From Leptonemataceae bacterium (GTDB taxonomy: Bacteria > Spirochaetota > Leptospiria > Leptospirales > Leptonemataceae): a stretch of 64,000 bases of DNA. The DNA lies in contig OZ245742.1 in NCBI GenBank assembly GCA_965227295.1, positions 2,688,001 to 2,752,000 on the forward strand, in the 5' to 3' direction. Shown here in pieces: positions 1 through 64,000 of this stretch (position 1 is its first letter; every line of letters starts with the position of its first letter). Position numbers and translations under genes: made by a program. The notes below the pieces were generated by a model. That model did not search any database, was not told the origin of the DNA, and worked only from the letters and a program-made list of their open reading frames with translations.

Positions 1-264
1 GCGCGCGCCGCGAAAGCGTGAGGCCGCCCCGATCAACTGCGAACCCGCCTGGGTCAGCACGGCCTCGGCGGAATCGCGCGGCGCCTTCGTTGCATCGACG
101 GCATGCACCGAACTTTCCAGGGCCTGCGCGAAAGGTTCGAGGCGGTCGATGTACTCCGGAATGCGCGGTGGGTCCAGGCGGTCTTGAATTTCGCCGAAGG
201 TCGTGAGCACGTTGGAAAGATCGTGCCACAACGGTTGGAGATGATCGGGGAGGGCAGTGTGCAT
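1..264 (-). CDS. Hypothetical protein, N-terminal part; runs off the window edge
   Basis: ATG at 264 opens a stop-free frame to position 1 (MHTALPDHLQPLWHDLSNVLTTFGEIQDRLDPPRIPEYIDRLEPF...) with host-like codon usage. Divergent from radA. Confidence 0.65.
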   Translation of the reverse strand, partial: MHTALPDHLQPLWHDLSNVLTTFGEIQDRLDPPRIPEYIDRLEPFAQALESSVHAVDATKAPRDSAEAVLTQAGSQLIGAASRFRGAR

Positions 265-441
265 GCGTCAAAAGAACGCTGATCCTTCGACTGCATCAAG
301 GCAAACTCGCTGTAGATTCGCGAGGAAATCCAGTGGCGTGCCATACGGTTTCGTGAAATCCTGTCCGGCCACTTCAGATGCTATCATATTTTACAATCTT
401 CTGCGTCAATGGCGAAGAACCGTATTTCTGTCACACCCCCC

Positions 442-450
442 TGCTATACT
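442..450 (+). promoter_or_regulatory. Extended -10 promoter element (TGcTATACT); radA mRNA probably leaderless or near-leaderless
   Basis: TGCTATACT ends 8 nt before the radA ATG, and no Shine-Dalgarno is visible. Confidence 0.5.
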
Positions 451-458
451 GAACCGAC

Positions 459-1898
459 ATGAGTAAAAAAAGCAAATCCCGCACCGCCTACGTTTGCACC
501 GCGTGTCACGAGGAGTTCTCGCGCTGGGCCGGTAAGTGTCCGTCGTGCGAAGCCTGGAACTCCCTGGAAGAACGCACCGCCGCCCCCGCGTTCAGTGGGG
601 CGCCGGCGTCGTCCGGAAAAACCGGGGTGCGCCTGGAACCCATCGCCCCGCTCTCGCAGATCGCATCCGAAGAAGAACAGCGCATGACGACGGGCATCGC
701 CGAGCTCGATCTCGTCCTCGGTGGCGGCCTCGTCCCGGGCGCGTTCGTCCTCGTGGGCGGCGAACCCGGCGTCGGCAAATCGACCTTGCTCCTGGAAATC
801 GCGCGCTCGTTCACCGGCGGCAAACGCAAGTTCTACTACTTTACCGGCGAGGAATCCGTGCAACAGGTCGCCCTGCGCGCGCGACGCATGAGCGTCACCG
901 GTGAGGCGGCCGGGAGCGGCGACGCCGGCGATCAATTGTTCATTTCGCGTGAGACCGACCTTGACAACATCTGCGCGCGCATCGCCCGGGAGCGCCCGGC
1001 CCTGGCGGCCATCGATTCCATCCAGACCGTGTACGGCGCGCGGCGGGACACGCTGCCCGGAAGCACGGCCCAGCTAAAAGAAGCCGCGTTGATGCTGCTC
1101 GAAACCGCGAAGTCCGCCCGGGTGCCGATCCTCGTTACCGGCCACATCACCAAGGACGGCGCCATCGCCGGGCCGCGCCTGCTCGAACACATGGTGGACA
1201 CGGTACTGTACTTCGAAAGCGATCGGCTGAATCATTACCGCATGCTGCGGGCCGTAAAAAACCGTTTCGGCCCCGTGGGGGAGGCGGCCTTCTTCGAAAT
1301 GGGACACGGCGGCCTGCAAACGCCGGCCGACGGCTTGCGCCCCGCGGCCCACAGTCCCGAGGATTCGGCGCCGGGCCGGCTCTACTCGGCCATGCTTGAG
1401 GGCAGTCGGGCCATCGGTGTGGAGGTCCAGTCCCTGGTCACGCGGTCCCCGTACGGTCCGGCCCGGCGCATCACCGAGGGCCTGGACAACCGGCGCCTCA
1501 TTTTAATTGCCGCGGTCCTGGAGAAGTTCTTGAAAGTCCGGCTGGCTGAATGCGATATCTTTGCGAACCTGGCCGGAGGACTGGATGCCGACGAACCGGC
1601 CCTCGATCTCGCGGTTGCCGCGGCCATCCTTTCGTCTTACCAGGAGACGGTGCCGGGCAGCGTGGGTTGCGTCGGCGAGGTCGGTCTTTCGGGCGAAGTG
1701 CGCCCGGTGGCCCGCCTGGCCGAACGCATCGCCGAACTCGAACGCATCGGTTGCCGTCGAATTCTGGTACCGGCCGGCAGCGAAGATCTGCGCGCGAGCG
1801 TCGGCGGGGTGGAGTTCATTCCGCTGCGCAGCGTCGGGGAACTGGCGGCGTTGCTCGGCGCGACGAATGCAGGCGCGGACGGGAACAGTAAAACATAG
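459..1898 (+). CDS. radA: DNA repair protein RadA/Sms
   Basis: N-terminal CxxC-x-CxxC zinc finger, Walker A GEPGVGKST, IDSIQT, KNRFG signature and Lon-like C-terminus. Confidence 0.97.
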   Translation: MSKKSKSRTAYVCTACHEEFSRWAGKCPSCEAWNSLEERTAAPAFSGAPASSGKTGVRLEPIAPLSQIASEEEQRMTTGIAELDLVLGGGLVPGAFVLVGGEPGVGKSTLLLEIARSFTGGKRKFYYFTGEESVQQVALRARRMSVTGEAAGSGDAGDQLFISRETDLDNICARIARERPALAAIDSIQTVYGARRDTLPGSTAQLKEAALMLLETAKSARVPILVTGHITKDGAIAGPRLLEHMVDTVLYFESDRLNHYRMLRAVKNRFGPVGEAAFFEMGHGGLQTPADGLRPAAHSPEDSAPGRLYSAMLEGSRAIGVEVQSLVTRSPYGPARRITEGLDNRRLILIAAVLEKFLKVRLAECDIFANLAGGLDADEPALDLAVAAAILSSYQETVPGSVGCVGEVGLSGEVRPVARLAERIAELERIGCRRILVPAGSEDLRASVGGVEFIPLRSVGELAALLGATNAGADGNSKT

Positions 1899-1899
1899 T

Positions 1900-2193
1900 A
1901 TGATGATCCGAAACCTACTTCGATTCACGGCCGGCCTGGCCGTTCTCAGCGCACTGCTCTTCACGGGAGTTTCCTGCCGGGCGGACCCCCGGCCGGACGA
2001 CGTGGATCGCATTCGCAAAGATTTTCTGGAACTGCGTTTTCGGGCGCCCCTGGATCCGCGCCTGGAAAACAAGAGCGACCTGGAACTCTTTCGGCTCGTC
2101 TGCGCGAGCCAGAACGTGCAATGCGAGCCCGTGCTGGAAATGCTCAAAGAACAGGACCCGGAATTCTACCAGACCCTGCGGCAGTCGGAGTAG
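1900..2193 (+). CDS. Small putative lipoprotein
   Basis: ATG 1 nt after the radA stop; hydrophobic signal ending FTGVS-C; 97 aa. Confidence 0.75.
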   Translation: MMIRNLLRFTAGLAVLSALLFTGVSCRADPRPDDVDRIRKDFLELRFRAPLDPRLENKSDLELFRLVCASQNVQCEPVLEMLKEQDPEFYQTLRQSE

Positions 2194-2211
2194 TCGCATA
2201 AAGTGTAGCCT

Positions 2212-3657
2212 ATGAATCTTAAGAATTTTTTCTCGAAAGTTAAGCCCGGTCGCCGCGGTGAAAGCGGATTTCGCCGGGAGCGCCGGCTGTGGATCGTTCT
2301 GTTGACCGCGAGTCTGGTGGTGAACGTCTTCGCCTTTGCTTCGCCGGCCCTCGCGAACCGGGAATCGTCTCACCGTTACCAGCAAATCTTACAATACCTG
2401 CTCTACTACATGCAGAATCTCTACGTCGAGCCGGTGAGCGAGGAGCGCCTGTTAGAAGGCGCCGTGCGCGGTCTGCTGGCTTCGGCGGACGATCCTTACA
2501 CGCGTTTTCTTAACCGTGATGAACTCAAAGAATTCCTGAGCATGGAAGAGGGGCGACGCGTCGGCATCGGCGTCGAGGTCTCTCTGCAAGACGGCGTGCC
2601 GGTGGTCATCGCGCCCATCGCCGGCGGTCCGGCGGAGAAGGCCGGCATCCAGCCGGGCGATCGCATCCTGAGCGTGGACGGTACGAAGACCGAGGACGTG
2701 CCCTTCGGCAAACTCGTGGAGCTGATCACCGGTCGGCGCGGAACCATCGTGGAGCTGGGCATCGGGCGGCCGGGGGACCCGGAGGATCGCGGCCCGCGTA
2801 AGATTCGCATCACCCGCGATGAATTCGACCTGCGTTACGTGCGCGCCCTGTACTTCGAAGAAGAGCAGATCGGCTATCTACGTTTGTATCACTTCTTCGG
2901 CGAAGAGAGCGGCAGCGTCGAAGAGTTCCGGTCCGCGCTCCAGGACTTCAAGCGCCGGGGCGCCCGGGGCCTGGTCGTCGATCTGCGCTCGAATCCCGGC
3001 GGTCATCTGCGCATGGCCGGTACGCTCACCGGCTACTTTCTCGAAGCCGGCCAGGTCATCGTGCGCGCGAAGGGACGCGGCGAAGATTTGAATACCGAAA
3101 TTCGCGCCGAGGGTGAGACCGGTATCGCCCGCAAGGACTGGCCCATCGTCGTGCTGATCAACGAGGGTTCGGCGTCGGCGTCGGAGATCATGGCCGGCGC
3201 GCTCCAGGACCACGGCCGGGCGAAGCTCGTCGGCGCGCGCAGCTTCGGCAAGGCCTCGGTGCAAAAAGTACTGCGCCCGCTTCCGGGAGACACGGCCGCC
3301 TTAATTACGATTCAGAAGTACTTTACGCCGAATAACCGCGCCATCCACGGCAAGGGCCTCGAGCCGGACATTGCCGTGCCCTCGCTGCGCCCCGACGCAA
3401 AACAGCGCCAGGTGCTCTTCGAACTCGAAGAAGAAAAGTTCTTTGACGACTTCATGAAAAAACACGAGCGCTTTGAGCCGGGTCTCGCCGATCTTTTACG
3501 CGCAGAGTTTGAAAGACGCGGCGTGGAAATTGACCGTGCGCTGTGCACTCTGATTCTCCGGGAGCAGTACGGAACCTACAATCCCGGCGGCCCCGATCCG
3601 GACGCCGATCCGCAACTGGCCCGGGCACTGGCGGAAATTCAGAACGCCGCGCGCTGA
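2212..3657 (+). CDS. ctpA: S41 family carboxyl-terminal processing protease (PDZ + peptidase)
   Basis: DPYT, GIGV PDZ region, DLRSNPGG, SASASEI catalytic Ser and SFGKASVQ. Confidence 0.93.
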   Translation: MNLKNFFSKVKPGRRGESGFRRERRLWIVLLTASLVVNVFAFASPALANRESSHRYQQILQYLLYYMQNLYVEPVSEERLLEGAVRGLLASADDPYTRFLNRDELKEFLSMEEGRRVGIGVEVSLQDGVPVVIAPIAGGPAEKAGIQPGDRILSVDGTKTEDVPFGKLVELITGRRGTIVELGIGRPGDPEDRGPRKIRITRDEFDLRYVRALYFEEEQIGYLRLYHFFGEESGSVEEFRSALQDFKRRGARGLVVDLRSNPGGHLRMAGTLTGYFLEAGQVIVRAKGRGEDLNTEIRAEGETGIARKDWPIVVLINEGSASASEIMAGALQDHGRAKLVGARSFGKASVQKVLRPLPGDTAALITIQKYFTPNNRAIHGKGLEPDIAVPSLRPDAKQRQVLFELEEEKFFDDFMKKHERFEPGLADLLRAEFERRGVEIDRALCTLILREQYGTYNPGGPDPDADPQLARALAEIQNAAR

Positions 3658-3679
3658 GCCGGGAACCGGGGGCAGTGCC

Positions 3680-5251
3680 TTGCGGGAAGATCCTACACAG
3701 CAGCCACGACAGGGAAAGCCCCGCCGCCGCGCTTACCTGGCGTTGCGCATCGGCCTGCTGTACGTCCTTTTGGCCGCGGTCAACATCACGTTCTTCTCGG
3801 TGGTGATCCTTGAAAACCAATCGGACCTCCTGCTGGGCAACTTCAAATACCGCGCTGAGAGCATCGTGAAGTCCGTACTGGACGAAGATGTGGCGGATCT
3901 GCGCTTTCCGGCGCAGCCGCCCGCCCCGGAGTACGAACTCTTGCGCGGCACGCTCGATGCCTACGATGTCCAGCGCTACGTCATCTTCGATACGCAGGGC
4001 CGTGTGCGTGACGCTTACGTCAGCGCGGAGGGCGAAGCACAGACTCCGGCTCCGAATCCCGGGGAACGCGTCGAGGCGGAGCTGCTGGACAAAATCGTGG
4101 AGTTTACAAAAGAAGAGAGCCTCTTTCGATCCCGCTACATCATCGACCTGGACGAAGAACGCTGGTCGCTGGACTTCCTGCTGCCGTTGTCGGGCCGGGG
4201 CGAACGCCTCTTTCTCGCCGCGAACCTGAACGTGCGCACCATGCAGGAGCGCGTGCAGTATCTACAATTTCAGGTGCTGCTCGCCGTCGTCTGGGGTGTG
4301 ATCTTTCATCTGCTGTTTGCGATCTTTGTCTTTCGCTTAATCTTTCGCCGTGTGAACTTACTAAAAGGGGCGAGCCTGCGCATGGCCGGCGGCCGGTTGA
4401 ACAGCCGGGCCGACTGGAATCGCGGCCGCACCGAGGACGAACTGGACGAACTCGGCGACGCCTTCAATTCCATGGCGGCGAACATTCAGGACCAGGTGGA
4501 AACCATCACCGATTTGAACGATCAAATCCAGAACGAACTCGCCATCGGCCAGGAAGTGCAGGAACTTTTTCTCGGCGATGAGGATCTCATCGAAAGTTTG
4601 AAGCCCGCTTTGTTGTACCGGCCGCTGCGCCAGGTCAGCGGCGACGTCTATAAGTACTTCGAGTTCGAGGACGGCAGCCGGGCCGTGTTTTTCGCCGACG
4701 CCTCCGGTCACGGCGTATCCGCGGCGCTGGTGACGACCATCACCCTGCTTTCCCTGGACGAAGTGCTGCGTGAACACCGCGAACCGTGCAAGATCATGGA
4801 AGAGCTCAGCAATCTCATGGCCGTTCGGCTGGACACCACCTTCTTCGCCACGGCGGTGTTCGTGTACTTCGAAGCCGGCGGTGCCGTGCATCTTACGAAT
4901 GCCGGGCACAACGCCCCGTTGATCCTGCCCGCCGACGGCGGCGAGCTGCGGGAGATCAAACCTCACGGCCCGCCCCTGGGTTTCATTGAGGACGCCCCGT
5001 ACAAACAGGAGACGGTTTCCTTAACTTCCAGTGATCGAATCTTTCTCTACACGGACGGACTGACCGAGGCCGCCAACGTCGCCGCAGGGGACGAAAAAGA
5101 ACTTTACGGTATCGAGCGGGTGGAGGCGATCCTGGATCAACGACGCGGGGAAAGCGCGGAAAAAATCATTGAGCACCTGGAACAGGACTTCGACGCCTTC
5201 GCCGGTCACATCACCGACGACGTAACCGTGCTGATCCTGGAGGTACCGTAG
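3680..5251 (+). CDS. Membrane HAMP + SpoIIE/PP2C (RsbU-like) Ser/Thr phosphatase
   Basis: Two TM segments, HAMP (DELDELGDAFNSMA), SGDVY, DASGHG, NAGH, YTDGLTE and DDVT. Confidence 0.92.
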   Translation: MREDPTQQPRQGKPRRRAYLALRIGLLYVLLAAVNITFFSVVILENQSDLLLGNFKYRAESIVKSVLDEDVADLRFPAQPPAPEYELLRGTLDAYDVQRYVIFDTQGRVRDAYVSAEGEAQTPAPNPGERVEAELLDKIVEFTKEESLFRSRYIIDLDEERWSLDFLLPLSGRGERLFLAANLNVRTMQERVQYLQFQVLLAVVWGVIFHLLFAIFVFRLIFRRVNLLKGASLRMAGGRLNSRADWNRGRTEDELDELGDAFNSMAANIQDQVETITDLNDQIQNELAIGQEVQELFLGDEDLIESLKPALLYRPLRQVSGDVYKYFEFEDGSRAVFFADASGHGVSAALVTTITLLSLDEVLREHREPCKIMEELSNLMAVRLDTTFFATAVFVYFEAGGAVHLTNAGHNAPLILPADGGELREIKPHGPPLGFIEDAPYKQETVSLTSSDRIFLYTDGLTEAANVAAGDEKELYGIERVEAILDQRRGESAEKIIEHLEQDFDAFAGHITDDVTVLILEVP

Positions 5252-5252
5252 C

Positions 5253-6878
5253 ATGGAGCGCGAAGGCCGCTGGTACGCCGGCGCGAGCGGCGGCACGCTG
5301 GCCGTGCTGATCGTGCTGTTGCTCTTTGCGCTTGTCGGCCAGGCCATCATCCAGGTGAAACTCCTGGAACTGCGCGTGCAGGTTTCCCGGGATCGCCTGT
5401 TCAACTACGAGTTGTCCAGCCGGGTGCTCAAGGCGCGTTTTCGCAGCATGATCGGCAGCGCTTCCGCGCGGGAAGACTTTCGTACCGAGGTGGAACGCAA
5501 CGTTCTTGAATCGCGCATTCTCAACGAGGCCAACCCCGAGGAACTGGAAACCGGGGCGATCGTAGACTTCGGAACGGCGGTAATCAATTCCGTACGTTTG
5601 TTGTCGTTGCGTCCGCTGCTGGAATTGCGACAGGGTCAGACCCTGCTCGTGCGTTTGAAGTACGCCTTTTATCTGGAACGCAATCGCCGGTACGGGGCGG
5701 CGGCGGAGCGGTACGCGCAGTTGAGCGAAGACCTGGGGAATTCCCGGGACGACACGGCCGGTTTTGTTCGATTGCACCACGGATTCTGCGAGGCCGTGGC
5801 CGGTCGCCGGGAGCGCGCCCTGGAGATTCTCGAAGGCGTCGAGACGAACTTCCCCGCGACGCACTACGCACAGACCGCCGCGCTCTTGATCCGGATCCTG
5901 CGCGACAACCAGCGTCGCCGCGCCGAGATCGTGGCCGGTGAAGACAGCGCTCTGGAGCGGGCCCGTAAGTTCTATCGATCCAAACTTTACCGCGAAGCCA
6001 TTGACACCTATGCGACGATCCTGCCGGTGGGGGTTCCGCCCTTCGATGAATACCGGTTGTCGCGTTCCTACGAGGAGGCGGGTCGCGTGGAAACCGCGGT
6101 GCGGGGTTACGTTGCCATCGTAGAAAAGGACGAGGATCCGGCCGCGGTTCGAGAAGCTACTCGACGTCTGCTCCTGCTCGGAACGTTTCACGGAGTCGGC
6201 GGCGGGGTCCGTCGTTTTGCCGAAGAATCCGCCGCCCGTCAGGGCGACGACGCCGTACTCGAAGAGATCCGGACGGCCGACCAGGAAATCAAAAGGGCCG
6301 TCGTCGTAGAAGAGATCCGGGAGATTCAGAGCCGGGCGGAGTCAGGCGAAGCGGCGGATGCCGCTGCGCTGGCCGTGCCGGCGCGGGAATTCGAAGCCGA
6401 AGAAATCCGGGAGATTCAGCTGCAAGAAGTACTGCCGGAGTTTGTGCCGGAAGATTCTTCGCCCGAGCAAACGGAACCGACTCCGCGTCGTGACAATCCG
6501 CAGCGAGAAGGATCACCGGATTCCCTGAACGGTGTGCTGCACGTTGAGTTGAACGACGGTCGTCGTGTGAAGGTCGAATCCGCCGCCTTCACCGGCGACG
6601 GTTTCGTAGAATTGCGGGCCCGCTTTCCCGTGCGCGTTCCCGTGACCGTCGTGCGCTCGATTCGCGCGGCCTGGGACGGGCCCGTACCGGCATCCCGGGC
6701 ACCGCGGGCGGAACTCATTCTGCGCAATCGCGATGGTGACCGAATTTCGGGCGGCATCGTAACCTTATCCGAAACCGGCGCCGTCGTCTCCGGCTCCGGT
6801 CGGAACGTAAGATTGGACCTTGCAGACGTACAGGCAATCGAAGTTAGCATGGAAGAAGCTCCGGAGCGAGGCCGGTGA
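5253..6878 (+). CDS. Membrane-anchored tetratricopeptide-repeat protein with C-terminal beta-domains
   Basis: N-terminal TM, TPR-like helices (ALEILEGVETNFPATHYA; YREAIDTYATIL), acidic linker and ELxDG-type beta modules. Closely coupled to both neighbours. Confidence 0.75.
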   Translation: MEREGRWYAGASGGTLAVLIVLLLFALVGQAIIQVKLLELRVQVSRDRLFNYELSSRVLKARFRSMIGSASAREDFRTEVERNVLESRILNEANPEELETGAIVDFGTAVINSVRLLSLRPLLELRQGQTLLVRLKYAFYLERNRRYGAAAERYAQLSEDLGNSRDDTAGFVRLHHGFCEAVAGRRERALEILEGVETNFPATHYAQTAALLIRILRDNQRRRAEIVAGEDSALERARKFYRSKLYREAIDTYATILPVGVPPFDEYRLSRSYEEAGRVETAVRGYVAIVEKDEDPAAVREATRRLLLLGTFHGVGGGVRRFAEESAARQGDDAVLEEIRTADQEIKRAVVVEEIREIQSRAESGEAADAAALAVPAREFEAEEIREIQLQEVLPEFVPEDSSPEQTEPTPRRDNPQREGSPDSLNGVLHVELNDGRRVKVESAAFTGDGFVELRARFPVRVPVTVVRSIRAAWDGPVPASRAPRAELILRNRDGDRISGGIVTLSETGAVVSGSGRNVRLDLADVQAIEVSMEEAPERGR

Positions 6879-7960
6879 AAGCACGCGCGCCCGGCATCTC
6901 GGTGCGGTTCGGTATGTTCCTGCTTGCCGCCCTGGCCTGGCTTCCGGCGCCGGTTCGCGCGGACATACTGCAACTGGAAGGTGGAGAAAAAATTGAAGGA
7001 TTTTACTCCGGCGAAGTGGGGGATCGTGTTATCATGATTCTCTGGGACGGCAGCCGGAGGGAGGTCCCCACCGCGAACGTGAAGCGCCTGGAGATGGGCT
7101 ACACCGGTGTGCCGTTGTGTTACGGGCTCCGGGGCAACGAAGACGCCGAAGAACTGCGCTGTAATGTACTCTTACATAAAGTTACGAACGACCGCATGGT
7201 CATCGCCGAAGGACCGGGCTATACCACGTTGACGGAGATTCCTCTGGAAGATGTAGCCGTGGCGCAGTTACGCCGCCGGGCCGATTTTCAACGCCTGGCG
7301 CCGGTTTTGCGTCCCGGTCTGCGCGTGCGTGCGCAGGATCGCAACGGTGCTGAGATCTCCGGCGAAATCGTCGACGTCAGCGACGCCGGCGTTCGCCTGC
7401 GAGACGAGGCCGGCGAAGAACGCCTGGTGCGGGAAGACCAGGTGGCACTCATGGCCATCACGAAAACAGAAACGGAACAGAAGCCGGATCCCTTGCGCGA
7501 GCCCGAGGGCGAAACGGAAAAGCAACCGGACGAACCTGAAATCGCCTCGCGACGGTTTTCGGCCTGGGATCTCTATCCCGGCATTCCTCAGTACCGCGCC
7601 GGTGAACGATTACTCGGCGCCGCCATCGCCGCAAGTTTTCACGTGATGCTCGGCGGATTTTACCTGGAGTTTCGCGCGGCCGAAGACGCGGCGACCCGGG
7701 CCGACTCCGATCCCACGGTGCTTCTCTTCAACAATACCACGTACCTCGAAGACTTCCAACGACACCAGCGCAATCAAACGATCCTCGGCGGCCTGGTCGC
7801 CGCCGTCTACTTCTGGCACCTCACGGACTGGTTTTACCTGGGCCCACCGGAGGCCGCGTCGACCGAAGCGGCGCCGGCATTAATGTTATACGAGCGCAAG
7901 TTAACGGACGGCCTGCACGAAGAATCCGTACACGAACTGCGTCTGGAATGGCGCTTTTAA
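6875..7960 (+). CDS. Exported/outer-membrane hypothetical protein
   Basis: GTG overlaps the upstream stop; signal peptide (PVRA-DIL); PGIPQY..G motif followed by hydrophobic helices; ends LRLEWRF. Confidence 0.7.
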   Translation: MKARAPGISVRFGMFLLAALAWLPAPVRADILQLEGGEKIEGFYSGEVGDRVIMILWDGSRREVPTANVKRLEMGYTGVPLCYGLRGNEDAEELRCNVLLHKVTNDRMVIAEGPGYTTLTEIPLEDVAVAQLRRRADFQRLAPVLRPGLRVRAQDRNGAEISGEIVDVSDAGVRLRDEAGEERLVREDQVALMAITKTETEQKPDPLREPEGETEKQPDEPEIASRRFSAWDLYPGIPQYRAGERLLGAAIAASFHVMLGGFYLEFRAAEDAATRADSDPTVLLFNNTTYLEDFQRHQRNQTILGGLVAAVYFWHLTDWFYLGPPEAASTEAAPALMLYERKLTDGLHEESVHELRLEWRF

Positions 7961-8583
7961 ACGATCGAAACTGCATGGATCTCCCCGTTCCCGACAGCCG
8001 TACGATCACTTTGCAGAGCCGCGATTCGGAGAAGCTCGAGTCCGTGTGGGATGAGCTGCGCCGCAGGTTGCTTCTGCACTGCGACGATCGTTTCATCAAA
8101 GCCTACTTCGGCGGCCTGCGGCATGTGCTGCGCGAACTCGTATTCAATGCGCTCAAGGCGAATCTCAAACGCATCTACCTGGAAGAGCTGCGGAGTTCCG
8201 GCGTCCAGGAGGACGGGTTGTCTTCGAATTTTATCCGTCGTTTCCGGCAGCGTTTGCAGGAAGACCCGCACAGCCTCATGCAAAAAGCCGAACAGAGCAG
8301 CTATCGGGTTCAGGTTCGTTTTTTCAGTGAGCAGACGGGATTCCACATCGTCATCGAAAACAATTCGGAAATTTTACCCGTCGAACGCAGTCGCGTGGAG
8401 GACGTCCTGAACGGTCGCGGACTGGAATTTGATCCGGCCGCCGAGCCGGATGCCGAGGGCGGCGGACTGGGATTACACATGATTCGTACGATCCTGGAAA
8501 ACAGCGGCCTGGGCATGTCCAGCCTGAGATTTGACGCCGGCCCTGGACGGACCGCCTTCACGCTTCGGGTGTCCGCGCATTAG
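7948..8583 (+). CDS. HATPase-fold anti-sigma/serine kinase-like protein
   Basis: N-box ELVFNALKAN and G2-box EGGGLGLHMI; directly upstream of a STAS gene. Start could be 7975. Confidence 0.75.
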   Translation: MALLNDRNCMDLPVPDSRTITLQSRDSEKLESVWDELRRRLLLHCDDRFIKAYFGGLRHVLRELVFNALKANLKRIYLEELRSSGVQEDGLSSNFIRRFRQRLQEDPHSLMQKAEQSSYRVQVRFFSEQTGFHIVIENNSEILPVERSRVEDVLNGRGLEFDPAAEPDAEGGGLGLHMIRTILENSGLGMSSLRFDAGPGRTAFTLRVSAH

Positions 8584-8631
8584 ATTGACAGCCTTTGGAG
8601 TTGCAGTAATCAGGAACAGGAGTCTAACGAA

Positions 8632-8958
8632 ATGGAAATGCAGGTTCGTGACATCGGAAAACACCGGGTGGTCGCCATCTCCGGCGAACTCGATCTCTAC
8701 AACGTCGGTAAGTTGAAGAAGCAACTCCTGCCGATTTTGAAAGAGGATCCGACATCGATGGTCGTAGATCTGAAGGAACTGAAGTACATGGACTCCTCGG
8801 GTATCGCGCTCATGGCGCACTGCCGCAAAAAGGTTCTCGAAAAGGGCGGCGAATTTTTCTTAATGAGCGTCGGCGACGATATTCGCAACGTCCTGCGCCT
8901 GGCCGCCCTGGAAGATTTTTTCAATTTTCTGGAAGGCGAGGATCAGCTCCCGGCGTGA
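8632..8958 (+). CDS. STAS-domain anti-sigma factor antagonist
   Basis: GELD and DLKELKYMDSSGI (phosphoacceptor Ser); RBS AGGAG; 108 aa. Confidence 0.93.
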   Translation: MEMQVRDIGKHRVVAISGELDLYNVGKLKKQLLPILKEDPTSMVVDLKELKYMDSSGIALMAHCRKKVLEKGGEFFLMSVGDDIRNVLRLAALEDFFNFLEGEDQLPA

Positions 8959-10001
8959 GCCTCGTTCTCGGCATCGAAAGTTCCTGCGACGAAACCTCCG
9001 TGGCCGTGGTGCGGGACGGACGTCGGAGCCTCGCCAACGTCATTTACTCCCAGATCGATCGCCACGCGCCGTTTCGCGGCGTGGTCCCGGAAATCGCGAG
9101 CCGGGCGCACCTCGAAAAGATCAACGATGTTTATGCCGCCGCCCTGGACCAGGCCGGCGTGTCCCCCGCGGACCTGGACTGCGTCGCGGTAAGCGTTCGT
9201 CCGGGCCTGGTCGGTTCGCTCATGGTTGGTGCGCAACTGGCGAAGTGCCTGGCCCTCGTGCATGATCTTCCTGTAGTCCCCGTGGATCACCTCGAAGCGC
9301 ACATGTATGCGCCGTGCCTGGAGTTCGAGCCGGACGAATCGCTGGAGTATCCCTTTCTCGGATTGTTGCTGAGCGGCGGCAACTCGGCAATCTATCGCGT
9401 CGACGCTCCCGGCCGTCTGGAACTCCTCGGCGATACCCGGGACGATGCCTGCGGCGAAGCCTTCGATAAAATTGCCGCGCTCCTGGAACTGCCCTATCCC
9501 GGCGGACCCTTCATCGAAAAAAAAGCCGGCGAGCACCCGGATCAGGGATGGACCGAAGAGGCCTCGTTATTTCCGCGCCTGCTCCGGAACCTGCCCGGCA
9601 ACGAACTTGCGTTTTCCTTCTCGGGCATCAAGACCGCCGTGGCCCGGGCCGTCCGTGACGGCCACGAAACCGCCCGCATTGCGTATGATTTTCAGCATGT
9701 CGTCTTCGAGCTTGTGGTCCGCAACCTGCGCCGCGCGATGAAAAAAACACGCATTCCGCGCATCGTCGCCTCGGGCGGCGTGCTCGCGAACGACTCGCTG
9801 CGCGGGCACCTGCGCGCTCTGGAACCGGAACTCGTCGAGCAGGGTGGCTGGATTCGCTGGCCCGCGAAGAAGTTCCACTGCACCGATAACGCGGGCATGG
9901 TGGCCGCCCTGGGCTCGGTCCTTTTCGCTGAGGCCCCCGAACGTTACACCGGGGCGCAGCTCGATTTTTCTGTGAGCAGTCGGAGCTCTTTTGCGGTCTA
10001 G
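8955..10001 (+). CDS. tsaD: tRNA N6-adenosine threonylcarbamoyltransferase
   Basis: LGIESSCDET, VVPEIASRAH, HLEAH, DDACGEAFDK, FSFSGIKT and TDNAGM. Confidence 0.96.
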   Translation: MSLVLGIESSCDETSVAVVRDGRRSLANVIYSQIDRHAPFRGVVPEIASRAHLEKINDVYAAALDQAGVSPADLDCVAVSVRPGLVGSLMVGAQLAKCLALVHDLPVVPVDHLEAHMYAPCLEFEPDESLEYPFLGLLLSGGNSAIYRVDAPGRLELLGDTRDDACGEAFDKIAALLELPYPGGPFIEKKAGEHPDQGWTEEASLFPRLLRNLPGNELAFSFSGIKTAVARAVRDGHETARIAYDFQHVVFELVVRNLRRAMKKTRIPRIVASGGVLANDSLRGHLRALEPELVEQGGWIRWPAKKFHCTDNAGMVAALGSVLFAEAPERYTGAQLDFSVSSRSSFAV

Positions 10002-10060
10002 CCGGCGAGAGAAAACATGATTTACAGGCAGGCTTGCCGACGTAAAACAGCTCCCATCTT

Positions 10061-10819
10061 ATGGGCGGAATTAAGGCCTCTATCCCCAACCTCTTCACCC
10101 TGGGGAATCTTACACTTGGTTACTTCGCGATTCTTCTGGCGGCGCAGGCCCACTCAAAAGAAGAGCTGCTCACGGTCGCCGCGCTGTTCATTTTGCTCGC
10201 CATGCTCTGCGACGGTCTGGACGGCTTCGCGGCCCGGCTCCTGAACGCGCGCTCGGAACTCGGCGCGCAACTGGACAGCCTCGCGGACCTCACCGCCTTC
10301 GGCATCGCGCCGGCCGTGGTCTTTTACATGTTCGTCCTGCAAGACTACAATTACGAGGCCTCCGCAGATCTTGATATCCCTACCGGCATGCTCATTTCGG
10401 CCGTCTACCCGGCCTGTGCGGCGTACCGCCTGGCCCGGTTCAACGTCGGCACGCCCGAGGGCGGTTTCGTGGGACTGCCTTCGCCCGTGGCCGGTATTAC
10501 CGTCGCGCTCATGCCCCTGGCCTTCGACGAGCTCATCCCGATTCCGGACATCGCGTTGATCGTGGTCTTCGTACTCGCGGCGTTCTTGATGGTGAGTACG
10601 GTGCGCTACGCGAAGCCCCAGGAAGCCCGCTTCTTCAAACGTTTCTCGCGCATGCGTTTGGGCATCCTGTTAGCCTTTCTCATCGGCGTGCTCGTTTTTG
10701 TTGGCTACACCTACGGCAGCGACTACTCCGCCGCCGGCATCTTTACGATCATCACCATCTACACGGCCACGGGCCTGGTCGCGCTGATCTTCCACGCCAT
10801 CCAGAAATATCGAATGTGA
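10061..10819 (+). CDS. pssA: CDP-diacylglycerol--serine O-phosphatidyltransferase
   Basis: IPNLFTLGN, DGLDG..AR..G..LDSLAD CDP-alcohol motif, RLARFN and FVGLPSP. Confidence 0.92.
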   Translation: MGGIKASIPNLFTLGNLTLGYFAILLAAQAHSKEELLTVAALFILLAMLCDGLDGFAARLLNARSELGAQLDSLADLTAFGIAPAVVFYMFVLQDYNYEASADLDIPTGMLISAVYPACAAYRLARFNVGTPEGGFVGLPSPVAGITVALMPLAFDELIPIPDIALIVVFVLAAFLMVSTVRYAKPQEARFFKRFSRMRLGILLAFLIGVLVFVGYTYGSDYSAAGIFTIITIYTATGLVALIFHAIQKYRM

Positions 10820-10822
10820 GAC

Positions 10823-12208
10823 TCAGTAGAGTTCCCAGCGAAACTGCAGTACGCCGAAACTTTGCGGGCGCCGGTTTACGATACGGGACTCCACGAGAAT
10901 GTAGACGTGCCGGTGCTTCAGGCGCAGCACCAGGCCGCCCGCCGCGTCGGGATCGCCGTAGAATCGGAGGCCGGACTCACGATCTCCGCTGCTGCGTAGA
11001 AAAAAGAATGTATGCTCCGCCGGCGTACCGTAGACGGCGCCGACGCTGAACTCCAGGGACGGCTCTCGACTGCGAAAAAAGAGATCCAGTTCCCCGGCGT
11101 GCACGCCGCTGCGCCGACTTTCGAACACCGTGCGTACTCCGAAGTTCTCATCGCGCCACTCCAGCCCCGTGGCGAGAGCATGGTCTGCGAAATCGGAGCC
11201 GGATCCCGGCGGTGCATTTTCCGAATCCACGAGCGAACCATCCGCTACGTTTCGTACGGCGGCATTGTAGTGTCGGCGCTCGTAATAACGTCCGCGCAGA
11301 AGCCAGTGTATGTCGGCGAACGGCAACCGCGGGGTCCAGGCCAGTTCCATGGTTCGAAAACCGTCCGGGCCGCGGTCGAATCCTGCCGCCCCCGCTTCGA
11401 ATCGACGCATCACATTCACAAAAACCTGCCCGAGTCCGGAGCGGCCCTCTCGTTCCGCGTAAACTTCCCCTGAGGATAAGCTAAGATAATCCCAGGTTTC
11501 CTTGCGTTCCGCTTCGATCAGCAGATCCACGTCGCGCTCCGTGCTCCGGGACGACACCTGCGTCTCTTCGGGAACGAACGTCCCCAATCGACCGTAGCCG
11601 GTCCACGTGCGCGGGGAACGAATCAGGTCGGCGTACGCACTCACCCCCGCCAGCGGAACGCCGTGCACCGTAAGCACGGCGTGGCCGGACGGATGGGCCG
11701 CGAGCAAGAGCCGGCGGTCCCAGGCCAGGAAGGCCCCGGGTTGCGATTCCCCGCTCAGCCAGAACGGCCCGGGCACGGCAAAGTGACGGGGCAGCGGCTG
11801 CAGGAAGATCGAAGCGCGATCACGGCCCGCGGGAATCTGCGGGAAGGCGGAATACGCATCCGGGTCGAGGAGAAAGTTCGTGCGCGGTCCCGGCAGGAAA
11901 CGTCGTCCCATCGTCAGCGCTACGAGGTCGTGGGCAAAAGCCGCGGAAACATGCGATGTTTGATGAAAGCGACGTTCCCGGCCGGGATCTTTTTTGATTG
12001 ATCCCCGGGATTCCAGCAGAAATCGATAGTCCAGATCCGCCGGTAAGCGGCCTTCGGGAAACAGGAACAGGACCTGCTCTTCCGCCGGTCGATCGCCCGC
12101 AAAGCCGCCGCCGGTTTCCAGGCGATGGCTCTGAGACTCTCCGGCGAGGTCCGTGGTCGTAAGCAGGATCAGCACGACGGACGCCGACAGCGACATGAAC
12201 GAAGACAT
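10823..12208 (-). CDS. Exported hypothetical protein, possible outer-membrane beta-barrel
   Basis: Long ORF with N-terminal hydrophobic signal and alternating beta-strand patterns; ends GVLQFRWELY. Start uncertain (12196-12223). Confidence 0.65.
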   Translation of the reverse strand: MSSFMSLSASVVLILLTTTDLAGESQSHRLETGGGFAGDRPAEEQVLFLFPEGRLPADLDYRFLLESRGSIKKDPGRERRFHQTSHVSAAFAHDLVALTMGRRFLPGPRTNFLLDPDAYSAFPQIPAGRDRASIFLQPLPRHFAVPGPFWLSGESQPGAFLAWDRRLLLAAHPSGHAVLTVHGVPLAGVSAYADLIRSPRTWTGYGRLGTFVPEETQVSSRSTERDVDLLIEAERKETWDYLSLSSGEVYAEREGRSGLGQVFVNVMRRFEAGAAGFDRGPDGFRTMELAWTPRLPFADIHWLLRGRYYERRHYNAAVRNVADGSLVDSENAPPGSGSDFADHALATGLEWRDENFGVRTVFESRRSGVHAGELDLFFRSREPSLEFSVGAVYGTPAEHTFFFLRSSGDRESGLRFYGDPDAAGGLVLRLKHRHVYILVESRIVNRRPQSFGVLQFRWELY

Positions 12209-12310
12209 GCCGGAGAACGTCAAAAAAGCGTCGATCGTTGCGCATTTTTCCAGCGATGAGTGAAAAAAGCGCCGCCTCGACGCGTCGCCGGATCGTCATC
12301 TTTGCAGCAC

Positions 12311-12871
12311 ATGTCCGAACTCGACCAAAGATTCGCGCGGTTGTATGACCTCAACCGCGACGATCTCTTTGCGTACATCCGCCGCTCCATTCGGGAAGAG
12401 GACACCTCCCTGGACCTCCTGCAAGACGCCTTCTTGAACTTCTGCCGAATCTACCGCGAGCGCGAACTGCCCGGCGACACCGAGTGCCGCATGTACCTCT
12501 TCAAGATCGCGCGCAACCTCATGATCAATCACGGGAAAAAGGTCTATACCCGTCGGGTGGATCTGGTCGAATCTTACGAAGACGGTTCCAGCGTGCAGTA
12601 CGCGAAGGCCGGCCGATCGGAGCGGACACCGGAAGACCAGATCGTCGAGGCCATGGACACCCGGGAGAAAGAGGCCATTCTGGAGGAACTTCTGGAGGAC
12701 CTGGACGAAGAACTGCGGACGATCCTGCTGCTCCGGCACCAGTCCGACCTGCGTCTGGAGGATATTGCCGCGATCATGGACGTTTCCATATCGACGATCT
12801 CGCGCAATCTACAGAAGGCCGAGCGCGCCTTGATGCAGGCCGGAAAAGAGCGAGGACTCACCGAATTGTGA
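12311..12871 (+). CDS. ECF-family RNA polymerase sigma factor
   Basis: DLLQDAF and YLFKIARN (region 2); LEDIAAIMDVSISTISRNL (region 4). Confidence 0.92.
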   Translation: MSELDQRFARLYDLNRDDLFAYIRRSIREEDTSLDLLQDAFLNFCRIYRERELPGDTECRMYLFKIARNLMINHGKKVYTRRVDLVESYEDGSSVQYAKAGRSERTPEDQIVEAMDTREKEAILEELLEDLDEELRTILLLRHQSDLRLEDIAAIMDVSISTISRNLQKAERALMQAGKERGLTEL

Positions 12872-12965
12872 GGAAATCCGTCGTTTTTTTAGAAAAATCT
12901 GCAAAATCACCCTTGCCGTCTTGTTGCAAAAGGTGAGAGGGTTTGAAATACCCTGAGTCATTCTA

Positions 12966-14066
12966 ATGGAATCGCATCCCGAATTTGAACGCTACCGGCG
13001 CCTGCTTGCGGACTATCCGAAGCGAGACCTTCCGGCCTTCGAAGACGTCATGAAGCGTCAGTCGGCGGTTCTGGTGCACCCGGGCGTTCTGGGTATTGAG
13101 ACACGTTCCGACCGGGCCTGGAAGTCCGGCGGCGGATCCGTCGTGCGCTTCCTCCCGCGCCACTGGCAGGTCGCCGCGGCGACCGTCGTTTTCGCGGTGG
13201 GTGCCCTGGCCCTGGGATACGGCTACGCTGTTCAGAGCGCCGGTCTGCGGGCCGCGGTTCTCTACTCCAGCGGTGACGCCGCCTTCATCATCGGCGGCGC
13301 GGATCAGGCGAGCGACCAGGTCGCGGGCAATTTCCGGTCCGGCAGTCTCGAAGCCGGTAAAATCCTTACGGCAGGTTCCGTTCTGCTCACCGGCAAGGGC
13401 GGCAGCGCCGACATCGTTTTCGGCGACGGTGTAGTCCTGCGCATGAAGGAAAACACCCAGCTTAAACTGGAGCGGCTGGAGCCGCGCCCGGCCGGTGGAC
13501 GCTATTTTTACCTGGCCCTGGAGCGAGGCCGCATGTTTGCTGTTACCGAAAAGTTGAACGAAAACGATGTCTTCATCATTCGCACGGCGGATGCTCTGGT
13601 GGACGTGGATCGTACGGCTTTTCGGATGAGTGCAGGGGACGACGGCACGGTCGTCCACCTCATGCGCGGTCATCTGGATCTTCGCCCCCGCAAAGGCGGG
13701 TCGGCCTCCGTGGCCCTCGGGCCCCGGCATGTCGCGCGAGTGCGCGAAACGGAAGAACGTCCCATCCTGACGCGGGCCCCGGATATGCTGTTCACGGATG
13801 CGCGGGAACTCTATGAGGTTTCCCGGCGCTCCACCCATGTGGCACCGTCGGCTCTGGCGTATCTCGGCGTCGGCGGACGGCCTGTGGTCGGCGGAGCGGT
13901 GTATACGACGGCGGGACCGCGGACCTCGATCGAACTGCGGGACGGTTCTTCCCTCGAAGGGGATATGGTCTCATTAGTAGGACGGCGGGTGTCCTTCCAG
14001 GCGGAAGGCGGCCGCAACTATTCGCTCGATGTGAGCGATATCAAAGGCATTCACTACATGCGGTGA
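12966..14066 (+). CDS. FecR-domain membrane protein (putative anti-sigma factor)
   Basis: Short cytoplasmic N-terminus, one TM and a FecR domain (FGDGVVLRMKENT; IRTADALVDVDRTAF). Follows the ECF gene. Confidence 0.82.
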   Translation: MESHPEFERYRRLLADYPKRDLPAFEDVMKRQSAVLVHPGVLGIETRSDRAWKSGGGSVVRFLPRHWQVAAATVVFAVGALALGYGYAVQSAGLRAAVLYSSGDAAFIIGGADQASDQVAGNFRSGSLEAGKILTAGSVLLTGKGGSADIVFGDGVVLRMKENTQLKLERLEPRPAGGRYFYLALERGRMFAVTEKLNENDVFIIRTADALVDVDRTAFRMSAGDDGTVVHLMRGHLDLRPRKGGSASVALGPRHVARVRETEERPILTRAPDMLFTDARELYEVSRRSTHVAPSALAYLGVGGRPVVGGAVYTTAGPRTSIELRDGSSLEGDMVSLVGRRVSFQAEGGRNYSLDVSDIKGIHYMR

Positions 14067-14144
14067 ATGCAGAAGCAACGACCTGAATAGAATTAGGAAA
14101 TATATATGATTTCTGCAAGTATTCACAGGAAAGGAGAAGGAGCT

Positions 14145-15272
14145 ATGGTGAACGGAAAACGTTTCGCCCGTTTACTGGCAGTCGCGATTCTCGCGGTGGC
14201 GGTAATCGGAGCGGCAAACTGCGGTAAAGACGAGCCCACCGGCGTACAGCGCTCCATGATCATTGTATTCGCTTCCGGCGATGCCATGATTGTTCGGAAC
14301 GGAGAAGAGCTGCCCGCAAAAGTCGGTATGGTGGTGAACGAGAACGACGTTCTCAAAACCACGAACGGCACGGTGGATTTACAAACGAAGAACGGAAGTG
14401 CAGTGCGCATTCGCAACTACACGACCGTTACGATTTCGAAACTCTACGGTGATGGCAGCGCCGATACCCGTCTGAGCATGAAGCACGGCGGCCTTATGGC
14501 TTCCGTACAACGTAAGTCGAGCAAAGAAAACTTCACGGTTACGACCCCGACCGCAATCGCTGGTGTGCGCGGCACGACCTTCACGGTGGAAAGCAATGAA
14601 GGCGAGCCTGCGCGCGTAAAAGTGATCGACGGTAAAGTGGCAATGGCACCGCGAGTGGCTGCGCTTGAAAAGTATTCGGACGAAGAAATCCAGGCGAACG
14701 AAAACCTGAAGAAGCTGAAAGATCTTCAGTCGAAGCAGGAAGTCGTTCTGGAAGAGCGCACCGAAGCGGTCATCGAAGCCGATGTGGCCAGCAAGATGGA
14801 AGACCTGAACAACAAGATCGAGTCCGGCGAAGTCAGCGATGAAGAAGCGGTAGCTATGGCAGCCACGGCAACTAAGACGCTGGAAGCGAAAGATGAGACG
14901 GTTGCGATGGTTCGTTCGGAGGTTACCACCGAGGAATTGGCTGAAAAAGCAACCCTCGTAACGGTCGATGAAGACGTGGCTTCTCGCGCCCGCGAAGGCG
15001 ATGAGAGCGCTCTCGAAGAGATGAAGCGTCAGCGTGACGCGAAGCAAGAACTCGTTCTGAATCAGATCGAAGAAGAAGCTTCTCGCACGGAACTGAAGTC
15101 CGAAGAAGAGATTCGCCAGCACTATAACAAGCTGGAAACCCTGAATCTCCGCAACGGCGATCAGATGACGGGTGCGGTTATCGCACAAACCGGCAACGTT
15201 CTGATCGTGCACACCCCGAAAGGAGTGCGCCGTCTGAAAACGAGCGAAGTCGAGTTCATCACGTATCCGTAA
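14145..15272 (+). CDS. FecR-domain lipoprotein, LipL45-like
   Basis: Strong RBS AAGGAG, lipobox GAAN-C, TPTAIAGVRGTTF FecR motif and C-terminal LRNGDQMTGAVI module. Codon usage resembles a highly expressed gene. Confidence 0.85.
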   Translation: MVNGKRFARLLAVAILAVAVIGAANCGKDEPTGVQRSMIIVFASGDAMIVRNGEELPAKVGMVVNENDVLKTTNGTVDLQTKNGSAVRIRNYTTVTISKLYGDGSADTRLSMKHGGLMASVQRKSSKENFTVTTPTAIAGVRGTTFTVESNEGEPARVKVIDGKVAMAPRVAALEKYSDEEIQANENLKKLKDLQSKQEVVLEERTEAVIEADVASKMEDLNNKIESGEVSDEEAVAMAATATKTLEAKDETVAMVRSEVTTEELAEKATLVTVDEDVASRAREGDESALEEMKRQRDAKQELVLNQIEEEASRTELKSEEEIRQHYNKLETLNLRNGDQMTGAVIAQTGNVLIVHTPKGVRRLKTSEVEFITYP

Positions 15273-15296
15273 TACGGAGCGAGTTGATCGAAACGG

Positions 15297-15328
15297 AAGC
15301 GAGCGGTGTGAGCCGCTCGCTTTTTTTT
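15297..15328 (+). terminator. Rho-independent terminator after the LipL45-like gene
   Basis: AAGCGAGCGG-tgtgag-CCGCTCGC followed by T8. Confidence 0.9.
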
Positions 15329-15385
15329 GCCCGGCCTTTTTTGTTGCATTCCGCCCCGCGTGTACCCTACATTAAATAGTACCCT

Positions 15386-15607
15386 ATGGGAGAGCAGGAT
15401 TACCAGGCCATGGTCGACCTGAACCGGCTGATGCGGCCGGCGATGGTCTGTGTATGCCGCCGCGTGCCCGAGGAACGCATCCGCGACGCGGTGGAAAACC
15501 GCGGAGCACGGAGCTTCGACGAGGTGCAGGCCATCACGAACTGCTCCACGGGCTGCGGAACCTGCGAGTCCGAGGTTCGCGCCCTCATCAAAAAGTACCG
15601 GAATTAG
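15386..15607 (+). CDS. BFD-like (2Fe-2S)-binding protein
   Basis: VCVC...CSTGCGTC pattern; 73 aa. Confidence 0.88.
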   Translation: MGEQDYQAMVDLNRLMRPAMVCVCRRVPEERIRDAVENRGARSFDEVQAITNCSTGCGTCESEVRALIKKYRN

Positions 15608-15644
15608 TTGCCAGTGCGGGTTTGGATCGCATCCTGGCACCGTT

Positions 15645-16304
15645 ATGGCCGAATATCTGAGCTGGTCCCGATTGTTCGAATCGGGCGGGCCGACCCTCCT
15701 TATCTTACTGATCTGTTCGATCGTTTCCTTTGTCGTCATCATCGAACGTTTCGTCTACTTTAACGCAAAGCGCGTTTCCGTTGTCGATTTTCTCGCGAAG
15801 TTCCTGGAACGACTCGGCAATGCCGGCGTACTGCATCCCCGGGACGAGGAAGACTATCGCAAAACGCCCGTGGGTTATGTGCTCGTCGAATGTCACGAGT
15901 CGGTGCGGGAACGTGCCGACGGCGAGGACTTTGATCGTCGCTTCGATGAAACGAAGAGCCGCGCCATCGCCGAAAAGCTGCCGGACATGGATCGTTATCT
16001 GGGCATTGTGGCGACCCTGGGGACGGTGAGCCCCTACATTGGTCTGTTGGGCACGGTCTTCGGCATCATTCGGGCCTTCATGAGCCTGGGCGGTGATCCT
16101 TCCGCGGAATCGGCGGCCAGCATGAATGAACTGAACGCCGGCATTGCCGAGGCGCTCATTGCAACGGCGGCCGGGCTGTTCGTTGCCATCCCGGCTACGA
16201 TTGCGTACAACTTTTTTCGGCGCCGGGCGAACGCTCTGGTCCTCGACATGGAAATCGCGGCGAGCCGGTTGAAGAGCGCGCTGCTGGCTAATCGCAAGGG
16301 CTGA
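15645..16304 (+). CDS. MotA/TolQ/ExbB proton channel family protein
   Basis: SPYIGLLGTVFGII and GIAEALIATAAGLFVAIPA. Confidence 0.93.
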   Translation: MAEYLSWSRLFESGGPTLLILLICSIVSFVVIIERFVYFNAKRVSVVDFLAKFLERLGNAGVLHPRDEEDYRKTPVGYVLVECHESVRERADGEDFDRRFDETKSRAIAEKLPDMDRYLGIVATLGTVSPYIGLLGTVFGIIRAFMSLGGDPSAESAASMNELNAGIAEALIATAAGLFVAIPATIAYNFFRRRANALVLDMEIAASRLKSALLANRKG

Positions 16305-16317
16305 ACTTACGCATCGT

Positions 16318-16731
16318 ATGATCGACTATCGTAAATACCAGGAAGGCGAGGGCCTCTTCAGCGGCATCAACATTGTGCCGTTTACGGACGTGGTGCTCGT
16401 GCTGCTGATCATCTTTATGATCGCGGCGCCGGGTCTTTTGAGCGCGGGCCTGAACATCTCGTTGCCGGGGGCTTCGTCGGCGGACCCCGACGTTCCGGCC
16501 ACCGTGACCGTGGGCCTCGATCGTGACGGGCGCATTTTTCTGGATGGGCGCGGGCTCAAGGACGCGGCGGATCTTACCGCGGAGATCAAGGCCCTGGTTG
16601 AGAAGCGAGCGGACCTGGGCGTCGTGGTGAACGCGGACTCGGCGGCCCGTCACGGTCGTGTCGTAGAAGTGATGGACGGTTTACGAAATTCCGGCGTGAA
16701 TAAGATTTATGTCGGGACCGTTCAGAAGTGA
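16318..16731 (+). CDS. ExbD/TolR family protein
   Basis: INIVPFTDVVLVLLIIFMI and NAD....HG.VV.VMD. Confidence 0.93.
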   Translation: MIDYRKYQEGEGLFSGINIVPFTDVVLVLLIIFMIAAPGLLSAGLNISLPGASSADPDVPATVTVGLDRDGRIFLDGRGLKDAADLTAEIKALVEKRADLGVVVNADSAARHGRVVEVMDGLRNSGVNKIYVGTVQK

Positions 16732-18097
16732 CGTTGAAGAGTTCCTGCGCCGACTGCGCTCCGACTTCGGCTTTGCCATCAGCACTGCCGTCTTCCTGAT
16801 TCCTCCCGCCCTGTTGCTGTGCGAGGCGCTGCTGATCGCGCGTCGGCCCCTGTTTTTTGTTACGTTCTTTCTCGCCGGAACCGGCGCGGAGTTTCTCCTC
16901 GATCTCTTGCTGCGTCGTTTCCTGTACCGCGGTTGGATCAACCGTCGGCGTTTTTTCTTTTATCAGTATCTGGTGCGGACGATCATCGGTCTGCCGTTTA
17001 CAATTTACCTTTCCCTGGGCGCCGCGACGCCGCTGCCCGGTCTCTTTCGTTTTCTGCCGGTCCTGGTGCTGGTGGATCGTTCACGTCTGGTCAGTCAGTT
17101 CGCGGGCCAGGTAACGTTCTTCGCGGCGGGGGTCTTTGCGTACGCGTTGCTGGTGGACCTCGGCCTGCCGGATGAGCGCGGCTGGATCGTACTCATCGCG
17201 TACTCCGGATTGGCGGCGCTACTCGGCGTGGAGTTGCAGCGTCGCGGAAGTGCGCGCCTGGCGCGGGCCCGACTGCGGCGCGAACGCGGGCTCTGGCATT
17301 TGCGTTATGATCATATCGCGGCGCGGGAAGAACGGTTGCTGCGTTCAATCTTACCGGAAGCGGATGTGCGTCGACGCCAGGCGGATCGTGAGGTTGCGAT
17401 CGAAGCCGGGGAGTTTCTGGTACTCGCGATGTCTTTCCCGGGCCTGCATGCAGCGGGGCAAGACGCGCGGGACGCCGGCGACGAGGCCGTCCTGGAGTTG
17501 CAGCGGTCCTGGGATTTACAATACGATCACCTGCGTCGGCGCCTGGAGGATCAGGGTTTCGTCGTGAACCTGGACGGCATGATGCTGCAGGCCGCGCGTC
17601 GCCTGGATCGTGATAGCGGGGAGCTGGAAGAACTGCTGTTTCCCCTCGTGTTCGAAGCACGAGAGTTGCTGCGTCTGGTTGCCCGGGACCGGCGTGCCCG
17701 GGAAGGGCGCGGTCGTCGCGGCTGGCGGGCCGAGGCTGCCATCGCCGCCGGCTCCTGCGTGCGCGGGCGCAGGAGTTCCTACCATCCGGCTCCGGCTTTC
17801 CGCGGGCCGGTCATGGACGAACTGGAGCGGCGGCTGCTTTTCGTTCCCGCACTGAATCAGACCGCGTTCCTGGCGGATGAGCGCAACGTGGAGCGGGCCG
17901 GAGAACGTCTCCTGGTGCATCCGGACCTGGCGGCGTGGGTGCGGCCCTACTTCGCGGCCGGGGACGGGGTCTTCGATCAGAAGTGGTTTATTCCCGGACT
18001 CATCCATCCGAATTACTCGATAGGGGCCGAAGGCCTCGAAGCCGTGCCTGATATCCTGGAACGGATTCGGTTTGAGCGCAAGCAGCGCTCTGTTTAG
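16709..18097 (+). CDS. Multi-TM protein with a degenerate class III nucleotidyl-cyclase-like domain
   Basis: About 6 TM segments, then the signalling-helix motif ERLLRSILPE and cyclase-like spacing. Catalytic Asp motifs are not recognisable. Confidence 0.55.
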   Translation: MSGPFRSDVEEFLRRLRSDFGFAISTAVFLIPPALLLCEALLIARRPLFFVTFFLAGTGAEFLLDLLLRRFLYRGWINRRRFFFYQYLVRTIIGLPFTIYLSLGAATPLPGLFRFLPVLVLVDRSRLVSQFAGQVTFFAAGVFAYALLVDLGLPDERGWIVLIAYSGLAALLGVELQRRGSARLARARLRRERGLWHLRYDHIAAREERLLRSILPEADVRRRQADREVAIEAGEFLVLAMSFPGLHAAGQDARDAGDEAVLELQRSWDLQYDHLRRRLEDQGFVVNLDGMMLQAARRLDRDSGELEELLFPLVFEARELLRLVARDRRAREGRGRRGWRAEAAIAAGSCVRGRRSSYHPAPAFRGPVMDELERRLLFVPALNQTAFLADERNVERAGERLLVHPDLAAWVRPYFAAGDGVFDQKWFIPGLIHPNYSIGAEGLEAVPDILERIRFERKQRSV

Positions 18098-18159
18098 TAC
18101 TTGTCAGGCCCGGGGAACGGCTCATCCTTCCCTCTCCGGAGCACGTCTCCAGACTTTCC

Positions 18160-19344
18160 ATGCAAGAATCCCAGAAAGACGCGTTGGCCGATACCGATCT
18201 CCAGGATCAAAGCATCAAAGACTATGAGTCGGACCTGGGCGTTACCCGTCAGGAAATCGCCCGGTTGCCCGGCATGCAGACCGAGTCCGGCTTCGAGTTC
18301 GAGGAACTCGACCTGGCCTACATGACCCTCGGCAAGCTCTCACCGGAAAAAGACAACGCCATCCTCATCTGTCACGCCCTCTCCGGGAACGCCCACGTTG
18401 CCGGTCTGGACGAGAGCAGTGGCCGGCCGGGCTGGTGGGATTTCCACGTAGGCCCGGGCAAGACCATCGACACCGATCGCTTTTTTGTAATCTGCTCGAA
18501 CGTGATCGGCGGTTGCAACGGCTCCACCGGCCCGTCATCGATGAACCCCGCGACCGGCGAACGCTACGGCATGGAGTTCCCGCCGGTCAGCATTCGCGAT
18601 ATGGTCCGGGCGCAAACGATGCTGATGGACCGATTGGGCATTGATCGTTTGTTCGCGACCATCGGCGGTTCCATGGGCGGCATGCAGGGCATGGTGTGGG
18701 CTACGAATTATCCGGAGCGGGTGCGCAACTGCATTCCCATCGCCTCGTCCATGGCGCACTCGGCCATGCAAATCGCTTTCAACGAGGTGGGCCGTCAGGC
18801 CATCATAACCGATCCGAACTGGAACGACGGCGACTACTACAACGCGAACGGCCCCGAACACGGCCTGGCCGTGGCGCGTATGGTCGGCCACGTTACGTAC
18901 CTGAGCGAGTACTCCATGCACCAGAAGTTCGGCCGGCGCTTGCAGCGCGCCGCGTCGCCGGAGGATTTATTCCCGGCTTTTTTTTCCGTGGAGAGTTATC
19001 TGCAATACCAGGGCGAGTCCTTCGTACGCCGTTTCGATCCGAACTCGTATCTCTACATTACGAAGGCCCTGGACATGTTTGATGTGCTGGACGGGCGGCC
19101 GTCGAACGAGGTCTTCGGCGATCTGCCGGTGCAGTTCCTGGTCATTTCGTTCGAGTCGGACTGGCTGTATCCTCCGTCCCAGTCCCGGGATCTGGTGCGG
19201 GCGATCAAACGCGCCAACGGTCGCGCGACCTATGTGAACCTGGAGACGCCCTACGGCCACGACTCGTTCTTGATCAAGAATCCCGAGTTTCATCGCATCG
19301 TGCATAACTATCTGAATCAGGACTACCTGCGCAGCCGTTTATGA
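18160..19344 (+). CDS. metX: Homoserine O-acetyltransferase
   Basis: CHALSG, GGCNGSTGP, nucleophile GGSMGGMQ, SDWLYP and GHDSFL. Confidence 0.95.
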   Translation: MQESQKDALADTDLQDQSIKDYESDLGVTRQEIARLPGMQTESGFEFEELDLAYMTLGKLSPEKDNAILICHALSGNAHVAGLDESSGRPGWWDFHVGPGKTIDTDRFFVICSNVIGGCNGSTGPSSMNPATGERYGMEFPPVSIRDMVRAQTMLMDRLGIDRLFATIGGSMGGMQGMVWATNYPERVRNCIPIASSMAHSAMQIAFNEVGRQAIITDPNWNDGDYYNANGPEHGLAVARMVGHVTYLSEYSMHQKFGRRLQRAASPEDLFPAFFSVESYLQYQGESFVRRFDPNSYLYITKALDMFDVLDGRPSNEVFGDLPVQFLVISFESDWLYPPSQSRDLVRAIKRANGRATYVNLETPYGHDSFLIKNPEFHRIVHNYLNQDYLRSRL

Positions 19345-19967
19345 ATATGAGAAGTTCGGGTCTGCCTTCGGGAGGCATGAATCAATTCTTGTACGATCGG
19401 GTTATTGATTGGGTGCCGGCGGGTTCCCGGGTCCTGGACCTGGGATCGGGGGACGGCTCTTTTCTGGAACGCCTGGTGAAAGCGAAGGACGTGCGCGGCG
19501 AGGGCGTGGAGAAGGACGCGGAGTTGGTGGCGCGCAGCATTGAGCGCGGTATGATTGTCCACCAGGGCGACATCCTCGAAGGCCTCGACCAGTACGGCTC
19601 GCAAACGTTCGATTACATTCTTATGCTCGGAACGTTCCAGGAACTCATGGCTCCGGACGCCGTGTTGAGGGAGAGTTTTCGCGTGGGGCGCTTCGTGATT
19701 CTCGCCTACGTGAACTTAGCATACTGGCGGTATCGCTTCCAGTTGATGTGGGGCGGAGTCACGCCGCGCCTGGAAACCATGCCGGTGCCGTGGTACGAAA
19801 GTCCGAACATTCAGTTTTTCTCGATTGTAGACTTTCGCGAGTTCTGCGTAGCCCGGGGCATCGAACGCCATGAGTCCGCGTACTTCAATTCTTTCGGTCA
19901 CGTGCATTTCATGCCGAACTTTCGCGCCAAAGAAGCGCTGTCGTTGATCAGCCAGGAGGAGGCTTAG
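19341..19967 (+). CDS. metW: Methionine biosynthesis protein MetW
   Basis: VLDLGSGDG SAM motif and PWYESPNI; overlaps the metX stop. Confidence 0.92.
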   Translation: MNMRSSGLPSGGMNQFLYDRVIDWVPAGSRVLDLGSGDGSFLERLVKAKDVRGEGVEKDAELVARSIERGMIVHQGDILEGLDQYGSQTFDYILMLGTFQELMAPDAVLRESFRVGRFVILAYVNLAYWRYRFQLMWGGVTPRLETMPVPWYESPNIQFFSIVDFREFCVARGIERHESAYFNSFGHVHFMPNFRAKEALSLISQEEA

Positions 19968-19979
19968 TCCGCGCGAATC

Positions 19980-20852
19980 ATGGCTGACGTAGTTCTGAAA
20001 TCCCGCATCATCGCGCCGGACGGAACGATCTTCGTTTACGGCATGCGCCTGGATATGTCCCGCCGCTCGGCGAAGGAGACCCATGCCATCGCCGGAGATC
20101 ATCATGAGCTGGAATCCCATCCGCTGAACGCGGAGTACCGGGAATTCGTCGGCTGGCTCAAGGACATGGAGTTCCACGGCAAGCGCAACGAGTCCTGCAC
20201 GTACGACATCCAGCGCTATCTCGAAAAGAATACGAAGAACGTGGAGTGGATGGATCGTTTCGTTGCCGCGGTGGAGTCCGGCAACTTAGATGCGCTTCAG
20301 TTTGACTTAGGCCTGGAGCTGGAAATCGCTCTGGGACGAAAGGACCTGATCTTCAGCTACGATGTCGCCGAGTATGTCGAGCCGCCGGCGCCGGAGTTGC
20401 CCGGCCTGGAGGAAGATCTCTCCGGCCTGTTGCCCATGGCCTTCGCCGTGGCTCCGTTCTCCGGTGTGGCCATTACCCGGCTGAACATCGGCGACCGGGT
20501 GCGGGTGCGTTTCGCAGATCCCAAAGACAGCCGCTCGGCGACATACATTCGTCGCCTGGGTGTGAAAGAGGATCGCGGTCGTTTCGAAATCAATGCGAAG
20601 CTGAAGTCGCTCTCCACGGTTCCGAAGACGAAGGAGATCCTGGCAAAGCTGCGATTAGAAGGCGGCGCCGAGGCCTACGTCCTGGAAGACAACCACGATC
20701 TGCGCGTGCGTTTACCGGATGCGAATAAAGGCAATTCGACGTATGATCGTGCCCGGCGGGACTCGGCTGCCGTCGGCGGTCAGCTCGCGGCGATTCTGCT
20801 GGTCGCGGCGTTTCTTTCGATCGCGGGGTTGTTGTACTTCTTGATGTCCTGA
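19980..20852 (+). CDS. Hypothetical protein with C-terminal TM anchor
   Basis: 290-aa ORF with host codon usage; hydrophobic C-terminus. Confidence 0.75.
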   Translation: MADVVLKSRIIAPDGTIFVYGMRLDMSRRSAKETHAIAGDHHELESHPLNAEYREFVGWLKDMEFHGKRNESCTYDIQRYLEKNTKNVEWMDRFVAAVESGNLDALQFDLGLELEIALGRKDLIFSYDVAEYVEPPAPELPGLEEDLSGLLPMAFAVAPFSGVAITRLNIGDRVRVRFADPKDSRSATYIRRLGVKEDRGRFEINAKLKSLSTVPKTKEILAKLRLEGGAEAYVLEDNHDLRVRLPDANKGNSTYDRARRDSAAVGGQLAAILLVAAFLSIAGLLYFLMS

Positions 20853-20865
20853 ACAGAAAAGCCTT

Positions 20866-20954
20866 ACTCCGAGGACCGAGGGATCGAGGTTTGCGGAGGA
20901 CGGGCATATACGACAACTCTCCCGGCTTCCCCTCGGTATCTCGGTCTTCGGAGT
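20866..20954. repeat. REP/MITE-like element: 24-bp imperfect inverted arms, 41-bp spacer (family copy 1)
   Basis: ACTCCGAGGACCGAGGGATCGAGG ... CCTCGGTATCTCGGTCTTCGGAGT between convergent genes. Confidence 0.85.
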
Positions 20955-20982
20955 CAATCTTTCCAAAAGGGCGTTTGCGATC

Positions 20983-21822
20983 TCACTTCAAGGCCACGGC
21001 GTACGCGATCCAGGTTTCCGCGGCCTCGCCTTTTTTGCTGCGCGTGTAGACGCCGTTGCCCTCGCCGGTCTTGTGCTCCGTGCCCTCGAAGAACCACTGC
21101 ACGTCCGCGAAGCCGGCTTCCAGTAACAGCTCCGTAATTTCCGGAGGATTCCACAGTCGCCATTCGTACACGAAGGCGTTCTTCATGCGGGTGCCGTCGT
21201 CGAACTCGAAGTGGATCTTGCACTTCATGTAATGTGTAACGGGATGAAACTTAGAGTGTTCCCAGACGTAGGTGAATCCCTCGCACTCGCGTTCTTCGGG
21301 TTCGTCGTCGTTTTCGAGCATGGCCGCCGAGCCGCCGAAGGCGTCCATGAACAACAGGCCGTCCGGTCCCAGGGACTCGTAGCAGTTCTTGAAGTATGTG
21401 CGGAGCTCCTCGCGGGTGCGGAAGATCCAGTAGCTGAAGTTAAAGGCCGCGACGATGTCGACTTTGGGCTCGCGCACGTTCAACACGTTATCCTTAAGAA
21501 GCTTGATGCGTTTCTGCTGCGGCTCTTTGAGTTTCGAAAGATTGTGATTGCGCCCCCATTCCAGGACGCTTTCTTCCAGGTCCACGCCGACGGCTTCGCG
21601 ATCTTTGCCCCGGCGCACCCATTCGCAGCAGAGCGCGAAACTTCCGCAGAAGTCTTCTTTCAATGTGCGCGGTTCGCGCTCGCGGATTTTCTTGAACAGC
21701 CGGCGCAGGATGCCCGCCTCGAACTCGACGTTCTGGACGGCTTCTTCGTAGAGCTTGAACTTATCCGCGGTTTTTGCGGTGAGGCCTTTCTTCTTCTTTT
21801 TTTTCTTTTCGTCTTTGCCCAT
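20983..21822 (-). CDS. Class I SAM-dependent methyltransferase
   Basis: LYEEAVQ, EDFCGS, GVDL, AFNFSY and YEWRLW; Lys-rich N-terminus. Confidence 0.85.
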   Translation of the reverse strand: MGKDEKKKKKKKGLTAKTADKFKLYEEAVQNVEFEAGILRRLFKKIREREPRTLKEDFCGSFALCCEWVRRGKDREAVGVDLEESVLEWGRNHNLSKLKEPQQKRIKLLKDNVLNVREPKVDIVAAFNFSYWIFRTREELRTYFKNCYESLGPDGLLFMDAFGGSAAMLENDDEPEERECEGFTYVWEHSKFHPVTHYMKCKIHFEFDDGTRMKNAFVYEWRLWNPPEITELLLEAGFADVQWFFEGTEHKTGEGNGVYTRSKKGEAAETWIAYAVALK

Positions 21823-21899
21823 GTTCTGCTCGATTTGATCCGGTGATTTGATTCGACGATCTGCGCGTCTTACATGACGGTGACATAAGTACGTTTCGC

Positions 21900-22760
21900 A
21901 TGGCAATTCCTATTTTCTCGAAACGCGAGCGTGGATTCGCTCTCTGCATGAACTCGTCCTTCTTCGGCTTCTTTGCGCACGCCGGTTTCATGGACGGCCT
22001 GGCGGAGCTGGGAATGATACCGCGGCGCGTGGCGGGGGCCTCGGCCGGGGCACTCGCCGGAGCCTTTCTCGCCACCGGCTATTCGCCGGCGGAGATCCTT
22101 GAAATCGTACGGCGGCCGCAGTTGGCCGCGGTCTTTCGGGAATGGCGCGGCCCGGCGCGTTTCTTCGGTGCGTTGTTGAATCGACGCGGTTTTACCGGCG
22201 CGCTCTCCGGGCGGCGGGCGCTGGCCATGTTAGGCGAGTACTTCGGCGATCGGCGCATTGAAGACTGCGAGATTCCGTTTGCCTGTTCCGTGGCCAACGT
22301 GAGTCGCGCGACCTCGGAAATCGCGGAGCGCGGACCGCTTGCGAACTTCGTACTCGCCAGTTGCGCGGTGCCCGGCATGTTCGCGGCGCAACAGATCGAC
22401 GGTCATTCCTACTGGGACGGCGGCGTGGCGGATCCGATTCCCTTCGAACACTGGCTGAACGACGATCGTTCCCCGCGGCGGATCCTGATTCACCTGGTGA
22501 TCAATCCCGAGGAAGTGGCGGCGCGCAACAATCCCGACGTATCGTTTTACGGCGGGCTGAGCCGTTGCCATCAGATCATCAGTGACGAGGTCTTTCGATT
22601 GAAGATGGACCTGGCGCGCCGGGCGAAGCGCGACGTGCTCGTGTTGCGCACCCTGGCACCGCGGCCGGGGCCGACTAAGTTACACCAGGGGGAAGTTTGC
22701 ATCGAACTGGGGCGGCGGACCGCCCTGGAAAACGCGGAGACGCTGCAGAAGCTTCGCTGA
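21900..22760 (+). CDS. Patatin-like phospholipase
   Basis: SSFFGFFAHAG, GASAG nucleophile, ASCAVPG and DGG. Confidence 0.9.
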   Translation: MAIPIFSKRERGFALCMNSSFFGFFAHAGFMDGLAELGMIPRRVAGASAGALAGAFLATGYSPAEILEIVRRPQLAAVFREWRGPARFFGALLNRRGFTGALSGRRALAMLGEYFGDRRIEDCEIPFACSVANVSRATSEIAERGPLANFVLASCAVPGMFAAQQIDGHSYWDGGVADPIPFEHWLNDDRSPRRILIHLVINPEEVAARNNPDVSFYGGLSRCHQIISDEVFRLKMDLARRAKRDVLVLRTLAPRPGPTKLHQGEVCIELGRRTALENAETLQKLR

Positions 22761-22786
22761 GATTCAGGCGGGAATCGACAAGATGA

Positions 22787-24070
22787 TTATTCCGTCACGA
22801 TGAGAACTTCGACGCGCCGGTTTTTCTGCCGCCCTTCTTCCGTCGCGTTGTCCGCCACGGGTTTCGTTTCGCCGTAGCCGCGGTAAGAGAGGCGCCGCCC
22901 GTCTACGCCGTGTTCGTTCTGGAGCGAACGCACCACGGAGCGAGCCCGGTTTTCGGATAGCTTCGTGTTGTACTCCGGGGAACCGGTGGAGTCGGTATGG
23001 CCGGAGATGCGGACCTCGCGGTTCGCGTGTTTCTTCAAGATGCCGGCAATCACGGCCAGGCGGCTTTGCGCCTCTGCCGTAAGTTCCGCGGAGTTATGGT
23101 CGAACAGGATGGAGTCGAGAGACAGGATTACGCCCTCATCGCTCTCACGCACGCTGATGTCCTGATTGCGATCGGTGTAGGCGGCCGTGTTCTCGGCCTC
23201 GCGTTCCGGGAGACCGGCCTGGAGATCGTTGCGGATGTCCGCGGCCAGACGCTTGCGATCTGCGCCGTTGGTGATGCGATCTTTGCGATACCAGGAATCG
23301 ATACGATATAACATTTCCTGGGTGCGGCCGTTTTTCAGGGTGAAGGCGTAGATGATGCGATTGGAATCGAAAACGGGGATGCCGGCCTCGCGGTCGAACC
23401 AGAGTTCGCAGGCGGACGTGCCCGTCACTCTTGCAATACCCGCGGGGGGAGCGCCCGGATGCTGGAACGAGTAAGTGTACTCGATGCGATCAAAGACGGC
23501 CTCGCTGCCGCCGGGGAGCGTGAGTTTCGCCGGGCCGGTGTAGCGGTAGCGTACCTTCAGGGGTATCTTGATCTTGGTCGAACCAAAGTCCATGGTCTCC
23601 ATGGCCTCCGAGGACCACTCATCGCCCGGTCGCAGAGCGCGCTCAGGGAACGTGGGCAGGCCGCGCAGGTTCGGCATGATGTAACGTTCCGGAACCTCGT
23701 AGCTTCCGTTCACCGCAATCTTGAAGATGGATGCGAAGTCCTGGTCGCGCCGGTACTCGCCCACTTCGCGGGGGGAGCGTGAGTAGGTATGGAACGAGCC
23801 TTCCAGGACGGCCGCATCATCCAGGCGCTCGCGCACTTTCAATACAATGCGGTTTTTTTCTTCGCGGGAAGTCCAGGTGCGTCCGTCGTGCACCCGGATG
23901 TCCTGGTACTTGTCGACGATGAGCACCTCGTCGGAATCGAGTTTGAACTCGAAGTGCCGTGCTTCGTCCGGCGCCGGCTGCAGTGACAGCATCGGGACGA
24001 AGAGGCCCAGGATGATCCAGATGATGGGGGTGCGCCCGGTCCGGCACCGAAGCGAAGATGAGAACTGCAT
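22787..24070 (-). CDS. OmpA-family peptidoglycan-binding protein
   Basis: C-terminal ILFD...GHTDSTG...LSENRA...NRRVE; N-terminal signal. Start uncertain. Confidence 0.9.
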   Translation of the reverse strand: MQFSSSLRCRTGRTPIIWIILGLFVPMLSLQPAPDEARHFEFKLDSDEVLIVDKYQDIRVHDGRTWTSREEKNRIVLKVRERLDDAAVLEGSFHTYSRSPREVGEYRRDQDFASIFKIAVNGSYEVPERYIMPNLRGLPTFPERALRPGDEWSSEAMETMDFGSTKIKIPLKVRYRYTGPAKLTLPGGSEAVFDRIEYTYSFQHPGAPPAGIARVTGTSACELWFDREAGIPVFDSNRIIYAFTLKNGRTQEMLYRIDSWYRKDRITNGADRKRLAADIRNDLQAGLPEREAENTAAYTDRNQDISVRESDEGVILSLDSILFDHNSAELTAEAQSRLAVIAGILKKHANREVRISGHTDSTGSPEYNTKLSENRARSVVRSLQNEHGVDGRRLSYRGYGETKPVADNATEEGRQKNRRVEVLIVTE

Positions 24071-24256
24071 ACTACAGTTTCGTCGCAACCGGAGAAAGCT
24101 TGACGGCCGGAAGTCGGATTTTTGGGCATCCGGGGCGGGGCCGGACCGTTATTTCGTTGATGGAGGCGGTGCGCTCCGGAAAGCTGGCCACTTGATTGTG
24201 CGGCGCCCTGGGGCCGGCCGCACCGGCGTTATACATAATAAAAGGCTGATCACACT

Positions 24257-24625
24257 ATGGCGATTTTACTCGAAGGACTGCATCACATTTCACTCGGAAG
24301 TTCTGATCTGAAGCGGTCCGCGGAATTCTACCAGAACATCCTGGACTTCGAGCTGGTCGAGGAAGAGGAAAGCCACGTGGTCCTGAGCCTCGATCCGGTC
24401 AGCATTCGGCTGAACCTGGTCAGCAGCTATACGTCACCGATCCAGAACCCGGGCATCTTCAGCCTGTCGTTCAGCCTGGACGTGGACGACTTCACCAACG
24501 CCATCGCCGAACTCGAAGAACACGAGATCGAAATCAAGACCGGTCCCGTCGCCATCGAAGGCGGCGAGTCTCTCCTCATCGCCGATCCGGACGGCAATCT
24601 TCTCGAACTCTTCTATCGCGAGTAA
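24257..24625 (+). CDS. VOC/glyoxalase family protein
   Basis: LHHISL..SDL..S..FY..ILDF and DPDGNLLEL. Confidence 0.9.
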   Translation: MAILLEGLHHISLGSSDLKRSAEFYQNILDFELVEEEESHVVLSLDPVSIRLNLVSSYTSPIQNPGIFSLSFSLDVDDFTNAIAELEEHEIEIKTGPVAIEGGESLLIADPDGNLLELFYRE

Positions 24626-24628
24626 GCC

Positions 24629-25012
24629 GTGGGCCTGTTCTCGGAGGATCCGAAGCGGACGGGCTTATTCTACCTGCTCTGGCTCCGGTTTCACGACTGG
24701 CAGCAAAGACAGCAGGACGAGGACGACTATGAAGACTTCGGTCCGGCCCTCGGCGGCGAGGTCTACGGCGTGCTCTCGGTCCTGGCCCCGTTTCTGATCG
24801 CCTTCGCCGTCTGGTCACCCATCTTTGCCGCCGCACTTTCGTGTTTGGTTGCCGCCGGCGGCCCGTTGACGTTCCTGAATGCGATCTTTCGCGCGCGTTA
24901 TGAACAGCGCGCCGTGTCTCGTAGCGAAATCCGTACGGTCTTACATCGTGTGGTTCTGTTCCTGGTTCTGGGACAGGCCCTGTTCGCCGGTGTAATGATG
25001 TTCCGGAGTTAA
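24629..25012 (+). CDS. Hypothetical membrane protein
   Basis: GTG start 3 nt after the VOC stop; about 3 TM segments. Confidence 0.65.
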   Translation: MGLFSEDPKRTGLFYLLWLRFHDWQQRQQDEDDYEDFGPALGGEVYGVLSVLAPFLIAFAVWSPIFAAALSCLVAAGGPLTFLNAIFRARYEQRAVSRSEIRTVLHRVVLFLVLGQALFAGVMMFRS

Positions 25013-25015
25013 GCG

Positions 25016-25372
25016 ATGCCCACGCAAGAATCCACGCTGCGGAGATTTCAGCGAGAAGTGCACGCTCATCATGAACGCCGACAGGCCCGCGAGGCGCCGA
25101 CGGCAGGCTTCGAGTTGTTCCTGCTCGTTGTGATTACGCTTGTGCTCTTTGTTTCGTTTGCGGCGTTCTGGATTGATATCGAGCGCGCCGTCCTGTATTG
25201 CCGGATCTATCTCGGCGCGTGCTTGTGTTACGCGCTGTTGACGATTATAGCCGTGGCGCGGGACGCGGAGATGACGGCGCCCGCGCGGGTCGGATTTGCG
25301 GCGTTTCTGTTCGCGTTCTGGGGGCTGATCGGTTCGGTGCCCTGGCTCGCGTTGTATGTTCTGGCGAGTTAA
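25016..25372 (+). CDS. Hypothetical membrane protein
   Basis: Operon spacing; 3 TM segments. Confidence 0.65.
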   Translation: MPTQESTLRRFQREVHAHHERRQAREAPTAGFELFLLVVITLVLFVSFAAFWIDIERAVLYCRIYLGACLCYALLTIIAVARDAEMTAPARVGFAAFLFAFWGLIGSVPWLALYVLAS

Positions 25373-25435
25373 GCTGACGCGCGATGCGGAAGCTTCGATT
25401 GGGACGAAACTCTTCCGCACCGCCGCCTTTCGATT

Positions 25436-25639
25436 TTACGCCAGCACGTTGATCGTGGGGCCGTTTTGTTCGAAGCGATCCGGAACCTGGGAGGCGCGCG
25501 TCGCGTTCGAAGCGCGGCTTTCCTGTTCGGCCATGCGATTGTTCACGTCGGTGCCGGGAATGTTCGCGAAGTTTTCGGTGCGCACGTTGTTCTGCATGCG
25601 ATACATGCCCACTTCGGGGCCAAGCTTTACGTCTGCCAT
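25436..25639 (-). CDS. Small hypothetical protein (67 aa)
   Basis: RBS CAGGAG and host-like codons; ends GPTINVLA. Confidence 0.65.
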   Translation of the reverse strand: MADVKLGPEVGMYRMQNNVRTENFANIPGTDVNNRMAEQESRASNATRASQVPDRFEQNGPTINVLA

Positions 25640-25664
25640 GGGGAAACTCCTGATAAAAATTTTA

Positions 25665-25779
25665 ACTCCGAGGACCGAGGGGCCGAGGGAAGATTTGGGA
25701 GAGTTAGCTCAGCCTGCACGCCGGCGGCCTACGAAAGCTCTCATTTATCTTTTTTACTCGGTACCTCGGTCCTCGGAGT
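25665..25779. repeat. REP/MITE-like element, 67-bp spacer (family copy 2)
   Basis: ACTCCGAGGACCGAGGGGCCGAGG ... ACTCGGTACCTCGGTCCTCGGAGT. Confidence 0.87.
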
Positions 25780-25800
25780 TGTACTTCTTTATGTATAACG

Positions 25801-27441
25801 TCACTTGCTGACCGGAATTACCTGATTCAGCAAATCTCTCGCGCAGACTCGCAGCGCCATGACTTCCTCGGCGCCCTCGAAGATCGAGAAGACCCGGGCG
25901 TCCACGAAGTAGCGGGATACCGGATACTCCTCGGCGTAGCCCATGCCGCCGTGAATCTGCATGGCCTCGCGTGTGACCCATTCGCTAATGCGCGATCCGT
26001 AGAACTTAACGAGCGTGGCTTCCATGTTGCCCTTGCCCTCGTCCATGAGGCGCGCCACGTGCAGACCGTACTGGCGCGTGGCCTGGGTGATCATGGCCAT
26101 GCGGGCGAGCTTCCACTTCGTTAACTGGTACCGACCGATCTCTTTGCCGAAGACCTTGCGTTCGTTCGCGTAGCGCGCGCCGGCCTCCATGGCCGCCTGC
26201 ATGACTCCGCAGGCCCGGGCCGCCGTCTGCACGCGACCGCCGGCGAAACCGGCCATCTGCATGTAGAAACCTTTGCCGCGACCCTCTTCGCCGCCGATGA
26301 GGTTTTCGTCCGGCACGAAATAGTTGTCGAAGTTGACTTCGAAAGAGTGCATGCCGCGGTAACCGATCGTGGCGATGGCCCCGCCCTCGATGCTGCCGCC
26401 GCCGTCCTGTTTGTGCGAGAACTTGTGTCCGTTGAAGCGCGGCTTCTCGGCCATGAGGATGGACATGCCGCGGTGGGTGGGATCGTCTTCCGTGCGCGCG
26501 AGGACCATGATGATGTCCGCGTAACCGGCGAACGTGCACCAGGTCTTCACGCCGTTGATGAGCCAGCCGCCGTCGGTTTTTTTGGCGCCGACCTTCATGC
26601 CGGCGACGTCGGAGCCGTAGTTCGGCTCGGTGACCGCGACGCAGTTCATGCGTTCGCCGGCGGCGAGCATGGGCAGCCACTTCTCTTTCTGCGCGTCGGT
26701 GCCGCCCTTGAGCAGGGCCTTGCTTAAGATTTCGGGGCGGGTGATGAGCGAGCCGGCGATGGCCAGGCCGCCGCGGGACAGCTCCTCGGTCACGACCATC
26801 ATGCCCTGGTTGCCGTAATCGTCCAGGTAGCCGCCGTACTGGCCGGGAATGGTGATGCCGAAGGCGCCGAGTTCCACCAGGCCGTCGATGATTTCTTGCG
26901 GCAGGTCCTCGTCGTTGCGATGGATATGCTCCGCGTGGGGCATGACCTTCTCTTCCGCGAACTGGCGGAAGGTGTCGCGCATCATGAGGTGGTCTTCGGT
27001 GAGGCCGTGGGCGCCGTAGTTGCCGTCCAGGACCTGGTCGGCGATTTGATTGTAGCGGTTGTGTGCGCAGGCATCCTGCACGAGCTTGTTGTTGTCGGCG
27101 GAGAAAAGATCGCTCAGGGCCTGGTCCGAGATGCCGTACTCGGCCTGGCGGCCGGCCAGCTCGCCGCGGAGTTTGTTGAACGCCTCGCCGGCGAACATGT
27201 ATGCCAGGTGTTGTTCGAATTCTCCGGAGCCGGTGCTGGCTTCGAAGGCGTGCTGCTCGAAGTAGTTCGAGATGTATGATTCAGCGGTGTGCCACGCGAG
27301 GTTGTAGTGGACGTACTGGTTCTCGTCCATTTTCTCGACGGAGATTTTTCCGCCGTCCTCGGCCTGATCTGCAAGATGACGGGTTACGTCTTTCAACGTG
27401 TTTTCGAGTTGTTCGTTGAGTTTGCGGATATTTTCCTTCAT
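25801..27441 (-). CDS. Acyl-CoA dehydrogenase, (2S)-methylsuccinyl-CoA dehydrogenase (Mcd)-like
   Basis: ACAD motifs (TEPNYGSD, QIHGGMGY, IFEGAEE) with a ~140-aa N-terminal extension. EELSRG..GSLITR, IGYRGM and RVQTAARA resemble Mcd. Confidence 0.85.
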   Translation of the reverse strand: MKENIRKLNEQLENTLKDVTRHLADQAEDGGKISVEKMDENQYVHYNLAWHTAESYISNYFEQHAFEASTGSGEFEQHLAYMFAGEAFNKLRGELAGRQAEYGISDQALSDLFSADNNKLVQDACAHNRYNQIADQVLDGNYGAHGLTEDHLMMRDTFRQFAEEKVMPHAEHIHRNDEDLPQEIIDGLVELGAFGITIPGQYGGYLDDYGNQGMMVVTEELSRGGLAIAGSLITRPEILSKALLKGGTDAQKEKWLPMLAAGERMNCVAVTEPNYGSDVAGMKVGAKKTDGGWLINGVKTWCTFAGYADIIMVLARTEDDPTHRGMSILMAEKPRFNGHKFSHKQDGGGSIEGGAIATIGYRGMHSFEVNFDNYFVPDENLIGGEEGRGKGFYMQMAGFAGGRVQTAARACGVMQAAMEAGARYANERKVFGKEIGRYQLTKWKLARMAMITQATRQYGLHVARLMDEGKGNMEATLVKFYGSRISEWVTREAMQIHGGMGYAEEYPVSRYFVDARVFSIFEGAEEVMALRVCARDLLNQVIPVSK

Positions 27442-27563
27442 AGTACGAGCATTTTATGCAAGGCGGCTCTCCTGACCACCCAAAATCGTCCATAGAGGGC
27501 CGTTTTATGTCTTAAGACGATCGCGGCGTGCACGGCTGACGCCCGAGTATAAATGAAATGATT

Positions 27564-28622
27564 ATGTCGAAAAAAACAACCACGCATGCCGGCGTGCTAT
27601 TGATCAACCTGGGCTCTCCGGACGCCCCGCGACCGCGGGAAGTCCGCCGATACCTCCGGGAATTTCTCTCGGACCCGCGCGTTATCGACATCCCGGCGGT
27701 GGCGCGCTGGCTGTTGCTGAATCTGATTATCCTGCCGTTCCGCCCGCGGGAGTCCGCGGCGGCGTATCGCAGCATCTGGACCGATCGCGGCAGTCCGCTG
27801 ATCTATCATACGGAAGATCTTACGGCAAAAGTCGCCGCGCGCCTGGCAAAGCAGCACGGTGACGGCGTTGTCGTGAAGTTCGCCATGCGCTACGGCAATC
27901 CGTCGATCGCGTCGGCCCTGGCGGAGTTCCGGGACGCGGGTGTGCGGGACATTCACGTGCTGCCGCTGTATCCGCAGTACTCCACGGCGGCGACGGCCTC
28001 TTCGATTGCGAAGGTGTTCGCAGAGGCCGGCGAGCACTGGAACCCGGCGGCGATTCGCATTCTGCCGCCGTTCTTCGATGCGCCGGAGTGGTTGGATCCG
28101 TATGCCGCCGTGGCCGCGGCGAGTTTGAAAGATGCGGCGGCGCGTTCGAAAATTGATCGTTTTGATCATATTTTGTTTTCGTTCCACGGCATCCCGGAGC
28201 GGCACATTCTCAAGGGCAATGTCGATCAGCACTGCGAGTTCGGGAAGTGTTGCGATGTGATCGGGCCGAAGAATTTGTTTTGTTATCGCGCGCATTGTTT
28301 TGCGACGGCGCGGGAACTCGCGGCGCGGCTCAAGTTGAAGGACGGTGAGTGGGGCGTGTCGTTCCAGTCGCGGTTGGGGCGCACGCCCTGGTTGCGTCCG
28401 TATACGGACTTCGAGTTTGCGGAGTTGCCGGGGCGGGGTGTGAAGCATCTGGCGGTGCTGAGTCCGGCGTTCGTTGCCGATTGTCTCGAAACGCTCGAGG
28501 AGCTCGATATGCGCGGGCGTGAGTCGTTTCGTGAAGCGGGGGGCGAGTCGTTTCATTATGTGCCATGCGTGAACAGTGACGATGCGTGGGCTGATGGCGT
28601 GGTGAAGCTCCTGGGGTTGTGA
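27564..28622 (+). CDS. hemH: Ferrochelatase
   Basis: LLINLGSP, AMRYGNP, PLYPQYS, FSFHGIP, FQSRLG and DCLETLEE. Confidence 0.96.
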   Translation: MSKKTTTHAGVLLINLGSPDAPRPREVRRYLREFLSDPRVIDIPAVARWLLLNLIILPFRPRESAAAYRSIWTDRGSPLIYHTEDLTAKVAARLAKQHGDGVVVKFAMRYGNPSIASALAEFRDAGVRDIHVLPLYPQYSTAATASSIAKVFAEAGEHWNPAAIRILPPFFDAPEWLDPYAAVAAASLKDAAARSKIDRFDHILFSFHGIPERHILKGNVDQHCEFGKCCDVIGPKNLFCYRAHCFATARELAARLKLKDGEWGVSFQSRLGRTPWLRPYTDFEFAELPGRGVKHLAVLSPAFVADCLETLEELDMRGRESFREAGGESFHYVPCVNSDDAWADGVVKLLGL

Positions 28623-28646
28623 ACTCCGAGGACCGAGGGGCCGAGG
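28623..28646. repeat. Single left arm of the REP/MITE-like family (copy 3)
   Basis: ACTCCGAGGACCGAGGGGCCGAGG directly after the hemH stop, followed by TTTTTTGCGGAGG as in copy 1. No right arm found nearby. Confidence 0.8.
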
Positions 28647-28690
28647 TTTTTTGCGGAGGGTCGCGTCTGGTGATTGGTCGTTTGCAATGA

Positions 28691-29822
28691 ATGGTGGTCT
28701 GCATGCGGGGACAACACGGGCGCAAAGCCGTGCCGGTTTACGCTGAGAGTCGCGGACACCCTCGACAGACGATCCCACTGATTGGTGCGATTTTAAGTTT
28801 GCCTGCTGCGTTCATCGGCTTCTTCCGTTTTACGCGCGGCGATCCACCGAAGCCCGTCGAAGCAGAGGCGCCGCCAACTTCGACGTCCCCGATTCTTACG
28901 CGCGGTTCTTCGTGGGCCGCGATTGTCTCGCGGGCGATCGGCGCGGGAGTGAAGATTCCGAGGGACTGTCGCAGGGAGATATCATCCGCTACTGCTATCA
29001 GAACTGGCCGGGCTCGGAGCGCGTGCTGCTCGTCTTCGAAAACGCGGAGAGCGCGGGCGTAGGTCTCAGTGATATTAAGTTACCGCCGGAGAGTCTTAGT
29101 CGGTTTCGGGTGTTGATCCTGTCGCAGCGCCACTACGGCGAGGCCGGGTGGCTGGAGACGATCGTGCTGGATGTGCTGGAGCCGGACGATGCGGCGAAGT
29201 TGCTGCTGCACCTGGTCGGCCGCGGTACGCACGACGCGGCGCGGGAGTTGTGCGCGGAGCTGGGCTATCTGCCGCTGGCGGTGGAGCTTACGGGGCGTTA
29301 CATTCGCGATAGCGAGCGCGATCTTGCGGCCGTGCGTCGACAGCTTCATCTGGATGCGGCGGCGTTGCAGAAGCGTTCGGACATGACGGCCACGCACGCG
29401 AGTCTGCGCGCGGCGGTCGGGTGTTGACGGCGGAGGCGCGTGAGGTTCCGCAGGCGATGACGCTGGTGATTGCGGATCGGGTGGCGCCGGTGTTGCCGCA
29501 TATTGAGATGTTGCAGGGTCGTCAGGACGAAGCGGAGCCGCTGTTTACTGAGTCGCTGTCGTTGCGCCGCCGTGTGCTGGGCGATGATCATCCGGCTGTG
29601 GCGCAGAGCCTGAATAATCTGGCGGCATTGTATGATGATCAGGATCGTTACGCCGAAGCGGAGCCGCTCTACGTACAGGCTGTGTCTATCGCCGAAAAGG
29701 CCCTCGGTCCCGACCATCCCGACACGCAACTATTCGCAACAACCTCGCGATCTTCCGCGCGAAGGAGCAGCAACGTTCCGGCGATACCTGAATTGCCTGC
29801 GAACCACAACTCTTCGCGTTAG
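28691..29822 (+). pseudogene. Decayed NB-ARC (STAND) NTPase + TPR gene
   Basis: Fragments in shifting frames: FFVGRD, RYCYQNW..RVLLVFENA, LGYLPLAVEL (GxP motif) and kinesin-light-chain-type TPRs (LGDDHPAVAQSLNNLAALY). Walker A is missing. Confidence 0.8.
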
Positions 29823-29827
29823 CGATT

Positions 29828-29933
29828 GGAAGGGTCGCGGCGAAGCCGCGAGTCCGGAGCGCGCAGCGCGGAGGACCGCAGCCGAAGGCGGAGCCCTGGA
29901 AAGCGCGACCCGAGCGCAGCGAGGGGAACGCCC
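29828..29933. repeat. Palindromic multi-hairpin intergenic element with GNA triloops
   Basis: Outer pair GGGTCGCG/CGCGACCC; inner hairpins TCGCGGC-GAA-GCCGCGA, CGC-GCA-GCG and GCC-GAA-GGC. Single copy in the window. Confidence 0.6.
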
Positions 29934-30001
29934 AAAAAGATTCCTCTACATGAAGCCTTTATTCTTCTTGTTCTACAAAGTCACGCCAGGATCGTTACTC
30001 T

Positions 30002-31246
30002 ATGGACGGCAGCAGTTCACGCAAGCTTGGTTTTACCAGTTCCATTTTGCATTCGGATCGCCTGGGCGGGCCGGAGCATGGATCGTTGCATAAGCCCATC
30101 CATACCTCGGTCGCCTACGGTTACGAGGACGCGCGGGACCTGGCCGCGGTGTTTCAGAATCGCGCGACGGGTTTCGCGTACGGCCGGCAGAATAATCCCA
30201 CGGTCAAAGCCCTCGAAGAAAAGATCACCGTCATGGAAGACGGCCTTGCCACGGTATGTTGCGGCACGGGCATGGCGGCCATCGGGCAGACGATCCTCGC
30301 GCTGCTGCGCCACGGCGATCACTTTGTTTCGTCGGCGTTTTTGTTCGGGAATACCAACTCCATGTTCAACACGTTTAAGGCCCACGGCCTCGGCGTGGAC
30401 TTCGTCGATGCGACGGACGTCGAAAACGTGAAGGCCGCGGTGAACGAGCGGACGCGTCTGGTGTTCGTCGAAACGATTGCGAACCCGCGCACGCAGGTGG
30501 CGGACCTGGAACGCATCGGCGAGTTCTGCCGGGAGCGCGGGCTCATCTACGTCGTCGATAACACCATGACGTCGCCGTATCTGTTTCGCCCGAAAGATGT
30601 GGGCGCCTCGCTGGTGATCTCGTCGCTCACCAAATACATCGGCGGTCACGGCGACGCCCTGGCCGGTTCGGTGACGGACACGGGTCTGTTCGATTGGGGG
30701 AGTTACGCTAACATCTACGAAAGTTATCTCAGTCAACCGGTGGAACGCCGCGGCATTGTGCAGATCCGCAAAAAAGGTCTGCGCGATTTCGGTGCCGCGC
30801 TCTCGCCCGAGGCGGCGCATTCGATCTCCGTGGGTTCGGAGACGCTCGCCCTGCGTCAGGCGCGGCAGTGCGACAACGCCGACGCCTTAACGGCGTTTCT
30901 CGAAAAACACCCGAAAGTCAAACGCGTGTATCATCCGGGGCTCGCGTCTCACGGCCAGCACGAGATCGCGAAGAAACTCTTCCGGCGTTTCGGCGCCCTG
31001 TTCAGTTTTGAACTGGATGACTCCCTCGATTGTTTCGATTTTCTGAATCGTTTGCAGGTGGTAATTTCTTCGAGTAACCTGGGCGACACGCGCACGCTGG
31101 CCATTCCGGTGGCGCATACGATCTTCTTCGAGATGGGCGCTGAACGCCGCGCCAGCATGGGCATCGACGAGAACTTGATTCGCGTGTCCGTGGGGATCGA
31201 GGACGAAGAGGATTTGATCGCGGACTTTGAAGTGGCGCTGGGGTAG
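30002..31246 (+). CDS. Cystathionine gamma-synthase / O-acylhomoserine sulfhydrylase family PLP enzyme
   Basis: YGRQNNPT, GMAAI, ETIANP, DNT, SLTKYIGGHGD (PLP Lys), NLGDTRTL and IRVSVGIE. Confidence 0.93.
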   Translation: MDGSSSRKLGFTSSILHSDRLGGPEHGSLHKPIHTSVAYGYEDARDLAAVFQNRATGFAYGRQNNPTVKALEEKITVMEDGLATVCCGTGMAAIGQTILALLRHGDHFVSSAFLFGNTNSMFNTFKAHGLGVDFVDATDVENVKAAVNERTRLVFVETIANPRTQVADLERIGEFCRERGLIYVVDNTMTSPYLFRPKDVGASLVISSLTKYIGGHGDALAGSVTDTGLFDWGSYANIYESYLSQPVERRGIVQIRKKGLRDFGAALSPEAAHSISVGSETLALRQARQCDNADALTAFLEKHPKVKRVYHPGLASHGQHEIAKKLFRRFGALFSFELDDSLDCFDFLNRLQVVISSSNLGDTRTLAIPVAHTIFFEMGAERRASMGIDENLIRVSVGIEDEEDLIADFEVALG

Positions 31247-31269
31247 GTTTCAGAGCGATGAGGAAATTG

Positions 31270-32070
31270 CTAAGGCACCGAGAACTCCCTCGATTGGATT
31301 AATGGCGTTCTGATGATCGAATCGACAACTTGCTTTAATTGGCTGTTCGCCGTCTTCGATGATATGAAATTTGCAAGATCGCGGTAGCGCAGCAGAGTCA
31401 GTTCCATTTCCGTAAAAGATTGTAGTTTCCAATTCGAATCATCGTAATCGATTTCGTGTAACGTTGGATCATTATAATCGTGTTTCTTCAATAGCCTCGC
31501 TCGCAGGTGGTTTCGAGCCTGGGTAAATCCGTCTTGAAAACAAAAATCGACAGGTTCCTTGCCCAGAATGGAGAAGATCTTTTCGTCATAATCCATGCTC
31601 ATCCCGCCCACCAGAGGATTCCGAGGTTCTCCGCTCGTCTCGGCTGAAAAAAAGAACTCAAGGGTGTAATGGGAGACATCAGGAGGTGGTTCTTCACCGA
31701 GAGCCAGCAGGATATAAAGCTCTCCCGGATATGAGCCCATGTGGCGATAGAAGCGAATCCTGTCCGGTTCGCTGGAGTACATGCGTAATGCGAGCTGGTC
31801 CGCATTCCAGGTGCCCGGACTGAATTCTGTGAGGACTGTGAGGACTCTTAATTCACTAACCCCGTGGACCGTCGCTATTGTACTACGGAGCTTTGCCAGA
31901 GTTGCGGCGGCATCGCTGTAATGCCCAGGTGTTGGAACATAGAGCTGGAAGTCTGAACTGACACCGGCCTGCGGCGGAGGGGCATAACTGCTTCCTCTCG
32001 GGGTATTGGCAACCCGCGTCCATCCGAGCTGCGGCAGGATCCTGTGAACTTTCTCAAACGGGAGGTTCAT
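31270..32070 (-). CDS. Hypothetical protein (lower GC), partner of the DUF4365-like gene
   Basis: 266 aa; overlaps the upstream gene by 17 nt; N-terminus L...GW....LYVP...Y.D. Confidence 0.7.
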   Translation of the reverse strand: MNLPFEKVHRILPQLGWTRVANTPRGSSYAPPPQAGVSSDFQLYVPTPGHYSDAAATLAKLRSTIATVHGVSELRVLTVLTEFSPGTWNADQLALRMYSSEPDRIRFYRHMGSYPGELYILLALGEEPPPDVSHYTLEFFFSAETSGEPRNPLVGGMSMDYDEKIFSILGKEPVDFCFQDGFTQARNHLRARLLKKHDYNDPTLHEIDYDDSNWKLQSFTEMELTLLRYRDLANFISSKTANSQLKQVVDSIIRTPLIQSREFSVP

Positions 32071-32614
32071 GCGAACTCCAAAGCTCCGCAAAGTATGTCT
32101 GCAATCTCTCCATTGTCAACAAATCCTCGCTATGTAGTTTGACACGAATGGTATGCTTGTTACTGGATAAATCGGCTCCGCGGTCGAGATTGAACATGTA
32201 CGCCGAGTACCGAGTTTCCAGATGATCCTCAGTTACCAGGACGACCTGGTCTCGGTCCGGGGGGTAAATAAAGACGATCGTTATAAGTGGTTTAATTCGT
32301 TGGGTCCGAGTGATTTCATTCTTCCGAACGAGTAGATCATTGTAGTTCCTGACTTTTAGAGAATAGAGAAAGCCACCAGCGACTCGCCGAACATAGCGTT
32401 CTGAAGTTGCCTTCAACTGAATGTCGATGGCCTTGCCTGTGCTCACATAACGCGTCGCCCCGTTCGGGTCAGGGTAGCTGTCCACTTCATCAATCGTCAG
32501 ATCCACTCCAAAATCATTCTCGGGCTTTGAGGCTACGTAGCCCGCTCTCGCCGCGATGAGGCTCACAAAGCTACGTGAGACATTTTCGATAGTTGTGCTG
32601 AATGGAACAGGCAT
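32054..32614 (-). CDS. DUF4365-like PD-(D/E)xK nuclease-fold protein
   Basis: DFGVDLTI ... IDIQLKAT ... YSLKVRNYNDL pattern; lower GC than the flanks. Confidence 0.78.
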   Translation of the reverse strand: MPVPFSTTIENVSRSFVSLIAARAGYVASKPENDFGVDLTIDEVDSYPDPNGATRYVSTGKAIDIQLKATSERYVRRVAGGFLYSLKVRNYNDLLVRKNEITRTQRIKPLITIVFIYPPDRDQVVLVTEDHLETRYSAYMFNLDRGADLSSNKHTIRVKLHSEDLLTMERLQTYFAELWSSHEPPV

Positions 32615-32797
32615 GGTGCTCGAAGTATCTTATCATGCGTTTCGTGTCATTCAAGTCGAAAATTGTCTTTTCGGATCGTTTACCGGCGTGGCGTGCAAGC
32701 CAGGTCGTGGAGATGTCTATCATGATCATTTCGACCGACGCCAGAAAGTCTATGATGCATGCCCCGGTCCCAATCCGTCCCGCCGGATAAAAATTTT

Positions 32798-32825
32798 TCA
32801 ACACGGCCCCGTCATCTGCCGATAA
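32798..32825 (+). promoter_or_regulatory. Putative sigma28 (FliA) promoter upstream of rlpA
   Basis: TCAA-N16-GCCGATAA: perfect -10 box, one mismatch in -35. Confidence 0.45.
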
Positions 32826-32910
32826 TCCCATAGAGAACGCATGTTCTCACGTAAGTAATGAAAAAAACGGGGCTTTTTCGATGAACATTGCCGCAGAAAT
32901 GGTTGGTTCC

Positions 32911-33957
32911 ATGCATACTATCGCGCAGCAGGCGCCGCGCTGGACGGCGCGCGTCTTGTTGCTCGCGATCGCGTTTTCATTTTTCACGGCGTGTGCGACC
33001 ACGACGATCCAGACCGGCGAAGGCCATCGCCTGGATCGCGAGGACATGTTCGGGAAAGACGAAGCCGCCACGCGTGACGCCAACGATCCGGAAGAGCAGT
33101 TCTTCAATGAACTCTCCGCGCAGGACGACGCCTTCGACGGCGTCCCGAACGATTCGGTGGCCGCGGTGGAAGAAGACGATTGTCCGTGCGAAGCGGATAA
33201 GCCGCAAAAAGAAGAAGAAAACGTCGCCGACGCGAACGATTCCTACTTCGACAACGCCGAGAAACCGGCCGAAACGACGACGGACGATCCCGGCAAGTAC
33301 GCCCCGCCGGCCAGCGGAGACTTCAACGAGGTGGGCACGGCCTCCTGGTACGGCCGCGACTTCGACGGCAAACCCACGGCCTCCGGCGAAATTTACGATA
33401 GCCGTAAGTTAACGGCCGCGCATAAAGAGATCCCCCTGGGCAGCATAGTACTCGTACGCAACCTGGAGAACAACAAAGAAGCTCTGGTTACGATCAACGA
33501 CCGCGGTCCGTTCGTCAGTGGCCGCGTCCTGGACATGAGCGAGTACGGCGCCGAACTGCTGGGCTACAAAGAGCAGGGCCTCACCACGGTGGGCATTCGT
33601 GTGGTGCGTCAGGGCAAGTCCGCAAAGAAGACCGACGGTCTCACAAAGAACTTTTATAACGAAAACGGAGCCACCGGTGCCATGGGTTCCAATGATCAGG
33701 ACCTCGACGCCTCGTCGGTGGCGAACGAATCTTCGCTGCAACAGTACAGCGTGCAGGTCGGTGCGTTTTCGGAACTCAAGAACGCCCGGAACCTCGAGCG
33801 TTATCTGAAACACTACGGTCAACCGGTGCACGTTGTCCGCCGGGACGGCACGTTTCTGGTGAAGGTCGGTTCCTTCGGCGCGCGTTACGACGCGGAGCAA
33901 ATGAAGTTCAAACTCACCGCCGACGGCTACAGCGCGTTCGTTAGTGAGCCGGAGTAG
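32911..33957 (+). CDS. rlpA: Septal ring lytic transglycosylase RlpA lipoprotein with SPOR domain (Mpl36-like)
   Basis: Lipobox FFTA-C, GTASWYG, TASGE, TAAH, INDRGPF and SPOR motif VQVGAFS. Confidence 0.92.
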   Translation: MHTIAQQAPRWTARVLLLAIAFSFFTACATTTIQTGEGHRLDREDMFGKDEAATRDANDPEEQFFNELSAQDDAFDGVPNDSVAAVEEDDCPCEADKPQKEEENVADANDSYFDNAEKPAETTTDDPGKYAPPASGDFNEVGTASWYGRDFDGKPTASGEIYDSRKLTAAHKEIPLGSIVLVRNLENNKEALVTINDRGPFVSGRVLDMSEYGAELLGYKEQGLTTVGIRVVRQGKSAKKTDGLTKNFYNENGATGAMGSNDQDLDASSVANESSLQQYSVQVGAFSELKNARNLERYLKHYGQPVHVVRRDGTFLVKVGSFGARYDAEQMKFKLTADGYSAFVSEPE

Positions 33958-33968
33958 AGACTCTTTTC

Positions 33969-34796
33969 TCAGACCTCGAGTTCCATGCCCTCACGGGCGA
34001 GAAAGGCGCCGGGAAATCGTTCCTGCGCCTGTTTCTCCACGTCTTTCAGAAACAGATCGTCGTGATCCGGGTCGTGATGCGTGATGCACAGGCGTCCCAC
34101 GCCCGCGGCCTCGGCGACTTCGATCGCCTCGAGCCAGGAGCTGTGCCCCCAGCCGCGTTTCGTTTCGAGTTCTTCCGGAGTATACTGGCCGTCGTGGATC
34201 AATAAATCCGTGCCGCGAATAAATTCCAGGAAACCCGGATCGATGTTGCCGGCGTGTTCGACGTCCGTCGCGAATACGAACGAACGCCCGGTCTTCAGGT
34301 CCTTGATACGATACGAGTAGGCCGTGCCGGGATGCCGGTGCGGGAGTACGCGAATGGAAGCGCCCTGGGTGAGGTGATGATCGTCTTCGCTCTGCTTGAA
34401 CAAAAATTGGGCGCCCATTTTCTTGAGCGGAACGGGGAAGTACTCCGCCTGCATCTGTTGTTCGAAGATGGCTTCCAGATCCAAATGTCCGCGCCCCCGA
34501 CCGATGGCGCCCAGGGTGATGTGCCGCCGCGGATCGTAGGCCGGTTCGAAGAACGGAAAGCCCTGGATGTGATCCCAGTGAAAGTGCGTGAAGCCGATGT
34601 GTATGTTGTCGAATTGCTCGAAACGACCGGCCACGATGTCCTTGCCCACCTGGCGAATGCCCGTCCCCGCGTCGATGATGCCGAAGCGCCCACCGCTGTC
34701 CGTAACGAGTAGACACGTGGTGTTGCCGCCGAATTCCTGAAACTCCGGATGCGATACGGGGATCGAACCGCGTGTTCCGTAAAAGTTCACTTTCAT
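33969..34796 (-). CDS. MBL-fold metallo-hydrolase (phosphodiesterase-like)
   Basis: GTRGSIP, GGNTTC, DAGTG, THFHWDHIQG, HPG, WGHS and HHDP. Confidence 0.92.
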   Translation of the reverse strand: MKVNFYGTRGSIPVSHPEFQEFGGNTTCLLVTDSGGRFGIIDAGTGIRQVGKDIVAGRFEQFDNIHIGFTHFHWDHIQGFPFFEPAYDPRRHITLGAIGRGRGHLDLEAIFEQQMQAEYFPVPLKKMGAQFLFKQSEDDHHLTQGASIRVLPHRHPGTAYSYRIKDLKTGRSFVFATDVEHAGNIDPGFLEFIRGTDLLIHDGQYTPEELETKRGWGHSSWLEAIEVAEAAGVGRLCITHHDPDHDDLFLKDVEKQAQERFPGAFLAREGMELEV

Positions 34797-34843
34797 TACA
34801 GTGGTAACCTCACAGCCGAAATCCCATCGAAACACATTAGATT

Positions 34844-35434
34844 ATGCAAGAAGTCTTGAACAGTATTTTCACGAGCACCTATCCCTGGTATGTCGCAGGT
34901 CCGCTCATCGGAGCGATCGTTCCGGTGCTGCTCTACTTCGGCAACCGGCACTTCGGTGTTTCGTCGTCGTTGCAACATCTCTGCCGGTTGGTGCTGCCCG
35001 GCAGTCGCGCGCGGCTCATCGAGTATTTCAACTACGACCTGCGCAGTGTCGACTGGGCCCTGGTCTTTACGATCGGTCTCGTGCTCGGCGGCGGCCTGGG
35101 CGCGTATGCCTCCCTGCCGGACGGCAACGACATTGCCATGAATACGCAGGAAGATCTGGCCGCCCTGGGCATTACCGACCTGGCCGGCCTGGTTCCGGCG
35201 CAGGTCTTTTCGCTTGAGAACCTGGCGAGCTGGCAGGGCATGCTGATCATGATTCTCGGCGGTTGGATGATCGGCTTCGGCACGCGCTACGCGAACGGCT
35301 GCACCTCGGGGCACGCCATCATGGGGCTGTCGTTGCTGTCCCCGGTATCGCTGATTGCCACGGCGACGTTTTTCCTCGCGGGGATCCTGGCCACGCACTT
35401 CCTGTTTCCCTTTATCTTCGGAGGCGCGCCGTGA
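34844..35434 (+). CDS. YeeE/YedE sulfur-compound transporter family protein
   Basis: FGVSS and GFGTRYANGCTSGH; multi-TM. Confidence 0.9.
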   Translation: MQEVLNSIFTSTYPWYVAGPLIGAIVPVLLYFGNRHFGVSSSLQHLCRLVLPGSRARLIEYFNYDLRSVDWALVFTIGLVLGGGLGAYASLPDGNDIAMNTQEDLAALGITDLAGLVPAQVFSLENLASWQGMLIMILGGWMIGFGTRYANGCTSGHAIMGLSLLSPVSLIATATFFLAGILATHFLFPFIFGGAP

Positions 35435-35853
35435 AACATCTTGCGAAGTATTTGTTTTACCTGGTCGCCGGAACGTATTCAGGATTTGTCTTTATGCGCG
35501 GCGAGGTCATCTCGTGGTTTCGCATCCAGGAAATGTTTCGTTTCGATGCCTTTCATATGTACGGCGTCATCATGTCCGCCGTCGTGACGGGGGCACTTTC
35601 GGTCCTGGTGCTGCGCCGGTTGGGCGGTCGTGATTTTGCGGGGGAGCTCTTAGATTTATCTCAGAAGAACTTTACGAAAGGCACGGTGATCGGCAGTGTT
35701 TTCTTCGGTCTCGGCTGGGCTTTCACCGGCGCCTGTCCCGGCCCGCTGTACACGCTCGTGGGAGCGGGGCAGTGGATCATCCTCGTTCCGCTGGGGGCGG
35801 CGGTACTGGGGGCGTTTACGTACGGTGTGCTGAAGCCGAAGTTACCGCATTGA
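35431..35853 (+). CDS. YeeE/YedE family partner subunit
   Basis: GTG overlaps the upstream TGA; SWFRIQEMFRF and FGLGWAFTGACPGP. Confidence 0.9.
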   Translation: MKHLAKYLFYLVAGTYSGFVFMRGEVISWFRIQEMFRFDAFHMYGVIMSAVVTGALSVLVLRRLGGRDFAGELLDLSQKNFTKGTVIGSVFFGLGWAFTGACPGPLYTLVGAGQWIILVPLGAAVLGAFTYGVLKPKLPH

Positions 35854-35869
35854 AGGCTGCTCAGAAATC

Positions 35870-37504
35870 TTACACCACTTTACTCCACGAACCTTCCCCG
35901 GCCTGGTTGACCGCGCGCACGCGATAACGAAAGTTTCCCGTATCCGCGTCGGAATCCAGCAGTGACGTCGTTTCCACGCAGGCGTGCAGCATTTCCCAGT
36001 GCATGTCGTCGGTGCGGCGGCGTTCCACCTGGTAGATGGCCGCGCCGTCCGTGACGGACCAGTCCACGCGCATGCCGTTATCGTCGACCCGGGTGTGGAC
36101 GTCGTGCACTCGCCCCGGTGGTTCCGCGCGCACCAGGATTTCTTCGAGGGCCTGCGGGCCCCACGAGTCCTGACGTTGCCGGGCCAGCTCGCGAACCTCG
36201 TGGGCGAACTCGGGGTAGTCGGTGAGGATCTCATGAAACGTATCGTAATCCAGGACGTAGAGATCGCAGTAGTCCAGGGCGCGGACACTTGCGGTTCGCG
36301 GGCGGTCGAGCAACAGGGCAATCTCACCGAAGAAACTGCCCTCGGTCAGGGTCGCATAGACCGTGCGACCGTCCTCGCCTAAAATCTCCACGCTGCCGCG
36401 GCTGATGAAGAACATGGTCGTGCCGTGCTCGCCGTGCCGGAAGATGAAGTCGCCCGGTGTATAGACCGCCGGCGAAAGTTCGAGCACGAGCCGGCGAATG
36501 AGATCCTCGTTTGCGCCTTTGAAGATGGGCACCTTTTCGATGATGTCCTGATTTAGGAACAGCGCCACCTTGAGTTGCAACGACGGCGGCAGTTCGTGGA
36601 TGACGTCGGCCTCGTCGTAACCGCGACGGGACTCCCATAGATATTCGTAGTAACTGCGAATGTTTGCCTGGATCTCCTCGGGGATCTTGCGGAGCTTCAT
36701 GAAGGTGTTGATCTTCTCCATCTTCTCCATGTATTGGGCGCGCGCGATGTTTACGTTCGCGAGCAGGCTCGCAATGTTACCGATGACGTAACCGTACATG
36801 CCGGCGCCCACGATCTGTAAGACCACCGTGTAAATCGTTTGAAGGTTCGTACTGGGCGTGATGTCGCCGTAGCCGATGGTGGTGATCGTGGTGATGGCCC
36901 AGTAAAACGAGCGCAGATAGTAGCGGTACGGATCGGCCGTGTCCTCGGGCGGCATGGCTTCCGTACCGAGGATCATCCAGCCGCAGGCCATCCAGTGCGA
37001 GAGCAGGAGGACCCAGAACGCCAGGAAGATCATCCGCAGCACGCTGACGTTCACCATGGAGGCCCGGCTGATCTCCTGCATGAGCTGGACGATGCGCGCC
37101 AGACGAAAGAGGCGCAGCAGGCGGACGATGCGCGCCGTATCCGTGAGCGCGCCGACGGTGTTCTGGAGGATCAACTGAAACGGGAAGGCCGCCAGGAAGT
37201 CGAAGACGAACCAGCTCCGGAGATAACGCCCGGCAATGTCGCGGCGTCGGGTGATCAACTGCCCCTGGGCATAGACGGCGGTCTGGAACGTCAACAGGAT
37301 GTCCACGGTGAACGAGGTGCTGAGCAAGGTGTCGACGTAGGGCAGGAGGCCGGTGGCCTCGTAGTCCAGGACCAGGCGCAGCGGGACCTCCACGGCCGCG
37401 TAGACGGTCAGCAGCAGGATGTAGGCGTCCCAGAGTTCCTTGATGAGACTGTTCGGGCGGAGCAGGGGCCAACCGCCTTCCCGGACCAGAATGCGACTGA
37501 ACAT
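35870..37504 (-). CDS. Cyclic nucleotide-gated K+ channel with C-terminal fibronectin type III-like domain
   Basis: S4 RIVRLLRLFRLAR, pore TTIGYGD, C-linker, cNMP motif FGEIALL...RTASVRA and FN3-like tail YRVRAVNQAGEGSWS. Confidence 0.93.
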   Translation of the reverse strand: MFSRILVREGGWPLLRPNSLIKELWDAYILLLTVYAAVEVPLRLVLDYEATGLLPYVDTLLSTSFTVDILLTFQTAVYAQGQLITRRRDIAGRYLRSWFVFDFLAAFPFQLILQNTVGALTDTARIVRLLRLFRLARIVQLMQEISRASMVNVSVLRMIFLAFWVLLLSHWMACGWMILGTEAMPPEDTADPYRYYLRSFYWAITTITTIGYGDITPSTNLQTIYTVVLQIVGAGMYGYVIGNIASLLANVNIARAQYMEKMEKINTFMKLRKIPEEIQANIRSYYEYLWESRRGYDEADVIHELPPSLQLKVALFLNQDIIEKVPIFKGANEDLIRRLVLELSPAVYTPGDFIFRHGEHGTTMFFISRGSVEILGEDGRTVYATLTEGSFFGEIALLLDRPRTASVRALDYCDLYVLDYDTFHEILTDYPEFAHEVRELARQRQDSWGPQALEEILVRAEPPGRVHDVHTRVDDNGMRVDWSVTDGAAIYQVERRRTDDMHWEMLHACVETTSLLDSDADTGNFRYRVRAVNQAGEGSWSKVV

Positions 37505-37615
37505 GATGATATGATTGCGGTTAATGGAGTGGATCTGCGTAAAGCGAAAATCCGCGGCGGCGAAACTGCGCGAACTTGCTTGACTCAAACGCGGCGCGTT
37601 CTTCCATACAGAACG

Positions 37616-38269
37616 ATGGCGAAACGCAAAGAGAAGCGCAGGAGTCGGGCGGTCTCGCCCCGGGCGCTCTACGAACTGGGCAATGAACGCAATAAGGTGC
37701 ACATCCGCTGGCTGCTGGTCGTGCTCATCACGGGCTATCTTTCCTACTTACTGAGAGCCGACAAGGGCCAGGAAATCGGCACGAACCATCTGTTCTCCTG
37801 GGAGTACATCATCGCCATTACGGCGTTCATTGTCATCGCGAACATCCTCTTTGCGACCTACCTGCGCCTGGTCGCCGCGGACCGCCTGCCCATGCTGCGC
37901 ATCCTCAAGTATCTGAGCATGATCGTGGACTTCATCGCCGTTTCCCTGGTGCTCATCCCCACCGGCGGCGACCGCAGCATTTTCTTCGTCGTGTACTTCA
38001 TCGTCATTGTTTCGAACAGTCTGCGCTACGGCATGCGCCTGGCCGTGGCCGGCCTCTTTGCCTTCAACTTTTCCTACGTCGGCGTCCTCATTTACCAGTA
38101 CTGGCCGGACCTGGTCGTGCCGAACTTTCAGGGCGAGATCCTGAAAGTCGGCGCCTTCTGGGTTGTCGGCCTCTACTGCGGCTACATCGCCCGGCGTTTT
38201 GAAGTGTTGCAGGGCGAGGTGGAGAAGTATCAAGAACTTGTCCGTAAACTTATGGAACCTAAGAGTTAG
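37616..38269 (+). CDS. Stand-alone multi-TM sensor-like membrane protein
   Basis: 5-6 TM segments with a D......TGG..S.F......I....LRYG pattern typical of sensor-kinase/GGDEF input domains. It ends after a short coiled helix. Confidence 0.75.
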   Translation: MAKRKEKRRSRAVSPRALYELGNERNKVHIRWLLVVLITGYLSYLLRADKGQEIGTNHLFSWEYIIAITAFIVIANILFATYLRLVAADRLPMLRILKYLSMIVDFIAVSLVLIPTGGDRSIFFVVYFIVIVSNSLRYGMRLAVAGLFAFNFSYVGVLIYQYWPDLVVPNFQGEILKVGAFWVVGLYCGYIARRFEVLQGEVEKYQELVRKLMEPKS

Positions 38270-38273
38270 CCGA

Positions 38274-39235
38274 AGTTCGAGAGTTGTGGTTCGTTGCGTT
38301 AGTCGTGAGACACACAAGGTAAGTTGCGCAATGGTCAAGGGGTTGATTTGGCTACAGCTGAGCGGGAGTTGTGGAGTTTCGTATTGCAAACATCGTCCGC
38401 ATCGACCCGGACGTTGGTTTGTGACTCAGCTATCGTAACGTATCTTACGGCGAAGACGCCGTTCCGGTGCGCACCCCACATTTCCCCGGGACAACCTCCG
38501 TGGTCGCCTGGAACCAGCCGTACCCATAAAAGTCTTAATGTACATTGGCCGCTACTTACACCACAATTCGGGGCGTGTTCGAACGAATAAAACGTTTCCG
38601 GTAGTTCAAGAGCTGCGGTTCGTTGCGTTGGCCGTGAAAAACAGAAAGTAAGCCGGCAAATGCTGAAGGGCCTTTTTTGGCTACGGCTCTTCGGAGTTGT
38701 GGATTTTCGTTTTGTTAAGCACGCTGGAGTCGACCCGGGCGCTGGTTGTGCGGATCCGCTATCGTAAACTTGCGGTGAAGACGCCGTTCCGGTGCGCGCC
38801 CCACATTTCCCCGGCATAACCTCCGCACGTGAGCTGGAACCCGCCGTACCCATAAAAGTCTTAATGTACATTGGCCGCTACTTACACCACAATTCGGGGC
38901 GTGCTCGAACGAATAAAACGTTTCCGGTAGTTCAAGAGCTGCGATTCGTTGCGTTGGCCGTGAAAAACAGAAAGAAAGTTGCGCAACGGTTAAGGGCCTT
39001 TTTTGGCTACGGCTCTTCGGAGTTGTGGATTTTCGTTTTGTTAAGGATGCTGTGCTCGACCCGGACGCTGGTTGTGCGGATCCGCTATCGTAAACTTGCG
39101 GTGAAGACGCCGTTCCGGTGCGCGCCCCACATTTCCCCGGCATAACCTCCGCACGTGAGCTGGAACCAGCCGTACCCATAAAAGTCTTAATCCAAACTGG
39201 CCGCCACTTACACCACGATCCGGGGCGTGTGCGAA
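38274..39235 (+). repeat. Tandem array of ~3 diverged ~326-bp non-coding units (candidate structured RNA or mini mobile element)
   Basis: Units start at ~38274, 38603 and 38929. The landmark CGTACCCATAAAAGTCTTAAT recurs at 38519, 38845 and 39171 (period 326, not a multiple of 3). Confidence 0.95.
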
Positions 39236-39661
39236 TTACTTACGAAGATATCGAATGAGCCGCAGGGCCGGTGTCGGGGAAAACACGCCGCCGCCGATCA
39301 GAAGGTTCATGCTGTCCGCGGCCGGATCGCGCAGTTCGGGTTTCCAGACGTAGCCGCAGGAACCGGCGCGGAGACACTGGAGGATCGTCTCGGTGCGCGC
39401 CGATCGTGAGATGATCGCGGGGATCGGCGACAGGCGTCGCCGCCGCAGGCGACCGAGGAAGGCCGTCGCCGGCATGCGCGGCAGGAGGGCCTCAAGCCAG
39501 AGGATGTCGCAATCGCCGGGCTCGCTCAAGAAATGCTCGGCGGATTCGTACTCCAGGATGCCGGCCGTGCGCGGGTCCTGGTTCAGGCGCTCCCGTAGAC
39601 TGTAACGGAAGCAGCGATCCGGATCGATGATGGCGGCGATGTAGGTGCGGAATCCGGACAT
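39236..39661 (-). CDS. Degenerate NarL-type receiver-domain protein lacking the HTH (possibly truncated)
   Basis: ETILQCLRAGSCGYVWK and GGGVFSPTPALRLI..RK-stop. The phosphoacceptor position is Glu (WLE). Confidence 0.65.
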   Translation of the reverse strand: MSGFRTYIAAIIDPDRCFRYSLRERLNQDPRTAGILEYESAEHFLSEPGDCDILWLEALLPRMPATAFLGRLRRRRLSPIPAIISRSARTETILQCLRAGSCGYVWKPELRDPAADSMNLLIGGGVFSPTPALRLIRYLRK

Positions 39662-39910
39662 GCCCGAATCATTGGACGCGGCGTTTCCGTGCCGTCACGC
39701 CGTCCGCGCGGGAAATCCAGGGGCGGCTAAGATTCTTTTGCAAAAAGTTACTCATCATCATGAAAGTGAGGGGTGTCGGAAACAGTATTCGGTCGCGGGA
39801 ATGTGAGTGAAAAAATTTACCCGCGCGGTCCTTTTCCATTGCAATTTTCGTCCAATCCTCTAGTATCATCAAAGTCCCCGGAATCATCAAATTGGCAACC
39901 GGACCGGCCG

Positions 39911-41182
39911 ATGGCACACGATTCGATGCTGCTCACCGACGAAATCCCCGTCCTCCTGGAAGCCGAGGCTGAATCCGCCTCGGTCCTCGTGGTGGACGAC
40001 AGCAAGTTGAACCGCCACGTTCTGTCCGATTTGCTGCGGGACGACGGCCACCGGGTTACCGCCGTGAGCGACGCCCGGGAGGCCCTGGAGCTCGTGGCGA
40101 AGCGGGACTTCGATCTGGTCCTCCTGGACGTGGTCCTGCCGGACATTGACGGCCTGCACGTCCTGGCCCAAATGCGGCGGGACGCCCGGCTGCGGGAAAT
40201 CCCGGTTATTATGATCACCGGTCTGGCGGAACTGGAGAGCGCTGCACGCTGCATCCAGATGGGCGCGGAGGACTATATCTTCAAACCTTTCGATCCGGTG
40301 CTCCTGCGCGCGCGGATCGGGGCGTCCCTGGAGAAGCGGCGTCTGCGGACCCTGGAGCGGGCCTACCTGGCCCGGCTGGGCCAGGACAATCGTCGCAAGA
40401 CGGAAGAGATCGAGCAGGCCCGACTCATCCAGGATGCGTTGTTGCCCGGGACCGCGCCCGCGTGCGCTTTTCTGGAAATCGCCTCGCGCCAGCTGGCCGC
40501 TACCGAGGTCGGCGGGGACTACCACGATTTTCACTCCCACGGCGAAAATCATCTGGGCTGCGCCGTCGGCGACGCCACCGGTCACGGCGTCGGTGCCGGA
40601 ACCATGGTGGCCATCACGAAGGCGCTGCTCATCTCCGCGGTCCGGGCGGCGGAAGCCGGGAATGTGAACACCCACGAGATCGTCAACCCGCGCCGCAATC
40701 GGCTGCCGGGCGTCGTATCGCACTTAAACGAATCCATCTACAAGACCGGGCTGGGCGAGCAGTCCAACATGGCGCTCATGCTCTTCGACTTCTTCCGCGA
40801 TGAGCGCGGTGTCCGCGTCCACGCCTCGGGCGGGGCCATGCCGCCCGTCTATATTGTGCGCGCGTGCGGCGTTCTGGACAGCGTCGAAATCTGGGGCGCG
40901 CCGCTGGGCATTACGAAGAGCGCGAACCTGGAGTACGACGACATCGCTTTCTTCCTGAATCCCGGCGATGTAATGGTGCTCATGAGCGACGGCCTGCCCG
41001 AAATGGTGAATCCCCTGGACGTCATGCTCGATTACGATCGCCTGGAAGAACGCCTGGGTCACATCGATCCCGGTCAGAGCGCGGCCGCCATCCTCGAAGA
41101 TGTCTGGCAGATCGGCGCCGGTTGGGCCGAGGCCGTCCCCCCGCGCGACGATATGACCGTCGTCGTTCTCAAAGCCAGCTGA
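39911..41182 (+). CDS. Response regulator receiver + PP2C/SpoIIE phosphatase
   Basis: VLVVDD, LLDVVLP and KPF; VGGDYHD, DATGHG, SDGLPE and DDMT. Confidence 0.92.
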   Translation: MAHDSMLLTDEIPVLLEAEAESASVLVVDDSKLNRHVLSDLLRDDGHRVTAVSDAREALELVAKRDFDLVLLDVVLPDIDGLHVLAQMRRDARLREIPVIMITGLAELESAARCIQMGAEDYIFKPFDPVLLRARIGASLEKRRLRTLERAYLARLGQDNRRKTEEIEQARLIQDALLPGTAPACAFLEIASRQLAATEVGGDYHDFHSHGENHLGCAVGDATGHGVGAGTMVAITKALLISAVRAAEAGNVNTHEIVNPRRNRLPGVVSHLNESIYKTGLGEQSNMALMLFDFFRDERGVRVHASGGAMPPVYIVRACGVLDSVEIWGAPLGITKSANLEYDDIAFFLNPGDVMVLMSDGLPEMVNPLDVMLDYDRLEERLGHIDPGQSAAAILEDVWQIGAGWAEAVPPRDDMTVVVLKAS

Positions 41183-41305
41183 TCGCTACGCTTGCGCTTG
41201 CCGGACGACCGGTCGTTCAAGAGCGGGCAGGCGTCGGTATTCTTTTCTTGCTTCTCTGCTACCGCGACGTTGAATTCGGTCCTCGTCTTAACGACGGACC
41301 TCGCT

Positions 41306-42223
41306 ATGAACGCCGAAGCCTATCAGGAGATCGTCGACGTGGTGCGGCGGATGAATCGTGAGCATGCGAACGATCCGCTGCCCACCGTCCCGGATCTGGT
41401 GCCGCAACTGGATCAACGTTTTTATCGGGACAGTGTTGCACTAAATGCGGCGTTGAAGGCCCTGGTGGAGTCGAACATGTTGTTCGTCCTGCATCTCGTG
41501 GAGCCGGACGAACGTTTGAAGATCGAAGCGGTGAGCGCTTACGTGACGGCCGAGGCTTCCGTGGTGAACGAGCTGCGCGACTTCGCCGACGCGCGTCTGG
41601 AAGCCGCCTACGAACGCCAGTTCTATCGTCGCCGCGGCGCGGCGAGCATCATTAAAGAACTTTTTCCGGAGATTAAGAAATACAACAATTCCCCCCTGGG
41701 CCGCATCCTGAACGCCGCGGTGATGCTCGGCCAGTTCGCGAGTGTGCTGGACCGGGATCCGAACTCTTACTCGGAAGCCGAAAAACGCCGCCGTCTTAAA
41801 GAGTACTTCGCCGAAACTTACGAGGCCCCGGGCCCGGATGCCGCGGCCCCCGCGCCGCCCGTGGATGAGGACGGAGAACCGCGCCGCGCCGTGGACGCCG
41901 TCGCCGGTCTCGAAGCCGAGGAGATGGATCTTTCCGGGGCCTGGGGCGAGGCCGTGGAAAAGTTCGGCGTGGAGTTTCTATTGCGCATTCATTTCCGCAA
42001 GCACGAGTTCAACAAGATCAAGTTCCTGGTAAATACGCGCAAGATCGCCCGGGAGACGGATTTGATCTTCATTCGCGATACGGTGCGCACGTTGCAGACT
42101 CGCGCCATGGAAGGCCGCGACCCGCAGTTGCGCGGTTCCATTACGGCCATGCAGAATCTGTTAAGTTCCGTGCATGTGAAGTTACAGATCATTCAGCTGG
42201 AAAAAGAAGAGAAGGGGCTGTAA
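41306..42223 (+). CDS. Hypothetical protein
   Basis: 305-aa ORF with host codon usage; no recognised motif. Confidence 0.75.
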   Translation: MNAEAYQEIVDVVRRMNREHANDPLPTVPDLVPQLDQRFYRDSVALNAALKALVESNMLFVLHLVEPDERLKIEAVSAYVTAEASVVNELRDFADARLEAAYERQFYRRRGAASIIKELFPEIKKYNNSPLGRILNAAVMLGQFASVLDRDPNSYSEAEKRRRLKEYFAETYEAPGPDAAAPAPPVDEDGEPRRAVDAVAGLEAEEMDLSGAWGEAVEKFGVEFLLRIHFRKHEFNKIKFLVNTRKIARETDLIFIRDTVRTLQTRAMEGRDPQLRGSITAMQNLLSSVHVKLQIIQLEKEEKGL

Positions 42224-42290
42224 GGCGGAAGCCCCGAATCATGGGGTAGTGCTTCGGGTTCTTTCTTACGATCCGGTGCGATTAAGAACC

Positions 42291-43019
42291 TCAGATGTCC
42301 GTCCCGGAACCTTTTGCCAGGTGCGGGGTGCCGTTGAAGTTCACGACTTCGAGCGCGTCCAGGTCTTCGGAGTACTGGAAGACAGTCACCGACGTGTTCT
42401 GAATAAAACGCATGAGCCGCAGCGAGCGGGGGAGATCCAGACCGAACGCTTCGCCCACCATCAGCGCGATGGGCGTGCCGGAGCTGATGGCGATGTGTTG
42501 TTCGCCGTCGGCGGCGGACTGCAAACGTTCGCTTAGCTGCGCGAAGGCACCGCGGACGTCGGCGTGAAACTGCGCGAACGACGGAATGTCCGTGCGTTCG
42601 TACTTGCCGGCGACCCAGGTTTCGAGGATGCGCCGCAGTACGGAGATGTAGGCCTCTTTCGAGACGCCGCGCTTCTCGCTGTCGCGCAGGGACGACAGCC
42701 ATTCGCGGAATTGATCGCGGAAGTTGTCGTCGTCGTGGCGCAGTTCTTCGGCGATGCCGAACCAGATCTCCGGTGTGATCTCGTCGAGGCCGGGCAGTTC
42801 GTCCGCGGACGGGGCCGCCTCGCCGTAACGTTCGGCGAAGAGTTCGTAGGTTTCACGCTGACGGCCCAGGCTGCCGTGGGCCGCGCGATCCAGGCGCAGG
42901 TCTTCAGCGGCGAAGTGATCGCCCAGGGCCCGGGCCTGGATCTCACCGGCCGGGGTGAGTTTGTTGTAATTCTGTCCGCCGGCCTGGCCGTGACGTACGA
43001 GATAAAGTCTGCGTGCCAT
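42291..43019 (-). CDS. Histidine phosphatase family protein
   Basis: LVRHGQA, L.RQRET, SSGTPI and FNGTPHL. Confidence 0.9.
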   Translation of the reverse strand: MARRLYLVRHGQAGGQNYNKLTPAGEIQARALGDHFAAEDLRLDRAAHGSLGRQRETYELFAERYGEAAPSADELPGLDEITPEIWFGIAEELRHDDDNFRDQFREWLSSLRDSEKRGVSKEAYISVLRRILETWVAGKYERTDIPSFAQFHADVRGAFAQLSERLQSAADGEQHIAISSGTPIALMVGEAFGLDLPRSLRLMRFIQNTSVTVFQYSEDLDALEVVNFNGTPHLAKGSGTDI

Positions 43020-43047
43020 AAGTAAATCTTACTGAAAGTTAGCGGGC

Positions 43048-43443
43048 TTACTCCAGGGAGAAGCGCGGGTTCGAGACGGCCAGCGTCTTTTGCAGCGTGT
43101 CCTTCGCGTGTTTCCAGATTTCCGCGTTTTCGGGACCGATCTTTTCGTTCGCGATCTTCTGCGCGAGCTTCGCGTTCAGTTCGCGCGTCGCCGCCATCTT
43201 TTCCATGTAAGATCCCGCCGCCGGCACGCCTTCGCCGAGCAACTTCGCCAGGTTCGCCAGCTCTTCGTTGAGCAGGCCCTCGCCCTGGCGCAACTCCCGG
43301 GCGACGACGCCGAGCATGTTCCAGCTCACCAGCGTTTTGTAGGCCAGGGCGTCGTCGTGTTTTTGTGCGAGCGGCAGGATCTCTTTGATCAACATCTCCG
43401 CGATGGCGTCCATCAGGTCCGCCGCTTCCGGTCTATTTTGCAT
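43048..43443 (-). CDS. DUF6285-like small protein (LvaB-like)
   Basis: MQNRP...L......N.L..VAREL...L.VSNP pattern; overlaps the kinase gene. Confidence 0.75.
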   Translation of the reverse strand: MQNRPEAADLMDAIAEMLIKEILPLAQKHDDALAYKTLVSWNMLGVVARELRQGEGLLNEELANLAKLLGEGVPAAGSYMEKMAATRELNAKLAQKIANEKIGPENAEIWKHAKDTLQKTLAVSNPRFSLE

Positions 43444-44497
43444 CTTCGATCAACCTCATCGCTTCGTACTCCATTTCACAGCAGCGCCGGCCGATGGCGG
43501 CGAGCTCAATGCCCCGGTCCGCCCCGGAGAGATGGCGTTCCGCCTGCTGGATCGATCCCACCGCCCAGCGCACGTTGCCCATAATTTCCCAGAAACGTAC
43601 CTTAGAGGGATCGATGCCGACGTCATTGCCGCGTTCCTTCGCGGCTTTTTCGTAGGCCTCGTAAAACTCCGGCCGGTCCGCGAAGCCGCCGACGTGTTTC
43701 GCGGTTTTGCCGAAACGCCAGTCGCGCATGCAGATCCAGGCAATGTCCTCGTGGCGATCGCCCCAGTGCGCGAACTCCCAATCGATGATGCCCTGCAAAC
43801 CGTCCGGCGTTACCATGAAGTTGCCCGTGCGAAAATCGCCGTGCACGAAGACCGGCGCATCGAGCACCGGGGCGTTGGCCTCGCACCAGTTCAGCGCCAG
43901 TTCGATGGCCGGATGAGCCTCGGGCAATTCCGCTAACAAATTGCGAACGTCAGTTACGGCGTTGACGGCGAACTCTTTGGATCCGGCGGGCGTATTCGCG
44001 CCGTCGCCGAGCACACCTTTCAGTTCGTCGTCCGCTTTCGCCGGCACGATGTCGTGGAGCGCCGCCAGGTTTTTCGCGAGATCCTGCGCCAGGGTTTTCC
44101 GCACGTCGTTCAAGCTGCGGTCTTTGACGATGTAACGCCCGCGCGCGTTCCCGTCGATGCGTTCCATGAAGTAAAACGGCCGGCCGATGGCCGCGGCGTC
44201 GGCTTCGAGCCAGTAGGGTTTCGGAGTCCGTACGCCGTTCGCGTAGGCCGCCGCCGCGACGATGTACTCTTCGCGCCGGCCCAGGCTGGCGAGCAACGAC
44301 GCGCCGGCGTCCGTGCGCAGGACGAGTTCGTAGTTCCCCGCTTCGCTGCCGCCGTCCACCGCCAGGTCGACGAGATAGTTGTCCTGGCAGGCTCCGCCGG
44401 AGAGCGACTTCATGTGCGTGATCTCAGCTTTGCCGCCCAGGCGTTTGCTTAAGTACTCCTCAACGTTTGTTTTGAGTTTCGCGCTTTCCGCATCCAT
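43433..44497 (-). CDS. Aminoglycoside-phosphotransferase-fold kinase (LvaA/ACAD10-kinase-like)
   Basis: LSGGA, VHGDFRTGN, IDWEFAHWGD and WRFG. Confidence 0.9.
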   Translation of the reverse strand: MDAESAKLKTNVEEYLSKRLGGKAEITHMKSLSGGACQDNYLVDLAVDGGSEAGNYELVLRTDAGASLLASLGRREEYIVAAAAYANGVRTPKPYWLEADAAAIGRPFYFMERIDGNARGRYIVKDRSLNDVRKTLAQDLAKNLAALHDIVPAKADDELKGVLGDGANTPAGSKEFAVNAVTDVRNLLAELPEAHPAIELALNWCEANAPVLDAPVFVHGDFRTGNFMVTPDGLQGIIDWEFAHWGDRHEDIAWICMRDWRFGKTAKHVGGFADRPEFYEAYEKAAKERGNDVGIDPSKVRFWEIMGNVRWAVGSIQQAERHLSGADRGIELAAIGRRCCEMEYEAMRLIEDAK

Positions 44498-44498
44498 C

Positions 44499-45674
44499 CT
44501 AAAAGTCCTCTTTGCCGCTTAAAAGATTGCGGCCGATGACCATCTTATGAACTTCCGACGGTCCGTCGGCCAGGCGCGCGGCCCGGGCGTCCCGGTAAAA
44601 CAAAGCGAGGGGCATGTCCTGGCTGTAGCCCGTGCCGCCGCAGATTTGAATGGCGTCGTCGATGGTCTTGCACAACGTCTCGCTCACGTGCCACTTCGCC
44701 ATGGATACGACGTGACGGGCGTCCATCTCGTTCTGGATCATCCACGCGCTTTTTAACGTGAGCATCCAGCCCATCTCGATGTCCCGGGCGCGCTCGGCCA
44801 TCATCCACTGAATGCCCTGGTGATCCATGATCTTCTGCCCGAAAACCTCGCGTTCTTTCGCGTACTCCCGCGCGATTTCCAGTGAGCGCCGGGCCAGGCC
44901 TAACCAGCGCATACAATGAGTTAAGCGCGCCGGTCCGAGACGCACCTGGGATAAGCGAAAGCCCTGGGCCGGTCCGCCGAGGATCATGTCCTCGGGCACG
45001 ACGACGTTTTCGAATTTTAACTCGCAGTGACCGCCGGGGCCGTGGGAACCCATGGTCTCGACCTCGCGGACCATGGTATAACCCGGCGAGTCGGTGGGCA
45101 CGAGAAAGAGCGTCGACTTACGAAAGCTGCCGCCGACGCGCGCGAAGACGATGAGAAAGTCCGCGCCGTTCGCGCCGGTGCAGTACCACTTGTGGCCGTT
45201 TAAGATGTAGCGGTCGCCGTCTTTCACGGCGTTGGTTTGTAAGAGCGAGGGGTCCGAGCCGGCTCCCGGCGGCGGTTCGGTCATGGCGAAGCCGGAGCGA
45301 ATCTCGCCGGCGATGAGCGGTTCGAGAAAACGTTTGCGTTGTTTCTCGTTGGCCGCGTGGTTCAGCACGTGCATGTTGCCTTCGTCCGGCGCGTCGCAGT
45401 TGCACGAAAACGCGCCGACGGCGGAGCGCCCCAGTTCACTGAAGATGATCGACGTGCCTACGAGGTCCAGGCCGAAACCGCCCAGGTCTTTCGGCAGATG
45501 CGGCGTCCACAGGCCGCGGGCTTTCGCTTTCTTACGCAGTTCATCGGTGACGTCTTTCGGAAAACGCCCGTCGGCATAGTCGAAGTGTTTCTCCGCCGGA
45601 ATGCATTCCGAGTTGATGAAGTCGCGGACTTTCAGTCGCAGTTCCTGTACTTCCGGTGCTATCGCAAAATCCAT
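44499..45674 (-). CDS. Acyl-CoA dehydrogenase (LvaC/ACAD11-like)
   Basis: [28 protein letters not shown] and [10 protein letters not shown]. Confidence 0.92.
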
Positions 45675-45707
45675 GTGTGTTTCCTCTAAAATAAAATCGC
45701 AGTGTGC

Positions 45708-46583
45708 TTAAATCAAACCTTGCTCTTTTAGTACCTGGTCCTGGATCTCAAACCCTTCGCCGATCTCAGGCAGCTCGTACTCTTCCCACATCCAATCGCC
45801 GATGACACTGATCACCGGGGCTTTCGATTCACCGGTGATAATTTTTTTTGCGGCCGCTTTTAAGTCGTCGCGGTTCGTGGGGCGATGCGGTGTGTCGAAA
45901 CGATCACCGAAGGCCGCGTCCTCCTGCGAGAAGGCGTACTCGAAAAAGAAGTCCGAGAACTTGCCGCCCTTGTCTTTGTAGCGCGCGCCCAGGTCCTTCA
46001 ACTCCTGATGCGGGGTCTTTCTTAAGGCGCGTTGTAACAGCAGGCCGATGCCGCGCGTCGCCGGGGAACGGAACGTGCCGCCGCGAATGGCCCGGAACTG
46101 CCCCGGTTTCCGGAACACGGTGTAATCCAGCGCGAGCTTGGCGTAGGCCATGGCCCCGTAGCCGACGCGGGTATGCGGCAGCCAGAAGAACGCGGAGTAG
46201 CCGACCGTCACCTGCGGTTTAAGGAGTTCCGCCGTGCGCATCATGGGCGTGTACGAAAATGCGAGGGCCTCCCGCACGTCTTCGATGGGCGCGGCGGGGA
46301 TGGGATAACCGATGGGACCGAAGGCGGGCGTAAAAAACAAAGCGGTGACGGCCCCGGGCGCTAATGTACCTCCGGCGTAACTCAGCATTCCGTCCCGAAT
46401 CTTTTCGGGAGCCTGCGCATCGTTCAGGTCGATGCCGGGAATGGTGTGATCGTAGCCGTCGATGTTTTTATCGCCGGACGTGGTGCCGATGACGCTCGCG
46501 CCGCCGGCTTCGCGCGCGGCCTCAAGGGCGCTGCGACCGGCCTCGCTGCTGCCGCCGACGATCAGGATGTACTTCGAACTCAA
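45708..46583 (-). CDS. Hypothetical protein with Rossmann-like N-terminus (divergent SDR/enoyl-reductase-like)
   Basis: ILIVGGSSEAG and YGAMAYAK (Y-x6-K); coupled to the TetR stop. Confidence 0.65.
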   Translation of the reverse strand: MSSKYILIVGGSSEAGRSALEAAREAGGASVIGTTSGDKNIDGYDHTIPGIDLNDAQAPEKIRDGMLSYAGGTLAPGAVTALFFTPAFGPIGYPIPAAPIEDVREALAFSYTPMMRTAELLKPQVTVGYSAFFWLPHTRVGYGAMAYAKLALDYTVFRKPGQFRAIRGGTFRSPATRGIGLLLQRALRKTPHQELKDLGARYKDKGGKFSDFFFEYAFSQEDAAFGDRFDTPHRPTNRDDLKAAAKKIITGESKAPVISVIGDWMWEEYELPEIGEGFEIQDQVLKEQGLI

Positions 46584-47254
46584 GTCAGGGCCTCCGTAAT
46601 CAACTTTAAGTGCAAACGATAGTGACGATGTAGATCGCGCGGGCGCAGTTCCCCGCCGGTGTGCCGGGCGAGGGGCGTGCCGTAAAAGATGGTGAGCAGT
46701 AGCTGCACGACTTCCCGTTCGCTACAGCGCGCGCCGATTTCACCGGAACGTCGCGCTTCGCTTACGTGGTTCGTGAGCAGGTCTTTCAAATGCGGAACTT
46801 CCAGGTCAAAGACGGCCGGATCGTCGGGGTACAGGACCGCGCGTTCCGCCGTTTCGATTTCCACGGGCGGCGGCGGTACGGTGAGCGCGGCGATCCAGCC
46901 GATGAGATCGAGAAACACCGCGGACGCTTCCCGGGCCTCGGCGGCGCGGCGAAACAAACGATCGAGGGCGCGCAGGCCGGCGAGGGGCTGGTGATGCTGC
47001 TCCACCGCGCGATGAAAACACCACAGGCGCATGAAGTAATTGAGCAGGTCGTCTTTGCGCGGAAAATAGTTGAAGAAGGTCATGCGCGAGACCTCGGCCC
47101 GTTCACAGATCGCTTCGACAGGAAGTTCGGCGAGTGAAGACGAATGGCCCCGGCCGATTTCACGCATGGCCGCATCGAGCAGGGCAAGCTTCAAACGAGC
47201 GCGCTTGCGTTCCCGCAGGCCGATGGCCGGAGCCGGTGTCGCTTCCACATTCAC
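46580..47254 (-). CDS. TetR/AcrR family transcriptional regulator
   Basis: GLRERKR and ICERAEVSRMTFFNYFPRKDDL. Confidence 0.92.
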   Translation of the reverse strand: MNVEATPAPAIGLRERKRARLKLALLDAAMREIGRGHSSSLAELPVEAICERAEVSRMTFFNYFPRKDDLLNYFMRLWCFHRAVEQHHQPLAGLRALDRLFRRAAEAREASAVFLDLIGWIAALTVPPPPVEIETAERAVLYPDDPAVFDLEVPHLKDLLTNHVSEARRSGEIGARCSEREVVQLLLTIFYGTPLARHTGGELRPRDLHRHYRLHLKLITEALT

Positions 47255-47297
47255 GCGGCCAATCGATCACGGAAAAACTTGTCCTGCAATAAAAAAA

Positions 47298-47311
47298 TAT
47301 ACCCGAGTATA
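47298..47311. promoter_or_regulatory. Putative TetR operator
   Basis: Near-palindrome TATAC-CCGA-GTATA in the AT-rich region ~45 nt upstream of tetR. Confidence 0.5.
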
Positions 47312-47401
47312 AAATTATTTCATCGGGTGAGTGCGCGAGCAGGCGTGTGCCGGGTTGCGAAATCTGCTTGCCTGATATAAGAATGCGAAGCAATCTGCGG
47401 C

Positions 47402-47761
47402 ATGGGCGAGACGCAGGAAGAAGCGACAAAGCGGGATTTTCGGAAGGGTAACATCAACTTCGACTTTCTGCAACCGGAGCAAAAGGTCTTCGATCGCCGG
47501 CTGGAACGTCGCGGGCCGGATCGCCGTCGGGGCAAACGCGAGGGCAAGCGCGGCCTCTTCGATCGCGGTCGCCCGCCGCAGCCGGTGGGCCTGGTGCAAA
47601 TCGTCCTCTGGATGTGCCTGTTGATTGTATCGACGGCGGGCGCGGTGTGGATCGTGTTTCTCGGCGAGTCGCTGGTTATGTTGTTGCTGTTGCCCTTTGC
47701 CCTGGCAATGGCGTGCTGGTCGTTGTTGATGGTGGTGTTGTTTCAGGCACGGCCCAGGTGA
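47402..47761 (+). CDS. Hypothetical membrane protein
   Basis: ERR..DRR repeats followed by two TM helices. Confidence 0.7.
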   Translation: MGETQEEATKRDFRKGNINFDFLQPEQKVFDRRLERRGPDRRRGKREGKRGLFDRGRPPQPVGLVQIVLWMCLLIVSTAGAVWIVFLGESLVMLLLLPFALAMACWSLLMVVLFQARPR

Positions 47762-47767
47762 CGGCCG

Positions 47768-48643
47768 TCACTGAAATCGTTGGAGTTTGTCGGGATTGCG
47801 CAGGGCGAAGATTCCGGCAATCCGATCGTCTTCCATGCGAAAGCTGAACGCCGTAACGGGCCGGCCGTTTGCATACAGGACCCATCCCGGCGCGCCGTTG
47901 TACCAAACATTGCGGAAGTGCGGTTCTCCCTGCAGCGCCGGGCCGATCCTTTGCAGGAGAAAGTCCATCACCGCGCTGCGCCCGCGAATGACTTCCAGCG
48001 CCGCAGCAGCTTTGCCGCCGCCGTCGGATACGAACTGCACGTCGTCTTTCAACAAACGTTCCAGGTCTTGCATCGTACCATGTTTGGTCGCCTCAAAGAA
48101 GGCGGTGCTCAGCCGCATGTATTGTTCTCGGTTCGGAACCTGCGCTGACGCTGCGCGTTGTTCGGGACGCAGGCGAATTTTTTCCCGGGCGCGACTGGCG
48201 AGCTTCCGGCACGTCGCCTCCGATTTATCCAGGGTGGCCGCAATCTCCGTAAACTGCATTTGAAACAAATCGTGCAGAATGAACGCGGCGCGTTCGCCGG
48301 CGGACAGACGTTCGAGCAGGACCATCAAGGCCATGGACACGCTTTCGTCCAACTCAAGATCGCTTTCCGTTTCTTCGCTGACGTACGGCTCGGGCAACCA
48401 CGGGCCGATGTAGGTTTCGCGTTGGACCCGCGCGCTTTTGAGATGATCGAGCGCCAATCGTGTAACCACGCGGGCCAACCAGGAAAACGGAGCACGGATG
48501 TTTGACTGGTCCGCGTGGTGCCAGCGCAGGAAGGTTTCCTGCACGATGTCCTCGGCCTCGCTGACCGATCCCGTGATTCGGTACGCGAGGCCCATGAGCC
48601 CTTTGCGGTGCGATTCGAAGACGTCGACGGAGTTTGATGTCAT
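47768..48643 (-). CDS. sigJ: ECF41/SigJ-type sigma factor with SnoaL-like C-terminal extension
   Basis: YIGPWLPEP, SDGGGK and RNPDKL hallmark motifs. Confidence 0.93.
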   Translation of the reverse strand: MTSNSVDVFESHRKGLMGLAYRITGSVSEAEDIVQETFLRWHHADQSNIRAPFSWLARVVTRLALDHLKSARVQRETYIGPWLPEPYVSEETESDLELDESVSMALMVLLERLSAGERAAFILHDLFQMQFTEIAATLDKSEATCRKLASRAREKIRLRPEQRAASAQVPNREQYMRLSTAFFEATKHGTMQDLERLLKDDVQFVSDGGGKAAAALEVIRGRSAVMDFLLQRIGPALQGEPHFRNVWYNGAPGWVLYANGRPVTAFSFRMEDDRIAGIFALRNPDKLQRFQ

Positions 48644-48668
48644 GCTGCTTCCTGCGCCGGCGGCCGGA

Positions 48669-49184
48669 CTACGATACCGCGATTTCGATGAGCCGGCAAC
48701 TCTTTGCGTAACCGACGGCCCGCTTGATCGTGGGAAAGATCTTCGTGGTACTGATGCAAAGACCCAGTTCCAGAAGTTGGCCTTTATCAAAGCGGGCTTC
48801 GATGCGTTCGATTAGAGCTTGGTCGCTCAGGTTGTTGGCGGCGACGGCTGTCGCAAAATCGTAAACGTCTCTCAGCGCTTCCGGCAGTTCCGCGGGCGTA
48901 CGGACGGCCGCGCTCACCAGTTCGCGATCCACGCCGGCTTCCAGTGCCATGCGCACGTTCAACTGCAAACACGCGCCGCAATCTTCGCTGCGCATGCCGG
49001 CCAGCTTTGCGATCCAGAAGTCGTCCCGGTCGAGCAGCTCGCGGTGGCCGGCGAGCGGCAGGAAGGCGGCAAACTTTTCGTATCCGTCCGGCGACGTCTC
49101 CAGTAACTCACGCATGTACGTGGAGTCGTAGTCGTAATGTTTTTCGAAGTCATCGATCTGTTGACGATGTCCCGTTGTATTCAT
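48669..49184 (-). CDS. Carboxymuconolactone decarboxylase/AhpD-like protein
   Basis: EDCGAC (CxxC) and FPTIKRAVG; typical ECF41 neighbour. Confidence 0.78.
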   Translation of the reverse strand: MNTTGHRQQIDDFEKHYDYDSTYMRELLETSPDGYEKFAAFLPLAGHRELLDRDDFWIAKLAGMRSEDCGACLQLNVRMALEAGVDRELVSAAVRTPAELPEALRDVYDFATAVAANNLSDQALIERIEARFDKGQLLELGLCISTTKIFPTIKRAVGYAKSCRLIEIAVS

Positions 49185-49204
49185 AAGTATTTCTCCGTTA
49201 AATG

Positions 49205-49490
49205 TTAGTGGTTTTCCAACTGCCAGGTCGTCGCCTTAAAGTACTCGCGATTGTGGATGTGCACGTCCCGGCGTTTGTCGTCTAACTCCGGCAGGTCGTG
49301 GCCTGGAAATACCAGCAAGTCCGGTTCCAGTCCGCAGTCGAATACGATGAGGCCGGCACGCGGGTGTTCCACGACAAAGGCCGGGGCCGGCCACGTTCAC
49401 CGGTGAGTAGCAGCCGGCCGCCATGAGCGCGACGGCGATCATCACGCACGCTCGAATCACATTTCGTGATCTATGTATAAAATCTGTCAC
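49205..49490 (-). pseudogene. Internally deleted lipoprotein of the N-acyl-homoserine-lactonase-type MBL family
   Basis: Signal/lipobox (LMAAG-C), then a frameshift into PAPAFVVEHPRAGLIVFDCGL joined directly to EPDLLVFPGHD...stop. The HxHxDH core is absent. Confidence 0.72.
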
Positions 49491-49548
49491 AGTCTTTCCT
49501 CCTGCGCCGGACGATTCGCGACTGCGATTCAGCCGGTGCTACGAGAAA

Positions 49549-49575
49549 GACGATCGGGCGCGGGAAAATGTGACG
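49549..49575 (-). promoter_or_regulatory. ECF41-dependent promoter
   Basis: Minus strand reads cGTCACA-N16-CGTC, matching the ECF41 consensus TGTCACA-N16-CGTC, upstream of the pseudogene-CMD-sigJ unit. Confidence 0.8.
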
Positions 49576-49663
49576 GGTTCGGACCGTGAGGCCGATTTTT
49601 TTACGGCTCGCTGAATCAGGCCTCGAAGCGGATCTTTCGGCGAATCCCGTAACGGCCTTGACC

Positions 49664-52600
49664 TCACTTCTCTCGCAAATCACTCAAGTGCGACCACTCG
49701 GGACCGGGGGGATTGTGCAACCAGTAGTTGCAGCGCTGGATGTACATCGAACTTACGGCGTCGTCGGGCAGAGAACGTTGCACGCTTTCGAAACCGGCCA
49801 GGGCCGCGGCAAAGTCGGCGGCCTTGTATTGTTTCAGAGCGGCGTCGTAGGCCGGCAAAGTGCGGCGTTTCTTTACGATGGAGTCGGCATCTTCATGGTC
49901 GTAGACCTCGAACAGGACCGAGGCGTTCTTTTTGCCTTTGAGGCGGACGTGATCCAACTCGCGTAAGTGAAAGTTAGCGCGATCTTGCAAACGATACGCC
50001 GTCTCGCCGGAGATTAAAATCGCCACACCGTACTTCTTCGTCGCCGATTCCAGGCGCGAAGCGGCATTCACCGTATCGCCGATCACCGTCGTACTCAGGC
50101 GATCCTCCAGGCCCAGCGTACCGAACATCGACATGCCCGTATGCAAACCGACGCCGATGTGAACCTCGGGCTCGTTTTTCGCCGCGCGTTCGCGGTTGAA
50201 CTCGCGTAACTCGCGCATCATGTGCACCGCGCCGCGCACGCCGTCGTCCGGTGACTTCGGAAACAGCGCCATGATGGCGTCGCCGATGTACTTGTCGATG
50301 AAGCCGTTGTTCTGCATGATCGGCGGGGCGATGCGTTCCAGGAGTTCGTTCAGAAAACGGAACGTTGCCGCCGGATCGAGGCTCTCCGAAAGCGTCGTGA
50401 AGCCGCGGATGTCCTGAAAGAGGACGGTGATCTCGCGATCCACCGCATCTCCGCGGTGGATGTCGCGGATGGTTTGTTTGTGCAGAACGTCCAGGAATTC
50501 GTTCGGCACGAATCGCGCAAAAGAATCGGTAAGTTTCTTTTGTTCGTCGTAGAGCATGGCGTTCTCCAGGGAGATAGCCGCCTGGGTTCCCAGGATCTCC
50601 AGGAGTTCCACACGATCCGGCGTGAACGCGCCGATGGACAGGTTGTTTTCTAAGTACAACACACCGGCGATTTGTCCGTGCATTTTGACGGGCATGCACA
50701 GGATGGAACGCGCGCCGTGATGGCTGATGTAATCGACCCGGGCGAACATGCCCGTGGTTTCACCGGCGGCGTCGGCCAGGACCACCGGCTCCCCCGTGCG
50801 ACGCACATACTCGATCAACGGCACCGGAAGTTTCGAGGAGGCTTCTTTCGTTTCCAGAGGAATGTGCATCAACGAACGCGAGATGTTGCGGCCGGGATGT
50901 TGCTCGGCTTCGATATAGAGTCGCCCGCTCTCGGCGGATGGAATCAAAAAGAGCCCGCGCTCGGCGCCCGCGGCTCGCAGGAGGATGCCGATCAACCGTT
51001 CCAGAAGCTTTTCGAGTTCGATTTCACCGGACAGCGCCTGGGTCGCCTGGAGGACCGTGTCGAGGTCCAGGGAATCCGTGGTGCTGCTCGTTCGCGTGTT
51101 TTCCACAACGGTACTTTCGCGTAGTTTCCGGGGAATCCGGGCGCCGTGTTCATGGGCCATTGCGGCGCCCAGGAAGTTCGGGTAGTGCTTCGACAGGTTT
51201 TCGGTTTTGGCCTGGGCACCCCAGCGCGCGTAGCCGATGCGAGCATCGTTTAAGTACGTGCGGGCGATCTTTTCCCGGCCCAGGCGCAGATAGAATTCTC
51301 CGGCCAGCTCGTTGCCCAGGGCCTCGTCATTCAGAAAACCGTTCGTCCGGGCGAGAGCCAGGGACCGATCATACATTTCGGCTGCGTGGCGTTCGTCCCG
51401 GCGTTCCGCGGCCAACTCCGCCTGGAGCAACGATACCGCGTGAGCCTGGTTGTGCGGGCAGCTCTCGTGCCATTCCTGGAGCTTGCGTAACTTTTGATTT
51501 GCAGAACTTAATAAAGCGCGCCGTTCTCGTCCGGAGGCGCTCCGGGCGGCTCCGACTTCGACCAGGCCGGAAATGAAATACTGCCGCGCCTGGGAGAACG
51601 ATGAGGCCGTATACTCCAGGTATCCCTCGGCCTCCCGGGAAGCGCGGAGGGCGCCGGGAATGTCCCGGAAGAGAAACGAGAGATAGGCCTGCATGCTGTA
51701 CGTATAGAAGATGCCGCTCAGGCCGCCGAGCTGCTCGAAGATCATCTTTCCGACGGTGGCGGAGAACCGGCCGCCGTCCAGGTCCGTGGGTTCGTGCGCG
51801 GGGTCCGTACCGCGAATGTTTGCGAGCACCTGGCCGATGCAGTCCAGGTGGTGGGCCATTAAGTGTTGTTTGTACGCACCTACGGAGACCCGGAGGCGCG
51901 AAAACTCGGCGTCGACGGTGTCCAGATTCGCCCCGCGGAGCAGGCCGTAGGTGATCATGTGAAACACGGCGTAGGCGTAGTAGACGTAGTCGCCGCTTTC
52001 AAGACACATGCGCGCGGAGGACTCCAGGTCGCGAATGCTGTTGTGAATCGGTTCTTTCCAGTGCTGCACGAAGGCGGCGTTCGTAAAGAGCACGCGATGG
52101 CGTACTTCCCTGGCGTTGATGAGATCGGTGAGTCGCAGCGCGAGACGAGAGGCGCGCACACCTTCGTCGATGTGTCCCGAGGCACATTGCAACAGGGCGT
52201 AGGCGGAAGCGATCGTGGGAGCGTACGGCGTGAGGCCGTTCTCTTCAATGAGTCGCATGCCCTCGTGGATTAAGAGCGGCATGTGCTCCGGGCTGGCCAC
52301 GTAAGCATTGGGTACGATCAATCCGAGCAGGCGCACCGCGGCGGCATGGTGCGGATCCTGCATCCGCGGTAGATGATGAAGTTCGCGGATGTGACGTTTA
52401 CTGGAGAACATGCGGCCGAGGAGTTGCGAAAAAGACGGCCACTGGTTGCCGGGGTCCATGGGGATGCGTACGCCGAGTTGCTCCAGAACGTCGAGTCCCG
52501 TCTCGAGGCCCTTGCGCAAATCACCGACGCCGTTGTAGGCGCGGATCTGTTCGTCGTAAACGGGAATGCGATCGAGCAGATTGTGCGTGCGATTCAGGAC

Positions 52601-55150
52601 TTCCCGTGCGAGGTTGTGGCCGTCCGCGGCCCGGCCTTCGAGAAAGAGGATCTCCACCTGTTCCCTGTGCAACGCTAAGGTTAACTCGTACGCACTTTGC
52701 CAGGGGTCCTCGGGCAGCAGGGCGTGTCCGGACTCCACGTACCGGGCCGAGGTTTCATAGGCGGCGGAGCGTTTCGCCTTGCGGGCCGCCTCCAGGTTGA
52801 GCCAGGCCAGCTCCAGGCGTTGCTCCGTACTCTGCAACAAAGCCGCGCCCAGGTTGAGGTGATTGACGATGTCGATGAGGTGTTCGTCCCGTTCCTCCGC
52901 GGGGATCGTGCGCAACAGGTGCCGGCCGACAATCACGTGACCGAGAATCTTGCGGTCCTCATCCAGGAGGACGTATGCCGCCTGGAGGACGCGATCGTGC
53001 ATGAAGCGATAGCGAACGGAGAGCAGCGCCTGGTCTTCGCCGGCGCCGGGTCGCAAAAGAGAAAGTCCGCTCTCATCGACCAGGGGGACGATCATGCCTT
53101 CTCGCAGCGGTGCGGCGAGCAGGCGCGCGGTTTCGCCCTCGGTTTTTTGATGCATGATCGCTAAGTTGTAAAGATCGAACGTTTGTCCGATGCACGCGGC
53201 CAGTTGCAGGACCGCCTGGCTCTCTTCCGGCAATCGCCGGATGCGTTCGGTCAGAAGATCGGCGACGTTCTCGGTAATATTCCGGGAACGGATGCGCGGC
53301 AGGTCCCACTCCCAGATTCCCTCGGCGGAGTTGAAGTCGATGAGTTTGTCCTGGTATAACGTACGCAAAAATTCATTTAAGAAGAACGGATTGCCGCCGG
53401 TCTTCGCGAGCACCAGTTTCGCCAGGGCCGCCGTCTCGTTAAGCCGGGCCTGCAAGGCGTCGGCGACGAAGGCTTCGACGTTGTCCTCGCTCAGCGGGCC
53501 GAGCAGGATGGCCTCGGGTTCCCGGGACGAACGGGCCAGGTCCACCGCGAGCTGCGTGATGGAACGCGTTTCCGCCGTGTCGCCGTCACGATACGCGCCG
53601 ATCAACAGGATGTGCCGCGTATCGGGATCCGTGACCAGGCTTTTGATCAATTGCAACGACGCGGCGTCGGCCCAGTGCAGATCATCGAGGAACAGAACGA
53701 GGGGACGATCGGCATCCGCGAAGCCGCGGACGAATCCGCGAAAGACCGCATGAAAGCGGTTCTGGGATTCCGCGGCCGGTAGTTGCAAGGCCTCGTCCTG
53801 TTTGCCGATGATCAACTCAATGTCCGGAATGACGTCGGCGATAACCGAACCGTTCGGCCCCAGGATCTCCCGCAGTCGCCGCCGCCAGCGATCAATGGAG
53901 GCTTCGGATTCCATCAGAATTTGCCGAACTATATCACGAAACGCCTGGATAAAAGCGGTATACGGAACGTCCTGCCGCAGCTCGGCGTAGTTTCCGGAAA
54001 TGAAGAAACCGCGGTGTTCGGCCACGTACCTTCGGACGTCGTGGACCAGGGAGGACTTGCCGATGCCGGTTACGCCTTTGACCAGCAGGAAGCAGGTCTC
54101 ACCGTGGCGCGTGCGGCGAAAGAGATTGCGCAGGGCGTGAATCTCCTGCTCGCGGCCGTACAAACGTTGCGGCAACAGAAATTTACCGGAGATGTCGCTG
54201 GCGCCGATTTCGAAGTTCGAAATCGAACCTTCGTCCTTCCAGAGGGCCAGGCATTTCTGTAGATCGGCCTTTAGGCCGAAGGCGCTCTGGTAACGATCCT
54301 CGGGATTCTTGGCGAGGAGCTTCATGATGATGTTTGCGATGGGCGCGGGAATTTCATCGAAGCCGTCGCCGGCGCGGTCCCGGCTACGGCCGAGGACGGG
54401 CGGTTCGGGCTGAACGGCAATGTGACAATGAATGATTTCCAGGGGATCGGTGTTGCCGTCGATCAGGAACGGCGGGCGGCCGGTAAGCATTTCGTAGAAT
54501 GTGGCACCCAGAGAATAAAAATCGCTGCGCTGATCCACCGTACGATTCATGCGGCCCGTCTGTTCCGGTGAGATGTACGGCAGCGAACCTTCCAGGATGC
54601 TCGCGGATTCGTCTTCGGAAAACGAAGCGCCGGCATGGGAGCGCTGCTGCCGGGAGAGCAGTTTGCTGATGCCGAAGTCTATGATCTTAATATCACCTGT
54701 GTCACGGTTAATAAGAATGTTCGCCGGCTTCACGTCCTTGTGGACGATGTCCTGGCCGTGAATGCGTCCGAGGGCCTCGGTGATGCGAATGGCCATGCGC
54801 AGAAAGGCGAGGACCCCGGGCAGGCGACGCTTCAACATGCTGCGCAGGGAGTCGCCGCCCGTATCTTCCATGACCAGAGCGAAGCCGTTGTCGCAGGGTT
54901 CCAGGGCCATCACCCTGGGAACCTCTTCGATGCCCAGGCCGCGGGCGATTTCATACTCCCGGCGCAGTCGATTCAATTCCTCCGGGCCGGGGAACGGAGA
55001 CTTCAGTGTCTTAATGATCAGCGGGTGCGGGCTGTCGTCGTAGTATCCGCGGTAGATGCGGGTCTTCTCGCCTTCGTGAACCAATTCCGCAATCCGGTAG
55101 TTTTGCAGGGTGATTCCGTCCATAGTGTTCTGAGTCGCGGCGCCGTGCAT
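49664..55150 (-). CDS. Ser/Thr kinase - AAA/STAND ATPase - TPR-like - GAF - adenylate cyclase multidomain protein
   Basis: HKDVKPAN, DFG, SPEQTGR; GVTGIGKS; LDDLHWAD; GGNPFF; GAF (LYLEN); FQDIRGFT, DKYIGDA and GDTVNAASRLE. Confidence 0.95.
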   Translation of the reverse strand: MHGAATQNTMDGITLQNYRIAELVHEGEKTRIYRGYYDDSPHPLIIKTLKSPFPGPEELNRLRREYEIARGLGIEEVPRVMALEPCDNGFALVMEDTGGDSLRSMLKRRLPGVLAFLRMAIRITEALGRIHGQDIVHKDVKPANILINRDTGDIKIIDFGISKLLSRQQRSHAGASFSEDESASILEGSLPYISPEQTGRMNRTVDQRSDFYSLGATFYEMLTGRPPFLIDGNTDPLEIIHCHIAVQPEPPVLGRSRDRAGDGFDEIPAPIANIIMKLLAKNPEDRYQSAFGLKADLQKCLALWKDEGSISNFEIGASDISGKFLLPQRLYGREQEIHALRNLFRRTRHGETCFLLVKGVTGIGKSSLVHDVRRYVAEHRGFFISGNYAELRQDVPYTAFIQAFRDIVRQILMESEASIDRWRRRLREILGPNGSVIADVIPDIELIIGKQDEALQLPAAESQNRFHAVFRGFVRGFADADRPLVLFLDDLHWADAASLQLIKSLVTDPDTRHILLIGAYRDGDTAETRSITQLAVDLARSSREPEAILLGPLSEDNVEAFVADALQARLNETAALAKLVLAKTGGNPFFLNEFLRTLYQDKLIDFNSAEGIWEWDLPRIRSRNITENVADLLTERIRRLPEESQAVLQLAACIGQTFDLYNLAIMHQKTEGETARLLAAPLREGMIVPLVDESGLSLLRPGAGEDQALLSVRYRFMHDRVLQAAYVLLDEDRKILGHVIVGRHLLRTIPAEERDEHLIDIVNHLNLGAALLQSTEQRLELAWLNLEAARKAKRSAAYETSARYVESGHALLPEDPWQSAYELTLALHREQVEILFLEGRAADGHNLAREVLNRTHNLLDRIPVYDEQIRAYNGVGDLRKGLETGLDVLEQLGVRIPMDPGNQWPSFSQLLGRMFSSKRHIRELHHLPRMQDPHHAAAVRLLGLIVPNAYVASPEHMPLLIHEGMRLIEENGLTPYAPTIASAYALLQCASGHIDEGVRASRLALRLTDLINAREVRHRVLFTNAAFVQHWKEPIHNSIRDLESSARMCLESGDYVYYAYAVFHMITYGLLRGANLDTVDAEFSRLRVSVGAYKQHLMAHHLDCIGQVLANIRGTDPAHEPTDLDGGRFSATVGKMIFEQLGGLSGIFYTYSMQAYLSFLFRDIPGALRASREAEGYLEYTASSFSQARQYFISGLVEVGAARSASGRERRALLSSANQKLRKLQEWHESCPHNQAHAVSLLQAELAAERRDERHAAEMYDRSLALARTNGFLNDEALGNELAGEFYLRLGREKIARTYLNDARIGYARWGAQAKTENLSKHYPNFLGAAMAHEHGARIPRKLRESTVVENTRTSSTTDSLDLDTVLQATQALSGEIELEKLLERLIGILLRAAGAERGLFLIPSAESGRLYIEAEQHPGRNISRSLMHIPLETKEASSKLPVPLIEYVRRTGEPVVLADAAGETTGMFARVDYISHHGARSILCMPVKMHGQIAGVLYLENNLSIGAFTPDRVELLEILGTQAAISLENAMLYDEQKKLTDSFARFVPNEFLDVLHKQTIRDIHRGDAVDREITVLFQDIRGFTTLSESLDPAATFRFLNELLERIAPPIMQNNGFIDKYIGDAIMALFPKSPDDGVRGAVHMMRELREFNRERAAKNEPEVHIGVGLHTGMSMFGTLGLEDRLSTTVIGDTVNAASRLESATKKYGVAILISGETAYRLQDRANFHLRELDHVRLKGKKNASVLFEVYDHEDADSIVKKRRTLPAYDAALKQYKAADFAAALAGFESVQRSLPDDAVSSMYIQRCNYWLHNPPGPEWSHLSDLREK

Positions 55151-55285
55151 CTCTGGCCTCGTTAAACTTCCGATGAATGATTGTTAAGTATAGACTGACA
55201 TTCCTTAACTATTATTTCGGCGCATGCGCAGAAAATGCGAAAATCACGCAAAATATGAAAACTGCGCAGTTGTTGAGATTTCGAA

Positions 55286-55305
55286 ACTAATACGATGGTA
55301 TTAGT
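55286..55305. promoter_or_regulatory. Perfect 8-bp inverted repeat (operator or weak terminator)
   Basis: ACTAATAC-gatg-GTATTAGT in the AT-rich gap between the SDR and kinase-cyclase genes. Confidence 0.45.
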
Positions 55306-55341
55306 CGGGCAGGGGGCGACCGGTACGAATACGGGGCCGAT

Positions 55342-56157
55342 TCAGTTCCGGAGTTCGGACTGTTTTTTGCGGCCCTTTTTGCCGAGACTACCGGCGAGGA
55401 ACGCGGCCAGGCCAGGGAAGGCGGAGCCGAGTTTGGTAAGCACGCCGCGATAGCCTGGAATCAGGACCTCCGGCGGTTTTTTGGGCAGCACCTTGTTCAG
55501 GATCACCCGCTCCACGTCTTCGACGGTCAGGAAACGATCACCGGAAAACGTGAGCGCGGCTTCGTCGTACTCGACCTGGAGGTCCAGCATCGGCGTTTGC
55601 ACGGCGTCGGGGCATACGACCGTAACATACACTCCATGAGACTTAAGCTCCTGAGCGGCGGCCAGGCTGTAGCCGCGCACCGCATGTTTGGAGGCGCTGT
55701 AGAGGGAAATGCCCGGAATGCCGGCCACACCGGCCAACGACGCAAAGTTTACGATGTGTCCGCGGCCGGCCGCGACCATGATTCGTGCGGCGGCCATCAT
55801 GCCGAAGATGAGGCCTTTGCTGTTGATGTCCAGGTGGCGGTCGACCTCTTCCGCGGGGCTTTCGTGGCAGTAGCCGGGCTTGATGTAGCCGGCCACGTTG
55901 AAGAGCACATCGAGGCGGCCGTGTTTTTTCCAGACGCTGTCGAGGAACTTTTTCCATTCGGCGGCTTTGCGAACGTCGAGTTTTTTTGTTTCGAGGGACC
56001 AGTTCTTCTCTTTCGCCAGGGCGGCGAGGGCTTTTAGGCCCTTGTCGTTGATGTCCGTGGCGACGACGTGCACCCCGCGTCGGGCGAAAGTTTCCGAGAG
56101 TCGCCGGCCGATGCCGCTGGCCGATCCGGTAACGATGTAAACTTCTTTTGCGTTCAC
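55342..56157 (-). CDS. SDR family oxidoreductase
   Basis: TGSASGIG, NVAG, SLAG and YSASK. Confidence 0.93.
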   Translation of the reverse strand: MNAKEVYIVTGSASGIGRRLSETFARRGVHVVATDINDKGLKALAALAKEKNWSLETKKLDVRKAAEWKKFLDSVWKKHGRLDVLFNVAGYIKPGYCHESPAEEVDRHLDINSKGLIFGMMAAARIMVAAGRGHIVNFASLAGVAGIPGISLYSASKHAVRGYSLAAAQELKSHGVYVTVVCPDAVQTPMLDLQVEYDEAALTFSGDRFLTVEDVERVILNKVLPKKPPEVLIPGYRGVLTKLGSAFPGLAAFLAGSLGKKGRKKQSELRN

Positions 56158-56187
56158 GTTAGTCTGCCCTGGCGATGCGTCGCTCCA

Positions 56188-57330
56188 CTACGCCGCGGCC
56201 CGGCGGCCGCGTTTCGAAGACGCCTTCGCGGCCGCAGCTAACAACGTCCCGTGTTCGATGGGGCCGAACGTAAACGTCGGTTTGATGCCGGGAAAGCCCC
56301 AGTAGCGCGTGAGTTCGGAGGAGGGCACCACGTTAAAGAAGCGCTCGTCCCGCGGTGAAGGCCCGGCGAGTTCTTTCTCCAGCACCATGCTGATGTACTG
56401 GTCCAGTCCGCCTTCTAATGTATTGCCGTTGAGGATTACCTCCATGCCGGTCTTCTTCGCGTAACTTTTTACGCCCGGAATCTTAGAATGGAGCGGGGAG
56501 TAGCTGTCCGCGGAAACCCCGTTTTCGCTTGTGACTAACACTCCCTCGGGAGTTCTTACGGCCAGGCTGTGGTTGCCCTCGGTGTGACCCGGCGTGTGAA
56601 TGAAGGCCACGCCGTCGCCGAGCATCATGTCGCCGTCGAGCAGGATGATCTTCGCCGGGTCCACGCCCTCGGTTCCGTGCGGGCAGTACCAATCGGCCTG
56701 GGGCGGGAGCAGGCCGCCGTCGGCCGATTCCCATTCCTGGCGCATCACCAACAGCTTCGCGTTCGGAAAGAATGCCGGTCGTCCGCCGAACTCCGGCGTG
56801 GTGCCGAGCCACTTGCGGAGTTCCTGGGTGTGCAGATGATCGTACGAAATGTAGTCGATGTCCTCGGGGTCCAGGCCCAGGTCTCTGAGCACGTCCTCGA
56901 CGGTGGCGAGGGTCGGCGCGATGAAACGCCGGCCGAGTTCTTTGAACGGGCCGAAGGAATCGGCGAGCCGTTTGAAGAAAGGCGTCTCCGCGTTGCCGGT
57001 GAGGTCCGACGGAGAAAAGAGCAGGGTCTTAATGCCCGCGCTCGTTTGATACTGGACGACGAAGAGGCGATTCAGGATGTGCATGAACGGCGTCGGCAAC
57101 GAAAACGCATTCAGCAAACCGTACTTCGTGGGATACGGAGCGCGAATCAAATCGAACGTGCGATAATACAGGGCCGGCGGTCCGTCGTGCATCTTTTCGC
57201 GCAGGCGTCGCGCGGCCCGGCGCACGTCGTCCAGGCGATTCTGCGGCACCGACGAAGAGCGTGCGCCCTTGAAATCGGGGATGCGTTTGATCTCGGCGGG
57301 GACTTTTGCGAACTTACTGCGAGCGGCCAT
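56188..57330 (-). CDS. MBL-fold protein with atypical metal motif
   Basis: SYDHLHTQE and HTPGHTEGNHS. Confidence 0.75.
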   Translation of the reverse strand: MAARSKFAKVPAEIKRIPDFKGARSSSVPQNRLDDVRRAARRLREKMHDGPPALYYRTFDLIRAPYPTKYGLLNAFSLPTPFMHILNRLFVVQYQTSAGIKTLLFSPSDLTGNAETPFFKRLADSFGPFKELGRRFIAPTLATVEDVLRDLGLDPEDIDYISYDHLHTQELRKWLGTTPEFGGRPAFFPNAKLLVMRQEWESADGGLLPPQADWYCPHGTEGVDPAKIILLDGDMMLGDGVAFIHTPGHTEGNHSLAVRTPEGVLVTSENGVSADSYSPLHSKIPGVKSYAKKTGMEVILNGNTLEGGLDQYISMVLEKELAGPSPRDERFFNVVPSSELTRYWGFPGIKPTFTFGPIEHGTLLAAAAKASSKRGRRAAA

Positions 57331-57422
57331 GACTGAGGGGAACGCGGATTGACGCATGTGTCAACAAATTACTGCGCGGCCCCGCGCGATGGTTGGATGT
57401 CAAAGAGATCGCGGCGTGCATT

Positions 57423-59102
57423 TCAGTCCCGGTATTCCACGTTCACCGGAAACTCCGCGGCGGCAATTTCAGCCACGTAACAGGCCTTGCGAACGTTCGG
57501 AGCCGGATCACCGAAGCGGGCGTTCGTGCACGCCACACGTCGGCCGCGCGAAGTTTTATGAAAGGCGAAGTTTTTGTTAGATTCTCCTGAACCGTACTTA
57601 AAGAGCGCGGTCTTTGCTTTCACGGCGCAGTTGCCGCCTTCGTCGGCGCACTTCAGCCAATCGAGGGGTTTCGTTTCGCAGCCGCCGTTCGGACAACGCA
57701 CTCGTTCGCCGCCGGAGACCAGCTGTATCGGTCGGCCCGGCCCGTCGCGAAAGAGCACCTGGAAAGACGGTTCGCCTGGAATCGCGCACAGCCCGTCCGC
57801 GTCGCAACGTTCCCAGGTCAGCTCCGTCGGTGCCGTGTCTTTTTTCTCGACGCGCACGCTGTAATAGTAACGCTGCGAACCCTCGAAGTGCTCGGGCATG
57901 GCGGCGACGATGAGATAGAGCTGCCGATCGCGTTTCGTCGCGCGCACGCTTACAAGGCCGTCGCGATGATTGCGCAACGGCACATCCGTATAACGATCTT
58001 TGCCGGGGGTCGATTTCAACACGCGGGCGCGAAAGATCGCGGGGGTTTCGTCGTCGCCCTGATCGTCGCCGTCGATGTGAAACGTATAGATTGCATCGCT
58101 CTTGTTGTTGATGCGAATGACGTTGTAGCCCCAGCCCCGCGGCGCGTGATTGCGATCGGGGCGAATGTTGCCGGCGTTCGTGCCGCGATCCTCCAGGACC
58201 GCGACGTACTGCTGGCGGTCGTTCGGATAGTTGCGCATCTCACGCGCGTACTCGCCCTTCGCAATCGAGCGCTGCTCCGGTGTAAGAAAGGCGAGATCCA
58301 GGGTCACCTCCGATGCGAAGTCCAGCCAGTGCTCGCGCAGTTTGTTTGCGCCCAGCTTTGTGTAGAGATAGTGCTGCGGCGATGTGGTGATGCCGGCGTA
58401 AGAACTGTTGCCGACCACGAAGCGCGGTACGCCCTTGTGTTCGGTCAAGTAGAACAAGAACATGTTCATGGAATACTGGTGCATGCCGCGGCCCCAGTTT
58501 TTGACCTCGGCGTTAAAGAATTCGGAGTGCCACATTTGCAATTGCGGATGATTCACGAACGAGTACGCGCCGGGAAAATTCCAGGGGTGCCCCGGATAAC
58601 GCACCGCCGCGTTCCAGGAAGCCGCCGCCTCAATGAACCAACCCGTGTCGCCGCCGTAGGGCAGCCGGCCGCTGTACTGGAAGATGTGAAAGCCCTCGTG
58701 ACTGAGGTTGATTTTGTCCGTGTGGGCGCCGTAGGGCAGCGTCATGAACGGGTTCTTGAATTTATCCGTGCCCACGCCGTTGCCCCAGCCGTCCGGAAAT
58801 ACGTCCTCGCGCGGATGGTGGATGTAGATGTTCACATAGTTGCCGCGGCCGACGTTGGGCGGGTCCTGCATTTTGTAATCGTTCAACGCCTGGGTGCGGA
58901 CCGCGTTCAGTTCTTTCAAGGCTGCGCGAGCGTCGTCGCGATGATCGTACTTGCGGTCCCACCAGGCGATGAACACGCCGTCGATGAGATGTTCGCAGCG
59001 CCGCGTATCGCAGAACTCGGTCTTGATCGTGAGTTGCCGCTCTGAAAAGCCGGGGCTGTACACGAGGAAAAGAAAAGAGAACAGGATGATCAGCTTGCGC
59101 AT
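57423..59102 (-). CDS. Secreted gluzincin-type metallopeptidase-like protein (DUF6055-like) with Cys-rich C-terminal modules
   Basis: Signal peptide; HEGFH...WFIEA; C-terminal W..CADEGG.C...C.N..FGDPAP...KAC. Confidence 0.75.
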   Translation of the reverse strand: MRKLIILFSFLFLVYSPGFSERQLTIKTEFCDTRRCEHLIDGVFIAWWDRKYDHRDDARAALKELNAVRTQALNDYKMQDPPNVGRGNYVNIYIHHPREDVFPDGWGNGVGTDKFKNPFMTLPYGAHTDKINLSHEGFHIFQYSGRLPYGGDTGWFIEAAASWNAAVRYPGHPWNFPGAYSFVNHPQLQMWHSEFFNAEVKNWGRGMHQYSMNMFLFYLTEHKGVPRFVVGNSSYAGITTSPQHYLYTKLGANKLREHWLDFASEVTLDLAFLTPEQRSIAKGEYAREMRNYPNDRQQYVAVLEDRGTNAGNIRPDRNHAPRGWGYNVIRINNKSDAIYTFHIDGDDQGDDETPAIFRARVLKSTPGKDRYTDVPLRNHRDGLVSVRATKRDRQLYLIVAAMPEHFEGSQRYYYSVRVEKKDTAPTELTWERCDADGLCAIPGEPSFQVLFRDGPGRPIQLVSGGERVRCPNGGCETKPLDWLKCADEGGNCAVKAKTALFKYGSGESNKNFAFHKTSRGRRVACTNARFGDPAPNVRKACYVAEIAAAEFPVNVEYRD

Positions 59103-59212
59103 GTCGAACTCCAGGATGTGCGGACGATGTTGAGTTGGACGAAACAGCGGCGCAAAAGTCATCCCGTTTTTGCGCTTTTCAAGAGATACGTTTGCATGGT
59201 CGTCGTGCGTGT

Positions 59213-59827
59213 TCATAGAGATTTTTGCGGCAACCGCGTCGCAAACAGAAACCACAGCGAAACGATCAACCAGCACGCAAGCGTCAGCTCCGCGCCGAGG
59301 GAATCCGGATAACCCGCGAGAAAGGCGGCGCCGGACGCGCCCACGCCGACGCCGAGAAACACGGTGCCGTGCCGCAACTTACGCGCGGCCAGGCCGATCA
59401 GTAAGATTGCCACGCCGAACATTAGCGCGATCATATGCATGCCGCCGTAGAACAGCGCGAGCGTGAGCGCGGCGTTGTCCGCTGTGTTCGCCGTGATTCC
59501 TGAGACCGGATACACCAATCGTCCCTGCACCACGCACGCCATGAGCATGAGCGGCACCGCCGCGGCGAAGATGCCGCAGCCACTGATCGTGAGCGACGGC
59601 GTCTCATGATACAAAGCGCGAAAGATTCCCGCAATGCCCGGAATCAAGAGCACGGCTCCGATGCCGAGTGCCTCGTTGCTCAGTGCGAGTGCGAGATAGT
59701 GTGATTCGACCCACGCAAACATTGCGCCGGGTTCCGTGGGGATGGGCGCGCTGAGGTACTCCAGCACGGCGCGCCCGCCTAAAAGCAGGGAGGCGAGGAT
59801 GAGCGTGATGCGGTCGGGAGTGTTCAT
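59213..59827 (-). CDS. Multi-TM hypothetical protein (DUF4386-like)
   Basis: About 6 TM segments; GRLVYP motif. Confidence 0.65.
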   Translation of the reverse strand: MNTPDRITLILASLLLGGRAVLEYLSAPIPTEPGAMFAWVESHYLALALSNEALGIGAVLLIPGIAGIFRALYHETPSLTISGCGIFAAAVPLMLMACVVQGRLVYPVSGITANTADNAALTLALFYGGMHMIALMFGVAILLIGLAARKLRHGTVFLGVGVGASGAAFLAGYPDSLGAELTLACWLIVSLWFLFATRLPQKSL

Positions 59828-60027
59828 GATTGCGCGGAATCGTGGATCAGGCTGCTCGTGCTCAGAATCATGGAACGCGAACGGAATCTGCAACACCTTC
59901 TCGAAAAAAATTGCGGGCATTGCCGGTCGTCGACACCGCACCCGCGTGCAATTTCCCGTCGCTCCGGTGCCGCCGCCGGGAAACTCGCGCCTTTGCGAAT
60001 CGCAGAAGCATCCTGTAGCATCGGCGC

Positions 60028-60888
60028 ATGACCATCACACTTCATCGTCCGCAAGCTTCTTCCACATCGCTCACACCCGCTGCATCGATCGCGCCCAATC
60101 ATTTCGACGCATCTCCCTGGCGGGACTTCTTAACATACTATCAGAGCAACCTTGACGACCGTCACTATCGCGCGTCCCTGGCGCGGCTCGATCACGAACC
60201 GCCGTCTCGTTCGCTGGACGCATTGCAGCGCCGGCAATTGCTGCGGAGCCTGGCCGTTTTTCAGCTCGGCGAGTCCGGTGAAGGGCGCATTGCCCACGAG
60301 ATCGACGGCGTGAGGTACCGCGGTATGGACGATACGTATCGCCGGTGCCTGAAGTACTTCGTCGCCGAAGAAGGTCGCCACGGCGCCGTGCTCGGCCGCC
60401 TCATCCGCCGGATGCACGGGCCGCTCTTGTCGCGCAACTGGACCGCGGTGCTGTTTACGGCGGCACGGCGATTGATGGGCGTGCGCTTTAAGCTGCTGGT
60501 GCTGTTCGCGGCGGAGGTCGTCAGCATGGTGCCCTACGCGATGCTCGCGCGGCGCGCCGGCCGCGGCCCGGTGCGTACGATCTTGCGCGCGATTGCCCGG
60601 GAAGAACGCGCGCATCTTAAGTTTCACGCGGCTTTCTTTAAGAAAAATGCGCGCGGTCGCGCAGCACGGATGATGACGGCGGCGGTGTTCGCGGCGGTCT
60701 GTGTTGCGGCCTGCGGCGTGGTCTTAATTGATCACCGGCGTACGTTTGCAGTACTGCGCATTCCGCTGCGCCGCGTAACGGGCCTGTATGCGGTAACGAT
60801 TCGCCGCGCGCTGCGGCTGTTGCTCGCAGCGGAGGGGGGACTCAGTAGTCTGCGGCCTGCGGTAACTTTCCGGCGGCCGGCGGCGTAG
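60028..60888 (+). CDS. Ferritin-like diiron-fold protein
   Basis: FQLGESGEG, EEGRH, AEVV...Y and EERAH. Its 3' end overlaps ccmE convergently. Confidence 0.82.
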   Translation: MTITLHRPQASSTSLTPAASIAPNHFDASPWRDFLTYYQSNLDDRHYRASLARLDHEPPSRSLDALQRRQLLRSLAVFQLGESGEGRIAHEIDGVRYRGMDDTYRRCLKYFVAEEGRHGAVLGRLIRRMHGPLLSRNWTAVLFTAARRLMGVRFKLLVLFAAEVVSMVPYAMLARRAGRGPVRTILRAIAREERAHLKFHAAFFKKNARGRAARMMTAAVFAAVCVAACGVVLIDHRRTFAVLRIPLRRVTGLYAVTIRRALRLLLAAEGGLSSLRPAVTFRRPAA

Positions 60889-61285
60889 CGCCGTGTTTCT
60901 CGGCGTACTCGGCGTCGTACTTCGAAGCGCACTTGGCTTCGACCTTCGTGGCGATGAGCTTGCCTTCTTTTAAGTGGCCGTCCACGCGGACGGGGGCGCT
61001 GTCGGTGAAGGTGTCGGGGAGCTGGGTTTCGCCCGTGAAGTGGACCGGCAGTTCGCGCCCGTCCTGTTCCACGATGAACTCGGCCTCGTCGCCGTAACGC
61101 AGGACCGACCCGGGTTTCACGAAACCGCGGACCCGCAGTTCGTCGGCGGTGTACTTTCGCGGATTGTCGACCACGGCGGTGGTATCGACGATGACGATGG
61201 AGTCGGCCGAGCTGCCGGTGCCGAAGGCGAGCAGTCCGAGCGAACCGAGGATTACGAGGGCAATGATGAAAAAGCGGGCTTTCAT
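60842..61285 (-). CDS. ccmE: Cytochrome c maturation heme chaperone CcmE (CxxxY variant)
   Basis: N-terminal TM, RVRGFVKPGSV, LPDTF and AKCASKY. Confidence 0.88.
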   Translation of the reverse strand: MKARFFIIALVILGSLGLLAFGTGSSADSIVIVDTTAVVDNPRKYTADELRVRGFVKPGSVLRYGDEAEFIVEQDGRELPVHFTGETQLPDTFTDSAPVRVDGHLKEGKLIATKVEAKCASKYDAEYAEKHGATPPAAGKLPQAADY

Positions 61286-61402
61286 GTAGAACGTCTCCGG
61301 CGCGGGCGGTATGATGTTGGACGCGCGGTGCAAGATCAGGGTTTCGCGAATTGCGAGGCGCGCAAGTAGAAAATCAGCGCGCGCCCGGCGGCGTCTCATC
61401 TT

Positions 61403-61639
61403 TCAATCGCGCTCCGCGAGCAGCAGAATGGAGCGCACCGGTTCCACGAGTTCGTTGCCGAGGACAGCGACGCGCTCCAGGACACCGCGTGCCACGGGCC
61501 AGTTGATATCCTGCAACCATTCGAGTAACTCCGGCAGAACGGCGATGACCCCGGCATCGCCGACGGTGTGCAGTCGTTCTATAGATGCAAGATCGGATTT
61601 GTGTGCGGGGACAATGATCAACGCTTTGCGTCCTTTCAT
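61403..61639 (-). CDS. DUF5071-like protein, short or truncated
   Basis: P..K.D and LPELLEWLQDINWPVA; only 78 aa. Confidence 0.65.
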   Translation of the reverse strand: MKGRKALIIVPAHKSDLASIERLHTVGDAGVIAVLPELLEWLQDINWPVARGVLERVAVLGNELVEPVRSILLLAERD

Positions 61640-61724
61640 TCCAGATACCTCCGCTCACGATCCGCTCCCGAACTGCGGCGCGTTTGCTGTTGACTTCTGA
61701 TCCATCGCACTTGCTCTTGTTATC

Positions 61725-63563
61725 ATGTCCGAACTATCGCGCAAAGATTTTTTGAAGAACGCGGGGAAGGTTGCCGGTGGTGTCATCGGTGCCGGAGCGG
61801 CCGCGGGCTTCGGTTATCCGTTGCTGTTTACCGGTCGTTATCAACAGCAATTCCCTGAGTTGACGGAAAACCAGGTGAACCTCGATCCGAACGGACAGAG
61901 CGTGTTAATTCTCGGCGGCGGCCTCGCGGGACTACAGGCCGGCTGCGAACTGGCCGATCGCGGATTCAAAGTCACCATCCTGGAAAAGAGCGGCGTGCCC
62001 GGCGGCAAGCTGCGCGCCTGGAAGGACCACCAGTTTGCGAAGAAGTACTTCCCCGACGGCTATACGCGCGAACACGGCATGCACGGCATCTGGGGTTTTT
62101 ACAAAAACCTGCGCGAGTTCATGGGCCGGCACAACGTACCCATCAATCGCATGGCTGACGAGCATTCATTCTACACGTTCATCAATCGCGAAGGCCAGTA
62201 CGACATCTTCAACAAGATCCACACCGCCACCTGGCGCCATCCCTTCGATCGCATTCAAATGATGTTAATGCCCGGGCCGCACATCCCGTCGGCCTTCAAT
62301 CCCACGGAGCCGCTGGATACCATGACCTGGGGCAACCTCCGCACCATGATGAAGCTCTGGGGCTTCGACTGGTACAATGATCGCGAGCGGCTTTACCTGG
62401 ATTCCATGAGCTTTCACGAGTGGGCCGTGCGCGGCGGCATGCAGCGCGCTTACATCAAGCACTACTTCGACGCCGTCGCCGAGATGGGTTACTTCATGAC
62501 CGCGAAGGAAGTGAGCGCGCTGGCCATCGCCAACTTCATCAAACTGCCCAGTGTGCCCCGGGACGCCCGCGTGGATTACTTCCGCTGGCCGCCGGACGAA
62601 ACCTTCCTCGTGCCCATGGTCAAACACATCGAAAGCAAGGGCGGCCAGGTCGTCTACATGAGCGAGGCCACCGGCCTTAAAATGGAAAACGGACGCGTCG
62701 CCGGAGTGTATACGAACCAGGGCCTGCCGAAAAACAAAAAGGTGCGGCGTTGTCGCGCGTGCGGCGGCATCATCGAGGGCGATCATCATCACGACCACTG
62801 CCCGTACTGCGGCGCGCACCATGAGATGCTGGAAGTCCTGGACGGCAAGGGCAAGACTCCCGGCTTTTACAGCGCCGATCACGTCGTCGTCGCCATGGAC
62901 GTTCCCGGCGCGCGAAACTTCGTGGCGAACACGCCGTTAAAAGAAACGGACTACTTTCGAAAGATCATGCGACTCAGTACGGCGACGATCCTGTGCGTGA
63001 ACTTACTCTACGAAAACACCGACGCCTGGGAGAACCGCTTTCCGGATCGCAGCAACATGAACGCCATCGATTTTTTTCCCACGGGCATGAAGGTCCTCGG
63101 CTGGACGAACAACTGGTCCTCCATGCAGATCCCGCACTTGCGCGAGAAGCGCGTGGATTTGATCGAGGTCCAGGTCGCCAACTGGCAGCAGTTTGCCGGC
63201 TCGTCCTGGCGCGACATCGCGGAGGCCGTGCACAAGGAACTGAAAACCATCGTCACCAAATTGCCGGAGCCCTCGGATTTTTACGTAAACCGCTGGGACA
63301 ACTACACCGGCTGGCGGCCCGGCGATGAACTGAATCGCCCGGGCGTGCAGTCGCCGGTGGAAAACCTCATGTTCATCGGCGACTGGGTCTTCGTGCCGCA
63401 GCAGTCGGTGTTCATGGAACGCACGAACGTCGCGGCGAAGATGCTCACGAACCTGTTGCTGGACAAGATCGGCCAGAGCCGGGGCAAAATCAAAATCCTG
63501 AAGAGCGGCACGCCGGACTGGCCGGTGGATCTCCTGACTAAGTTCACGAGTGTGAAAGTTTAG
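61725..63563 (+). CDS. FAD-dependent oxidoreductase (amine oxidase/carotenoid-desaturase superfamily) with Tat-like signal and rubredoxin-like insert
   Basis: SRKDFLK + TM; ILGGGLAGL..LEK...GGK; EHGMH; CRAC...CPYC insert; NLMFIGDWV...MER. Confidence 0.87.
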   Translation: MSELSRKDFLKNAGKVAGGVIGAGAAAGFGYPLLFTGRYQQQFPELTENQVNLDPNGQSVLILGGGLAGLQAGCELADRGFKVTILEKSGVPGGKLRAWKDHQFAKKYFPDGYTREHGMHGIWGFYKNLREFMGRHNVPINRMADEHSFYTFINREGQYDIFNKIHTATWRHPFDRIQMMLMPGPHIPSAFNPTEPLDTMTWGNLRTMMKLWGFDWYNDRERLYLDSMSFHEWAVRGGMQRAYIKHYFDAVAEMGYFMTAKEVSALAIANFIKLPSVPRDARVDYFRWPPDETFLVPMVKHIESKGGQVVYMSEATGLKMENGRVAGVYTNQGLPKNKKVRRCRACGGIIEGDHHHDHCPYCGAHHEMLEVLDGKGKTPGFYSADHVVVAMDVPGARNFVANTPLKETDYFRKIMRLSTATILCVNLLYENTDAWENRFPDRSNMNAIDFFPTGMKVLGWTNNWSSMQIPHLREKRVDLIEVQVANWQQFAGSSWRDIAEAVHKELKTIVTKLPEPSDFYVNRWDNYTGWRPGDELNRPGVQSPVENLMFIGDWVFVPQQSVFMERTNVAAKMLTNLLLDKIGQSRGKIKILKSGTPDWPVDLLTKFTSVKV

Positions 63564-63574
63564 AAAAAGATATG

Positions 63575-63719
63575 ACTCCGAGGACCGAGCAATCGAGGAA
63601 CAAAACGGAGCAGTGGCGGTAGCAGGCCGGCCGGCGGGATATGATCGCACTCATACCTGGAAAGACCATGCGCAAAATCTACTCTTGCTTCTCCCCCTCG
63701 TCCCCTCGGTCCTCGGAGT
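63575..63719. repeat. REP/MITE-like element, 97-bp spacer (family copy 4)
   Basis: ACTCCGAGGACCGAGCAATCGAGG ... CCTCGTCCCCTCGGTCCTCGGAGT. Confidence 0.87.
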
Positions 63720-63741
63720 AAAAAAAAATCAGAACCACATC

Positions 63742-64000
63742 ATGCAAGATCTCAGCAACGTATATCTCCTCATCACGAAAACCATCGACGGCACGGCCTT
63801 TTTCGTGCAGCTCCTGGTGGCCGCCGCCGTCTATTACCTGGAGTCTTCCGATCGTTTTCACCTGGCATACTCCAAATTTCGCAAGGGCGGCGGTCTGCCC
63901 ACGCGCATCGGCATGCTGATCATCTACGGCCTGCCGTTGCTTACGGCCGTGGTTTGCTACAACGCCATGTTCCGACCGGACAGCGTGTATCACATCGTGC
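63742..64000 (+). CDS. Membrane protein, 5' part; possibly steroid 5-alpha-reductase/enoyl-reductase family
   Basis: Open frame to the window end: MQDLSNVY...HLAYSKFRKGGGLPTRIGMLIIYGLP. Confidence 0.55.
   Translation, partial: MQDLSNVYLLITKTIDGTAFFVQLLVAAAVYYLESSDRFHLAYSKFRKGGGLPTRIGMLIIYGLPLLTAVVCYNAMFRPDSVYHIV

Follow-up and report, generated by a model that had tools for sequence, protein, structure and literature searches.

A genome-wide family of 329-bp intergenic mosaic repeats in a Leptonemataceae bacterium

The tandem array at positions 38274-39235 of the window, the 64,000-nucleotide stretch of a Leptonemataceae genome that was analysed here, is real, and it is one locus of a genome-wide family of 329-bp repeats rather than a locus-specific system. 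It had been put forward in an initial annotation, made from the sequence alone, as the best candidate for a novel system in the window. This cannot be upheld in that form, because the array belongs to a set of 116 loci, is free of cargo and does not stand alone. The explanation that we favour, with a probability of roughly 60%, is that the family represents a lineage-specific, satellite-like selfish intergenic repeat comparable to a long BIME or a tandem REPIN cluster.

Results and Discussion

The array and its flanking genes

TRF assigned to the array a period of 326, 2.9 copies, 87% matches and a score of 1379, while the remaining three TRF rows of the window had scores of only 50-68. The start-to-start spacing of the copies is 329 and then 326, which bears out the approximately 2.95 direct copies originally described. 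When mapped on the family consensus, copy 1 occupies 38274-38602 (half A 38274-38438, half B 38439-38602), copy 2 occupies 38603-38928 and copy 3 occupies 38929-39235, all on the plus strand, with copy 3 ending at about unit position 311, where the convergent gene has its stop codon. The three copies are 85-86% identical to this consensus, and the optional hairpin modules described below are absent from all of them. A half-A core that is conserved in the genus, and that matches solo copies in two sister species, is found on the plus strand at 38343-38418 in copy 1 and at 38672-38746 and 38998-39072 in the other two copies. Within the core of copy 1 lies an 11-bp sequence (38363-38373, plus strand) that flanks an integrase island in another unit; copies 2 and 3 have a variant form of it.

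The array is bounded by convergent stop codons at 38269 and 39236 and fills the gap between them. Its GC content of 0.52-0.55, compared with 0.55-0.68 for the flanking genes, agrees with the view that it is more AT-rich than its surroundings. The upstream gene (37616-38269, plus strand), whose stop codon adjoins the array, encodes a 217-aa membrane protein that belongs to no Pfam or NCBIfam family, and the convergent gene (39236-39661, minus strand) encodes a 141-aa protein with a weak Response_reg match (E 1e-4, below the Pfam cut-off). As had been noticed before, there is thus no enzyme nearby. The orthologues of the upstream gene in the two sister species (69% identity) have no repeat downstream, and their downstream neighbours are different. 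Elsewhere in the window, a gene resembling those for cyclic-nucleotide-gated potassium channels is located at 35870-37507 (minus strand), divergent from the upstream gene and with weak NCBIfam matches. Two ORFs of 273 and 186 aa at 31270-32614 (minus strand) look foreign by eye, and the shorter one gives, again by eye, the impression of a nuclease fold.

The read evidence comes from short-read contigs of two out of three runs, both belonging to one study that is perhaps the source of the assembly, and the whole array is spanned by no single contig. At single-copy depth (170-186 in run X1), these contigs matched both flanks and the stretch 38601-38695 in copy 2, the latter without any difference. 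The array bins reached depths of 4,500-17,400 in X1, approximately 25-100 times the single-copy level. This is what is expected of one member of a many-copy family, and it is in line with the earlier judgement that the array is no assembly stutter; the depth speaks for many copies. Contig joints that go back or skip were considered as traces of unit circles, but most of them have other letters between their two sides, probably from other arrays, and they provide no evidence for circles.

A genome-wide repeat family in intergenic gaps

The comparison of copy 2 with the single-contig genome of 5.94 Mb (G000) returned many matches with about 70-92% identity. A profile search of the genome yielded 308 pieces in 118 clusters, its first round giving 85 full units, and the removal of two antisense self-hits left 116 loci that cover 74,271 bp, or 1.25% of the genome. 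In this set, 58 loci are at least 600 bp long, 31 represent about one unit and 27 are fragments; the longest locus measures 2,373 bp. Altogether, 210 A halves and 229 B halves were counted. The arrays consist of 1-6 head-to-tail units per gap, the full units being 322-331 bp in length, and the units abut directly and carry no cargo.

The placement of the arrays is strongly biased towards convergent gene ends. On the basis of rough ad hoc gene calls, by which the gene upstream of the present array was mis-called, arrays occupy 60 of 827 convergent gaps, 48 of 3,225 co-directional gaps and 6 of 827 divergent gaps (p-value of 2e-23), and they fill a median of 92% of the gap. No recurrent family was detected among 222 array-flanking proteins, and the flanking genes look largely like housekeeping genes, as judged from 147 soluble proteins named by eye. 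The idea that neighbouring arrays enclose cargo cassettes was rejected: arrays within 6 kb of each other are co-oriented in a ratio of 15:4, but three of these cases are split arrays, and the clustering of arrays along the genome is not significant (p-value of 0.09). A strict sense polarity was rejected as well, the signal being weak. At only 43 of the 116 loci does the unit plus strand coincide with the leading strand (p-value of 0.007, with origin and terminus placed by GC skew).

In a BLAST comparison with 151 genomes of the order, the ~75-bp core of half A had matches in 3, and the 109 genomes from the other family of that order gave no match to the unit. A scan of metagenomes gave 14 single matches, none of which had a unit around it, and scans of viral sequences gave no match. 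Our literature search, with supplements outside its scope, encountered no description of the 329-bp repeat, and the accessible portions of PMC2267715 and PMC2864571 hold nothing that bears on it.

Anatomy of the repeat unit

In the backbone of the unit, conserved boxes alternate with variable windows whose length is fixed. Hairpin modules (38-65 bp), which are optional, are present at unit positions of about 94, 127, 159, 188 and 232, and there is a further hairpin module near unit position 200. The idea that these modules are free elements was rejected, since they are almost confined to arrays: outside them, only three matches in a second repeat family and one at the edge of an array were seen. 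An origin of the modules from tRNA ends was likewise rejected, the scores being only marginal, with two ARAGORN calls in or beside repeat copies. The modules show paired changes, which arise either from selection or from palindrome correction.

Several findings make it probable that the unit is an inverted doublet that has diverged, with half A and half B facing each other. The reversed profile of half B matched 32 of 85 A halves as compared to 6 of 425 shuffles, and the same-strand control gave 0 of 85. In copy 1 of the present array, half B (38439-38590), when read on the minus strand, would accordingly be a diverged half-A homologue. In one old copy, A aligns with reverse B over 110 nucleotides; for most copies the homology is weak, and only 7 of the 85 A halves reach 8 bits against reverse B. 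The alignment of the A and B consensus sequences is borderline (p-values of 0.03-0.06), and the homology of A and B is therefore likely, but not certain. Both halves start with a similar 8-mer, and at some junctions between units these 8-mers make up an inverted repeat.

An inverted doublet of this kind could be the element itself, namely a MITE or REPIN that is moved in trans by a lost or unrecognised transposase, with the tandem arrays being secondary. The layout, the similar 8-mers with the inverted repeats at junctions, and the existence of older copies with a single doublet are consistent with this view, and tandem REPIN clusters have been described (available parts of PMC3116915). However, the array ends are ragged and only broadly clustered at two symmetry axes, near positions 0 and ~165, and no sharp terminal inverted repeats were found there. 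Target-site duplications were also absent, the mean shared flank being 5.1 versus 4.9 in permutations (89 arrays with approximate boundaries). When the 196 ends of 98 multi-copy segments were compared with the unit, none scored above the shuffle null. Moreover, the doublet forms no hairpin in folding tests, and distant copies are never near-identical, the best pair reaching 92%. PF01797, the family of Y1/RAYT transposases, was not found in this genome or in those of the two sister species (each ~93% complete), whereas the control was positive in 6 of 14 genomes. We therefore regard movement in trans as very improbable.

The backbone itself folds no better than shuffled sequences: copy 2 has z-scores of +2.2 and +1.7, and 20 units have z-scores of about 0. 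The consensus fold is weak (-0.72 kcal/mol), no conserved fold with covariation was detected, and Rfam gave no match for the unit. Although the optional hairpins, with their fixed sites, are reminiscent of expansion segments, a structured-RNA fold is largely refuted by these predictions. A guide array might be suspected because the variable windows have a fixed length, but the same windows recur among arrays and are not unique spacers. In agreement with the initial annotation, a CRISPR array was rejected because the units align end to end and do not combine a short repeat with unique spacers, and an array of attC-bearing integron cassettes was rejected because the units abut without cargo and none of the four tyrosine recombinases of the genome is an IntI. 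With the read depth arguing for many copies and against an assembly artefact, it is barely credible that the array is a structured non-coding RNA, a guide array, a cassette system or an artefact. The unit is no coding relic either: a reading frame is not kept, as had been recognised from the outset and as is apparent from unit lengths of 322-331 bp, and a period-3 signal is missing from the column conservation of 85 units. Of the two possible identities of the unit that had been named, a decayed gene is contradicted by the missing frame, and a known IS end finds no support among the ends of resident multi-copy elements.

Conservation of the core in two sister species

Matches to the pattern of the ~75-bp half-A core number 176 in G000 and 14 and 8 in the two sister species (G001 and G002), while 39 other genomes of the family have 0-3 matches each. 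Among the exact core matches across 185,579 species, 10 of 11 were in the two sisters, and the eleventh was a single actinobacterial match. The sister copies are mostly solo and located at gene ends. In 19 of them, the boxes hardly vary while the windows are only ~42% alike, and none of the copies are near-identical. Of these 19 copies, 18 also have an upstream box that was not part of the search pattern (chance level of 13%). The conservation of boxes and windows is correlated across species, with a Spearman coefficient of 0.61 over 56 positions and of 0.44 over the 33 positions outside the pattern. A uniform-rate null for box conservation was set aside, because it is too strict under shared ancestry.

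Each sister has a tail-to-tail inverted core pair behind a fliY/fliN-family gene, and in G000 the gap between this gene and a fliO-like gene is occupied by an array of the current 329-bp unit. At two other sites that are common to both sisters, G000 has a second, hairpin-rich repeat instead. Of 26 best hits to the sister flanks, 4 were beside an array (background of 4.6%); two of these represent fliY and two are doubtful orthologues, which leaves the fliY site as the one solid case of a syntenic position. We infer from the arrangement behind fliY that an inverted pair of this type was the ancestor of the 329-bp unit, the old site having been overwritten.

The cross-species conservation of the boxes suggests that they are read by a protein, and the near-invariant boxes of the sister copies, with their dissimilar windows and the additional upstream box, are easier to reconcile with selection acting on every copy than with neutral decay. 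Such a protein may belong to the host. A nucleoid organiser, a topoisomerase, or a terminator or 3'-UTR RNA factor would then bind the boxes, and the arrays would be kept because they are active at converging gene ends. We consider a host-functional site of this type rather unlikely. It is supported by the presence of the same boxes in three species that are ~69% alike in protein while the windows drift, by the inverted doublet behind fliY in all three species, by the 3'-end bias of the arrays, and by a terminator-like hairpin with a T run in half A (7 sites versus 3.5 expected). In addition, binding of IHF, gyrase and Pol I is described for BIMEs (PMC3184786, in the parts available). On the other hand, the sisters manage with 8-14 copies, the two sister-common sites hold another repeat family in G000, and there is no conserved fold. 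The unit has no helical AA/TT period, and module lengths of 38-65 bp do not correspond to whole turns. Conversion within one genome may also conserve boxes neutrally.

Mosaicism and the evolution of arrays

Pairs of units from the same array have a median identity of 87% (38 pairs), compared to 79% for pairs from different arrays (3532 pairs), and 30 of 53 units have their nearest neighbour in their own array. Linkage among units genome-wide decays rapidly, with an r2 of 0.17 for sites up to 10 bp apart and of ~0.018 for those more than 60 bp apart; it reaches the background by about 60-70 bp and is lowest over the conserved boxes, without a single hot spot. For 126 of 219 differences between close neighbours, both alleles are present in other arrays, and register jumps in units run through shared modules. 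The ratio of transitions to transversions in close pairs is 140:79, compared to 1364:912 in control repeats. Unusual mutagenesis was rejected, as the flat substitution spectrum disappeared in close pairs. Taken together, these patterns indicate that the arrays change by local duplication and short-tract homologous exchange, and that the recombinational mosaicism is real and visible at the scale of the genome.

The same processes appear to be sufficient for the array in the window. The shared motifs quoted for pairs of its copies are indeed present. All 48 sites that unite copies 2 and 3 against copy 1 are at unit positions up to 235, whereas 10 of the 14 sites that unite copies 1 and 2 are at positions from 268 onwards. 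Of the nine sites that unite copies 1 and 3 against copy 2, eight match the family consensus. This split by position and the eight consensus sites point to one tandem duplication that started in mid-unit, followed by a few short conversion patches. The most recent duplication would cover 38508-39159 (plus strand), its segments being 38508-38833 and 38834-39159, and 38508-38807 is 94% alike to 38834-39133. The patchwork had been taken as an argument against a simple recent duplication, which was an over-reading of the few sites concerned. Likewise, the copies had been read as a head-to-tail stack from an undescribed element family, its members being either independently acquired or recombining. 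The recombining, undescribed family is borne out, but independent acquisition is not needed at this locus.

Recombinases and mobile elements

Searches of the genome revealed no resolvase. The Y2 transposases of IS91/ISCR elements had no match in the three genomes, where the control likewise matched nowhere. One IS110 element, 10 RTs and a small GIY-YIG gene are all at least 6 kb from any array. The proposed look for copies that are interspersed with cargo or adjoin an RT gave nothing, whereas the recombinase to be looked for was encountered in part: none flanks the array in the window, but a tyrosine-integrase island lies inside another unit. The genome encodes four tyrosine recombinases, two of which are XerC/D-like and two of which are island integrases that score far below the integron cut-off.

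The island of 12.7 kb (G000 ~2989220-3001920) is inserted at unit positions 90-100. It has an 11-bp direct repeat at both ends, 12-bp inverted arms and an intact-looking integrase, and besides a repetitive protein of 1843 aa it carries two HTH genes together with three small paralogues. The 11-bp site has 126 copies within arrays and 8 elsewhere. A second element of 17.8 kb (G000 ~4208444-4226252), possibly an undescribed small prophage, encodes a related integrase (31-32%); its insertion site is in the second repeat family, and it has a 7-bp direct repeat and inverted arms. Its genes are almost without family matches. Finally, an element at G000 1034577-1036050, which we take to be IS481-like, splits another unit with a 6-bp duplication, its other copies using unrelated targets. 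The repeats therefore serve as landing sites for mobile elements.

These islands raise the question of whether the repeat is a recombinase platform like the neisserial dRS3/NIME, where the tyrosine integrase of the island would recombine the core box and thereby build and seed the arrays. Apart from the dRS3 precedent (PMC1797815, as far as available) and the two integrases with their respective repeat families, this idea gains from the position of the 12.7-kb island, which is at a distance of two genes from the ancestral fliY site and within the region where arrays are densest (6 loci per 60 kb versus a mean of 1.15), and from the sisters having only two XerC/D-like matches and no arrays seen at their repeat loci. 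We nevertheless judge it improbable. The insertion is one event among 126 site copies, the repeat provides only a half-site, and array ends are not clustered at the 11-bp site. Linkage dips at every conserved box (0.53-0.69 at positions 81-101 versus 0.70 at 181-191). For the island integrase, no relatives with genomic context were found, the distant relatives lacking such context, and three genomes are too few for a co-occurrence to carry weight.

A broader and more speculative reading, which we hold to be quite unlikely, is that the boxed core is a recombination site which is recognised by a protein and belongs to an undescribed system. Paired in inverted orientation and amplified into a genome-wide platform, it would spread without a transposase, swap hairpin modules between loci and act as the landing pad of tyrosine-integrase islands. 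If true, such islands would make up a small clade in which every island has a repeat family of its own as counterpart.

A second intergenic repeat family

The second repeat is hairpin-rich and ~130 bp long, with about 242 matches that amount to 38 kb, and a copy is located in the window at ~29790-29950; this copy has no Flavo-1 match in Rfam. It never occurs within 200 bp of 329-bp arrays. The two families have one hairpin module in common, as well as a leader in five copies. As to a possible kinship, there was no profile signal, and a pairwise signal was dependent on parameters. An RT element, presumably group II intron-like, has inserted immediately after a hairpin of the second family (G000 2020350-2022484). 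The genome also has two dense tRNA clusters in an inverted arrangement, with about 40 calls (G000 ~4547000-4560000).

A model for the origin and spread of the repeat

According to the selfish-repeat model that we favour, one inverted core pair would have diverged into halves A and B and become the 329-bp unit. Arrays would then lengthen through unequal recombination or slippage, irrespective of phase, and homologous recombination with short conversion tracts would swap patches and hairpin modules between loci. Looped-out unit circles might perhaps re-enter other copies, and exchange may overwrite old sites such as the fliY-fliO gap. Copies would persist where they are harmless, behind stop codons. 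The boxes that are kept across species while the windows drift imply a protein reading them, which may be either a mobiliser or a host factor. A point against this model is the seeding of empty gaps, for which no candidate enzyme was found in searches of the genome. Further points are the near-invariant boxes of the sister copies with their dissimilar windows, the weak homology of A and B in most copies, the paired changes in hairpin modules and the strand bias of the loci.

The genus presents a before-and-after situation, with few solo copies and the ancestral inverted pair in two species and ~200 tandem units in the third. It also provides, within a single chromosome, ~200 dispersed copies that are close to linkage equilibrium, along with two related integrases that each landed in a different repeat family. 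The present value of this situation is limited, as the organism is apparently known only from assembled metagenomes.

Comparison with known repeat systems

Pneumococcal BOX and SPRITE repeats are shorter than the 329-bp unit and have a predicted RNA structure. The 329-bp repeat shares with them a modular build and a position near gene ends (PMC3184786, available parts). With 58 of the 116 loci having at least 600 bp, it can be placed among prokaryotic non-coding satellite families, a class that is descriptive only. The non-coding satellites of Leptospira interrogans, a member of the same order, are also scattered tandem families of unexplained mechanism, but have units of 37-69 bp instead of a modular unit of 329 bp (PMC6749651, as far as available). 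The Discussion of that paper states that the spread of such families through bacterial genomes is unexplained.

Like the neisserial NIME with their dRS3/RS elements, the repeat forms mosaic intergenic arrays that are reshaped by recombination and into which the recombinase of a mobile element integrates. The described NIME differ in having a 20-bp inverted repeat and more than 100 spacer families, as opposed to one fixed unit with five module sites. In addition, the neighbours of the present arrays look like ordinary housekeeping genes, and the integrase is a tyrosine recombinase (all NIME comparisons from the parts of PMC1797815 that were at hand).

The repeat also resembles REPIN/BIME sequences, which are equally extragenic and lineage-specific, form inverted doublets and tandem higher-order clusters, prefer convergent gene ends and occur in hundreds of copies (PMC3116915 and PMC3184786, both in part). 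Indeed, inverted doublets of the REPIN type are present here, as judged from the profile test, and clear doublets were seen in both sisters. In comparison with what these parts describe, the repeat has a period of 329 bp, its halves are ~150 bp long and non-palindromic, the doublet does not fold, and no RAYT was found in the three genomes. A short palindromic unit of 20-40 bp as in REP is missing, hairpins being restricted to optional modules. As it has no palindrome, no hairpin and no RAYT, the repeat is not a member of REP/REPIN, and it lies outside the MITE, CRISPR and integron families as well. Judged by its sequence, it appears to be a new, long form of bacterial intergenic mosaic repeats with a traceable origin.
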